Assembly: GCA_032718475.1 (NCBI GenBank)
Contig: JAUCBJ010000011.1
Location: 64,702 to 128,701 of the forward strand
Direction: 5' to 3'
Length of the DNA: 64,000 nt
Source of the DNA: Nemertoderma westbladi
Taxonomy: Eukaryota > Animalia > Xenacoelomorpha
Position numbers and translations under genes: made by a program. Position 1 is the first letter of the stretch; the number at the start of each line of letters is the position of its first letter. Below, piece after piece: positions 1-64,000 of the stretch. The notes below the pieces were generated by a model. That model had not been told where the DNA came from and ran no database searches. It worked only from the letters and a program-made list of their open reading frames with translations.

Positions 1-200
1 TAAAGGGCGCACATAGCATTTAAATGCAGCAATTAAAGCTCTACAGTTAGTTGTATGAAAACACTTAAAAATCAAATTCGTCATTTTGAAGGACATGGCC
101 AACTTGTTCCCTACAATAAATATCAATATTTACACTACTGCACAGCACATTGTAATAATAGCCAAGTCTCTACAGGAATCGTCAATAATTAATGTATTGC
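1..200 (-). mobile_element. Degenerate CR1/L2-type LINE ORF2 fragment (continues past the left edge)
   Basis: Manual minus-strand translation gives 'IDDSCRDLAIIT' and 'LIFKCFHTTNCRALIAAFKCYVRPL', resembling the post-RT 'xxDLGI' and 'YxxxVRPLLEY' blocks of CR1 ORF2. Confidence 0.6.
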
Positions 201-235
201 TACCGTGGTCCTAAATAGAAAGAGAAACGACTTAC

Positions 236-734
236 ACATACAACAATTCATCAGCTCCGGTTACAGATTGTAACAAACATTGCGAATTGGTTAAGGAATT
301 CACCGAGCTGTCCTCTAGTAGCCGCCTCTCCATTAGCAACTGCGCAGTAAATCCACTACCGAACTCCTTTCTAAAATCCATTGGAATAAAACCGCTTGGG
401 TCGTTTTCCTGGAGACACAATGAGTTTATTACAATTTAAATACCGTAACATAAAGTTGTACCGGTATGGGGGTACGGTAGTGCGTACTGCAGTCCCGTGT
501 ATTGCAGTATTGTGTCCAGGCCGACAGGCACATAGAAACTTCATAAGTTCTGAAGTTGCAATAAAACTAAATCTTGCAATACAAAAATTATCGTAATTTC
601 GGAAATTAGCTGATTAGGCTGAAACTTACAAGGTCATTAGATCTCTGCAGAGATTGTAGTAGTGGATGACTTCTTTGTACAGATTCGGAATAGTTCTCAC
701 TGGTATTATTACCAAGTTTTTTTGGAGACGCCAT
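236..734 (-). CDS. Divergent proteasome maturation protein (POMP/UMP1)-like gene, first two coding exons (734-630, 408-236); 3' exon(s) presumably left of the window
   Basis: ATG at 734 opens a 35-codon exon ending at a GTAAGT donor (629). An acceptor ...TGTCTCCAG at 409 and a second GTAAGT donor at 235 bound exon 2. The phase-0 join reads MASPKK...SHPLLQSLQRSNDL|ENDPSGFIPMDFRKEFGSGFTAQLLMERRLL...SQCLLQSVTGADELLY. The HPL, R-x-x-x-G...L-x-ME and L-x-x-x-x-G-x-DE spacing resembles UMP1/POMP. Confidence 0.6.
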
Positions 735-1545
735 AATCAGATAATGCAAATCAGTGTACAGGTGTAGGATTATTATTACAGTATTACTATACCAGTATAC
801 CGTAGGCTATCGGTATTCGGTATTCAGTACTCCAGTACCGGTATTACTGTAACCGGTATTACTGTATTACCAATAAATATTTTACGGTCTCGCTGTTGCT
901 ACTAGCTGATTTATACTACTGTACTCGGCTGCTCGGCCTACTGCTGTACTGCTACTAAACTGGTGAAAAAGTACAGTAGGCTTTACTACGGCACCTAATG
1001 GATGTTATGTTTTTAAGTGTGTTATGTTATGTAATGTTATTAAAGTCGACAGAACAATAATAAAATCAATTGCACATAAACCAAACAGAAGCACATCTGG
1101 CAAAGTACGCCAATCGGCGTATAGAAATTATAAAGAAAGTATATGCTAATGCCTACTGTACATATATTAGGACTACTGTACATATATTATATTATATAGG
1201 CCTACTGTATACATATTATATAGGTCTTTGCAATGGCAAATAAAACACATTTTAAAAGTTAATTAGAAAATAAATGAAGATTATACACGATAAATGAAAA
1301 ATATTTTTTTAAAAATATTCAATAGAAAGTATAATAAACACACAATTAGGGCAAAAATATAACTAAAAACGGATCTTTAAATTAAAAATTAAAAATATGT
1401 ACACGTCACAAACAATAGTTACAGTGGATACAAAATAAAATAAATAAAAAAACATAAAAAACCATAGCAATGCATAGTTAGTTATACAAAACTTAAATTA
1501 AGTAGCGTTATTAATATTAATTATTATTATATATTAATTATTTAA

Positions 1546-2985
1546 TTAAATTAATAAGTAGCGTTGTAGGGTGAAATTTGCAATGGCTACCTGTCTCACT
1601 GGTGCATCACTGAAAATATTAAATTTTGTGGCCATTTCACTGTCAAGTCTTGTTTTGAAATAATTCAGACAAGGGTTACCGTTTATGTCCCGCGCATTCA
1701 CTACTGACTCTGATAGGAGGTTCCATGTTTTCACGACTCGATCTGCAAAGTTATTACACCTGCGTAGTGATCTACACCCGGATCGTTTATACAGAGCGAG
1801 CGATGAGCCACGTGTTCTATAATTATGTAGTTCACTCCTAAACTGAAAGAAGTAACAGCGATCTATATTGTCGATTCCATCAAGAAATTTGTATGTCGAT
1901 ATCAAGTCTGCACGAATTCTACGATATATCAGTCTGGGAAGCTAAAGCGACTTCAGTCGGTCCTCATAGGGTAGATCTTGTAGGGATGGGATGAGTCTAG
2001 TAGCTCTGTGCTGGACTTGCTCGAGAATATCAATGTCGCGCTGAAGAAATGGAGACCAAACCACAGTACCATACTCCAGGAGAGGGCGGACAAGCGACTT
2101 ATACAGTACGGTGAACATGGAGGGTTCCAAGTAGGTGAAAGTTCGTCGGATAAGGTGAACTACACGCACGCACGGGCTGCTGTCTGGGAATAGTGAGTTG
2201 AATATCGGAGGTAAAAGTTATGCCTAGGTCTCTCTCTTCTGAAACTGTCGACAGTGGCTGGCCATTCATAGAATAAGTAGATAATGTGTTGCTATACCCC
2301 AGGTGCATCACCTTACACTTTGTGCTGTTGAATTGGAGGTTCCAACGATTGGACCAAGCGAGAAGTCTTTCTAAGCCAGCTTGCAAGGACTCAACATCAT
2401 CGGCATTATGAACGGGTCTATATATCTTAGTGTCATCGACAAAGATCTTACACAGGGAGGATACAAATGTGAGGAAGAGGATCGCTGCAGTAACTGTTCC
2501 TTGTGGAACCCCACTAGATACAACTACTGGCTCACTTAGAACACCTCCAACACGAACACGTTTTGTTCTATTGGTCAAGAAGTTATTTATCCATGTCGCG
2601 AGTTTACCTCTTACACCATAACCATACAGCTTGTGCATTAAGTGTACAGTGTCGAATGCCCTTGGAAGATCAAGGTAAATGACATCCGCACCTTTAACTT
2701 CAGGGTCATCAATATAGACAGAAAGATCTTCAAATACCTCTAACAATTGGGTTACTGTTGATCTATGTGCTCTTCCACCATGTTGGGCATCCGCAAACAG
2801 TTGGTGACCTTCACAATGAGATTGCGTATAAACTTTTCACAGACTTTGACGATGATGCATGTTAATGAAACTGGATGATCGTTATCTGGTAAGCACTTCG
2901 GTTGTTTTTTGAGAATTGGGGAAACCATTGCATCTGGCCAATCAGGGGGGATTTCACCTAACTCGAAAGATAATTCGAAAATACA
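1546..2985 (-). mobile_element. 5'-truncated, frameshifted CR1-clade LINE (RT and C-terminus of ORF2)
   Basis: ORFs 2099-2746, 1942-2169 and 1546-1905 contain 'VIYLDLPRAFDTV', 'SGVPQGTV', 'KIFVDDTKIY', 'ERDLGI', 'LVRPLLEYGTVVWSP', 'LEQVQHRATRLI' and 'RVVKTWNLL', all typical of CR1 ORF2. Confidence 0.92.
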
Positions 2986-3294
2986 TTTACAAATACATTA
3001 AAAACAAAAAATAAAAACATTTAGTAGTGTACAGTACGGTATTGTGATGATTATATGATACAGGTGGTAACTACAGTAGTAGTGGGGTAACTATATGAAT
3101 ATGATAAAATATAGTAAGGCAATGGAAATTTTATGGAAATAAAAACAATACAATGTAATTAAATAATTCCAATTTAAGAATGACGTAAAATAAATAATAT
3201 AATTAATTAAATAGTGACTGGATTATATGAACTAATCCCAGTGTTCAACTGGACAATATGTGACTTCAAATTATAATTACGAATTAATTCTACG

Positions 3295-3390
3295 AGAGAA
3301 AATTTGCAAATTGTTAGCACCAACAATATCTTGAGATAAGGAATTCCAGATTGGCTCAATACGATAGTTAAAATAATGTTTATTCAGTTC
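3295..3390 (-). mobile_element. Short CR1/L2 ORF2 C-terminal remnant
   Basis: Minus-strand translation 'NKHYFNYRIEPIWNSLSQDIVGANNLQIF' matches the F-x-x-R-x-x-x-x-WN-x-L terminal motif. Confidence 0.6.
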
Positions 3391-3688
3391 AGTAGGTCAC
3401 TAAATATCACAAATTTCATTGGATAGGCCTACTGTGTACTGCTTTGTTATGTGTTTGTGTTACATTAGGTTTTAAGGGAGAATTACAGACAACCAAAACA
3501 TTAAAAGAAAGTTTCGATAGTACTGTAATTATAAAACGACATTAATTTTGAAACAAATTTATTTCAAAATTCCGACGACACAATTTTTGCGCGGAACCCA
3601 GCAAAGACACATCCGGCTAATATCCGGATAATATCCAGCTAAACCCCACTTGCTTGGTTCTTAGCGTATTAATCAGGCTAGGCTAATT

Positions 3689-4133
3689 CAGAGGCGTAGC
3701 GAGCCCTTTTGGCGCCCGGGGGAATGAAGCTGAGATGGCGCCCCCCCCCCCCCCCCCCACCTTCAATAATTTAAACTTTTCATTTATGACGGTTTTTTTT
3801 AAATATTATATATATATTACAGTATACTATATCAAATCATGAAATCTATTATATACAAGTTTGATATACAGTAGTAGTACAGTACAATACAGTAGTATAG
3901 TAGTGCAATTATAATATATGGAATGGCGAGCGAAGTGAGCCGATAAAAATTTTACATTTCTCGTTTATGACACATGTCCTGTATACTGTACTGTATTACA
4001 ATCCCTGAATTTTCACTGATTTGTCTTATTTTTACAAGAATATCCTGACTTTTGCCTGGCATTTCAGCGCCCCCGGGTGAGTGCGCCCGGGTGAACATTC
4101 CCCCCCCCACCCCCCCCCCTCGCTACGCCTCTG
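3689..4133. mobile_element. hAT-type MITE
   Basis: Perfect 15-bp TIRs CAGAGGCGTAGCGAG ... CTCGCTACGCCTCTG. The 8-bp flanks GGCTAATT / AGCTAATA match 6/8 (decayed TSD). It sits within another dispersed repeat that recurs at ~16805-16885. Confidence 0.8.
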
Positions 4134-4516
4134 AGCTAATAGCTGGATTTCGACCGTTTCCTAGTGTTTTTACAAAAAAAAACACACCCCGCCACTCGAT
4201 TCAGGGCACCTTGTTACCCCTTATTGGATTGTTTCTAGCCCAACAATTTTTTCGCGCACCAACCCTATTACAACTCTAGCTTTATCGCGAACGCCTGTTG
4301 GATGGGGTTTGTTCAAACCATCCCAGGCCAATGACAGAGCCGAAAATATTTATAGCCTTCATTGTTTATTGTTGTATCTTCATGTTGACAGATTTGCTTT
4401 TAGATCTCACTTGTTTCTTTAGGTCCGGGTAGCGAGACCTCCTAGTATTCACTGTTGTTGTTTGTGGCGGTGTTGTTGTTAATTTCCAGTTGGGTTTTCA
4501 TTTTAAGGCTTCCTAC

Positions 4517-4845
4517 GGCGCAGTGGCGAATTTGATAGAGCTTAGGGCTTGGAATCTCTAGGTACCGAGTTCAATCTCTAGATAAAGGTGATTTTTTTTT
4601 GGTAGTAAGCCATTCAAGGGGACATTTCTAGTTCATGCGTTAGTATACGCTTACCTTTGCGCGATTTCGCGTTTGTTAATTTACTTGTCAATGGTAAAAC
4701 GGCTACGGACTACCCAACAGCCATTGGTACCGGCTGGGCTGGCACCATGATTCAGTTTTCTGGTTTTGTTGTATAACCGAAAGAGTGTTGTAAACGTCCC
4801 AGATATACAAAACCTACTAAGCCTTTACATTACAATAGACCATAC
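4517..4845 (+). mobile_element. tRNA-derived SINE-like element
   Basis: The 5' head GGCGCAGTGGCGAATTTG...CGAGTTCAATCTC has Pol III A-box- and B-box-like motifs but no intact cloverleaf, followed by a ~250-bp body and a short (TTACA)-like tail. The 3' boundary is approximate. Confidence 0.5.
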
Positions 4846-4919
4846 ATTATATAGTGGATACGATATATAAATGATGCACTGCTTGACATTAGTCTAACTG
4901 AATGAATACAGATAAAACA

Positions 4920-5202
4920 CGTTCGTGGGGCGTCGCGCAGCAAGCGACCTTGAACAAGTCCGATTTGATCTGGAGTCAAAAGTTCGAGAGGTATTTACCA
5001 GTAACTTTCAAAAATATTGGAATTTTTTCTCTAGTATACCTATAAAAAATTTGGTTGAAAATTGTTAAAATCTTCAAAAGTTATTTACGAATGAATTTTT
5101 CATTTCAGGCGGACAGACAGACGGACATGAAATGCTGCCCTATTTACTAATTATAATTGTGCGCTAAGGCTCGCCCTGACTGCGTGGCTCGCCCCACAAT
5201 AA
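4920..5202. mobile_element. Non-autonomous Helentron/DINE-1(HINE)-like or MITE repeat
   Basis: Inverted subterminal motifs GTGGGGCG ... CGCCCCAC, an internal GGACAGACAGACGGAC microsatellite, and related end motifs recurring at ~35745 and ~39926. Confidence 0.45.
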
Positions 5203-6045
5203 TTAACTAGCGATATCTGATATAATTAATGTACGTATCCAAACTCCAATGGACAATAATAATTAGTGAAATGTTGATCAGCTGTCAAAGTGTGGTTGTG
5301 GGTATTTTTCATTTCGCGTCCCATAATGTTGATTATACAGTATGCAAATCAATATCGCACATCGAAGCGTTCCCAACTTTTTTATTCAACAACTAGGTAC
5401 TAATTGATAATTGATAAATAGTTGCGTTTACAATTTTCCATTCCTACATGGTTTGAAGCCATTTGTGGTTATCCTATACATAGAAACACGTTGTGGGGTC
5501 TTCGAGCAGCACGTGTTCAAATGTTCAATGACTGAGCAGCGACTAATTAACAAATTTATGAGAGATTCATTGACCGCAGCTACAGACAGATCAATATTGT
5601 GACATATATTTTAGTTTAATGTTTGATTCAATTAGAGGCACAAATTAAAAAGGCTACAAATATATAGGGGTGAATAATTAAATTAGTCACCCATTTAGGC
5701 CTAAAAGGTAGCCAAATATAAGTTGCAATCTATATAAATTTTTAAATTCAGTAGTGTGGGTGTGTTGTGTATTGATTCCGTAGATTTCATGTTGAAATAG
5801 CGTTCATTAATTTAATTTCTATTTAATGATTCATGCATACTAATACACACATTAAATTAGTTCGCGTGTGTTAAGTGTGTAAGATTTGATTGTTTCGTCA
5901 CGAAACCATTAGGGCACAGAAACTGACGGATTCTTCGCGAATTTCGCAAACGTCGCAAACTTCGGGAATTTGTTCTACAATTTTGACTCCTTAAGCAAAA
6001 GGGTCCCGAATGAGTTTTTTTAACCTTTATTTTTTGTGATTTTGA

Positions 6046-7067
6046 GGGTAAATCTTTTCGACCTACGCGTAGGCCTACGCGTAGCTACGCGTAGTTTGTA
6101 ACTTCCATTCCTGTCATTTACCGGTAGGGCCAGACTTACTGCCTTTTTTACAACTACGCGTAGGTGTTTTAAAACTACGCGTAGTTATTTTGGAACTACG
6201 CGTAGGTATTTTGAAACTACGCGTAGGTGCTACGCGTAGCTACGCGTAGGTGCTACGCGTAGCAGTCCTGATAACAATGATTTTTCATTTCAGGTCCGGT
6301 AGGGTTGAGTTGTTAGGCAAGTATCGGTACATGTCAGGTATCTGATTATCAGACAAATGTAATATCAGAATCGGAAACTCATATCTCTACATACAGCACT
6401 GGTAATAAATAATATTCGGCTCTTTCACATACAAACACAGAGGATGAATAAAAAGTAAACTTAAAATTCACGTCTCATGATAGACAATTTAGTCTCCCCC
6501 TTCCCTTGTCAAGGGGTTAACATATTAAAAACAGTATATCCTAGTTGCCCTATCGTGAACAAAGGCAATAAAAAGCATAGAGAATCGATAAGAACCATCG
6601 GCCTATTTCCTTTGTAAACTATTTTTGAACTCTAAACATTAATTATTAACACATTTTACCGCCCGCAACGCATGAAGTGAAGAATTATGTAGTTTTCGCG
6701 TATTCCTCTATATAGAGTATACAGGTATAGGATACATTACTGTTGAAAGCATTTGATGGTTGTGGGTTGTTTATTGAACATACCGTATTGTGTCTTATTT
6801 TAGTACTGACTCGCTTGGAATACGTAAGCCTACTAATGATAAACGACGTATAGGCATAGTTATGGGTAGCACCTATGCGTAGGTCGCGTAGGACCTACGC
6901 GTAGCTACGCGTAGCACCTACGCGTAGCTACGCGTAGCACCTACGCGTAGTTATTGTTAAAACTCTGAAACTGGTGATATATGACCCAATGTTGCGAACT
7001 ACGCGTAGCTACGCGTAGCTACGCGTAGCTACGCGTAGGCCTACGCGTAGGTCGAAAAGATTTACCC
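6046..7067. mobile_element. Non-autonomous DNA transposon with GGG termini, long TIRs and 8-bp TSD (Merlin-like)
   Basis: TIRs of ~49 bp GGGTAAATCTTTTCGACCTACGCGTAGGCCTACGCGTAG... and its reverse complement ending at 7067. Perfect TSD GATTTTGA at 6038-6045 and 7068-7075. Many subterminal CTACGCGTAG palindromes. Superfamily call is tentative. Confidence 0.85.
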
Positions 7068-7650
7068 GATTTTGAGTGCTTTTTTTATACTAGTGAATAT
7101 TCTAGAACCTTAGTAGATTTTTAATGGTATATAGCTAGTATTTTTTACTAGCTAGTAATTTTTGGAAATTATTTTGGTCATTAATATATTCTTCAACAGT
7201 TTAACCTGAAATATCATGGACTTTCACTTTTTTTATAATTTCAAAAAATACTTGCTTGCAAAAAATCACTAGCTAACATAAAAAACATATCTACTAATGT
7301 TGTAGAACTTTCACCAATACCAAAAAAATTAAAAAACTCTAAAAAAGGATTGGTGAAAAATGGCTGGGGTGTCGACAGGGCGAAGTAGGGACCGTGTTGC
7401 TTAACCCCTTAGAGCCTATGACGTCCACTGCACGTCACCATGGTCAGCACGAAGACGTGCAGTGGACGTCATGCTGGAATACATGTTTTATTGGAAGGCT
7501 CTTGGAGTAGGTATACTGGTGGATAGTATTAATGACATTTATTGCTCTTCGTGGCAAAAAATCCATTCTGTACTGTAGATAGGCTGTATTGTAGACTGTA
7601 TTATTAGTGTTAGGTATATGGCGTAATGCCAACCACAGTACAGTAGTTCA

Positions 7651-8190
7651 GACTGACAGTAAGACCGACAGACAGACAGACTAGATTTATGTAAACGTGT
7701 AAACTGACATCAGAAATGAAATCAGCAACCCTTAAACCCCCATAGCGAGAATGTTGGTTAGTTAGTATACTTTCTTAAGTTTTCACAGACTGACTGACAG
7801 AAAGACCGACAGCCAGACAGACTAGATTTTTTTTAAACGTGAAAACTGACATCTGAAATAAACTTAGCACCCATTAAAACCCCCATAACGAGAATGTTAG
7901 TTAGTTTGTATTCTTTTTTAAGTTTTGACAGACTGACTGACTGACAGAAAGACCGACAAACAGACAGTCTAGATTTATGTAAACCTGAAAACTGACATCA
8001 GAAATGAAATCAGCACCCCTTAAAACCCCCATAGCGAGAATGTTAGTTAATTTGAATTCTCTTTTATGTTTTGACAGACTGACTGCTGACAGAATGACCG
8101 ACAGACAGACAGACTAGATTTATGTAAACGTGAAAACTGACATCAGAAATGTAATCAGCACTCCCTAAAACCCCCATAGTGAGAATGTTA
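7651..8190. repeat. Tandem repeat, ~145-bp unit, ~3.7 copies
   Basis: The unit GACTGACAGAAAGACCGACAGACAGACAGACTAGATTTATGTAAACGTGAAAACTGACATCAGAAATG...CCCCCATAGCGAGAATGTTAG recurs four times. Confidence 0.85.
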
Positions 8191-9409
8191 GCGACAAGTT
8201 TTAATTATTAACCATATTTCGTAAGATATATTTTAAAACATTTATTTATTAATAATGCAATAACTGAATAACCAGATAACGGAACGACAAACCGAATTGA
8301 AACTTTTAATTACTAATAATAATTGTGGTGAGAGGTGATGGAAATCAAGGATATATGTTGTTATGTTATGGAGCACGCGTTGGTAGGCACAGGCAATGAA
8401 TTGATGTCTGTTGAGATGTATTGAAGGAGCACTATTCCTTCATTAGTAATAATATTAATGTCATTGAATAACTGATACCTAAACACACACACACCCCCCC
8501 GTCAGCCAGTTCTATGGGGAGTGAGTGAATGGATAGGGAATTAATGCTATCCTACCATCCCCAACCAGCAGCAGTCTGCCTCTAACAGGCCAGGACATTC
8601 TCAGCGTTGCTAAGACACGGGAAGGAATTACTCCGTATTGACTGTCATTAGGCGGTTAGAGCCTGCGTGTGAATTAATTGATAAAAATGCAATTTTAATT
8701 GTAAATCAATAAATAACTATAAAACTTGACATTAATCTCGAGTATAAAGTAAAGACTTTGATAGAATGGGACACGGCGAATCTACCCATGTTAATTTTAT
8801 ACCAGATGGGATAAATGTTACCCCCCTAAATAATTAATTACCGATAGAAGAATCGAAATAATTCGATTCAACCATACAATTTAGCTGAAGATATTAACTT
8901 AGATTATGGCTTCCGACATTTATGGCTACCGACACACACACACACACACACACACGTCACACACAGACTTTTGAGAAACGGCCATAGTATAATTATATCA
9001 GTTCGCTGATGGCTCGCCATACGTGTCTCGCCCCACAAACATCCATAACTGTACAAACACCCCCATACTGCCATACATACACATTGTCCGGCCTCCGCTT
9101 GAGACAAAAACTACCCAGTCTCAAGACAGATTCGTTATTACATAAAGTACAGTACGCCCTACTTAAAATAATGCATAATTTCATTATTTTTTTGACACCT
9201 TCAAACCTTATGGCTGTATGGTGCTAACCCTGTAACCTATTTATAATACAGTAATACTGGTTCTGGTATGGTAAGGTACAGAAGGTACGGCAGTACGGCT
9301 GTACGTTACGTGTACAGCTGTTGCTGTACGGACTTTGTCTGTTTTTGACCTGTTCAATCAATACTGCAATACGGCAATATAGCCTACCGGTAGAACTGTA
9401 GAAATCACG

Positions 9410-10441
9410 ATGACCCAAACTCTTCTCCACCACCTGTGTTCTGTACCGGTAGAGGATTCACCCGGAGACTTCTCCTACACGAGTTCATCTTCCCTCGCTA
9501 ACGACTCGACCCCCCAGTCGCCCCCCATGGAACACCGGCGGTTGTACAAGGATAATCTCGCCCTCGGTTATTGGGACCCCGATCTGGCAGTGACCCCCGA
9601 ACAACCGCCACCTACGGACGATGTCCGGCCCGGAACTAAACCCTCCCGGGTTCGCTTTAGTATGAACACGGAGATATTCGAGCGGTCTGCCTCCTCCGCA
9701 GATGCCGATAGTACGCTAACAGGGGAATCCCCTGATGGGTCGAATAACGGTTCCTTTGGTTCGGGTGGTTCTACGGAGTTGTACAGTTCAGTTGGTTCCT
9801 CCCCAAGAGGTCCCGCTACGCATGGTTCCGATGAATCCCCGTCCTATGTTTCCGCTCTCCCTTCGTTCCAGGGCGTTCTCTGCTCCCGTTCCGCATCCGA
9901 CACGGAAATCCGCCGGAAGTCGACGGAACTTTCGGACGACGGTTCCGACGCCCTTCCGACTAGCATCCGGTCGGAACCTGAGACACCGGTACCCGCCATC
10001 CTCTCCAACCCGGTTCTCCATTCGACTCGCCAAATCGCGGAACAACTGAACCGCCTGCGAGGAACGGAGTTCGCCGTTAATAAGGCGATGTCGGATCGAC
10101 TCTCGTCGGATAAACCGACGCGCTCGCGACTGTTGGGTCGGAGTGGCGTCGCGTTGGGGTTCGCTCCGACAGAGTCGGCCTTCTCCGACCTACATACGGT
10201 CGACGTGAACCCCGAGCAGTTCGTCGGACGTCCGTGTCGGACAGTCCGTCGGACCCCGTCCGTACCGGCTACCGAACCCGATATCTGGCGGTTCTACGAG
10301 TCGGACTTCATTAAGGAATCCTTCGATTTCGAGCCGACCGTTCCCATATCAACCCAACTATCTACAACATCCGCTAAAACATTGCGAACCGCATTCCAGC
10401 CGTTCCATAAACTCAAATTGCGAAACAAATTCTCTCAGTGA
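9410..10441 (+). CDS. PPP1R35: Protein phosphatase 1 regulatory subunit 35-like protein (343 aa, single coding exon)
   Basis: GC-rich 343-aa ORF with an RVxF PP1-docking motif (SRVRFS) and a Ser/Pro-rich disordered middle. The C-terminal block 'LSNPVLHSTRQIAEQL...F...GVALGFAPTESAFSDLHTVDVNPEQ' resembles the PPP1R35 C-terminal domain (recalled similarity, not searched). AATAAA-like signals lie downstream. Confidence 0.68.
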   Translation: MTQTLLHHLCSVPVEDSPGDFSYTSSSSLANDSTPQSPPMEHRRLYKDNLALGYWDPDLAVTPEQPPPTDDVRPGTKPSRVRFSMNTEIFERSASSADADSTLTGESPDGSNNGSFGSGGSTELYSSVGSSPRGPATHGSDESPSYVSALPSFQGVLCSRSASDTEIRRKSTELSDDGSDALPTSIRSEPETPVPAILSNPVLHSTRQIAEQLNRLRGTEFAVNKAMSDRLSSDKPTRSRLLGRSGVALGFAPTESAFSDLHTVDVNPEQFVGRPCRTVRRTPSVPATEPDIWRFYESDFIKESFDFEPTVPISTQLSTTSAKTLRTAFQPFHKLKLRNKFSQ

Positions 10442-11410
10442 ATCTCTTCCATTCGGTTGGAGATCGTTTCAATATAAATTAATTACCCGGTGTAACAGGC
10501 TGATATAGAGAGTTAATAGAAAGAGGGAGTTATCTCAGCCTTGTACACCGGCTCTGGTTTTCTCAATACAAATAATTTTCTTAAGAGAACAAAATGTTTT
10601 GCCACCAAATATATTTTTTCTTTCATTATTTTTATTGAGTTATTCAACTAAATTTCACCTTTATAATAATATTAACTACGAGATACTATTTTTGTACAGT
10701 AGATTTAAATTAAATAGACAGACTTTATTTACCGGGCGAGGTCAATAAGATAGGCCTGTTTTATCTCCGCTTAAAGTTTATAATCCTTAACAACAACAAT
10801 CCCAATAATCCCATTACGATAATGATACCACTGGTTCATAACTAAACGTCCTTTAATACGGTTTCAGATTGTGAGGAAATAAAGTGTACTTTATAAACCG
10901 CAGCGCCATAGACTGGGCGATAAATTAGATCAATTTGAGTAATAAAATACCAAATCGAGAGATTTTATATTTTGTTTAAAATAAACTAACTCCATCCCAC
11001 TACTACACAACAGTGTTCACATGTTTTATAACATTATTTATATTGGTTTGTTTATTTCCTATTTTATATTACACCTTTACCCTTAATATAACATGTTTCA
11101 CATTTAGCAGCCCCCCCCCCCCCCTCAATGTTTTATTAAATGCTACAACGACATTAGGTTGATGGGTTAGCGAACCCGGAAACTGCAGATAAAGAAGATT
11201 CGGTTCGATTATATTTAAAAAAATTTATAATAAATATATAGAATAGATAAGAGAGCCTCTATCCCTCTATCTATTTAGAAAACCCTAAATAGATAGGGTT
11301 TTGATAATTATTTTGAAAAAATTGCTAACTTGAGGAACATAAATTTTTTTCACAATTTAATTAAAACACTAAAACACAATCCTACACCAAATTCTTACTA
11401 ACTTCTATAA

Positions 11411-11599
11411 ATGGCAACAAAGACTCAAGATTGGAATTCTAAGAAAGTGGTTCAATTGCGAGATGAATTGGAATCTCGGGGACTTACCAAATCAGGAAGT
11501 AAAAAGGAAATGATACAACGTTTGAAGGTCTATGAGAAGAAATTACTAAGTGTGAGTTTATCTCAACTAAATGAAGAAGAAGATTCTGGTTTGCTTTAA
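11411..11599 (+). CDS. Small SAP-domain ORF (62 aa)
   Basis: 'WNSKKVVQLRDELESRGLTKSGSKKEMIQRL' matches the SAP helix-loop-helix consensus (L-x-V-x-x-L-K/R-x-x-L-x-x-R-G-L-x-x-x-G-x-K-x-x-L-x-x-R-L). ATG is in an AAATGG context. Confidence 0.6.
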   Translation: MATKTQDWNSKKVVQLRDELESRGLTKSGSKKEMIQRLKVYEKKLLSVSLSQLNEEEDSGLL

Positions 11600-11882
11600 C
11601 ATAGTATAACATTAATCATACAGTTGTTGTGATTCACTCCATTCCCCATCCCTTGTAACACTAATTACTTGAACAGTTCGCTTCATTGTGTGATCTGCAC
11701 AAGTTATGATTTCAGGGTTGCCGCTCTATTCATTTTCAATTTTCCCTGACTTAAAAAAAAAATTATCTGACGGTAGGTGTACAGGTATACACTAGGGCGG
11801 TGCGTTTTTTACTTTTTTCGATTTCATTGTGTAAAAAATTAAGGCAGAGAAAATTATCTGACGGTAGGTGTACGTACAGGTA

Positions 11883-12446
11883 CACTAGGGCGGTGCGTTT
11901 TTTACTTTTTTTTTCGATTTCAAGGCAATCATGTTGACTTGTGCCGGAATTCACATTTTCTGAGATATCTCAAGAACTATTCGTTTGTTTTGAAGGTGTC
12001 TACCCCCACTAAATCGGTCATTGCGGTTCGATTGAGCATAATATTAATGCTGTAGGAGAAATAAAAGTTGGCCATCGCGAAAATTGAGAATAAGAGTAAC
12101 TTGCGCCAAAGAGTAGTTTTTGGCGATGTGCCTGTGGCACTACTTCCCTTGGTCCCAAAATCAAAATTTTGGTATCTAACTAAGTTTGGACCCATTTGAT
12201 GACATTTGATGCATGAAGGAAGTTCTTTTTTGAGTCATTGATCTTTCATCAATGTGTTTTATGGTTATAAATTTCATTATGGTGCATCACGATGGCTCAA
12301 AATTTCAACCCTCTTGGCATCCGTGAAGATATAGATGAAATTTATAGAAATTTTTTTTGCCTTATTTTTTTACCATTTGGCAACTTTTGTTCACCGGTAG
12401 AACAATGAAATCGAAAAAAAAAAGTAAAAAACGCACCGCCCTAGTG
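11883..12446. mobile_element. Tc1/mariner-type MITE
   Basis: TIRs CACTAGGGCGGTGCGTTTTTTACTTTT...CGATTTCA and its reverse complement ending at 12446, with TA on both sides. The left end and its flank are tandemly duplicated at ~11760-11850. Confidence 0.75.
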
Positions 12447-13384
12447 TACACTAGATGTTGATAAATATATTATAATATTCATTCTCACCAAAAGCCCCAA
12501 ACACTGTCTGGATTTTGTTCAGTGGCTTAATGTTGGAAGTTTTGACAAAAACCAAGTACCATACCACGAAAGGAAATTTTATTTCCAATTGCGTCAACAT
12601 TTTTTCAAATTGCAGGAAATATGTTATTATTAAAATTAATTTATGGAAAAAATGGATGGTTTTAAATGTCCGCAAGTAAAGTAAGGTTATATTTTTAATA
12701 TACCGCTACCGCTACACCACAAACAGCACCAGAAAGAGGAAATAATTCTGCTCATAATATGCAATATGGTCCGCATTTATTAATTCGAGTGTTAACGCTT
12801 CGCCGACAACCGGCAACCACTGCCGACAACAGCAAATATTATGAAAATGTAACCTGAGTTCGTGACTCTCGTTTATTGTTTTGGTTAGAAAAACTTTCCA
12901 CTGTATCCTGTTCCTTTCCCTCACTTAATAAATGTCATTAATTAACTTTAATAATGTTTTTGTCGGCGTTGGAGAAAACGAACTTCGAATGTGGATGAGG
13001 TAGCCAAGGTTCAAGTTTTCCTGAATTTAATATATTATAGCACGAAGGCTAGGGATGTGCCGGATTGACTATTTTCAAACCGGCCAGGCCGGAGCCGGAT
13101 TCGTAAAAAAAAATCCGGCCGGAATTCCGGCCAAGCGGGATTTTTTTTATATATCACCACTTTTTGCTTTGAATCAGCTATTTTATGCATGAACAGAACT
13201 GGAGGGAGGGAGGCGACCACGTTATTTGGTCCTTTTGGCGTTAGGTCCTGTATTGATAGATAACGTGCTGGATCATTATCAGCAAGGTCATGATGATAAG
13301 GACTTTGACTTTAATAAGAATTCAGAAGTAGATAAGTAAGTATATGTCAATTATCCCAACTGAACGGGACGAGATGAGCGTTAT

Positions 13385-13593
13385 GAGTTGGTGGCTGCAA
13401 ATAAGGAATCATTTCCTAATTTACAAACCTTGTACATATATATTTAGTATCACCAGCGTCTTCAATTTATTCCGAGCGAATATTTGTAGAGGCTGGTAAT
13501 GTATTTGATAAGAAACGCTCTCCTCTACTTCCGGATCGTGGAGATAAACTAATATTTTTGTACCATAACCTACGCCGATATGATATACCGTAA
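13385..13593 (+). pseudogene. hAT transposase C-terminal dimerisation-domain remnant
   Basis: 13441-13593 translates YLVSPASSIYSERIFVEAGNVFDKKRSPLLPDRGDKLIFLYHNLRRYDIP*, preceded by a frameshifted 'WW...FPNL'. This is the hATC signature (PASS-x-x-SER-x-FS-x-AG...R-x-x-L). Confidence 0.85.
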
Positions 13594-14112
13594 TGGATTG
13601 ATTTGATGAATAAAGTGCAAATTGAAAAATAGAACGAAGAAATAATAGGTGTAGTTTTTTTATACTCTCTGAGTTAAATTGGATTTACTAGAGTTACTAA
13701 ATTGCCTGTCGAATATATAAACTGGTCATTCACGGCGGTAAGCTTAATATCAATTTACAACAAACCTAGCTAGAGCAAACATCAACGCTTGTGCGCTGGG
13801 ACAATGTAATAATTATTGACTAGTTATAATTAGTATATGGGTATATACATGGTTCAATGCCGACCATATAGACCAAGTTACGTACGGGACAACAAATATA
13901 CAAACATGTAAATCATTCGAGAATGAATGGTCGGTTGGCCTTGATAATTTGATCGCCAGATCCACCATATTCGGTCCCCTCCTGCTGTGATACACTCCGA
14001 CCACAGTTTGTTATAGAAAAAGCTACAACGATTAAAAAAAAATCGTTACTTACGGGGCAAATTTCAAATATTATGATTGTAATTACGGGCTCATTTTGGC
14101 CATTAAAATTAC

Positions 14113-14644
14113 AATTACGGTGCCAAACGATTAATATCCTTGCTGAGTATAATTCCGGTGCCAAACGATTAATATCCTTGCTGAGTATAATTCCGGTGCC
14201 AAACGATTAATATCCTTGCTGAGTATAATTCCGGTGCCAAACGATTAATATCCTTGCTGAGTATAATTCCGGTGCCAAACGATTAATATCCTTGCTGAGT
14301 ATAATTACGGTGCCAAACGATTAATATCCCTGCTGAGTATAATTACGGTGCCAAACGATTAATATCCCTGCTGAGTATAATTACGGTGCCAAACGATTAA
14401 TATCCCTGCTGAGTATAATTACGGTGCCAAACGATTAATATCCCTGCTGAGTATAATTACGGTGCCAAACGATTAATATCCCTGCTGAGTATAATTACGG
14501 TGCCAAACGATTAATATCCCTGCTGAGTATAATTACGGTGCCAAACGATTAATATCCCTGCTGAGTATAATTACGGTGCCAAACGATTAATATCCTTGCT
14601 GAGTATAATTCCGGTGCCAAACGATTAATATCCTTGCTGAGTAT
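14113..14644. repeat. 38-bp minisatellite, 14 copies
   Basis: Unit AATT(A/C)CGGTGCCAAACGATTAATATCC(T/C)TGCTGAGTAT in head-to-tail copies with no spacers. Confidence 0.95.
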
Positions 14645-15309
14645 ATTTCCTGTGAACAAATAAACGTAGCTTTGTAGTAAATTTGAGATATCAGAAATAC
14701 AAAAAAAATATTAATGTGGTCCGATTTTTTGTTACACAACGTGACACTCGGTAAATGATTAATTTAATGGCCTATAAATTGTCAAATATGGGCCAATAAC
14801 CCGATGTGTTGACACTTCCACTCATATTCTTCCATTTGAATCAGTTAGATTGGCAATTTTTGGTGACTTAGCAGTTCATATGAATATATTCCGTGAGCGT
14901 CTCCAAAATGGTCCAAAAAAGTGTCCCATACTTAACGGAGGTTTTTTTTTTTATCAGAAAACGCGAACTCATCTAGATTTAGATCACCACATCCATTTCT
15001 CAGATAGTTTTGCCATGTATGTATGTGTTGTATCAGTGAGACTGCTACGTAAACATTTATTTGGCCAGGTTGAAAAAAACTGCCATGTCCCATAACGTGA
15101 CAGGGTGTCCCATACTTTACATTGTGTTGGGGGCAGAAGTTAATCATGGTCTAAACAACTAAGTACTTACATTTAATTAATGGTTGGGGGATTTCCAGTC
15201 ACAGATAAACTGTAACCTGCTCCTTCCCATTAATTACAATAGATCAAATTAATTTATTACCAAATTAACCGTTTGTGGAAAGGGTTTAGAGATTGGGACA
15301 TTAGTTGAG

Positions 15310-15423
15310 AGTGGGATGGAAGTTGGGAATGGAACAGGAGTTGGCAGTGGGATGGAAGTTGGGAATGGAACAGGAGTTGGAAGTGGGATAGAAGTTGGGA
15401 ATGGAACAGGAGTTGGCAGTGGG
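15310..15423. repeat. 36-bp tandem repeat, ~3 copies
   Basis: AGTGGGATGGAAGTTGGGAATGGAACAGGAGTTGGC repeated three times. Confidence 0.85.
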
Positions 15424-18400
15424 AAGGTCGATAAACTGGATTTAAATTCTAGTACGGAGGAGTTGTTTGAGGAATTTTATGATTTGTTTTTAATTGGAAA
15501 ATAAATGTCAAAATTTATAATAATAGTTTCCATGTAAATTCCTTCCTATACCATATCAATATGTCCCATGACACCAAAAACTGTCTATTTACATTTTCAA
15601 ATTAATTGTTTGATATAAAATAACGGTTTTCAGTTGACCATATGCAACAGTTTTGTGTATCACATTGTTATTAACATGAAAAAAACAATTAGTTCCACGG
15701 CAAAGTTTCCCAGAAAGTGAAACTTTGTGTTGTCACTCTATAAAAAAATTATTTTTAGCGACATAATTTTTGATTTTTTTCTCACCAGAAAACTTTCCAC
15801 TTCGATCTGATATCTCTTGCCGGACACCTCAATACCGCCATTAAACGACTGTTACTTCAAATTTTCAAGAATATGGACATAAAGAACGAAAAAAATATTT
15901 ACCGGTATAAATTTTCCCTATGTGACAAAAATTTATTCTCAATTTTTGCATTTCGTAATATTTCTCTCAATAACGGCCAATAAATTTTTGGGGCTTTTTC
16001 TGGTTTCATATGCAGAAATTATCGCTCTTTCTAACCATCAATATGACAAATTCTCAAAGTTAATTTCAAAATTCAACAAATTTCAAAAATCACAATTGGT
16101 CAATATGGTTGGCATTGACCCACATGTACTATTTATTACCTATTATATAGTAAATATTAAAGTGTTAGTGAGGCTGAGCCCAACCAAATACAAATATTAT
16201 TGGTATAACAAGTAGTCCGTCAGCTCAGCATGTAGATAGTTACAAAATGATAGCTCTTCTTTAGACCCTATCATATGGTACAAACTATGAAAAAATTGTA
16301 TTGTATTCCTTTGTATTTGCTTATGTTTAAATTTGTTTGAATTTAAAAGAAAATTTATTTTTATGTTTTTTTTTTTGAAAATTTACATTAATTGTAAATA
16401 TCCGGCACACCCCTAGCACGAAACTAATGTAAAAAAAAATAGGACTGTATTAGGCCTACTCCGATACTGCAATGCAATAGATGGATAGGGCTCATTGCTT
16501 GAGTTGCATAGCATACAACGGGGTCAGGCAATCTACCAAGTTTACAAAGTTGCAAACAGTATTTTATGATCATGTTCATGATCATGAATTTAAGTGATTG
16601 TAGTGTTAAAAGACGCGCAAGACTCAATTGATATAAGCCATGTATAAAATGGTTGAGATTAAATGTGTATTTGAATGGATCTAAAATCACCCACCATAGA
16701 AACCAATGTAAGAAATTATCAGAGCACTGCGTAGTGACGTCAAATCTGTAGCAGCCAATCACAGTCGATTTTCAAAATTGGCTTCCCGCGCTTATTTAAA
16801 CCCGCTATTTCGACCGTTTCCTCGTGTTTTTTTCAAAAAACACACCCCGCCACTCGATTCAGGACACCTTGTTACCCCTTATTAATTCGCTCACCAACTC
16901 TATTGCAACAAATTTATATCATTATGAATATGAATACAGCTAGCGAGCTCGGTTGCTAGGTATATCGGACAAGATGATTCGTCCTTCATGTAACATATTG
17001 AGGTAAATAGTAAATGTTTATCATTGCGCATCCAATGAGTACATGTGTACTCATTGTGTACCCAATGAGGTATAACAATACATAAATTTGTTATCTGTGA
17101 AAGACTTAGCCTACACGACGCATTGGACGAGATCATGCGTCCATTCATGTAACGCGTCCGCATGTAACGCGTCCGCACGTAACGTGTAACGCATCGTCAC
17201 ATGAAAGGGCCATCCTTCATGTAACACACTGAGCATGATAGAGTGGTCGAATCCCTGTCTGGTATTGAAGTATTGTAGCCTCTGGTCCAATAGTTAGCTG
17301 CAGTTCTGGAGTACATTGTATGTTTATCGCGTTGGTACTGATCACAGGTCAGGGTGTGGGGGTCAGTTTCCTCCAAGCATGCTTTAGCTAGTGATAGTAC
17401 CGTGCTAAAGCCAGTACCTAAGGTTCTTGACTGTCTTGTTTTGTGTATCTTTCTTATCTCGTGTATCTTTTTTGTGGATGAACAAATATTTTATTAACTA
17501 CTACAGCATACAGCGCTGTTGCGTACAGTCAAACGGACGCTAGCTGAAGTAGTACTCTCATTATTATAGTGTTAGTATTCGTCTAGTATTCTCCACTAAT
17601 CTCCATTAGATATATGAAAACCGCCTGTCCAAAAATATCAATAAATAAATTGTTAAGTTTGCCCTTGCAAGCATTAGGCCTAATTACAATTCATAAAGCT
17701 ACTTACTAGTTCGCCCTCTAGCGGAAAAATTTAGAAGTAAACATGGAGCAGCGTCACTACGATTAACTTCGATTGAATGGCGAGGTGAGCGGAGCGAGTA
17801 GATAATATTTCACACATTTTCGCTTATGTCACATTTCCTGTATAAATAGGTCTATCAAATTACCTGACTTCTCCCTGATTTGTCTATTTGTTACAAGAAT
17901 TTCCTGACGTTTAAAGAAAAAATGAAATTCCCTGTGAGTGGCAACCCGTTCTGTCATTGATGAAGCCAATTCTGGTCTCATTTGAACCGCTAAGCGTAGG
18001 TCTGGATTGTTCTTCTCAATTTTTTTGAAAACTGATGACTAGCAAACTTAAAAGTACTAAAGCGAAAATACTAGGAGGTCGTCCATAAATGACAATAATG
18101 ACATACATGTAAATCCCGTATATTAGGACCACCCTCGCCCCCCTTCCCCTCACCGACCAAGGATGTCTGGATTTGGCCCGTAGGAAACAGAATCATGATT
18201 GCTAATTGGGTTGGAATTAGGTTTTTCGAATTATTTAAATAACTATTTGGCAAATTAAATTGTATTATTAGCCTTGCATGTTGCGTTTACTTCTAACATC
18301 ACTTAGTGAATCGGGGTGACTGGCAGTGAATATGGTTACAATCCAATAGGATTCCTTCGTCCTACTAAACCAAAGGGGTTTCATACCACGGATAAATAAA

Positions 18401-18849
18401 TAAAAAGGGATTAGATATTAATAACTTATTGTGCTGCATATTTATAGTGCATATATACCAACATCATTCTCTAAAAACATTGAAATTATTAATAACTAAC
18501 TGCTTAAAAACAAACCAGACGATACAAATTATTAATCAGGGTAATTAATTACGTGCTCAAAATTAGCGACCTGCAGAACTTATATAATCAAATGTTAAAG
18601 CTTACAATCAAAGACGAGCGTAACAAAATATAATTGGTTTAGCACAATGTGTACGAAAATAAGAGAATCTATTGAGCAGTTGTGTAATATAATATTATTT
18701 GTGTGGCACAAAGTGTATTATATAAAATAAAGTATTCGAATTCAATATAAACAACAAAACTGGTTCATCAGTGTAGCAGTTTGCAGCCATAAGGTGGTAA
18801 ACAGCATAGCCAGGTCCTATCGGAATGGTTACAGAAGACGTACAGATGA

Positions 18850-19085
18850 TTCAACTCACTGATTGGTTGGTTATCTCAGGGCCCGAGTTATTAAGTCGGG
18901 GCCCGAGATAATTAAACTCACTGATTGGTTGGTTATCTCAGGGCCCGAGTTATTAAGTCGGGGCCCGAGATAATTCAACTCACTGATTGGTTGGTTATCT
19001 CATGGCCCGAGTTATTAAGTCGGGGGCCGAGATAATTCAACTCACTGATTGGTTGGTTATCTCAGGGCCCGATTTATAAGTCGGG
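18850..19085. repeat. 62-bp tandem repeat (~3.8 copies), each unit with an internal inverted repeat
   Basis: Unit starts at 18853, 18915, 18977 and 19039. Each contains TTATCTCAGGGCCCGA-gttattaag-TCGGGGCCCGAGATAA. Confidence 0.9.
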
Positions 19086-19894
19086 GGAAAGCTGGGCGTG
19101 GATGAATTCCAGATATTATGTAAAAAACATTTGAATTTGGTTGAGAAATAGCTGAGATATGGGCGTTAGAAAGTTGCATGTATTTGCTTCAATTGCCGGA
19201 CATTTATTATATTTAATAAATATACCATGTTCTAGAACATTTTATTAATGTATGAATATTCAAGTCGTAGTAGTATTATTATACAGTATTTGAATTGTAT
19301 TGTTGCACAGCTACTGCTGTTGACCAGCTGAGATAAACAAAATATTCCAGAATATTGATTAGTTTTTAAATAGAACAAAATAGCCTTTGTGCAGGTGTAA
19401 ACCCATGCAACTTTTGATCGCTCAAATCTCAGCTATTATACGACGAAATTCAGTTTGTGTTACATTCAGTTTGAATCCTTGCATGGCTAGCTTTCTAGCG
19501 GTACCAACAAATCACTATAAGGTAGAAGAAAAACTGCAGTGGGAATGGTACAATATCGACGGATGACGGATGGATTTTTGTAAACACTTGTAGCAAAAGA
19601 ATGAAAGCGAAAACAACAGGCTGGCTCACCCAGTAATGAGGACGGAGGTGAAACAATCTTTGTTTCAAACGAATTACGAGTTATTTTTATTTACGATAAT
19701 ACGAGTTATTTCCAATTTTTAGTTTTATAAATATCTATAAATTAGTTAAAAAATATTAGAAATTGTGATTTTTATTTATAAATTTCATATTTAGAAAAAA
19801 AAACGCTGCTCCTACCGGTACGGTTGAACAATTAGCAATGGAGACTTACATAAAATTAACTGAAGATTTTCTCATCCCTTTACATCACTTATGA

Positions 19895-22144
19895 ATGCCC
19901 TCTTAATTAACAGGTAGCATTGATGCCCTGCCCCCTTAATTAACAGGTAGCATTGATGCCCTGCCCCCTTAATTAACAGGTAGTATTGATGCCCTGCCCC
20001 CTTAATTAACAGGTAGCATGGATGCCCCCTTAATTAACAGGTAGCATTGATGCCCTGCCCCCTTAATTAACAGGTAACATTGATGCCCTGCCCCCTTAAT
20101 TAACAGGTAACATTGATGCCCTGCCCCCTTAATTAATAGGTAGCATTGATGCCCTGTCCCCTTAATTAACAGGTAACATTGATGCCCTGCCCCCTTAATT
20201 AACAGGTAGCATGGATGCCCCCTTAATTAACAGGTAACATTGATGCCCTGCCCCCTTAATTAACAGGTAGCATTGATGCCCTGCCCCCTTAATTAACAGG
20301 TAACATTGATGCCCTGACCCCTTAATTAACAGGTAGCATTGATGCCCTGCCCCCTTAATTAACAGGTATCACGGATGCCCCCTTAATTAACAGGTAGCAT
20401 GGATGCCCCTTTAATTAACAGGTAGCATGGATGCCCCCTTAATTAACAGGTAGCATTGATGCCCTGCCCCCTTAATTAACAGGTAGCATTGATGCCCTGC
20501 CCCCTTAATTAACAGGTATCATGGATGCCCCCTTAATTAACAGGTAGCATGGATGCCCCTTTAATTAACAAGTAGCATGGATGCCCCCTTAATTAACAGG
20601 TAACATTGATGCCCTGACCCCTTAATTAACAGGTAGCATTGATGCCCTGCCCCCTTAATTAACAGGTATCATGGATGCCCCCTTAATTAACAGGTGGCAT
20701 GGATGCCCCTTTAATTAACAGGTAGCATGGATGCCCCCTTAATTAACAGGTAGCATGGATGCCCTGCCCCCTTAATTAACAGGTAGCATTGATGCCCTGC
20801 CCCCTTAATTAACAGATAGCATGGATGCCCCCTTAATTAACAGGTAGCATGGATGACCCCTTAATTAACAGGTAGCATGGATGCCCCGCACCCTTAATTA
20901 ACAGGTATCATTGATGCCCTGCCCCCTTAATTAACAGGTAGCATTGATGCCCTGCCCCCTTAATTAACAGGTAGCATCGATGCCCTGTCCCCTTAATTAA
21001 CAGGTAGCATTGATGCCCTGCCCCCTTAATTAACAGGTAGCATTGATGCTCTGCCCCCTTAATTAACAGGTAGCATTGATGCCCCCTTAATTAACAGGTA
21101 GCATGGATGCCCCGCACCCTTAATTAACAGGTATCATTGATGCCCTGCCCCCTTAATTAACAGGTAGCATGGATGCCCTGCCCCCTTAATTAACAGGTAG
21201 CATGGATGCCCCCTTAATTAACAGGTAGCATTGATGCCCTGCCCCCTTAATTAACAGGTAGCATTCATTCCCTGCCCCCTTAATTAACAGGTAGCATGGA
21301 TGCCCTGCCCCCTTAATTAACAGGTAGCATTGATGCCCTGTCCCCTTAATTAACAGGTAGCATGGATGCCCTGCCCCCTTAATTAACAGGTAGCATGGAT
21401 GCCCTGCCCCCTTAATTAACAGGTAGCATTGATGCCCTGCCCCCTTAATTAACAGGTAGCATTGATGCCCTGCCCCCTTAATTAACAGGTAGCATGGATG
21501 CCCTGCCCCCTTAATTAACAGGTAGCATTGATGCCCTGTCCCCTTAATTAACAGGTAGCATGGATGCCCTGCCCCCTTAATTAACAGGTAGCATGGATGC
21601 CCCCTTAATTAACAGGTAGCATTGATGCCCTGCCCCCTTAATTAACAGGTAGCATTGATGCCCTGACCCCTTAATTAACAGGTAGCATGGATGCCCTGCC
21701 CCCTTAATTAACAGGTAGCATTGATGCCCTGCCCCCTTAATTAACAGGTAGCATTGATGCCCTGCCCCCTTAATTAACAGGTAGCATTGATGCCCTGCCC
21801 CCTCAATTAACAGGTAGCATTGATGCCCTGCCCCCTCAATTAACAGGTAGCATTGATGCCCTGCCCCCTTAATTAACAGGTAGCATTGATGCCCTGCCCC
21901 CTTAATTAACAGGTAGCATGGATGCCCAGCCCCCTTAATTAACAGGTAGCATTGATGCCCTGCCCCCTTAATTAACAGGTAGCATTGATGCCCTGCCCCC
22001 TCAATTAACAGGTAGCATTGATGCCCTGCCCCCTCAATTAACAGGTAGCATTGATGCCCTGCCCCCTTAATTAACAGGTAGCATTGACGCCCTGCCCCCT
22101 TAATTAACAGGTAGCATGGATGCCCAGCCCCCTTAATTAACAGG
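19895..22144. repeat. 33-bp minisatellite with interspersed 28-bp variants, ~70 units
   Basis: Unit TTAATTAACAGGTAGCATTGATGCCCTGCCCCC and short variant TTAATTAACAGGTAGCATGGATGCCCCC. Confidence 0.97.
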
Positions 22145-23377
22145 GCCTCCTTGACTAACACTTACACTTAAAACAAATATTCTGCAGGTCGTAAGCGAAA
22201 AAATTCTTACGGAAAATTAATTGACTTTTAGTTAAAATTAAATGTTAACATATAAAGTTTCATAACGCTGAATACAAAATATAAAAACAACCACAATTAA
22301 CCCAATAAATTAATTCGATATTATTTTAACTATGTGAGTGGTGACCGAGAGAGAGTTGGATCTGTCTGTCAGTCGCAGGTTGTTCCGCTTAGTGAAAAAT
22401 AATCATTAAAAATATCACCTAAATATTAATGATTAATATTTAATTCTAATTATAATTATTAATAATATATTAACTGTAAAAGATAATATCCAAATAAAAT
22501 ATTATTGTGACATGGTTAGGATACCTGTGAGTGAATAAGTAACATTAAATACAGAAAACTACTGCAAAAAAAAACCCAACTAATAGACAGAAACACAATC
22601 ATATAACCTGTGCCGTGCATCAGTAAATATAGTCACTCCTCGGGGGAAGAAATATGTTAAAACTATAAAAAATAGAGCGTTACTGTGAAACATTTAGTCA
22701 AAATATAGTAAATATAATATAATTTTCATATAAACGCAAATTGTTTCAAGACAATATTTCTTAGTTAATAACATTTACTTCCATTGTTATAGTCCAGCAG
22801 GAGATAAGATACACTTTGTGTCTCTCCTTTTAATGCCGCGCACTGTAAGGTTATTAACTACTAGATATAGTTATTGTATTCGGAAATGGAAAAATATTAA
22901 ACATTAAACCACCTAGTGTTACATATCCGTTAATAATTCCGTAATTCCATTAACCATACCGCCACGACATAGCGGTGCTGTCTATTTAAGGTTAGCTACC
23001 GGTACAGCATACAGATGGACTGAAAATCAAAGTAATTCGTAATTCTTTGTCCTATGGAGTATGGATGCTGCAGGTTTCTTACACGCTGTATAAAGTCACA
23101 CATTATAGACATCCTGTACTTCCTTCTGAATTATATAATAATATTTCCATTTTCGAATAAAAAGTATTACAAATATTTATTTAGTAAACTGTTTCATCAA
23201 TTGGCTTACATTTTTTAAATAAAAAATGTTGTTAAGCGAATTTCAATAAAAGTACAGTTTATCATTTTGTGTGAGGAAGTTTATCAAAAATTATAACTGC
23301 GACACGTGAAAAATAAAGCGAAGAAAAAACACTAATACTACGACATCAATGGGCTCCCTGCTCAATAAAGAATATAC

Positions 23378-26300
23378 TTAAACTGTGACCTCAGCGGTAT
23401 TCGCCCCTTCTATAATAGCACCTCGAGAGTTTGAAGTAACTGGTTGGGAAACAGTCTGCTCCTTGGCGAAGTTAACAAAAACCTGATCCAAAGTGGTCTG
23501 AGTCACCGAGAAGTCGTTGATAAGTCCCTGAGTGGTCCACAACTGTATCTGAGTGAACACACGAGCCAACGAGGGTGAGTTGTACTCGAAACGGACGAAG
23601 TTGTGGTGGCGATCCTTAACTGCAGCACCAGGGAACACGTTGGGGATCTCGGCTAACAGATTGTCCACGTTGTCGGTAGTTGAACGCAGTGAGATCGTAC
23701 AGCCCTGACTGTATTTACTCTTTAGATGGAAAGGACTACCCAGACAGACGAATCTCCCGTTAACCATAATCGCGATACGGCTGCACAAAGTCTCGCATTC
23801 CTCCATGAGATGCGACGTCAGCACTACGCTCTGTCCGCGTCGTACTGCTGCAGTCACAGCGGCCCACAGACACCGTCGGGCTTTGGGGTCCATCCCAGTC
23901 GAGGGTTCGTCAAGGAGTAGCAACGGAGGCGACCCAACCATCGCCATCGCAGTACTCAATTTCCGTTTATTACCGCCGCTCAATCGACCCGCCAGTTTCC
24001 CCCGGAAATGTAGCAGATCCAGTTCCGCAATCAACGACGAAACCTCATGATCTATGAGAGACTGCGGGATTCCGCGTAGTCGCGCGTAGAGGTACAGATG
24101 CTCGGACACCGAGAGGAGGTTGTGCAGGCCATCAAACTGCGGACAGTAACCAAGATGCTGACGGCTCGAATTCGCCCCGGAATCAATCGAGTTTCCATTG
24201 ACCGCAGCCGAGCCGGAGGACATCGGGATATCCCCGGTTAGCATCCGGAAGGTGGACGTCTTCCCGGCACCGTTCACACCGAGCAGACCAAAACATTCGC
24301 CCTTATGGACCCCAAAGGTGAGTTTATTAACTGCGATGACCTTCTCATGTCGTGATGTGTAGGATTTCACCATATTAATGACCTGCAGGATATCGGGTTG
24401 ATCTCCCGAACTAGTTTCAACCCGTCTCCTCTCGCTGTAGACATCCTCCTCCTCGCAGTGCTCACACAGAGGCTGCTCTACATTGCCAATGTTGCCATCC
24501 CACAACAACAGACTAACAACTCGATCCCAGACAACCCTCCATATAACGAGTCGGTACTCAATGCAGATAACGAGCATGAATGCTAGTGTTCCTTGGATAG
24601 CGAGGGTCGTCAGTAGACGTCCATTCTCCCGCCAAACAAAAGGATTTACAGCCTCGAACGGAAGATCGAAACGAGCCATCAGTGTAGTCAGACCCTCTAG
24701 GAAGGCCATGTTGATGAGACCACGACCCAGACAATACGGCGGGAAGATAACGAATATTTGGTCCAACAGAGACGCAACAGCGACCAGTTCGGGGTCGTCA
24801 CGGAACATCTCGAGCGTCGCCACAGTTACGGTGGTCGTCATTCCGAAGAAGAAGTTAATAGAGACCAGAACGACGTACGCAACAGAGGGAACATTGAAAA
24901 CGAAACAGAAGGGATACATGATGGGGATAATAGCCCATCCATATAACAGGAATAAACACAATGAACAGGGGGCGTTACTCGGGGAGATGTAACTGCTGAA
25001 CTGGAAAGCAACGAAAATGATCAAACACAAAGAGATGCATATCGTGTACTTCAACATGTCCCATATGAGGTTGCTAGTCCAATAGAGTAGAACCGATACC
25101 CCAGACACCATCTGGAGGTGTTTTGCTCCAGATACTCTTTCCGATATTAGGTAGACAACGAAACTGGATGGGACAAAACATAAAGCGAATAATATAGAGA
25201 TAGCGAGAGTCAACTCTAGTCGTACTCGTCGCAGGTACAGATGTTCTAGTTGAACCTCGGTGGCTTCCATAGGGTGGTTGTAGGCCGTGATCCCGTACTC
25301 TCTTGGATCTAACTCTGGTGGTAGCGATGCTCGCAGTAACGCGTTGTTCATTATGTTCACGTAGATTACCAATGAATGCCAGCCCTTGTTGTTAAACCAA
25401 ACCTTAACGTTGTGTCTCCTTGATGAAACACCTCGTATTTGCTGGAGGGTCGACATGATATCCTGCAACTGGTTCAATAATTCCGCGTCTTCCACGGCAT
25501 TTATTCGCTCATCTAGACGCCTCCAATAGTCACTTACATTTCTTTCACCAAAAGTTTTTGCCATCGATAATTCAAGGCCGCCGAATCGTAAGAGAATAAA
25601 CTTCTGCATGGTTTTAACGAGGTAGTCGGATATATTCCGACCGGTTAGGTCGACCAACAAGTCGCTGGTGTTTACTTTGGTGACCGGTGGTGGGGGGCCA
25701 CCTGCGGTGGCTGGGCATTGAGCGTACCCCGAGGAGCAGTCGCAGTTTGGTGATACCGAGGGAATGTTGGAAATGTTCCGGCTATACGCAGTCGAGGTCG
25801 ACGAATTCAAACAGGGGAAACCTTCAACTCGATAATTAGTCATGCAACGTGTTCCTAAACCCGGTTGAGATAACACGGCGTCTTCGAGAAGTTTACTTTG
25901 AGTTGCATTTGGATCTTTTCCTAAAGTATAGAATGTATAAAGTTCGGGGTTGTTGTACCACCACGGATGGAGTTCCAAAGAGCCTTGTACATCTTGAGAC
26001 GGTAAAATGTACATGACGGCCATCGCCAAACAGACGAATGCTATTGGTAGGACGACTTCGGCTATGAACCCCTTCAGGTTCCGTTTGGTGCCATGATACC
26101 TCTTTATAATGAGTGCAGTAAACCTGACCCATAGTAGTTCTCTACCGTGGAGATGAGCCACTTGAGATGCTTCTCTGACACATTCTCCGTTTACCTGAGT
26201 GGAACTGCTAACGTAACTGTTCACTTTCCCTTTATATTCCGCCCCATTTTCGATTAACTTCCTAACAACGGAATTGTCAATAACATCATAATCATTATCC

Positions 26301-29300
26301 GGCTTTCTACAATCTGCATTGAGTTTTGAAGCTGTCAACCTCAAAAATATCTCATCAATCGATGAATGGGACAATGCGAAAGATTTAATTCCCATTTCTA
26401 ACTGATGTGATTCTAAAAACAGCAGAAGTTTATTAATGTCTTCTGGTTTGGAAGAAGAAATATGGTAACAAACTTCCGACTGCGCTGCTTTATCCACCAG
26501 ACTAGCCGAGGGAACAAATTCATTAATAGTTTGTTCCAATAACTTGTAAACATTGAGTTGCTCTGCAGTATTGTTTTCTTCTGAGATGGAACCAGTAGTA
26601 GAACTAAGTTCAATGGAAGAAACTAATGACTCGACTTTCTGTTTGCGACTCGATATAGTTGGCAATGACTTGCCCACAATGTTGGTAATAGTTAGAAGGG
26701 AAGGTTTACGGAAGTTACGTACTGATTGCGATTTAGTTTCAGTCTTCCTTGCTGGACTGTCTGTAGTTGTGTTGAGGCCTAAAGCAGCAACATCCATGAG
26801 CTGAGGGGAAGAAACAAACAGACTTTGTTTGCTAACATCCGTAAAATCCAAACTCAATCCATTGGTTGTATCTGTCTTGGACTCATTGAATCCGCTATCC
26901 ATCATACCCGGAGTTGAAACTGAAATGGGGAGGCCATTAATGAACGCGATCTTCCGCACATCTTCAGTAACAGGTTCCAAATTACTATCAATAAAATCGT
27001 CCACACCATTAATCTGGTCCCTGAGGGAGAGTGTTAGATAATATCCGGAACCGAAACGACTCCGGAGGTAGACTGGGCTGCCGACACAGCTGAGTCGACC
27101 CTCAGACATTATGGCGATGCGGTCGCTAACAACATCGGCCTCATCCATGTTGTGCGTTGATAGAAGGATAGTTCGATTGGATTTCAGCTTATAAAGTAAA
27201 TCCCAAATAATTCGCCGGGAAAATGGATCAACACCGGAAGTCGGTTCGTCCAAAACAACGATCTTGGCATTACCAGAGAAGGCAGTGGCTATCGATAACT
27301 TACGCTTCATACCACCACTCAGGTTCCCAGCCTTCTTATTGGCTTCCCCACTGAGACCAGTTGCTATGAGAAGGTCGTCGATGCCCATAGCAACGGTGCC
27401 ATTACGCAACTGGCTGTAGAACTTGAGATGCTCAAGGACCGTGAGATCATTGTAGAGAACATTGTGTTGGGGACAGAAACCGAGAGTACGACGGATCTGT
27501 TGGAGGTCCTTCGAGAGTTCCATGTTGTTTATATTAACCTGTCCAGAGGTGGAGGGGAGTAATCCTACTAGGATCGACATTGTCGTCGTCTTCCCAGCGC
27601 CATTGTGACCCAATAGGGTTACTATTTCGCTGTCATATAAATTCAAACTCAACCCTTGGACAGCAACCATTGAACCATACAGCTTCCTCAGCTTTCTAAT
27701 CCTCACTGTAGGTTCAACATTAACATCGGAATCAACGAGTTCGAAACAATTACCGTCAGCGGGTTGGTCCGAATATTCCAGATCTCCTGAAGTAAAACTT
27801 GGGCTTTTATGAGAGCGAAACAGCGGCAGAACGAAGAAATACCAGGGCTGGGCCACACCAATATGGCCGGGCCAGACTTTCTCTATATACAAAGCAACCA
27901 ATAGATACAACACAGAGTCCATCATCAGCATGCAACATGCCTGGGCCAAACTAAAGCCATCGGTGACGATAGGCGTGCTCACAAAGTTACTGAACTGGAG
28001 GCCGACGCCCTGCTGCTCGTAGAAAGAGAAGTACTGACAGCCGTATCCAAAGGCAACGGGCATCGATAAACAAGCGATGTATTTGTATGAGGTGGTCATG
28101 TATTCGTCCCAATGTATACAAAATAAATACGGGAGATACATAATGAAGTAAATGACAGCACCACAAGCGGCAGCGAGATTCGCCTTGTCGAAGAAAACGG
28201 TGATAAGGAAACAAAGATTGACTGTCGCGAAGGTAAAACATATAAAAAATATAAGAATTATAAAGATGCTGGAATGTGATAGAATGCCACCGAACTTTAA
28301 TATAAACGAAAGTAAAACTGTTGTTAACCAAATCGTTGTAAAACTTGAGATAAACCAGCTGAGCCACAACGTTGATTCTCGGAGCCCCATAACCCGCATA
28401 ACCTCCTTGAGACGTTCCTCTTTCTCGTAGACAATGCTCTTAATCAGCATCGATATGGGGTAAACCCAAGCGAGGGTCATAAACAGTGGGAGAGTTCGGG
28501 AGATAGCCAGAACGAAGACGTCCCTTATGTAGCAAGGGTATGGGAACTGGTGGATGTAGACGCCGTAGTTGGTAGGAGCAGTGGGATCGGTTGCGTTGTG
28601 GGAGCTGAGGGGAACACTGGGATCGGTCGCATTGTGGGAGCGGAGCGGAGCAGTGGGATCAGTCACATTGTGGGAACGGAGGATGGCTGATATAATCCCG
28701 TGCTCGATCATATCCTGCAGGAAGACGAACCCCGAGCGGATGTTCTTCATATCGACGATGGGATCGGCCCGGGGTCCGGGGACCCAGAAGCGATCCCGGA
28801 TATGTCGGCTGGACTCCACTATCTCCTGCTCCATCCGGATCTTGTAGGCGACGTGTTGGAGGTCAGAGATCCTCTCTGGGGGATCCTCGAACACAATCCC
28901 GGCCCAGAAACCCCCAGAATCAATTAAACCCATCCCGAGTTCCAACAACTCTATCTCTGTGGTGACGCCCTCCCATTTATCGAGGACAGCGCACTCCGTG
29001 TAATTGAGAATCAATTCAATAAAATTATCAAACACATCGAGATATTCGCTAATTTGTTCTTGACTGTCATCCACGTCTATAAAGTATTGTATATTAGGAT
29101 CATTTAATATTGAATCTTTCCGATTCACCGAGGATTCCAACCAATCTCCCAGGATTACTCGCAACCTCGCGATCTGTTCGAATGTCCCGTTGGCTGCGGT
29201 TACCAGCTCCCTGGTTACTGGGGTATCTGGTGTGAATAAAAGCTTCCCAAACACAAATGGCTTGATGTACTGCCAGAAATAACGACCGACTCTGGAGGAT

Positions 29301-30412
29301 TGGATTTCTTTAAAGACGCCGTTACAGAAGGGAGTGAAGTCGGGGTCGTAAACGTAGTCGTCGACCTCGAGTTTATCCAAGTTCTCCTTGTCGTTACCCC
29401 GAGTTATTGATTTAGGGTTGAATTCCCCAAAGAATGAGATTGGTCCCGAGGCGGTTTCGAGATGCCCGCTGTGTCCGCAGACAACCATCTCCAACCGCAG
29501 TAACGTCTGGCTGGAATTGTCGTCGGAAAGTCCGTCAAGCGTTTCCGAATAGTTAAACACAGTTTCTAACGAAGGTAATAATTTAAATTGTTTCTCAATG
29601 TCGCTAATAAGTTGAGTAAAATTTTGACTTGAAGGCGAAAATAAGGATGATTTTAAATTCAGGTTAGGTATGCTTGATAAAATGGCTGGTATGTTAATTT
29701 GTTTAAGGAGAACATCACGAAACTTTTGCAGATCCTCAGGTTTTAGAACGCAGAGTTCCTTAGTAACTTGAGCAGAAAGATCAGGGTCGGGGGCCTTGAA
29801 GAAACCTCGGAGAAGCTCCGCATCACAGCGGATTCTACTTAAACTTTCAGTTCTCAACAAGGATGATATATTCCTAACGTCGATTTCAGTAGTCAGAAGA
29901 AACCCAATTACTTCAGGACTAATCCCTATTAACTGGAGTTCATTAACTACAGTGGTAGTATTGGGAATAAACTCTTCAATTGATTGCATAAACTTATCTT
30001 GTTCCAACGAACTGTAGTTGGTAAATGTTGCTAAATGCTCCAAATCCCGGAATATAAGCTTGAGCTCTTCCATTTTTACAGAGGCATCCATAAATGTCTC
30101 GATATTGTCCATTATTGCTGTAAGCGTCGAATTGGACCACTGGTTGTGTTCCTCTGTGACCAAAGAATTATTATGACATGTGTTCTGAGTTGTACATATA
30201 AGCGACTGTAGGAATGGAATAAGTCCAGCGGAAGGGAGAGCTTTGGAATCAAAGAAGCATTGACTTTGATATGTCGGCTCTTCAGCGTGTCTAACCGCTA
30301 CTAATATTAGAAACAACGCCAATGGTAATATTAGTTCCAGAACTAATCGCCGCCGTTGCCTCTTATGGAGTGTAAAATTCTTCCACAACAGTAGACGAAG
30401 TTGCGAAACCAT
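23378..30412 (-). CDS. ABC transporter subfamily A full transporter (ABCA1/4/7-like lipid exporter), 2344 aa, intronless CDS
   Basis: N-terminal 'QLRLLLWKNF' and 'KALPSAGLIPFLQSLIC', two large exocytoplasmic domains and two TMDs. NBD1 has GHNGAGKTT / LSGGMKRKL / LDEPTSG; NBD2 has GVNGAGKTS / LSGGNKRKL / LDEPSTG. The C-terminal 'DQVFVNFA' motif is typical of ABCA1-like proteins. Confidence 0.97.
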   Translation of the reverse strand: MVSQLRLLLWKNFTLHKRQRRRLVLELILPLALFLILVAVRHAEEPTYQSQCFFDSKALPSAGLIPFLQSLICTTQNTCHNNSLVTEEHNQWSNSTLTAIMDNIETFMDASVKMEELKLIFRDLEHLATFTNYSSLEQDKFMQSIEEFIPNTTTVVNELQLIGISPEVIGFLLTTEIDVRNISSLLRTESLSRIRCDAELLRGFFKAPDPDLSAQVTKELCVLKPEDLQKFRDVLLKQINIPAILSSIPNLNLKSSLFSPSSQNFTQLISDIEKQFKLLPSLETVFNYSETLDGLSDDNSSQTLLRLEMVVCGHSGHLETASGPISFFGEFNPKSITRGNDKENLDKLEVDDYVYDPDFTPFCNGVFKEIQSSRVGRYFWQYIKPFVFGKLLFTPDTPVTRELVTAANGTFEQIARLRVILGDWLESSVNRKDSILNDPNIQYFIDVDDSQEQISEYLDVFDNFIELILNYTECAVLDKWEGVTTEIELLELGMGLIDSGGFWAGIVFEDPPERISDLQHVAYKIRMEQEIVESSRHIRDRFWVPGPRADPIVDMKNIRSGFVFLQDMIEHGIISAILRSHNVTDPTAPLRSHNATDPSVPLSSHNATDPTAPTNYGVYIHQFPYPCYIRDVFVLAISRTLPLFMTLAWVYPISMLIKSIVYEKEERLKEVMRVMGLRESTLWLSWFISSFTTIWLTTVLLSFILKFGGILSHSSIFIILIFFICFTFATVNLCFLITVFFDKANLAAACGAVIYFIMYLPYLFCIHWDEYMTTSYKYIACLSMPVAFGYGCQYFSFYEQQGVGLQFSNFVSTPIVTDGFSLAQACCMLMMDSVLYLLVALYIEKVWPGHIGVAQPWYFFVLPLFRSHKSPSFTSGDLEYSDQPADGNCFELVDSDVNVEPTVRIRKLRKLYGSMVAVQGLSLNLYDSEIVTLLGHNGAGKTTTMSILVGLLPSTSGQVNINNMELSKDLQQIRRTLGFCPQHNVLYNDLTVLEHLKFYSQLRNGTVAMGIDDLLIATGLSGEANKKAGNLSGGMKRKLSIATAFSGNAKIVVLDEPTSGVDPFSRRIIWDLLYKLKSNRTILLSTHNMDEADVVSDRIAIMSEGRLSCVGSPVYLRSRFGSGYYLTLSLRDQINGVDDFIDSNLEPVTEDVRKIAFINGLPISVSTPGMMDSGFNESKTDTTNGLSLDFTDVSKQSLFVSSPQLMDVAALGLNTTTDSPARKTETKSQSVRNFRKPSLLTITNIVGKSLPTISSRKQKVESLVSSIELSSTTGSISEENNTAEQLNVYKLLEQTINEFVPSASLVDKAAQSEVCYHISSSKPEDINKLLLFLESHQLEMGIKSFALSHSSIDEIFLRLTASKLNADCRKPDNDYDVIDNSVVRKLIENGAEYKGKVNSYVSSSTQVNGECVREASQVAHLHGRELLWVRFTALIIKRYHGTKRNLKGFIAEVVLPIAFVCLAMAVMYILPSQDVQGSLELHPWWYNNPELYTFYTLGKDPNATQSKLLEDAVLSQPGLGTRCMTNYRVEGFPCLNSSTSTAYSRNISNIPSVSPNCDCSSGYAQCPATAGGPPPPVTKVNTSDLLVDLTGRNISDYLVKTMQKFILLRFGGLELSMAKTFGERNVSDYWRRLDERINAVEDAELLNQLQDIMSTLQQIRGVSSRRHNVKVWFNNKGWHSLVIYVNIMNNALLRASLPPELDPREYGITAYNHPMEATEVQLEHLYLRRVRLELTLAISILFALCFVPSSFVVYLISERVSGAKHLQMVSGVSVLLYWTSNLIWDMLKYTICISLCLIIFVAFQFSSYISPSNAPCSLCLFLLYGWAIIPIMYPFCFVFNVPSVAYVVLVSINFFFGMTTTVTVATLEMFRDDPELVAVASLLDQIFVIFPPYCLGRGLINMAFLEGLTTLMARFDLPFEAVNPFVWRENGRLLTTLAIQGTLAFMLVICIEYRLVIWRVVWDRVVSLLLWDGNIGNVEQPLCEHCEEEDVYSERRRVETSSGDQPDILQVINMVKSYTSRHEKVIAVNKLTFGVHKGECFGLLGVNGAGKTSTFRMLTGDIPMSSGSAAVNGNSIDSGANSSRQHLGYCPQFDGLHNLLSVSEHLYLYARLRGIPQSLIDHEVSSLIAELDLLHFRGKLAGRLSGGNKRKLSTAMAMVGSPPLLLLDEPSTGMDPKARRCLWAAVTAAVRRGQSVVLTSHLMEECETLCSRIAIMVNGRFVCLGSPFHLKSKYSQGCTISLRSTTDNVDNLLAEIPNVFPGAAVKDRHHNFVRFEYNSPSLARVFTQIQLWTTQGLINDFSVTQTTLDQVFVNFAKEQTVSQPVTSNSRGAIIEGANTAEVTV

Positions 30413-30414
30413 TT

Positions 30415-30768
30415 CTAAATTTATATATTAACAAGTCTCATCTACTCATAAATTATAATCTCAGGCCACAGGCGCATATTATAATTTCATTTAATTTATT
30501 TAATTTAATTTAATCTAGGCCTATTTAATCTAATTCATATAATTTAGCCTACCGTAATTCAGTAATTGGCTGATTGGCGGATTGGTACCGGTAGTCTGGC
30601 TGTCTGGTAGTCCAAACACAACATTTGTATAATGGCCTAGTTCTCTAGTTGTAGCCTAGCCCTACACCTACACCCTACTCAGTACTTCTACTACTTTACC
30701 TGTTTACAGCTTTACTTACTCCATACTCTCAAACATCAGTATCAGTAATCAGTATCACTCATACTCAC
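30415..30768 (-). other. Putative 5'-UTR intron of the ABCA gene
   Basis: Minus-strand donor AG|GTGAGT at 30768 and acceptor ATTTAG| ending at 30415, 2 nt before the ATG. Based on motifs only. Confidence 0.4.
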
Positions 30769-31276
30769 CTTACAGTACTCGCAGGCTACCGATAAGAAAA
30801 AAATGGTAGAAAATTTCCACCCCCCTAAAAATTCACCTTCTGGCTGTCTGGTTAAAATTCCCTACCGCCTGACCGCCAGACCTGTAGTGCATTTTCACCC
30901 CCAGTCAGCCGGTCAGCAGTCAACCGGTTAGAATTCAATAGGGTACCGGCAGACCTGTCAGCCGGTATTTGGCTTTATCCACTACCGGTATCACACAGCA
31001 AGCGTCACTTTTTCTATGGCAGTTATAGAAAGCATACAGTGTTATTTTATTTGGCTAGGCCGGTAATGTCACAAATCCGTACCCGTGGGCCGTGCATATA
31101 ATTTTTTTGCTCGAAAACAGGCAGACAGATCTCTCTGAGAAAAGACTCAAACTTTTTTTTTTCAAAATTCATTTACTAGCCGGTCTCCATGTGCCGTGGG
31201 AAAACACTCCGATATCTTCGGGAAGTTTGGGATTTTGGGAAAAAATCGGGTAAAAAATTTAATTATTGTTACCTCA

Positions 31277-31598
31277 ATTGTTACCAATTGAGGGAAAGGA
31301 GCAGGTTACAGAGGCAGCCTTTTCTAACCAAAACAATAAACGATATTGTTAACAATAGAGGGAAAGGAACAGGTTACAGAGGCAGGCTTTTCTAACCAAA
31401 ACAATAAACGATATTGACAGGTTACAGAAGCAGGCTTTTCTAACCAAAACAATAAACGGTATTGCTATCAATTGAGGGAAAGGAACAGGTTACAGAGGCA
31501 GGTTTATCTAACAAAAACAATAAACGATATTGTTACCAATTGAGGGAAAGGAACAGGTTACAGAGGCAGGCTTTTCTAACCAAAACAATAAACGATAT
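31277..31598. repeat. ~68-bp tandem repeat (~5 units) of a dispersed family
   Basis: GAGGGAAAGGAACAGGTTACAGAGGCAGGCTTTTCTAACCAAAACAATAAACGATATTG repeats. Single reverse-complement relatives occur at ~12868-12924 and ~58473-58530. Confidence 0.85.
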
Positions 31599-32127
31599 TT
31601 AACCATTAATAATTAAAACAACAGGTCAGGGTGTCTATATCAGTATATACCGGTACCTTTCTAGTTGGGGTAAAATTGAGTAAAACACTTTGCATTAGAC
31701 GTTCGAAAAAAAGTAAAATTCAGAAAAAAACAAAAATCAATGAAAATGTTTCGTGCTGCGCGAAGCGGAAAAATATGACATAGGCCTATTGAAATTTTTT
31801 TTGTTTTAAGTTGGTCACTATACAGCTATAGATGAAACCATATAGTTCATTATCATTATATTCAACTTTTTCTCACTATTTAGTTAAAGTTACAAAATTA
31901 AATTCCATCAAATTTTTCAAAATTACCGGTATATTAAAAAGATTTATAAATACCAAATTAATAATTAAATTTATATATTAATATAATTATTTAAATATTA
32001 GCAGTTAGCCTTAGCACCATTCAGCCATTAAACGGTTGATAACCAGTAATACACATTAATAGTAAAATACACAGTAATAATAGAAGTAGAAGCTTGAGTA
32101 ACCAATAATTATGAATTCTATTTATTT

Positions 32128-35100
32128 AGTTATCAAGCACCTTAGTAAAAAACCTGACCGGTAGGTGGTGTTACTTAGTACAGTAGTACCAAAGTATGTA
32201 AAAAAAACTAAAAAAGCAACAAGACCTACTGTACAGAAGACGTTGCATGCAATCAGTGATCAGCTGGCAGCAGCCAGCTGATCGGTAGGTTTCGCCACGC
32301 ATTCTCAGGAGGCCAAAGCCAGGAAATGTAGAGATAAATTCACAAAGGGAGACAGAACGAGTATTGAAATGAAGACTACTACTACTACAGTAGGATCGGC
32401 ATGCTGCATTGCAGCTGCATTTTTAAGAATGCTGTGCCGGCTTGTCGACAAAATTGCGCCGCCACAACTCCCTATCCCCCATGACATTTGCTAGATCATC
32501 CCCATCTTCAAGGCCAGTGTCCTTTAAGATGCGTCTCAAGAAAGTCATGGGCTGTCCACCATGCTTTTTCACTCCATGAGACTGCCAAAGAACAAGATTA
32601 TGCACTGGCTGGTCCTCACTGCGAAAGCAATGTCCTGCAAAGCGGAGGCGATTTTGTTCAAGTGTCAAGCTTGGGGGAACCAATGAGACACCTCCAATGT
32701 TATATATATATTTGGTCTTTCTGGAGTTAATAAAAAGACCAACACTAGAAGCAGCATGTTCTAATGAGCTGAGGAGCCGTTGGGCTCCCTCTAGTGATTC
32801 TGAGAGTACTCTCAGAAATCAGCATAGTATCAGATTGCTAAGTCATCAGCAAAGTCTAGATCAGTTAGGTACTTGGCAGGATTTCCTCGACTTCTGGAGC
32901 CAGTAGGTGGAGTTATCATCACCCCATCATCATTATGATGATCTAAGGACATTCGTAGAACATAGTCAACCACAATTATGAACAAGAATGATGCAAGTGC
33001 GTCTCCCTGGAGGACGTCCCATAACACTTCAAATGGTTCTGTGTCACCGTCAACAGTAGACACAAATGTTGTCGAACCACCGTATACTGATCTGATTGCT
33101 GCAATCATTTCATCAGGAATCCCATATAATGAAAGTATGCTGAACATACGTGAGCGAGAAACTGAATAAAAGGCCTTGACAAAGATAACATCCAGATGCC
33201 TGTCTTTCTTTTTTGATAACTCTTCAATTATCCTTCTAAGTGCCAAAATGGGCTCCATGGTCCCACGATCTTTACGGAACCTATTCTGATTTCCACGGAG
33301 CAGTCTCTCAATGGGATCCCTGATGCGATTTAATAGAATTCTATTGTATAGCTTTGCAGCAATCGAGATCAATGAGATTCCCCGAAAAGAACCATAGAGT
33401 GTTAGGTTGCCCTTCTTGGGAACTGGCACCAACTTATTTGTTTTCATTTCTTGTGGGACTCTTGTTGTTCGGTACATGTCTACTATGATGGGATACATGA
33501 TCTTTAAACATTCAGGTATTTTAAAGACCTCAGGGGGAACACCGTCTACTCCACTGGCACGATTGGTCTTAATGCTCTTAAGCCGCCTTCACTTCTGTAA
33601 AGGAGATATCGCCAATGGGAATATCTGGGAGTACAGACTCAGACACTTTTACTTCTATAAAGTTATCAGGCAATACCATGTCATTATTAATTAGCTTTTC
33701 AAAGTGGGACTTCCAGCCATTGAGGCGATCGGCTGGTGATTCAACCTTAACCTTGGTGGTTGGTTGGCTTTTCCGCCCAGTAAGCAAGTTGATCGATCTC
33801 CATGCCTGGGATGATTGCCTGCTGTCGTCAGCATCTTTGATGGCATCAACCTGTTGGTTTATTAGCTCCTGTAGATTAAGAGTACTGCCTGTTCAGGGAC
33901 CTAGATACAGCCTTAATTGCATTCTTGGCCGCTGTAGTCTGTTTGAGTCGGGACTCTTTCTACGCCTTATAGAGGTCATTTCGGCACTTCTGAATTTTGT
34001 TGTTAGTCCAGGGGGCCCTTTTCCAATTTCGAGGGTATACTGTTTCTGCAGCTGCTAACTTAATTGCTTCTGTGAAGGCAGTATAGCCCAACAGGCAGAC
34101 AGAACGAGTATTGAAGTGAAGAGAGAGGTTTTGTAGGTAACTAACCACTGGGAAGCAACACCACAAACTACGCCAATCAAGTTTCTGCTTGTTGATACTG
34201 TAGCGGGCTTGCGTGTTTGAATGTAATACATTTTCAAACTTTTCAAAGACTGGCCGGAATGGGTGTCTGGCAATTACACCTTGACATGTTTAAACAATTC
34301 ACACCAGTCAGTCAGACAACGTGTATTGGGCTCGCCGCGGTGCGTCATGATGTGTGGCTGTGCACATTCTTACCCTGTTCGCTCCCATCCTTGGCCGTCC
34401 CATCCTGGTGCTGTTTCCCCCTTACTGTACTGTCTTACAAGAGGGACAACAGAAAGAGTAAACGACATTAGACGCAAGGATGTCCGGGACGGGATGTTTT
34501 AAAGATGTGAGTGACTGGCGCAGTTTAGACGTAGTGAAAACGAACCGAACTGGTCGTGTGCAAGACCTGGGTATAAGTCCTCGCATCTTTCGAATAAACA
34601 GATCGGTCAGGGTCAGTCGGTTGCCCGACCTCGGTACTCAAACTTACAGATAATCGGCTTTGAATCATCAGCAGCTGCCTGGTCCACCAGGTCACAGACC
34701 TTGGCGGGAACAACTGTTGGTGCTGGTGCTCGCCCCCAGAACCACTACTTGCAAGCCCCCTAGCGGCTAGCACATGCTCTACCACCGCATCAGTATATTG
34801 GTTATTGCTTAGAATATTCTTAGCATCGCCATAGCGGTATAGAGTTGAGAACCATCACCACCCTTACTGGCGTTAAAGATGCGATGTAATATACCACGAA
34901 CTACTCCGCGTTTATAAGACTCAGGGGCATTGATATACTGGGCTCGTTCTCAATACCACTGCGTGTGCCCCTGCTGCCTGCGTCTTACAAACGGTGAGTC
35001 TTTGTAAGGGGGAATATGTTGGACACACCATCCAACCACTTGTTTGAACGCGATAGACAGCACCAGGATGGGCGGCCCGGATGAGAGCAATACTAGGGTA

Positions 35101-35580
35101 AGACTGTGCACAACCACATCACGACGCACCGCGGCGAGCCCAATACACGTTGGCTGACTGACTGGCGTGAATTGTTTAAACATTTCAAAGTAATTGCTAT
35201 AGTCACCCATTGCGGCCAGTCTTGTAAAAGCTTGAAATGTATTACATTCAAACACATAAGACAGCTATCAACTAGCAGAAACGTGATTGGCGTAAGTTTG
35301 TGGTGCTGCTTCCCAGTGGTTAGTTTCCTACAGACCTCTATCTTCATTTCAATACTCGTTCTGTCTCCCTTTGTGAATTTCTCTCTACATTTCCTGGCTT
35401 GGCCTCCTGAAAATGCCTTCAGCTGCGGGGCGAAACCTACCGATCAGCTGGCTGCTGTCAGCTGATCACTGATTGCATGCAACATCTAGCAGTCAAGGTC
35501 TTGTTGCTTTTTAGTTTTTTACATACTTTGGTACTAACACATCTACCGGTAAGGTTTTTTACTTAACGTACTTGATAAAC
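32128..35580. repeat. Long imperfect inverted repeat (arms ~32128-32375 plus 34123-34415, and ~35056-35580) with a ~640-bp spacer; left arm split by an RTE LINE
   Basis: The reverse complement of 35056-35580 aligns continuously with the two left pieces once the LINE is removed (e.g. TTGCATGCAATCAGTGATCAGCTG..., ACCACTGGGAAGCA.CACCACAAAC, CAACGTGTATTGGGCTCGCCGCGGTGCGTC). Confidence 0.85.
32376..34096 (-). mobile_element. 5'-truncated, internally deleted RTE/RTEX-clade LINE
   Basis: RT fragments 'VPVPKKGNL...RGISLISIAAKLYNRILLNRI', 'QGDALASFLFIIVVDYVLR', 'LDFADDLA' and C-terminal 'NRLRFAGHCFRS'. (GTA)n 3' tail at ~32376-32390. 26-bp TSD AGACAGAACGAGTATTGAA(A/G)TGAAGA at 32350-32375 and 34097-34122. 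Confidence 0.9.
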
Positions 35581-36580
35581 TATATAAACTATGTATAAAA
35601 CAGTAACTAGAAAGCCAGCAAGCTAGCTGGCTGGAAGGAGCCCGGGGGAAAAATCCTAGCCAAGACTATTACAAAGAACTATGTCAGTAAGCAGTAAGTA
35701 AACTAAACAATTGTCTAAACTGCAAGGCGTGAGGCTAGCTGACTTTGTGGCTCGCCCCACATAATAAACAATGCACAACTTAGCTACCACTAACAAAATT
35801 ATAATATGAAGCAAATAATTTCATTATCAAGCACGTTTACAAGATATAAGATACGATTCCCGAATATTTATAAAAAATGCCCATGATGCACAACCAGATA
35901 AATAACAACGAATAGAGCCAAATGTCAAATTTAGTTTCCTTCTATAGGTATTACCCCGTCGTCAAGCGGAATATCTCTTCCCAGTGAATCCTATGTGAAT
36001 ATGTAATATAGGTACTCCTTAGGCGGTAGGCCAGAGCGGGCTCCTTAAATACATGCAACTACTGTATTATAGTGTAGGTCAACTATAAAACATTTTGCAA
36101 TCCACAGTGAGTATCGACTGCAATAGGAGACAACACACTGCTTTGTGTAACTAAAATTCATTCTCTTGATCCACCCCCTAACATAGCAGAGTGAGTAACC
36201 TTATTGTAGATATACCTACTAGGAGAGCAATCTACTGGGAGAACAATCAGCTTATGGGGTAGTACATTACAAACCAACAGCTTATGTGTGAGTAAACATT
36301 GCCTTTCCTTATAGCCTACTAGTTAAACTTGGCAACCAACACGTTTTACTATATTATACCATATTTCATATATTAAGCCATATTTCATCATGAACACCAG
36401 CTGTTATTTTACCATTGCTTTTAATTTCGCGACAAAATAATGTCAAAAAACTAAATATATCGAATACCACACATAGAATCGATCTAAAATTTTGTAACGC
36501 GATTATGAACCACCAAAGCAATGTACTTGCAAAATTTCGTCAAAATCGCCAGGCAGGAAGTGCCTGAACCTGGATAATTA

Positions 36581-39500
36581 TCAGTCAGTCAGTCAGTCAG
36601 TCAGTCAGTCAGTCAGTCAGTCAGTCAGTCAGTCAGTCAGTCAGTCAGTCAGTCAGTCAGTCAGTCAGTCAGTCAGTCAGTCAGTCAGTCAGTCAGTCAG
36701 TCAGTCAGTCAGTCAGTCAGTCAGTCAGTCAGTCAGTCAGTCAGTCAGTCAGTCAGTCAGTCAGTCAGTCAGTCAGTCAGTCAGTCAGTCAGTCAGTCAG
36801 TCAGTCAGTCAGTCAGTCAGTCAGTCAGTCAGTCAGTCAGTCAGTCAGTCAGTCAGTCAGTCAGTCAGTCAGTCAGTCAGTCAGTCAGTCAGTCAGTCAG
36901 TCAGTCAGTCAGTCAGTCAGTCAGTCAGTCAGTCAGTCAGTCAGTCAGTCAGTCAGTCAGTCAGTCAGTCAGTCAGTCAGTCAGTCAGTCAGTCAGTCAG
37001 TCAGTCAGTCAGTCAGTCAGTCAGTCAGTCAGTCAGTCAGTCAGTCAGTCAGTCAGTCAGTCAGTCAGTCAGTCAGTCAGTCAGTCAGTCAGTCAGTCAG
37101 TCAGTCAGTCAGTCAGTCAGTCAGTCAGTCAGTCAGTCAGTCAGTCAGTCAGTCAGTCAGTCAGTCAGTCAGTCAGTCAGTCAGTCAGTCAGTCAGTCAG
37201 TCAGTCAGTCAGTCAGTCAGTCAGTCAGTCAGTCAGTCAGTCAGTCAGTCAGTCAGTCAGTCAGTCAGTCAGTCAGTCAGTCAGTCAGTCAGTCAGTCAG
37301 TCAGTCAGTCAGTCAGTCAGTCAGTCAGTCAGTCAGTCAGTCAGTCAGTCAGTCAGTCAGTCAGTCAGTCAGTCAGTCAGTCAGTCAGTCAGTCAGTCAG
37401 TCAGTCAGTCAGTCAGTCAGTCAGTCAGTCAGTCAGTCAGTCAGTCAGTCAGTCAGTCAGTCAGTCAGTCAGTCAGTCAGTCAGTCAGTCAGTCAGTCAG
37501 TCAGTCAGTCAGTCAGTCAGTCAGTCAGTCAGTCAGTCAGTCAGTCAGTCAGTCAGTCAGTCAGTCAGTCAGTCAGTCAGTCAGTCAGTCAGTCAGTCAG
37601 TCAGTCAGTCAGTCAGTCAGTCAGTCAGTCAGTCAGTCAGTCAGTCAGTCAGTCAGTCAGTCAGTCAGTCAGTCAGTCAGTCAGTCAGTCAGTCAGTCAG
37701 TCAGTCAGTCAGTCAGTCAGTCAGTCAGTCAGTCAGTCAGTCAGTCAGTCAGTCAGTCAGTCAGTCAGTCAGTCAGTCAGTCAGTCAGTCAGTCAGTCAG
37801 TCAGTCAGTCAGTCAGTCAGTCAGTCAGTCAGTCAGTCAGTCAGTCAGTCAGTCAGTCAGTCAGTCAGTCAGTCAGTCAGTCAGTCAGTCAGTCAGTCAG
37901 TCAGTCAGTCAGTCAGTCAGTCAGTCAGTCAGTCAGTCAGTCAGTCAGTCAGTCAGTCAGTCAGTCAGTCAGTCAGTCAGTCAGTCAGTCAGTCAGTCAG
38001 TCAGTCAGTCAGTCAGTCAGTCAGTCAGTCAGTCAGTCAGTCAGTCAGTCAGTCAGTCAGTCAGTCAGTCAGTCAGTCAGTCAGTCAGTCAGTCAGTCAG
38101 TCAGTCAGTCAGTCAGTCAGTCAGTCAGTCAGTCAGTCAGTCAGTCAGTCAGTCAGTCAGTCAGTCAGTCAGTCAGTCAGTCAGTCAGTCAGTCAGTCAG
38201 TCAGTCAGTCAGTCAGTCAGTCAGTCAGTCAGTCAGTCAGTCAGTCAGTCAGTCAGTCAGTCAGTCAGTCAGTCAGTCAGTCAGTCAGTCAGTCAGTCAG
38301 TCAGTCAGTCAGTCAGTCAGTCAGTCAGTCAGTCAGTCAGTCAGTCAGTCAGTCAGTCAGTCAGTCAGTCAGTCAGTCAGTCAGTCAGTCAGTCAGTCAG
38401 TCAGTCAGTCAGTCAGTCAGTCAGTCAGTCAGTCAGTCAGTCAGTCAGTCAGTCAGTCAGTCAGTCAGTCAGTCAGTCAGTCAGTCAGTCAGTCAGTCAG
38501 TCAGTCAGTCAGTCAGTCAGTCAGTCAGTCAGTCAGTCAGTCAGTCAGTCAGTCAGTCAGTCAGTCAGTCAGTCAGTCAGTCAGTCAGTCAGTCAGTCAG
38601 TCAGTCAGTCAGTCAGTCAGTCAGTCAGTCAGTCAGTCAGTCAGTCAGTCAGTCAGTCAGTCAGTCAGTCAGTCAGTCAGTCAGTCAGTCAGTCAGTCAG
38701 TCAGTCAGTCAGTCAGTCAGTCAGTCAGTCAGTCAGTCAGTCAGTCAGTCAGTCAGTCAGTCAGTCAGTCAGTCAGTCAGTCAGTCAGTCAGTCAGTCAG
38801 TCAGTCAGTCAGTCAGTCAGTCAGTCAGTCAGTCAGTCAGTCAGTCAGTCAGTCAGTCAGTCAGTCAGTCAGTCAGTCAGTCAGTCAGTCAGTCAGTCAG
38901 TCAGTCAGTCAGTCAGTCAGTCAGTCAGTCAGTCAGTCAGTCAGTCAGTCAGTCAGTCAGTCAGTCAGTCAGTCAGTCAGTCAGTCAGTCAGTCAGTCAG
39001 TCAGTCAGTCAGTCAGTCAGTCAGTCAGTCAGTCAGTCAGTCAGTCAGTCAGTCAGTCAGTCAGTCAGTCAGTCAGTCAGTCAGTCAGTCAGTCAGTCAG
39101 TCAGTCAGTCAGTCAGTCAGTCAGTCAGTCAGTCAGTCAGTCAGTCAGTCAGTCAGTCAGTCAGTCAGTCAGTCAGTCAGTCAGTCAGTCAGTCAGTCAG
39201 TCAGTCAGTCAGTCAGTCAGTCAGTCAGTCAGTCAGTCAGTCAGTCAGTCAGTCAGTCAGTCAGTCAGTCAGTCAGTCAGTCAGTCAGTCAGTCAGTCAG
39301 TCAGTCAGTCAGTCAGTCAGTCAGTCAGTCAGTCAGTCAGTCAGTCAGTCAGTCAGTCAGTCAGTCAGTCAGTCAGTCAGTCAGTCAGTCAGTCAGTCAG
39401 TCAGTCAGTCAGTCAGTCAGTCAGTCAGTCAGTCAGTCAGTCAGTCAGTCAGTCAGTCAGTCAGTCAGTCAGTCAGTCAGTCAGTCAGTCAGTCAGTCAG

Positions 39501-39670
39501 TCAGTCAGTCAGTCAGTCAGTCAGTCAGTCAGTCAGTCAGTCAGTCAGTCAGTCAGTCAGTCAGTCAGTCAGTCAGTCAGTCAGTCAGTCAGTCAGTCAG
39601 TCAGTCAGTCAGTCAGTCAGTCAGTCAGTCAGTCAGTCAGTCAGTCAGTCAGTCATAGTCAGTCAGTCAG
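36581..39670. repeat. (TCAG)n microsatellite, ~3.09 kb, ~770 units
   Basis: Uninterrupted TCAG from 36581 to ~39655, then one imperfection near the end. Confidence 0.99.
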
Positions 39671-40664
39671 TTATATATCCTGAGATTTTTACAGAAAGTA
39701 TCCCTGAGACTTTTATTACAGTAAGTATCCCGCCGCTGTCAAGCGGGCTCCTAAACAGTAATCATACAGTAATGTCACATTATTTAGATAGGGGGCGTTT
39801 CCTTATGAAAATTATTGTGTTTTTTAGCCATTATCCAAAATTCGGGGTAGAAAATGATGGAAAAGCTCATACAAATATTTTCCAGTTTTCTGCATAATTG
39901 TGATTTGTATAGTGGACTGTCAGACTGTGTGAGGCGAGCCACGAAAGTAAGCGAGTTTCAGCTTAGCATAGCGGTACCACTATCTACAGTATATCTCATC
40001 GGTGTGTCTGTCGATCTGTATGTAGATCGGTATATTTATAAACATTAATAACTCAGCCAATGCTCTATTAATTATAACCAAACTTGGTACACATGTTGTT
40101 TGGCAAAAGTTTAGAAATGTTCCAAATAGAATTTTACATGTGGCCTTCGAGAAGCTAAGATACAGTAAAAGCAGTTAATTAGGTAATGAAGTTGATTACG
40201 GTAAAAAACATAATTTAATGCCTGTTTTTCATGGAATTTAATTATTTTCTAGTAAAAAGATTTAAATAATTACACTTAAAAATTATACAGCTAGAATCCC
40301 CATACCCCATTCCAAAATAATACAATTATTCAGAGTTCGCTGGAATAAAAACAATTTTTAAATTAATTGGCCCAAATCATCCAAACGCACCTTACAAATC
40401 TGCCATATCGCCACATTATTAATCGAACCAAATTAATTAATATACTGTATACAGTAATATTATACATGCTACCGGTACAGTATACAGTATACATCGTATA
40501 TGAAACATTAATGGCTTTATATGATGTTTGCTTTATGTAATGTTTACTAACTGAAATATTTAATTCCGACAATCGACTCTTTTTACTGTAGGGCCCTACA
40601 AATATATAAGTTAATTTATAATGATAGCTTCCTTCTTCCTCCTGTAAAGGTACAACTACAGTCC

Positions 40665-41832
40665 TGTTCGCGCTTTCAGACCTTTGGCAGTTTAACCCGC
40701 CAAATTAGGATGTCTTCTAGATAATAATTCGCTTTTAGCCTATGACAAGTATTTGATTCACTACACTAGTCGAAACCAATCTGTGCGCGATCATTCACCC
40801 GCTGGATATACCCGGGAGATTGGGTTCGACGGCTTAATCGTATTGCTATGTAGGCCTAATGTATTATTCGACTGACAGTATTATATAATCTCTGACAATA
40901 TTATTCACCTTCGGGAAATATTAACAGTTCCTTTAGGACGTGGCGCTCTACCTATATAAACAGAGTTATGACTTAAACTACTCACAACGATATGGCTTAG
41001 TTATAATTCACATATATGGCGCATTCTTTAGGAAATGCTTCGTTATCAGTCTCACTCATACACAATGCTGCACAATACTGCACACTGATCTGCCGATCTT
41101 CACTGATTTTAGTCACATATAAAAGGAACACGGACCGAATCATGTAGGGTCTATCAAATAACATTAGATTCACTTCAAACCACTTTAACATAAGTCACAA
41201 TCGTTATATGTAACCTTTCTCTCTTACCTTCGGTATATCAAGAATATTGGGTTTTCGGGGTTATTTATCGTTATTCCAAATATAATAATTCATCAACCAT
41301 ATTATGAAGAACTGACAGTAAATAGCAGTATAACAATATAACAGTATGCACAGGTTGTTTGATTAGGTATGGTATGTTATGTTTAGATATGATAACGGAT
41401 ATATGTCCTTATAATTAAGCCTACTAGTGTAAGACTAAAAACTGGAAACACGGAGGTGCCAAAAGCCGGTTCTTAGGCTCTGGGCAAAAACATAACACTG
41501 AACCGATAAGAATAATCTTATTTACAAAGGCTTCCACCCACCACAGAGAAAGAGCATACAGATAGGAAAATTCAGTTCAGTAGATCTGTGATAGGTCGAA
41601 ATCAAAATCAACTCAAATCCTATTGGCAGATACAGAAAGCAGGGCTGTGGGGCAACTTTCCCAAGCTGGTTGGACAATCAAACGTAGCCCAGATCCCTTC
41701 GCACAGCAAATCAGCCAATCAGCCGGTAGCTTGCGCTATTCGAGTTATAGATCCCTTTTTAGAGTATTCCAGCGCCTGGGGGGAACTGGTTAGCAAGGCA
41801 AACGAATCAGTTATCCCACAAAAGCTTTTACA
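40665..41832 (-). repeat. 3' LTR of BEL copy 1
   Basis: Near-identical to 56624-57791 (two substitutions noticed by eye). On the element strand it begins TGTAAAAGC and ends GCGAACA. Confidence 0.97.
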
Positions 41833-41840
41833 CCGCTCCC
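41833..41840 (-). promoter_or_regulatory. Short polypurine tract
   Basis: GGGAGCGG lies immediately 5' of the 3' LTR on the element strand. Confidence 0.6.
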
Positions 41841-42304
41841 AGAAAATGGGATTTATGTCTATAAAATATAACAAATCACAGTTTCTAAAATATAAAAAAT
41901 ACTCTAAACAGTTAGTCTTTCTTACGCAGACGGCGTTTACGCAGTTTTTTGAGGCTAGCAAGAGTCCTTTTCTCTTTGGGGGGAGCCACTTTACTAGGTG
42001 GGCTATAAATCCTGGGTGAAGGGTGCAATATGATTGCATCAGAAGGTGTAGGATTATGGTCGGGGTATCCGCTGTTTCGATATGCTTCTCCTCGAGCTGA
42101 TTTTCCTCCGCTCGTAGCTGGATACGTTCATCCAAAAACTCTCGCAGAGAATGGGGTTGTCTAAGTGCGATATATTCTTAGAGATTCTGGATTTCACAAT
42201 CGAACTGAGATAAAGACAATTCGTTTATCGCTTGGACTTGCTGTTACAACTTACGTTTATCTGAACAAACGTAAGTTTCCTTTCTGATCTTTGTAGAATA
42301 GCGT

Positions 42305-43441
42305 TTAACTCGTTTGGTACAACGTTCTCCGACACTCTGGTGACAGGTTATATCGTGTCAAGCCGGGATGATGGTAAGGGTTAAACGGCGATATTAAATG
42401 TCCGCGTCCCAATCCGGCTAGGTAGGATGGGCTAATATCTAAGAAACCCACAACTGGGGTGCCACCGACTAATCGTTCAGGTAACACTAGATCTTTGAGC
42501 AGTGAGTACAGCTCGGGAGGATCCGTCATACTAATAGGATCAAGAGTCTGAGGTCTCACTAGGGAATGAGGAGCTCTGATCGAGTATTCCGAAACTCTGA
42601 TCATTGGTTTATTTAAGGATCGTCTGAGTCGAACGAGCGTAGGTGATACATTGAACAAGTTTCGCTCGAAACTCCCGTAAGTATAGCGAGTAAAACCGTG
42701 TTCAAAGCAACGTCTCCGCGGATGTTTATGCCTTTCCGTTTGTTGGTTGGGTCTTGGGCATTCATCGCAATAATACCCAAAAACGTACGTCTTGTAGGGG
42801 AAACGCGAGTGATCTTTCTCCAGCTTACAATATTCCTCCATCCGTTCGAAGCTATTCGGTACAACAGGTAGCGGTCGATCGGCGGTAAGATACATCATAG
42901 GGGAATCGAGCCGTTTGAGTTCTACCATGCGGTCATGATGTATACCTTGAGGATATCGAGTTTCTAGATTTTGTTGACTGGCAATATTGAGATATGTTTC
43001 TATCAGGAATTCCAGATTATCGTTGAAGTCGCTGCGTTTATCCGGCTCCTCAACGTCTTCTCTTTCGAGTCTGTTTCGAATAGAATTCTCGTGTTCCATT
43101 CTCGGTTTATCGTTCCGCCTCCGCTGGGTAGGATATTTCAATCGTACCATTTCCCTTTTGGTGTCGACATTGTCCGTATCGTGTAAATCGATAGGATGAC
43201 CAGTAGTTAAGAAGTCCACATACGTACCATTACGATGCGCATAGCGAGCGGTGAATTTCTTATAGTCCAACTCACGCGTGAGCTGCTCTTGGGACATTGG
43301 CGGTTCGATATAACGATCATCGTCCTCCGCAGCAGTTGGACCAGCGTCGCCGTCAACCAGCGTCAAGCTATCAACAAACGCTTGTAAAGGTAGAGTATAT
43401 CGCTCCCTGATACCAAGATCATCTTCTATCAACTCAATCAT
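42305..43441 (-). CDS. Accessory ORF of BEL copy 1 in the env position; unknown 378-aa hydrophilic protein
   Basis: Intact ORF on the element's sense strand between pol and the 3' LTR. No signal peptide or TM segment is evident. It contains C-x2-C-x16-C-x2-H (CDEC...CFEH). Confidence 0.7.
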   Translation of the reverse strand: MIELIEDDLGIRERYTLPLQAFVDSLTLVDGDAGPTAAEDDDRYIEPPMSQEQLTRELDYKKFTARYAHRNGTYVDFLTTGHPIDLHDTDNVDTKREMVRLKYPTQRRRNDKPRMEHENSIRNRLEREDVEEPDKRSDFNDNLEFLIETYLNIASQQNLETRYPQGIHHDRMVELKRLDSPMMYLTADRPLPVVPNSFERMEEYCKLEKDHSRFPYKTYVFGYYCDECPRPNQQTERHKHPRRRCFEHGFTRYTYGSFERNLFNVSPTLVRLRRSLNKPMIRVSEYSIRAPHSLVRPQTLDPISMTDPPELYSLLKDLVLPERLVGGTPVVGFLDISPSYLAGLGRGHLISPFNPYHHPGLTRYNLSPECRRTLYQTS

Positions 43442-45062
43442 ATCTGCTATATAAATTTATCCATATTATAATGAGTTTATATTTAGGCGAGCGGGCGTCG
43501 CTGCCTACCCCAATCAGCCCCCGGACAGTGCGAGATCCTCAGCGCCGATGTGTTGTCGCCGCTGTACTTTCGCCAACGACGTAGCCGCACAACGACAACG
43601 ACAACCGGCACAAGTCACTCCACTGTCCGTCCCAAAGGCTTAGATGTACTTCAGGTTTTTCTTGGAGAGTTAGGTTACTTTCACGATTGCGACTAGCTAC
43701 TGTAAACACACTTTAGCAGTAACATTCACCTATAAACTCACAAATACCACACAACTGGTCACAACTACGCACATTCGGGCCATTTGTCCGTTAGTCAATG
43801 CCTTCCAGAATGTCACTGTATTATTATGTATCCTTGGATACTAGCAGTGCGCTATTTATTCCCTATGCTATTCAATGGGACAAGCTTTCTATTGTTCTTT
43901 TAACTCAATTCTAATTCTAGCGTGGTTGTTGCCATGGTGACATTATGCAAAGCTAGCGGTAGAATTAGGGTAATTCCAATGCATACAGATCTGGGATGTT
44001 ATTTAATAGTATTCTTTAATAGTCAATGTTCTGTTTTATACATGACTTTATGAATTTTATCGGCTATTGACTATGTTTGGGAGACTTTCGCACACTCATA
44101 TGCATAATAAGATAAATCTCCGCTCCCTTGATCTATTAATTAATGGAATTTTGGGAATGTTATACATTGCGTAAAAATGGCAATTTATTAAATTCATTAA
44201 AAGGCATGAATTTAAATTATTCCCTGAAATTTTATTATTTGATAATTAAATGGACATATTTTGATTCTAGAACATGTCTGGGGACACAAGATCCTTAATT
44301 CTATGACAATTGTCTTTTTAAGAATATCGGTAAATGCTACGATATCTTAATTGACTAGAATTGTTGAAGGATCTGAATTTTACAGATTTTGATTTATTAG
44401 ATTTGCAAATATTAAATAATTAATATTTGAGATGGGCACCGATTTATTCCAGAACTTGTCTGGGAACGTTAACCACTGATTCTAGAATTTGTCTTTCAAG
44501 TATATCGGTGGGTGCCGCGATATCTTAATCGACTAGAATTACAGATGGTCAAAGGGTTTAACAGATTTATTTTGCGTTATACGCTACTGTTAAAGGGACA
44601 TCACGCTACTATATGTATTATTTAATATACGGTATGAGAGCAATATCGCACGAAGCAATGTCAGTGTGAAGAGGCAAGTCGTTTCCAAGGTCTACCCAGA
44701 GCTTGGTTTAGCCGAGACACGAGGATCTGAACTTTGCATTCCTAATACTCTGCCTACCAATAATACTTTAATATAGTAGTGGCTTTATTGTACTTTAATA
44801 AGTACGGACATTTCATCTTACTGTAGTTACGTATTTATAATATAATACGGACAGTAAGGAAAGAGAAAAAATAATTATTTCTTCGCCGTCGCACTAAATA
44901 TAATATAAGTAATTACGTACGCAATAAACACGAATATATTGCACTATTCTACAAAATAATCGCTAAATAATATTCTACTAAATTAAATAAAACGATTATA
45001 ATAAAACTACATAGTAATACATACATAAATATAAAATAATAAAATAATATAAAATAATAGAG

Positions 45063-48000
45063 TCACACTGTCGGTTGAATTAGGGAAGTGGTCGTGGGAA
45101 GAGTTTCTTGTCTTCCATAGTTTCCGGAGAGCTCTCTGTCTCTTTCCAGTAAACATAAACGACCCACTGGGCGATTGAGCTGTTGAGTCTCAAAGACTAT
45201 CCCTGGTTTCTTAAAGTTACGCCGCATGACGACGAGCTCTACTGATCGCGCACCAAACCATCGCTCGAGATATGAGTCTCGATGATACGTCCTGTTTGCC
45301 ATCGCTTACGTGGGAGATCGGGGTCCACAATAAGCACCATGTCTCCAGCGCTGACGTTTTCTTGCTGCGCAAACCACTTAGTTCGAAGTTGTAGAGTGGG
45401 CAGGTAATGTTTCTCGAAATGGTCAGCGAAACGACGGGATAGCAACTGCATAAGTTGCCAGGTTCGACGGCAGTACTCGTCTCCGTCTGTGATCTCCGAT
45501 CGTGGGAGCATGGCTACGGGTTTCTTCAGTAGAAAGTGCGCGGGTGTTAGCGCTTCCAGGGAATCAGGACTTGAAGAGACTGGCATAAGCGGTCTTTCGT
45601 TGAGATAGGCGGCGATTTCCTCCATTAACGTCCGCAATAGTTCGTCGGTGAGATAAGCGCGACAAGGTACAATAAAGTGGAACGCAGTCTTCACGCTCCT
45701 AATCAATCTCTCCCAACTTCCTCCCCACCAAGGGGCGTCGGCGGCGTTGAAGGTCCAGCTAGACGCTGTTATCTTTAGCTGATCGTCCACCTGTCTTTTG
45801 TTCCAGTCCTTTACGTAAGCTTGAATTTCGTTGTTGGCGCCAATGAAGTTCGTTCCCTTATCCGATCTCATCGTGTTACTGGTTCCGAAACGAGCGATCT
45901 GTCGTCGTAAACTCAACACGAAGCTGTTGGTGGATAGATCGTTTACCATATCGAGATGGATAGCTCTACAAGTCATACAAACGAAGATGACACACCATCT
46001 CTTGACTATAGTCCGGGCACGATATACTTCAATAGGGCCAAATAAATCCACACCGGTATTAGTAAAGGGTGGTTCGTAGAAGCTTACTCTTTCCCTAGGT
46101 AATTCTGCCTCTCGCTGTGTCAAAGGCCTACTGAATGCTTTCCTACAGGGTATGCAGTTCCTAAGGACTTGGTTCAGAGCCCTACGGGGTTTATAAAAAT
46201 AGTAGCGAGTTCGAATTTCGCTCAGAACTCGTTCTCTTCCCGCATGATACAGTTTGCTATGAACATCTACAATCATCTTGATTTGTATGTCAAGATTTCT
46301 AATGAGTATGGGAAACTTAGTGTCAAAGGATAAGGGGGCGTTGGTGAGCCTGCCTCCAACACGTATTAACCCATCTATCATGGTACTAGAGAAGCGATCC
46401 CTTAAGCGCATCTGCGGATTTCTTAACAACAGGAAATACTTATCAGGATCCTCATAGCATTGTAGGAGTCTCAGCATCTGTTTGTTGGTTTCATCATGCT
46501 CCTGGTAACTGATCTTCTCCTTTAGAAACCTGTCGGATATCTTGTATTGGGGAAGGTCTTTAACAATATGGACTCGTGCAGATGTTGATGGAGCATCATC
46601 ACTATTGGTCTTTGTCCCAAAGTAACGATGATGAAAACATCGTTTTAAATAGGTGACGGCTTTGCAGAGCCGATTCCAGGTGCTGTAGTGACATATCGCT
46701 CTCTGCAAGAGGGGTGAGAGTCCTTGTGCGATATCTGGTATTCCAGATTTCCAATCCTTGTCACGGATTTCCAAGACTTCTTTAGTCGTGGTGGTGGGTT
46801 TCTGATCCAAAGCATCCTCTCCGGAAGTAAATAATACAGATAGATCAACCGCAGGTTTAAACAACTTCGATTTACTCGCTCGAGTTTTGGGTTTAACTTT
46901 CTCCGCTCCCTTGGCCTGTCTGATCTCTGCTGTTGTGAGATGGGGAGGCCATTCTTCTTCTTCTTTGTAGAGAAAGTCGGGTCCACCTAACCATTCGGGA
47001 GTATTTACCAATTCCTTTGGAGTCGCTCCTCGGGAAGCGATGTCTGCTGGATTAATCGTTCCGGGGCAATGTCTCCATTGGTCCATCGTCGTGCGACTAA
47101 GTATGATGGCTACCCTGTTGGTAACGAAGACGCTGAACTGACAGACTTCATTGGTTATATACTCTAACACGAGTAAAGCGTCGGTCCAATAGACAGTTTT
47201 CTCTAATGGATATTCAATCTGTTCTGTTACATTCCGGCCGATGGCTGTAGCGTATAGAGCCGCTTTTAACTCCGCTCGAGGAACTTTCAACTTGTTGTTG
47301 ATTAATGCCTTAGAAGTAACCAAGGCGACTTTGATTCCATCCGGAGTTTCCACTCTTAGATAGGCTACTATACCTATTCCCATATCGCTGGCGTCTCCAA
47401 ACACATGGAGTTGATAGGAATACGTAGGGAGAACATGACCAAAATATGAACGGGAAATTATAAAATCCTCGATAGCCGGCAGAGAATCTTCCCATTTCAT
47501 CCACTTCTTCAATAATTCTCCCTTAAGTGGATCGTCCCATGAGTGGTTTTCAAGCCATATTTGTTGTACCAAACTACGAGCAATCAATATAACTGGGCTA
47601 ATAAATCCCAATGGATCGAAATAAGTGCTCAGTATACTTAAGCAAATCCGTTTGGTTCGAACTGGATTATCTCGCTGTTTTAGCTGGAAAAACAGAATAT
47701 CTCGCTCTGTGTCCCATTTCAAGCCGAGTGTCTTGGTTTCTGGCAGATCATCTTTGATCAAATCTAGATCTTTCGCCCCTCGATCTTCTGCAGGGATCGA
47801 CTCCAGAAACTCACGGGAGTTGCTGGTGAATTTTGTTAATCGAAACCCACCTCTTTTTAAGCACTCTACCGTTCCTTTAGCGACCTCAATGGCTTCCTCA
47901 ACTGATGGGAGGGACTTCAGATTGTCGTCCATGTATATGTCTCTCTTGATGTTGTCGATCACTTCCTTAGAGAATGCCTCTCGGTTGTCCTCTGCAGTAG

Positions 48001-49411
48001 TACGCACTACCGAACAGGCGTTGGAAGGGCTTGAGATTATCCCAAAGGCCTGGATGGTCATCCAGTACTCCACCGGTTTCTGGTTGAGGTCTCCTTCGGG
48101 CCACCACAGAAATTGTAGACTATCTCGATCCCTATCTAGCACCTTGACTTGTAAGAACATGCCTTCTATATCGGAGGCGAAAGCAATCGAATATTGTCTC
48201 AATCTTAAAAGAATTCCCAACAAAGATTGAAGTAAGTTGGGTCCGGGTAACAATTCAGAGTTAACTTCATGTGGTTTACCGGGTTTAGGAACGTAATGGT
48301 GAGTTAAGTAATACGTTCTTTCAGTCACAGGTGTTTCTTCCGGTACTCTCTCCGCGTATCCCTTACTAATAAATTTCTCCAGCTGCGTTTGATACATTGC
48401 TTTAGCTGAAGAATTAGCCGTAAGGCGTCGATGGAGTTGCGCGATTCTTTTTTCCGCCAAGGGTCTGTTATTGATGAACTTCGGTTCTCTCTTGCGGAAA
48501 GGTAGACCGACTTCATACCTACCTTGATCTTTGAGAAAACGTGTAGTTGTCTCTTGGATCTGCTTGGCCCTTTCCTCTTCCACCGACAAGGCTTTATCGT
48601 AGGAATTGGGCTCTACCGCCTCTTGCGTAAAGAATCTTACGGCATGTTCATCTCGAGTCTTGGCGTTACAACGCTCAATGACGTCATTTAACTCGTCGTT
48701 ATAAGCTTCTCGTTCAGTTGGATAAAGAAGTTGACATAAGTTCACTTGGTTTTGCCAAGCCTCGTTTTCCTTAAGGAGATCGATGATATTCTCCTCATCA
48801 AAAAGCTGGTGAATGTCGTCGTTATCTGAGGAGTATGGGGTTCCCTCAGTTAAATCGTCTCCCTCACTAGTATCATCTTCCCATTCACTCACCTGGTAGA
48901 CGCGCTCTTGCGGTAGTCTTTCTCTGAGTGTTCTACGGGAAGGGCCAGTAAAGTACCAACCTACTCTAGTTCTTACCGCATAGGTCTGTAGTGGCTGCGG
49001 TTGAGCAGGCCGTTTCTCCAATGTCTCCAGCGCCTCATGCGCGTTTTGGCCGATGAGTATTTGCACTCCAGGATAATCAGTCTGGAATCGAGGTATCTTA
49101 AGATGTTGGATGCTCTCATCCTCGTCCCAATTATAAAGGTCTGCTTGAGTAGTAACGAAGTTCTTTATAGCCACCATTTTCACCGACCTTATGCTATGTT
49201 CTCCTAGTTCGTCTTGTGGGGTGGACAACGCGCCTATATAATAATCAGCTGTTACTGTAGATTTCCAAACTTGCATAATGCCGGACATGTTTAGCTTAGT
49301 TCGGAACTTGGGTTGTCCAACGAAGATGTCTTCGGCTAGTTCTTTATCCATGAATGTTCCTGTGCTGCCGGAGTCCAGGAGGGCGTTCACTATATCGCTT
49401 GCGTCCTTCTG
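45063..49411 (-). pseudogene. BEL/Pao pol (aspartic protease, RT, RNase H, integrase), with lesions
   Basis: 'ALLDSGS' protease; RT 'GPNLL', 'SDIEGMFLQV' and 'YMDD'; RNase H 'LHVFGDAS', 'PRAEL' and 'WTDA'; integrase H-x3-YH...CIPC, 'GVDLFGP', 'SDKGTNF' and 'GGSWERL'. A 2-bp insertion at ~45247-45251 shifts the 'GLVR|SVEL...RPVGRLCLLE' tail, and the 'RVVFD' block before 'NSELLPGPNL' is missing. Confidence 0.95.
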
Positions 49412-50647
49412 GGCTCCTCCCCGAGGCGCACCCATGAGGCGGACGCTGTCCCACTACCCTTGGGGCCAGTCCGACTCCGTTTTTATCAGACCGGGCCGGA
49501 GGGTAGCCCGATGCTTCCCGGGTTCACTTTTCAATCCCCCGATCACACCGGCACAGCTCGTCGGTGTAGCCAGATGGTCGGCTACTGTCAACTTACTGTG
49601 GCCTGACTGTACATTGAGCCAACTCAGAGAGTCAACCGGCGGGTGGACCAGTCGATAGCGATCGAGCATCAAGGTCGCCCTTGAGCCAAACCGACGGTCT
49701 TGTCCCAAGCGGGCTTGCGCTACCCACATGGAATATTGACCGTTTTCACCCGCCTCGCCGGCAGTATTGAGGGGAAGTCGGTTCCGCAAACAATACTGAC
49801 TAGCTCGAAAGCTAGGAACAAGTAACCACTTACCAGTCACTGTACACGTGTACTCAACAGATGTTCACAATATCAAGTACACTACGGTAAACACAAAATC
49901 TGACGCATACCAGAGGACATAATCGGGGAAGACAAAATCGGTGACAAAATCAGAGGGGACAAAATTGTATCGACTAATAAAAAGTCAAGAGTACTTTATT
50001 TTACCGACAGGGTAAAATAACTTTGTGTGCACAAAGTATGCTGGGGCGCAGTAAAATATGGTCCTACTAATAACCGGCGGCGACTGAACCAACCGGCAAG
50101 GTTTCCCACACTCACTCGCAGTGGCCATACATACACTCACGTATACCACGTACACACACAAACCACAGATTCCAGAGTATCATTCACTCGGACCACACTA
50201 CAACACCAACCCCTCCTTGCAGCCGATATTCCGGGTGCCACCTCCATTCCAATAGTAGTACCAACAGAATCATCAGAACCTGTCCATTCCGATGCAACAC
50301 CTCCATTCCAATAGTGCTACCCTGGGAAAAAACACGCTTTGGCAACCGATCGGAGACAGTACAGAGTCTGGTCAACTCATACATACCAAACATAGACCTA
50401 CCACATAAACCACATAAACCACAGATCACACTAAGCCACCACCCCTACTGTGTACAGGACTGGCAGTACGGCAACAGGCCGACTAGACGGTACCACGGCA
50501 CCATGTTAATTCATGGTTCGCTAGACACGAGGGCCTTCAGTAACTCCCTTGCACTATACTCAGGATTTAACGTGCCCCCAGACCCTCACGAGTCCGCCGC
50601 CGCCTGTTAGAGCCACCCCTATAGAGACCTCACCTCTTTGGGTAGCT
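49412..50647. mobile_element. Unclassified 1236-bp insertion with 6-bp TSD interrupting gag-pol
   Basis: CTTCTG is duplicated at 49406-49411 and 50648-50653. Removing the insert and one copy restores the in-frame 'VVQLRVHGPQK|DASDIVNALLDSGS'. Confidence 0.88.
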
Positions 50648-52225
50648 CTTCTGAGGTCCATGGACCCGTAACTGGACTACAGGAAATTCTCGGATTCCTA
50701 CATTGGAAGTTGGTGCTTTCCACGATGGTTGTCGCTCAGAAGTAGTTAGAGTGAAGTCGTTGTCTGTATCCTTTTCATATGTGAGTGCTCGATACACTGC
50801 GGTATTTATCATGTAACAGGATTCGTTTTCGTCGGAGAACTCGTCTGTATAGAATCCTTCCATCTCAGATTGATCAGTGTCGTTCACATCACTGAATTGG
50901 ACATGTAGCTCGGAATCACTTACCTGATTCGGACTATTTCGCTCGAATTCAGCGTGCAACAAGATATGATGCTTCGCACCACACTTTGCACACCTTATGT
51001 CAGAGAAACAGGTACGCCGTTGGTGTCCTTGTCTGAGGCAATTATAACATAACCGCTTATCCCACATGACTTCGCGTCTCTCCGTTAATGACTTCTTCAG
51101 GAATTCATCACACATATTCAAACGGTGGGTCCCGTCACACAGCGCACATTTCGGTTTGATGTTACTTACCTTATTTTGAGTCACATTGTGTACACTTGCC
51201 TTTTCTTCGGGCTTTCTCACCGGAATTCTCTTGGGAGATGTGGGAGGAGTTTTTCTTACCTGTTCTCTCCTGTCATTTGCTCGAGACTTGAATTTACTTA
51301 CCTGATCTTTAGGCATTTTATTGACATAATAAGATCTATCAGTGTCTTTCCCGCTATCTTCTCCTTGAGAAGTCTGGCTTTCGCCGTCGTCTGTATAACA
51401 CACTGGTGTTACCTTTCTCCTAGAGACGGGTTTTTCACTTACCTTGTTTTCCGGTGTCTTCTCTCTGGACAGTTTCAGGAGCTGTAATTTCACTTCTCCA
51501 TCTAGGAATGACATGAGATCAGCCATGGTAGGGTCTCGTCGTTGTTGTTCCATCATATATAACACTTTCTTATCCCAGCGTGTACCTACTCCACCCTTCG
51601 GTAAAGTAGAAGCCACTGCTCTAATAACCATAGCATTCTGATACTCCTGAGACTTACCTAGCCAATCTAATTGTCTACAGATCTCCTGAATCTCATCGGA
51701 AAACTCGATAATTCCGCTGCTAATAAACTTTCGGGGCGCTACCAATTTTGCATACAAATACCCAGCGATGTTATTCCTATTACCATACCTGATGTTTAGT
51801 GTATCCCAAACTTGTCTTAATCCGTCTGGATGTCCAATAAACTTTAACGCCATTAACTTGGGAGATCCTTCCAAGCACTCGATGAGGTATCTAAGTTTTT
51901 CTCCATTAGATAGTACAGAGTTCTGTATGTTATCTTTGTAATATTCATTAAAAGGTAACCATTTCATCTCATCTCCATTGAACTTGACGATCTCTCCCAC
52001 CTTTACCGCTTGCCGGGCTTCGGTTCTAGCCATTTGACGCGTAAAACTTTCTTGGGCCATCGTGTTATTTAATATCGAGTTATCGGTATATAAATTTCTC
52101 GGATTATGATCAGTTCTATAGGGAATGTCATTATCAACAAGTCTATAATTACCCTTAATAGGGTTCACTATAGGAGTTTCTACTTCGCTAGCAGTATATG
52201 CGTGTAGGCTCCACACCTTGCGCAT
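50648..52225 (-). CDS. BEL/Pao gag core (DUF1759-like capsid region, zinc knuckles), originally continuous with pol
   Basis: 'KFNGDEMKWLPF...EKLRYLIECLEG...WDTLNIRYGN' capsid-like region, then CALCDGTHRLNMC, CYNCLRQGHQRRTC and CAKCGAKHHILLH, the three-knuckle BEL signature. Confidence 0.93.
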
Positions 52226-54377
52226 GAGATACTTCAGACCTAACAGGTTGACACATTGTTACAGGGGGTGGTGGTATACCCCTTTGTGTATTTACTAATT
52301 TATCGCGTTCTAGCGCGATACTTTGCTGCACTTCTTGCAACTCAAGCCTACTTTCCCTTACTGTGCCCTTGAATTGCTGAACCGTCTCCTGCATCTGCCC
52401 GAGCAGGAGATCCATCCCCCGCCGTCTCTCGTCCACCCATTCGACCGCCGAAGCGGGAGTCGCCAACGTTGTAGCGAGCGGACGAGGGACAACGGGCGAC
52501 AAATCAGGAATATTTCGCTCGGGGTCCAGGACCTGAACTGTCTCCTGGGCAGTTCTACGGGGCACAGGTAGCTTAGTGCTATGCAGAGGGAATTTAGAGG
52601 TAGTTTCAGGGAGCACAGGTGTGTCTATCACCGAAGGGGTGATTTCAAGAACAGGCCTAATTATTTCAGGCTCATCTACTATAGTAGGGAGTCTTTCTAT
52701 TTTAATTATTTGGTCTGTGGGCTCTGTACTACCTAAGTTGGTGTTATTTAGTTGCCTTCTAACAGCTGGAGGCAAATCAGGCAATTTCTGACGGTGGAAT
52801 GTTCTTTTACGTCTGCTTAGACGAGATCTATTTCCTTTGCCTTCAGTATCGGTGGTATCGCCTTCCTCAGATGATGTATATCCCTGTCTTTTGGGAGTAG
52901 ATCGATTCATCATCTGCATATTACTAGCTGCTAACTGTTTATTTATGCAGTCTTGATTCTCCTGAATGTTTTCCAATTCTAATTGGGTGGTTTCTTCAGC
53001 CGCTTTCCGTTCTGCTTCTGCCACTTTTGCCTCTGCCGCTGCCTCTGCCGCTGCCTCTGCCGCTTTTGCCTCTGCCGCTGCCTCTGCCGCTTTTGCCTTG
53101 GCCGCTGCCTCTGCCGCTTTTGCCTTGGCCGCTGCCTCTGCCGCTTTTGCCTTGGCCGCTGCCGCCTTTCTTTCTGCTTCTGCAGCTACCACTGCTGCTT
53201 TCTTTCTGTCTTCTATACGTTTTTTCTTTACTTGTTCTTCTTGGACTCGTGTGATGCGGAGTTGTTCATCAAATTTAGCCTGATTCGCAGCCCTCATTTC
53301 CACATCGATGGCATCCAACACAAGCTTGGTTCCTTCACTATTAGGGCTAAGTCCCTCTAACCTTCTCCTCAACTCGTCATCACCTAAAAAACGTTGATAG
53401 TCTGACAGATAGATGTCAATGGCATCCCTCTTATGCGGTTTCTCTGCCGTCGCTTCACTTTCCACTTGGGAAAAAGTAGCGTCTGTTGATTCTCCATGGG
53501 TTGAGCGCTCCTCTAGCTGAGCTTTCCACTGAGCTGTTCCTTGAACCTGGAGACTCAACCTTTGAAACCAAGTCTTTACGGCAACTTGCAACGACGTGTC
53601 TTGTCTTCGTTTAGAAGCCTCCTCAAAGGCCGATAATATTAGCCTGATTCGTAGAATTCTTTCTCTAACTTGATAAAGCAGTTGTCCCTGCTCTTGAGGT
53701 CCTTGTGGTTGTTGAAACAGTTGTCCTTTTACTCGCTCCATAGAGCTGAAGAATCCCTGTGCGTATCCGGCTGCGGACCTCTTCCACACAGCTGGATCTA
53801 TGGTTTCCTTGGCTACTCCCATCCGGTGTATGTCTTCCCAGGCAGCTTCTGATAAATCAAACGGGAGTCCGGGTCCGGGGAAGTTCCATTGCGACTCGAC
53901 AATAGACTTCAGTTCTTCACTCGTGTATCCCGCATAATTATCTTTAGTTGATCGTTGACTTCTCGCCCAATCGATCTGGTGTTCTTCCACTGCAATCAAT
54001 AACCTAGTGAGTACGGCTGCAGGAAGGATGAGAAGGGGATCCGAATAAACCGCATCCATCATCTTTGCTCCGCGTTCTGGTGTCAGTTCTACAGTATCCT
54101 CACTACTGGAGCTGTTGGGCCGTTGAGAAGTAAGTTCTTGGCTCGCGGGTTGTTGCTGTTCTGCTGCTTCTTGGTCCCGCTTGACCTGAGCTCGAGTGCC
54201 TATGATAGACCTACGATGTTGGACCAGCCTAGGTTCTGTTATTACTACAGGAGGGATGACCTTCCTCACAGTGGGAGGTGAACTGAACTTACGACTAGAC
54301 GGTTCTACGCCTCTATCTGAGTCGCAGATAGTTACATCTAATAAACTGTCTGACAGGTTCTGCTTAGTATCAGACAT
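52188..54377 (-). CDS. 729-aa N-terminal ORF of BEL copy 1 (coiled-coil, Ala/Lys/Glu repeat), offset +1 from gag
   Basis: Long ORF directly upstream of and overlapping gag. It is conserved as an open frame in copy 2 (62140 onward) and contains (AAAKAKAAE)n repeats. Confidence 0.85.
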   Translation of the reverse strand: MSDTKQNLSDSLLDVTICDSDRGVEPSSRKFSSPPTVRKVIPPVVITEPRLVQHRRSIIGTRAQVKRDQEAAEQQQPASQELTSQRPNSSSSEDTVELTPERGAKMMDAVYSDPLLILPAAVLTRLLIAVEEHQIDWARSQRSTKDNYAGYTSEELKSIVESQWNFPGPGLPFDLSEAAWEDIHRMGVAKETIDPAVWKRSAAGYAQGFFSSMERVKGQLFQQPQGPQEQGQLLYQVRERILRIRLILSAFEEASKRRQDTSLQVAVKTWFQRLSLQVQGTAQWKAQLEERSTHGESTDATFSQVESEATAEKPHKRDAIDIYLSDYQRFLGDDELRRRLEGLSPNSEGTKLVLDAIDVEMRAANQAKFDEQLRITRVQEEQVKKKRIEDRKKAAVVAAEAERKAAAAKAKAAEAAAKAKAAEAAAKAKAAEAAAEAKAAEAAAEAAAEAKVAEAERKAAEETTQLELENIQENQDCINKQLAASNMQMMNRSTPKRQGYTSSEEGDTTDTEGKGNRSRLSRRKRTFHRQKLPDLPPAVRRQLNNTNLGSTEPTDQIIKIERLPTIVDEPEIIRPVLEITPSVIDTPVLPETTSKFPLHSTKLPVPRRTAQETVQVLDPERNIPDLSPVVPRPLATTLATPASAVEWVDERRRGMDLLLGQMQETVQQFKGTVRESRLELQEVQQSIALERDKLVNTQRGIPPPPVTMCQPVRSEVSHAQGVEPTRIYC

Positions 54378-55755
54378 GTTTATGTGTACAGTTGAATGTC
54401 TACTGCTGTATTACAGTCTGAGCAAGTCTAGTAACTCAGTATTAACTGCTAGCCTAGTAATTAATTACCGGTACTGCTACTCAGTGTAGCGTGATATATA
54501 TAATATATTAGAATACCGGTATGATTATAGTATATATAACTATTATTACAGACTAGGTTTATCACAGAATACCGGTATAATTTTAGCACAAATATATATA
54601 AATATATAATAGGCCTATCGGGAATACCGGTATACAGCTTACAGTTTTGTAGTATATATAATTATAATTCTGGACTAGAATTAATTATAAAGTACCGGTA
54701 TAGTTTCAGCCTAAATTTATAGAAATAAAGATAATAGGCCTATCGTAAATACCGGTATATCAATTATTTTAAATAATTGAATTTCTGAATTTTAGGGTTA
54801 CTTGGTTACTTTACTTACTTTATTACCGCTATTTGAGCAGTAGTCCAACTGATATTGAGACCTAATGGTTGTATGGTAGGCCTACTATTTATAAATCGTT
54901 AGATTTGATTTATAATATATATATACCCGTTTTAATGGGTTTTGTCAGTATTTGAAATAAATGTTATTATTTCTGGGGGGTAATCACTACACAAAGCGGT
55001 ACGCTTTCAGTGAAGTGTTACTTATAGGACACTAAAACAAATAATGCTAATTTACCTAAGTTACTTAATACTACAAATTACGTACAATTCGGGTGAGATT
55101 ACAATCTCTAAATAAACACAAAAATTTACAAAAAACACAAAATACGAATTTTCAGGGTAATTTTACAAGAAGTCTACAAACCAGCCTAACAAAGGGTTAG
55201 AAATCTGGTTATTACAACGGACAGGGTACTACGGTATTTGAAAATAATAAGTAGTAGTAAAATACACTGCGTTGTCCAGATAGGAAAATACCACCGCCTG
55301 ACGACCTATAGCCGTATCGCTATAGGTTCTACGTTATGTATCACAGAGTGTTCCTACCTAGAAATTAATAGAGCTAATCGAACGTGCCTATCAACCACTT
55401 TACAATACAAATATAATGCCTACACTAATTACTTTCGGAAAGCACTGTACACTAAACCCTGAATTAGGTACGAGTACTTGTACACCAGATAATCAGTAGT
55501 TAAATATACTTGAACAGCTAAAAGAACCACGGCATCTGCTGGAGTGACCGGTGCACAAAATCACCAGTCTTTACCTACGCCAAGCAGCCCGTGTAGTACC
55601 GGGGTTAATTTAACTATAGCGGTATGTATAACAAACATAATTACTGTAGGAACAAACTTGGGGAATGAATGTTGCGAATAATTGCATAAACTCTGAATAA
55701 TAAATATTACGCTACGCGTACAAACTACTCAAACAAAATGCAGACCAAATACTGA

Positions 55756-56270
55756 CAGACTACTATCAAGCCTAAATAAACTACAGGACATGCAGACTCC
55801 GAAATGATTAGGTAGTATGCGTTCTAACCCAGTAGTACGACTTATTCTTTAGATGGGGGTTTACCTTACAGCTTTGGCTGCCCCTACTTCCTAACCGTTC
55901 TTTATCGGACAGAGGCTCTACACACACTGAAATCCTTCAGACCTAATAACAGCCAGACAACTATCCAGCCTACAAATTATCTAAATAAATATTATACGCT
56001 ACCTGTACAGACTACACAAACAAAGTACAGACTAAACGATGGCAGACTACTCTCAAGCCTAAATAAACTACAGGACATGCAGACTCCGAAATGATTAGGT
56101 AGTATGCGTTCTAACCCAGTAGTACGACTTATTCTTTAGTTGGGGGTTTACCTTACAGCTTTGGCTGCCCCTACTTCCTAACCGTTCTTTATCGGACAGA
56201 TGATCTACACACACTGCAATCCGTTCAGACTTAACAGCAATCAGACAACAGCTCAGCCTACAAATTGTCT
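55756..56270. repeat. ~287-bp tandem duplication in the BEL 5' UTR
   Basis: Units start at 55756 and 56043 (CAGACTACT.TCAAGCCTAAATAAACTACAGGACATGCAG...). The same duplication is present in copy 2 (~60265-60775). Confidence 0.85.
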
Positions 56271-56612
56271 GTACAATCTGATCAGGCTTACACGCCTTCT
56301 GTTCAATACTGGCCTACAAACAAATAAAACTTGACAGAAATAAGTAAAAATCTCAATAAAAAACCAGGGCTGCAGTCCCTGATTAATTAGTAAGGCCTAC
56401 CGGTATATAATTATCAAAATCGAATAATACTGCTGTACCTATACTGCTGTAGGTACCGGTCCGGATGATCAGGCAGTCAGGCCTACTGGTTACCGATCGA
56501 CCGGTACTTTCGACTAGATTGCTTACACCGCAATCCAGAAGCAATATCTGTTATTGTTCTTACCAGAACAATATTAAACTGTATTTAATGCCTACACTGC
56601 AATACAGACTAA

Positions 56613-56623
56613 ATATCCGTTAT
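56613..56623 (-). promoter_or_regulatory. Non-tRNA primer-binding-site position of copy 1 (ATAACGGATAT), complementary to LTR segment 57351-57361
   Basis: It abuts the 5' LTR, lacks TGG, and is a perfect 11-bp inverted repeat of 57351-57361. Confidence 0.7.
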
Positions 56624-57791
56624 TGTTCGCGCTTTCAGACCTTTGGCAGTTTAACCCGCCAAATTAGGATGTCTTCTAGATAATAATTCGCTTTTAGCCT
56701 ATGACAAGTATTTGATTCACTACACTAGTCGAAACCAATCTGTGCACGATCATTCACCCGCTGGATATACCCGGGAGATTGGGTTCGACGGCTTAATCGT
56801 ATTGCTATGTAGGCCTAATGTATTATTCGACTGACAGTATTATATAATCTCTGACAATATTATTCACCTTCGGGAAATATTAACAGTTCCTTTAGGACGT
56901 GGCGCTCTACCTATATAAACAGAGTTATGACTTAAACTACTCACAACGATATGGCTTAGTTATAATTCACATATATGGCGCATTCTTTAGGAAATGCTTC
57001 GTTATCAGTCTCACTCATACACAATGCTGCACAATACTGCACACTGATCTGCCGATCTTCACTGATTTTAGTCACATATAAAAGGAACACGGACCGAATC
57101 ATGTAGGGTCTATCAAATAACATTAGATTCACTTCAAACCACTTTAACATAAGTCACAATCGTTATATGTAACCTTTCTCTCTTACCTTCGGTATATCAA
57201 GAATATTGGGTTTTCGGGGTTATTTATCGTTATTCCAAATATAATAATTCATCAACCATATTATGAAGAACTGACAGTAAATAGCAGTATAACAATATAA
57301 AAGTATGCACAGGTTGTTTGATTAGGTATGGTATGTTATGTTTAGATATGATAACGGATATATGTCCTTATAATTAAGCCTACTAGTGTAAGACTAAAAA
57401 CTGGAAACACGGAGGTGCCAAAAGCCGGTTCTTAGGCTCTGGGCAAAAACATAACACTGAACCGATAAGAATAATCTTATTTACAAAGGCTTCCACCCAC
57501 CACAGAGAAAGAGCATACAGATAGGAAAATTCAGTTCAGTAGATCTGTGATAGGTCGAAATCAAAATCAACTCAAATCCTATTGGCAGATACAGAAAGCA
57601 GGGCTGTGGGGCAACTTTCCCAAGCTGGTTGGACAATCAAACGTAGCCCAGATCCCTTCGCACAGCAAATCAGCCAATCAGCCGGTAGCTTGCGCTATTC
57701 GAGTTATAGATCCCTTTTTAGAGTATTCCAGCGCCTGGGGGGAACTGGTTAGCAAGGCAAACGAATCAGTTATCCCACAAAAGCTTTTACA
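56624..57791 (-). repeat. 5' LTR of BEL copy 1
   Basis: 1168-bp direct repeat of 40665-41832, upstream of the ORFs on the minus strand. Confidence 0.97.
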
Positions 57792-58350
57792 AGTCCCAAT
57801 CCCAATAAACATTAACTTGGTCATTTTGGCGGCCAAAATTACCAAAATGGCCAAGTAAAAACTGCGGTATTCATGAAAGGAACTGCTGAGGCACGTTGGC
57901 TTGTCAATCACAGCCAGTGAATACAGGCTGAGTGTTAGTAAAGCCCAGCATGTTGGCGCTGAGGTAGAGTTCTGAGGTAGAGTTCTCTCTACCTTTAGGT
58001 AGAGAGAAAGGCTCCAGTGTAGTAATGGCTGGGCTCGCCACTGTAGTAAACAACATGCCCGTAAGAGTGCAGTGTGAGGCGCCCTAACTTATTATTTTCT
58101 ACATATTTTTTACTAATCTAATAATTAACACACCTTTACCTGTCACTTAGGTTAAAAAGCAGTGTGCTAGCACTTGCAGCGTAATAATTAATTATTTACT
58201 TTAATTCTATTTGATTGGTATTAAAAATAACAAGTTCATATATTTAATTTGTAAAAATTCTTTAAAATATGAGAAAAGTACTTTACATAGATTTTTCTTT
58301 ATTTAGCTGTTTAGTACGCTATAATATAAATGCTCTCATAAATACAGTTA

Positions 58351-58600
58351 GGGGGGGGGGGGGGGGGGGGGGACTGGACGCAATAAAAATGCATCACTCT
58401 CTAGGGGAAATTTGACGCAAATAATAGATGATTACTCTCAAAAATAAAACTGTAATGTTCATTTATGTTTAATTTATTGTTTTGGTTAAAATAACGTGCC
58501 ACTATAACCTGCTCCTTTCCCTAAATTGAGAATTTAACATTGAGGAGGGATATTAATTCGCCAAGGCGAGTTTTGCGTCCAGTCCCCCCCCCCCCCCCCC
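58351..58600. mobile_element. Small MITE-like element with poly-G/poly-C TIRs
   Basis: G22-ACTGGACGCAA ... TTGCGTCCAGT-C17 inverted ends. Confidence 0.6.
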
Positions 58601-58749
58601 TTGTCTCGATAAATAATAATTACATCATCATAAATTCACCCAAATATGCCGACTCTGTTGACTGTTAGCACAGAGCCAGAGCCTGATATTATATTGTTTT
58701 CAGTTACTATCGCCCTCGAATTCAGACCCAGCTACTAGAAATAGGCCGC

Positions 58750-59982
58750 TGTAAAAGCCTTTGCTGAATTGCCCCGTTATTTTTATTATCTTTTACATTA
58801 AAATACTCTGTAGTTGATTTAATAAGTGTAAGAGACCGTATTATTGCTGTATCGGTGTTTTTAGAGGATCTAAGACCTATTTCCTCCGTATGTGTACTGT
58901 GAAAGGCATATTTTATGATTCTATGGCAATTCGTGACGCAAAGGGGTGATAGCTACTCTTGAACAGTAGTTACTATGACTACGGTTAACAGCTGACATTC
59001 ATACGTGTTGATTTCCTTTGTTCTACGGCGTCTCTCAGTTCAGTCAGCCAATGAGAGCGTTTTTGTGGCTCCTTGTACAGAAAATTTCCGAGAAATGACG
59101 CAATGCCTATGTGCAGTGTTTACATTCAGTCCTGAGCCTAAGAAAGAACGGCTTGGAAGTATTTTGTGCCTTACTGTTTTTGGTCTTACACTAGTAGGTT
59201 TAATTATAAAGGGCATATATCCTTTAACATACCTAAAGACTACTGCTAACTGATCATACATCCTGACTGCTGAAACATTGCAAACTCGTAACAATCAGTG
59301 TTCAGTTGTTGTTTTATACTGCTATTTACTGTCAGTTCTTCATAATATGGTTGATGAATTATTATATTTGGAATAACGATAAATAACCCCGCAACCCAAT
59401 ATTCTTGATATACCGAAGGTAAGAGAGAAAGGTTACCAATAACGATTGTGACTTATGTTAAAGTGGTTTGAAGTGAATCTAATGTTATTTGATAGACCCT
59501 ACATGAGTCAGCCTGTGTTCCTTTTATATGTGACTAAAATCAGTGAAGATTGGCAGATTAGTGTGCAGTATTGTGCAGCATTGTGTATGAGTGAGTCTGT
59601 TAAAGAAGCAATTCCTAAAGAATGCGCCATATATGTGAATTATAATTAAGCCATATCGTTGTGAGTAGTTTAAGTCATAACTCTGTTTATATAGATAAAG
59701 CGCCACGTCCTAAAGGAACTGTTAATATTCCCGAAGGTGAATAATATTGTCAGAGATTATATAATACTGTCAGTCGAATAATACATTAGGCTTACATAGC
59801 AATAAAAATTAAACCGTCGAACCCAATCTCCCGGGAATATCCAGCGGGTGAATGGTCGCGCACGGATTGGTTTCGACTAGTGTAGTGAATCAAATACTTA
59901 TCATAGACTAAAAACAGATTTAATATCTAGAAGACATCTTAATTTGGTGGGTTAAACTGCCAAAGGTCTGAAAGCGCGAACA
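58750..59982 (+). repeat. 5' LTR of BEL copy 2 (~1233 bp)
   Basis: TGTAAAAGC...GCGCGAACA ends match copy 1. The 3' ~670 bp is highly similar, while the 5' ~380 bp is not alignable by eye. Confidence 0.85.
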
Positions 59983-59994
59983 TTAAAGGATATA
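59983..59994 (+). promoter_or_regulatory. Non-tRNA primer-binding-site position of copy 2 (TTAAAGGATATA), complementary to LTR segment 59216-59227
   Basis: It abuts the LTR end and is a perfect 12-bp inverted repeat of TATATCCTTTAA at 59216-59227. Confidence 0.7.
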
Positions 59995-62139
59995 GCTTCT
60001 TTATTGCAGTAAGCAATAAAGTCGAAAGTACCGGTCGACCGGTAACCAGTCGGCCTGACTGCCTGATCATCCGGACCGGTACCTACTTCCGTATAAGTAC
60101 AGCAGTATTATTCGATTTGATTATATATGCCGGTAGGTCTTAATAATTAATCGGGGACGCCTGGTTTTTATTGGGATTTTACTTAGGCCTATTTCTGTCA
60201 GTTTTATTTGTTTGTAGGCCAGTATTGAACAGAAGGCGTGTAAACCTGATCAGATTGTACAGACAATTTGTAGGCTGAGCTGTTGTCTGATTGCTGTTAA
60301 GTCCGAACGAATTGCAGTGTGTGTAGAGCACTTGTCCGATTAAGTACGGTTAGGAAGTAGGGGCAGCAACGCTGTAAGGTAATCCCCCAACTAAAGAATA
60401 AGTCGCACTACTGGGTTAGAGCGCATACTCCCTAATCATTTCGGAGTCTGCATGTCCTGTAATTTATTTAGGCTTGAGAGTAGTCTGCCATCGTTTAGTC
60501 TGTACTTTGTTTGTGTAAGTCTGTACGGGTAGCGTATAATTTTATTTAGATAATTTGTAGGCTGGATAGTTGTCTGGCTGTTATTAGGTCTGAACGGATT
60601 GCCGCGTGTGTAGATCATCTGTCCGATTAAGTACGGTTAGGCAGTAGGGGCAGCGAACGCTGTAAGGTAAACCCCCAACTAAAGAATAAGTCGCACTACT
60701 GGGTTAGAGCGCATACTCCCTAATCATTTCGGAGTCTGCATATACCGTAGTTTGTTTAGGCTTGATAGTAGTCTGTCAGTGTTCGGTCTGTATTTTGTTT
60801 GAGTAGTTTGTACGCGTAGCGTAATATTTATTATTCAGAGTTTATGCGATTATTCGCAACATTCATTCCCCAAGTTTGTTCCTACAGTAATTGTGTTTGT
60901 TATACATACCGCTATAGTTAAATTAACCTCGGTACTACACGGGCTGCTCGGCGTAGGTAAAGACTGGTGATTTTGTGCATCGGTCACTCCAGCAGATGCC
61001 GTGGTTCTTTTAGCTGTTCAAGTATATTTAATTACTGATTATCTGTTGTACAAGTACTCGTACCTAATTTAGGGTTTAGTGTACAGTGCTTTCCGAAGTA
61101 ATTATTGTAGGCATTATATTTGTGTTGTAAAGTGGTTGATAGGCACATTCGATTAGCTCTATTAACTTCTAGGTAGGAACATTCCGTGATACATAACGTA
61201 GAACCTATAGCGATACGGCTATAGGTCGTCAGGCGGTGGTATTTTCCTATCTAGACAACGCAGTGTATTTACTACTACTTATTATTTCAAATACCGTAGT
61301 ACCCTGTCCGCTGTAATAATCAGTTTTCTAACCCTTTGTTAGGCTGGTTTGTAGACTTCTTGTAAAATTACCCTAAAAATTCGTATTTGTGTTTTGTAAA
61401 ATTTTGTGTTTAGTTAGAGATTGTAATCTCAACCCAAATTGTACGTAATTTGTAGTATTAAGTAACTTAGGTAAATTAGTATTATTTGTTTTAGTGTCCT
61501 GTACGTAACACTTCACTGAAAGCGCACCGCTTTGTGTAGTGATTACTCCCCAGAAATAATAACATTTATTTCAAACATTGACAAAACCCACTAAAACGGG
61601 TATATATATATTATAAATCAAATCTAACGATTTATAAATCGTAGGCCTACCATACAACCATTAGGCCTCAATATCAGTTGGATTACTGCTCAAATAACGG
61701 TAATAAAGTAAGTAAAGTAACCAAGTAACCCTAAAATTCAGAAATTCAATTATTTAAAATAATTGATATACCGGTATTCTCGATAGGCCTATTATCTTTA
61801 TTTCTATAAATTTTGGCTGAAATTATACCGGTACTTGTAATTAATTCTAGTCCAGAATTATATATACTACAAACTGTAAGCTGTATACCGGTATTCCGAT
61901 AGGCCTATTATATATTTATATATATTTGTGCTAAAATTATACCGGTACTCTGTGATAAACCTAGTCTGTAATAATAGTTATATATACTATAAGCATACCG
62001 GTATTCTAATATATTATATATATCACGCTACACTGAGTAGCAGTACCGGTAATTAATTACTAGGCTAGTAGGTAATACTGAGTTACTAGACTTACTCAGA
62101 CTGTAATACAGCAGTAGACATTCAACGGTATACATAGTC

Positions 62140-64000
62140 ATGTCTGATACTAAGCAGAACCTGTCAGACAGTTTATTAGATGTAACTATCTGCGACTCAG
62201 ATAGAGACGTACCACTGTCTGGTCGTAAATCCAGTTCACCTCCCACTGTGAGGAAAGTCATCCCTCCAGTAGTAATAACAGAACCTAGGCTGGTCCAACA
62301 TCGTAGGTCTATCATAGGCACCCGAGCTCAGGTCAAGCGGGACCAACAAGCGGCGGAACAGCAACAACCCGCTAGTCAAGAACTTATTCCTCAGCGGCCC
62401 AGCAGCTCCAGTAGTGAGGATACTGTAGAGCTGACACCCGAGAGCGGAGCAGAGATGACGGATGCGGTTTATACGGATCCCCTTCTCATCCTTCCTGCAG
62501 CCGTGCTCGCTGGATTATTGATCGCGGTGGAAGAACACCAGATCGATTGGGCGAGAAGTCAACGGTCAACTAGAGATAGCTACGCGGGCTACACTAGTGA
62601 AGAACTGAAGTCTATTGTCGAGTCGCAATGGAACTTCCCCGGACCCGGACTCCCGTTTGATTTATCAGAAGCTGCCTGGGAAGACATACACCGGATGGGA
62701 GTAGCCAAGGAAACCATCGATCCAGCTGTGTGGAAGAGGTCCGCAGCCGGATACGCACAGGGATTCTTCAGCTCTATGGAGCGAATAGAAAAGCAACTTT
62801 TTCAACAACCTCAAGGACCTCAAGAGCAGGGATCGCTGCTTTATCAAGTTAGAGAAAGAGTTCTGCGGATTAGGCTAATCTTATCCGCCTTTGAGGAGGC
62901 TTCTAAAAGAAAACAAGACACGTCGTTGCAAGTTGCCGTAAAGACTTGGTTTCAACGGGTGAGTCGCCAGGTTCAAGGAGCAGCTCAGTGGAAAGCTCAG
63001 TTGGAGGAGCGCTCAACCCATGGAGAATCAACAGACGCTACTTTTTCCCAAGTGGAAAGTGAAGCGACGGCAGAGAAACCGCATAAGAGGGATGCCATTG
63101 ACATCTATCTGTCAGACTATCAGCGTTTTGTGGGAGATAAAGAGTTGAGGAGAAGGCTAGAGGGACTTAGCCCTAATAGCGAAGGAGCCAAACTTGTGTT
63201 AGATGCGATTGATGTGGATAGGTTAGCGGCGAACCAAGCTAAATTCGATGAACAACTCCGCATCGCTAGAGAAAGGGAAGAACAAGTAAGGAAAAAACGT
63301 ATAGAAGACAGAAAGGCCGCAGCAAAAGCAGAGGCAGAGGCAAAAGCGGCAGCAGCAGAAGCAGCGGCAGAAGCAAAAGCGGCAGTAGCAAAGGCAGAGG
63401 CAGAGGCAAAAGCAGCAGAAGCAAAAGCGGCAGTAGCAAAGGCAGAGGCAGAGGCAAAAGCAGCAGAAGCAGCGGCAGAGGTAAAAGCGGCAGCGGCAGA
63501 GGCAAAAGCGGCAGCAGCAGAAGCAGAACGGAGAGCGGCTGAAGAGATCGCCCAACTGGAGTTGGAAACGCTTCAAGAGAAGCAAGACGACTTCAGTAAA
63601 CAGTTAACAGCTAGTAATATGCAGATGATGAATCGATCTACTCCCAAAAGACAGGGATATACATCATCTGAAGAAGGCGATACCACCGATACTGAAGGCA
63701 AAGGAAATAGATCTCGTCAAAGCAGACGTAAAAGAACATTCCACCGGCAGAAATTGCCTGATTTGCCTCCAGCTGTTAGAAGGCAACTAAATAACACCAA
63801 AGTAGGTAGTACAGAGCCCGCAGACCAAATAATTAAAATAGAAAGACTCCCTACTATAGTAGATGAGCCTGAAATAATTAGGCCTGTTCTTGAAATCACC
63901 CCTTCGGTGATAGACGCACATGTGCTCCCTGAAACTACCTCTAAATTCCCTCTGCATAGCACTAAGCTACCTGTGCCCCGCAGAACTGCCCAAGAGACAG
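62140..64000 (+). CDS. N-terminal ORF of BEL copy 2 (partial, runs off the window)
   Basis: ATG TCT GAT ACT AAG CAG (MSDTKQNLSDSLL...) at 62140 is homologous to 54377-52188. It is absent from the ORF track, consistent with no stop before the window end. Confidence 0.88.
   Translation, partial: MSDTKQNLSDSLLDVTICDSDRDVPLSGRKSSSPPTVRKVIPPVVITEPRLVQHRRSIIGTRAQVKRDQQAAEQQQPASQELIPQRPSSSSSEDTVELTPESGAEMTDAVYTDPLLILPAAVLAGLLIAVEEHQIDWARSQRSTRDSYAGYTSEELKSIVESQWNFPGPGLPFDLSEAAWEDIHRMGVAKETIDPAVWKRSAAGYAQGFFSSMERIEKQLFQQPQGPQEQGSLLYQVRERVLRIRLILSAFEEASKRKQDTSLQVAVKTWFQRVSRQVQGAAQWKAQLEERSTHGESTDATFSQVESEATAEKPHKRDAIDIYLSDYQRFVGDKELRRRLEGLSPNSEGAKLVLDAIDVDRLAANQAKFDEQLRIAREREEQVRKKRIEDRKAAAKAEAEAKAAAAEAAAEAKAAVAKAEAEAKAAEAKAAVAKAEAEAKAAEAAAEVKAAAAEAKAAAAEAERRAAEEIAQLELETLQEKQDDFSKQLTASNMQMMNRSTPKRQGYTSSEEGDTTDTEGKGNRSRQSRRKRTFHRQKLPDLPPAVRRQLNNTKVGSTEPADQIIKIERLPTIVDEPEIIRPVLEITPSVIDAHVLPETTSKFPLHSTKLPVPRRTAQET

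Follow-up and report, generated by a model that had tools for sequence, protein, structure and literature searches.

A candidate self-primed BEL/Pao retrotransposon with a primer-binding site complementary to its own LTR, and relatives with sites matching predicted splice junctions

Two copies of one BEL/Pao family

The 64-kb window, that is, the whole stretch of DNA analysed, carries one LTR retrotransposon family in two copies, arranged head-to-head (Table 1). The LTR end of copy 1 is fixed by its own 3' LTR and by the target duplication GGACT. Copy 2 is a second copy of the family, truncated by the window edge. Alignment with copy 1 placed its LTR end, and the internal parts of the two copies share 92% identity. 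ARAGORN found no tRNA genes within the window, and Rfam gave no match in positions 40000-64000.

Table 1. Features of the two element copies, with positions in the window
Feature	Positions	Strand	Remarks
Copy 1, full-length BEL/Pao LTR retrotransposon	40665..57791	-	17,127 bp; TG...CA ends
Target site duplication GGACT, upstream copy	57792..57796	-	5 bp
Copy 1 5' LTR	56624..57791	-	1168 bp
TATAAG motif	57367..57372	-	begins 11 nt before segment
Copy 1 candidate primer segment	57351..57361	-	LTR nt 431-441; exact reverse complement of PBS
Copy 1 primer-binding site (PBS)	56613..56623	-	11 nt, ATAACGGATAT (read 56623-56613); exact complement of LTR segment; no spacer after LTR
Second, degenerate LTR end and PBS in copy 1 leader	56544..56559	-	one mismatch to own LTR
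Copy 1 ORF1	52188..54410	-	740 aa stop to stop; Ala/Glu/Lys repeat; overlaps gag frame
Copy 1 gag ORF	50630..52258	-	DUF1759 and three Cys-His boxes
Stretch breaking gag-pol in copy 1	49454..50629	-	~1.2 kb
Copy 1 pol ORF	45239..49453	-	protease, RT (YMDD), RNase H/Pao peptidase, integrase, DUF5641
Extra ORF between pol and 3' LTR	42305..43456	-	383 aa
Purine-rich tract directly 5' of 3' LTR (PPT position)	41833..41840	-	
Copy 1 3' LTR	40665..41832	-	1168 bp; 99.83% to 5' LTR (2 differences)
Same segment within copy 1 3' LTR (element position 16390)	41392..41402	-	
Target site duplication GGACT, downstream copy	40660..40664	-	
Copy 2 5' LTR	58750..59982	+	1233 bp; start inferred from 9 terminal bases common with copy 1
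Copy 2 candidate primer segment	59216..59227	+	exact reverse complement of PBS
Copy 2 PBS	59983..59994	+	12 nt, TTAAAGGATATA; exact complement of segment
Copy 2 ORF1	62107..63999	+	continues past window edge

The structure and proteins of copy 1 match those of BEL/Pao elements, with TG...CA LTRs, a target duplication and a PPT, a Gag carrying DUF1759 and three Cys-His boxes, and a Pol in the order PR-RT-RH-IN with a Pao peptidase and DUF5641. Pfam domains recognized in copy 1 were the Pao peptidase, DUF5641, the integrase zinc domain and DUF1759. All 120 RT-RNase H relatives among the matches listed carry PF05380 (Pao peptidase family) and, where named, come from aquatic animals and Schistosoma; the nearest listed proteins, sharing up to 43% identity, are from cnidarians, echinoderms, fish, molluscs, tunicates and Schistosoma. 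The N-terminal part of the copy 1 RT is ~14-15 residues shorter than in most relatives, suggesting that this RT is probably defective. ORF1 is 87% identical between the two copies; among 380 codons, 43 differ synonymously and 35 non-synonymously. No relative of it was matched among 1.84 billion representatives. Likewise, no relatives of the 383-aa ORF were found in a search among proteins of near length.

Primer-binding sites complementary to the LTR

Neither copy has a TGG site at the LTR end, the nearest TGG lying 58 and 179 nt beyond it. Instead, the PBS of each copy begins at the first base past the LTR end and is the exact complement of a segment within its own LTR, over 11 nt in copy 1 and 12 nt in copy 2. 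The two segments occupy homologous columns, as confirmed by alignment, and of 11 columns 2 differ, both changes being mirrored in the PBS. The PBS base adjoining the LTR pairs, in both copies, with the 3' terminus of the segment, as priming would require, and the loop between primer and PBS spans 727 and 755 nt. An earlier note on this DNA had described the missing TGG site, the exact and mirrored complementarity, the pairing geometry, a loop of ~730-755 nt and a TATAA-like motif close upstream of the segment, and all of these observations were borne out.

Complementarity of this kind is rare in background sequence. A complement anywhere in the LTR was found for 31/71,978 background 11-mers and 8/71,976 background 12-mers (4e-4 and 1e-4), and no 11 or 12 nt self-match arose at 300 random internal positions. 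The chance that two changes hit the same two columns out of 11, each with the matching base, is ~0.002, this evidence on covariation within the window family coming from two copies; two contigs with other PBS letters, for which no LTR partner was observed, were left uncounted. The predicted duplex energies are -12.0 and -10.3 kcal/mol for the matched pairs and -6.0 for swapped ones.

The leader of copy 1 also holds a second, degenerate LTR end and PBS; an LTR variant that is exactly complementary to this site turns up in contigs from sequencing runs X3 and X4. The two LTRs have in common the 9 terminal bases and the part from ~110 nt upstream of the segment onward, their upstream parts being unrelated. 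In blocks of 50 columns, the copies are identical at 43 columns across the segment, at 33 and 10 in the next two blocks, and at 44-50 thereafter. The second site and the unrelated upstream parts had escaped the earlier note.

Three DNA runs of one organism contain the window family in many repeats, and one run of another organism also contains it (run X5 was treated as DNA, an RNA nature being only a guess). In 4/4 runs compared, family contigs cease to match copy 1 one base beyond the 3' end of the segment, a place where the two copies diverge as well, as seen in contig data with a compared stretch that ended 15 nt further on. In run X1, depth was 152,507 at 57350-57352 and 1,324 at 57344-57346, with loose ends at 57350. 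This break coincides with the end of the strong-stop DNA modelled below, a hint of self-priming rather than proof. The exact LTR-end pattern was not found in metagenome contigs (0 matches), nor was any relative found in viral contigs.

Primer sites in relatives of the element

An alignment of 32 Pol proteins was used to retrieve loci, 27 in genome contigs and 71 in metagenome contigs, the latter drawn from the best 80 of 610 matches and apparently animal sequence within microbial assemblies. For 15 of these loci the LTR end is given by a second LTR, 6 being of TGG type and 9 non-TGG. None of the 6 TGG-type loci showed a self-match. Among the 9 non-TGG loci, 7 matched over 10-12 nt across a GT-AG junction, 1 matched directly over 11 nt, and 1 had a mismatch; for each match, 0/300 random internal positions did as well. 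Under the junction rule, the exon that stops at a GT donor is joined to the one that begins behind a pyrimidine-rich AG. The splice rules were written after inspection of the first LTRs and then applied unchanged to 41 other loci, of which 11 gave a junction match of 10-15 nt (nulls 0/40 each), two of them being near-copies of earlier loci and one, L098, being counted as chance. The 11-nt junction match of L098 was put down to chance as the locus groups with TGG elements and has no AWTAAA.

A uniform rerun, with slightly wider rules and several LTR ends set by eye, sorted 42 placeable elements into 24 junction, 4 direct, 9 tRNA-type and 5 unresolved elements, 4 of the last being without most of the LTR. 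Of 98 loci, 58 stayed unclassed with the LTR or PBS missing or not placeable, and L056 duplicates L054. The direct matches are both window copies, L004 and L085; direct matches of 10-11 nt in L001, L032, L045, L062, L075 and L086 from the second set of loci, where the LTR end is not placeable, were not counted. The tRNA-type elements comprise 8 with TGG and L095, classed as TGG-type from the fixed-LTR analysis, and none of the 9 self-matches. Thus, 28/42 placeable elements are self-complementary at the PBS position, over 10-16 nt, against 0/9 of TGG type, which supports the earlier note's proposal, drawn from sequence, that this lineage self-primes. A direct match to an LTR segment occurs in 4/42 elements, both window copies included; in most (24/42) the complementarity exists only across a predicted splice junction, which the earlier note had not seen.

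In those 24 junction elements, the 10-16 nt match appears only after excision of a predicted GT-AG intron from the LTR, the first exon contributing 3-9 nt and the second 4-8 nt. Nulls were 0/200 for 22 of the 24 and 1/200 and 3/200 for the other two. The donor reads GTRAGN in 19/24, AWTAAA follows the acceptor in 20/24, and the loop is 23-216 nt in 23/24, with one unchecked value of 360; the far longer loop of the window element counts against priming by its own segment. A splice junction was rejected as primer source for the window copies themselves, in which the best junction matches are 0 and 8 nt and the match is direct.

These relatives bear on the possibility that the window matches arose by chance in AT-rich sequence or by a one-off inverted duplication at the DNA level. 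The strings are indeed short and AT-rich, and the leader of copy 1 has undergone local rearrangements. Both the low background frequencies and the mirrored changes speak against such an origin, and the junction pattern recurs in ~17 separate groups of relatives, which is impossible for a DNA event, leaving this reading scarcely credible.

Instead, the primer might be a small RNA of the host, such as a tRNA half or tRNA fragment, with the LTR match serving as an RNA switch that hides the PBS, and half-tRNA priming does exist in Ty1/copia lineages (PMC6317226). A host primer would keep the PBS constant, so the variety of PBS strings counts against it: the window sites differ at 2/11 positions, and the 24 junction elements carry 20 different paired strings, each matching its own junction and rarely another's. 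In a swap control, 19/552 cross pairs reached at least 10 nt, 17 of them between near kin. Moreover, the TGG-type relatives, which do have a host primer, lack the self-match. Host priming is quite improbable on this evidence. A shade less probable again is that the pairing is real but structural, acting in packaging, dimerisation or translation control, while priming occurs elsewhere or by a protein. Pairing that extends beyond the core with bulges in both copies would fit a structural role, but 0-5 nt separate the LTR end from the paired site in 24/24 junction elements, and none in the window copies, and there is no other primer site where minus-strand synthesis must start to preserve the LTR end.

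In a tree of RT-RNase H and integrase, in which L011 and L018 are absent, 9/9 TGG elements lie outside a group in which the window element stands together with Schistosoma proteins and with the elements of junction and direct type. Support for the group of window, junction and Schistosoma members is 84, the window branch is long, and no named clade references were included. An alternative tree joining the window element with five TGG elements is 10.4 log-likelihood units higher (p-AU 0.69). Given this support value and the greater likelihood of the TGG-joined tree, the window family may have lost the intron or may have acquired self-priming separately, the tree being compatible with either.

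Routes of priming and comparison with known systems

Taken together, the pairing in the two copies and its recurrence in relatives make it very likely that the window BEL/Pao element self-primes in some form. As to the route, we assign a probability of about 0.75 to reverse transcription primed, as in Tf1, by fold-back of the element's own LTR segment in the 5' copy. The transcript would start in the 5' LTR a short distance upstream of the segment, and the segment in the RNA would fold back on the PBS. A cut just 3' of the segment, made by the element's RNase H if the analogy with Tf1 holds, would leave a 3'-OH beside the LTR end, from which RT would make a strong-stop DNA of 727-755 nt and then jump to the 3' LTR copy. 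Plus-strand synthesis would copy the primer into the new PBS, as is general in LTR replication. Such copying would explain why LTR changes are mirrored in the PBS, why only the LTR-proximal of the two sites in copy 1 matches its own LTR, and why the PBS of junction elements equals the spliced joint.

In most relatives, the primer segment would come into being when the host splices the 5' LTR copy. An unspliced 3' LTR copy would pass on the intron, which is possible because the cut, and hence the strong-stop end, lies downstream of the intron; splicing of the 3' LTR copy as well would yield direct-match elements. Somewhat less firmly than the route for the window element, we consider it probable that in a large, widespread aquatic BEL/Pao branch a primer from the element's own transcript replaces the tRNA, mostly after removal of a spliceosomal LTR intron, with splicing licensing reverse transcription and the intron surviving through the unspliced 3' LTR. 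The window family would then be an intron-less form or a separate origin, with a strong-stop DNA of more than 700 nt.

Folding predictions qualify the position of the RNA start. With an RNA starting 0-10 nt upstream of the segment and ending 15 nt past the LTR, the long-loop helix forms with a mean probability of 0.95-0.98. Against priming from the 5' copy, inclusion of at least 20 upstream bases abolishes the helix in both copies, and the copy 1 helix is lost once the leader duplication is included. In a 30-nt leader window of copy 1, pairing elsewhere in the LTR scores -20.3 versus -17.9 at the segment. Folding thus favours a start no more than 10 nt from the segment, whereas the spacing of the TATAA motif does not: the motif, conserved as TATAAG in copy 1 and TATAAA in copy 2, is at 11 nt too near to be a TATA box if the segment marks the RNA 5' end. 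Downstream of it, no AATAAA or ATTAAA is common to both copies. The idea that TATAAA acts as a poly(A) signal, so that the RNA would end at the segment, was discarded: the motif in copy 1 is TATAAG, and few contigs carry the longer variant.

The same motif is the main attraction of a primer taken from the 3' LTR copy. If TATAA were the promoter, the segment would lie in U3 and occur only near the RNA 3' end, to be cut on the same or a co-packaged RNA. Transcription starts at a standard spacing of ~30 nt past a TATA box, and with the motif 11 nt upstream of the segment in both copies such a start would fall just beyond the segment; the long loop would no longer be odd. However, the cut would presumably deprive that RNA of the 3' repeat on which strand transfer depends, and the motif lies in sequence that, in both copies, can pair with leader bases past the PBS, and so may be structural. 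In addition, TATA-like motifs in junction elements (5/24) lie 36-142 nt upstream of the donor, which places the primer in the 5' copy. A 3'-copy primer is therefore unlikely, if the least improbable of the alternatives considered.

Self-priming has been reported for Tf1/sushi and Tcn1 and predicted for the copia TAR lineage (PMC6317226, PMC7175516, PMC4600332, PMC6934838). A tRNA primer is described for BEL/Pao, whose replication is called poorly understood (PMC8742986). The earlier note knew of no such report for BEL/Pao, and none was found in the literature searched. The description of Sinbad (PMC554778) nowhere mentions tRNA, priming or self-priming; the BEL/Pao surveys PMC3118150, PMC6238403 and PMC8556966 nowhere mention primer, PBS, tRNA or self-priming; the available parts of PMC3601003, PMC8220671, PMC8293314 and PMC13524379 hold nothing on self-priming in BEL/Pao. 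Titles and abstract openings likewise yielded no self-priming or spliced primer in BEL/Pao, in a search outside which most subscription journals and Repbase notes lie.

If fold-back priming in this branch is true, BEL/Pao would be the third LTR superfamily with self-priming, covering many animal elements, and annotation software that insists on a tRNA site would overlook these elements or score them wrongly. Self-primed elements would presumably also escape control by PBS-directed tRNA fragments. With a primer created where two exons meet, reverse transcription would be coupled to splicing, and the persistence of an intron in an LTR that goes through an RNA stage would be explained.

The window element is a member of BEL/Pao by its proteins and not by the ICTV description of priming. 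The ICTV profile of Belpaoviridae gives an 18-nt PBS for tRNA-Arg or tRNA-Gly and a genome of 4.2-10 kb (PMC8742986); the window element lacks such a site, and is outside that range at 17,127 bp, with two ORFs without found relatives. With the Sinbad/Sailor-like aquatic BEL/Pao lineage it has in common the Pao peptidase, DUF1759, DUF5641, three Cys-His boxes and the order PR-RT-RH-IN.

Outside BEL/Pao, the TAR lineage of Ty1/copia (Houba, Osr-1) is alike in that self-priming was predicted from complementarity between PBS and LTR. It differs in being plant copia, known from prediction only, with no splice-built primer described in the available part of the source (PMC6317226), and its integrase precedes RT, whereas the integrase motifs of the window element follow RT and RNase H. 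As self-priming is predicted in TAR, outside Ty3/gypsy, it would have arisen more than once (PMC6317226). Closest in mechanism are the Ty3/gypsy elements Tf1/Tf2 of Schizosaccharomyces pombe, Tj1, Tf1/sushi and Tcn1, which likewise have no tRNA site and carry ~11 nt beside the 5' LTR complementary to their own LTR RNA; in these too, the primer would be released by a cut on the 3' side of the paired segment (PMC7175516, PMC4600332). Unlike Tf1/sushi, the window element is without Ty3/gypsy chromovirus proteins and belongs to another superfamily. Judged from its sequence, it would thus work like Tf1 without being a member of the Tf1/sushi group.

Upstream LTR parts, donor-like site and leader

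The interiors of copy 1, the full-length BEL/Pao element, and copy 2, the head-to-head member of the same family, are 92% identical; the upstream parts of their LTRs (57400-57791 and 58750-59130, respectively) are unrelated. Both types of upstream part are present among the contigs carrying the family and suggest U3 swapping within the window family. A strong GTAAG donor-like site (57186, minus strand; 59419, plus strand) is conserved in both LTRs, 3' of the segment complementary to the PBS, and no strong acceptor for it was found until ~1.3-1.4 kb beyond the LTR. Its use could yield a spliced mRNA without the PBS. The leader extends 2.2 kb from the PBS to ORF1; a stretch of 287 nt is tandemly duplicated in it, and it also contains shorter repeats.

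Features of the two copies and the rest of the window
Feature	Position	Strand	Remark
PPP1R35-like ORF	9383-10441	+	
Two RT fragments	2099-2836; 32830-33588	-	
ABCA-type transporter, 2349 aa	23378-30427	-	Single unbroken reading frame
Tandem array, 3 kb	36581-39671		Near-perfect, 52-bp unit
383-aa ORF, env position	42305-43456	-	Small Cys/His cluster
Gag-pol interruption, copy 1	49454-50629		~1.2 kb
ORF1, copy 1	52188-54410	-	Upstream of gag, overlapping gag frame
ORF1, copy 2	62107-63999	+	
Leader repeats	55699-56270; 60261-60839		287-nt tandem duplication and shorter ones

Coding and inserted parts

ORF1 is kept in both copies, between which synonymous change is in excess for its site count, and a search of 1.84 billion representatives returned 0 relatives; it may be a fast-evolving N-terminus of Gag. 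For the ORF at the env position, no relatives were found among near lengths. A 178-aa ORF (50074-50610) runs antisense within the gag-pol interruption, which is possibly a nested insertion.

Elements in other assemblies and the ABCA-type gene

BEL/Pao elements (L001-L027) were located within 27 contigs, probably host DNA, from prokaryote genome assemblies. Identical LTR pairs with a target duplication were found in a Wolbachia chromosome record (L024) and a 1.1-Mb contig (L017). In L068 (7537-8077), a relative whose PBS complement forms only across a predicted intron, the LTR terminus is TA, not CA, and the target duplication is intact. Separately, the unbroken reading frame of the window's ABCA-type transporter is unusual among animal genes of its family.
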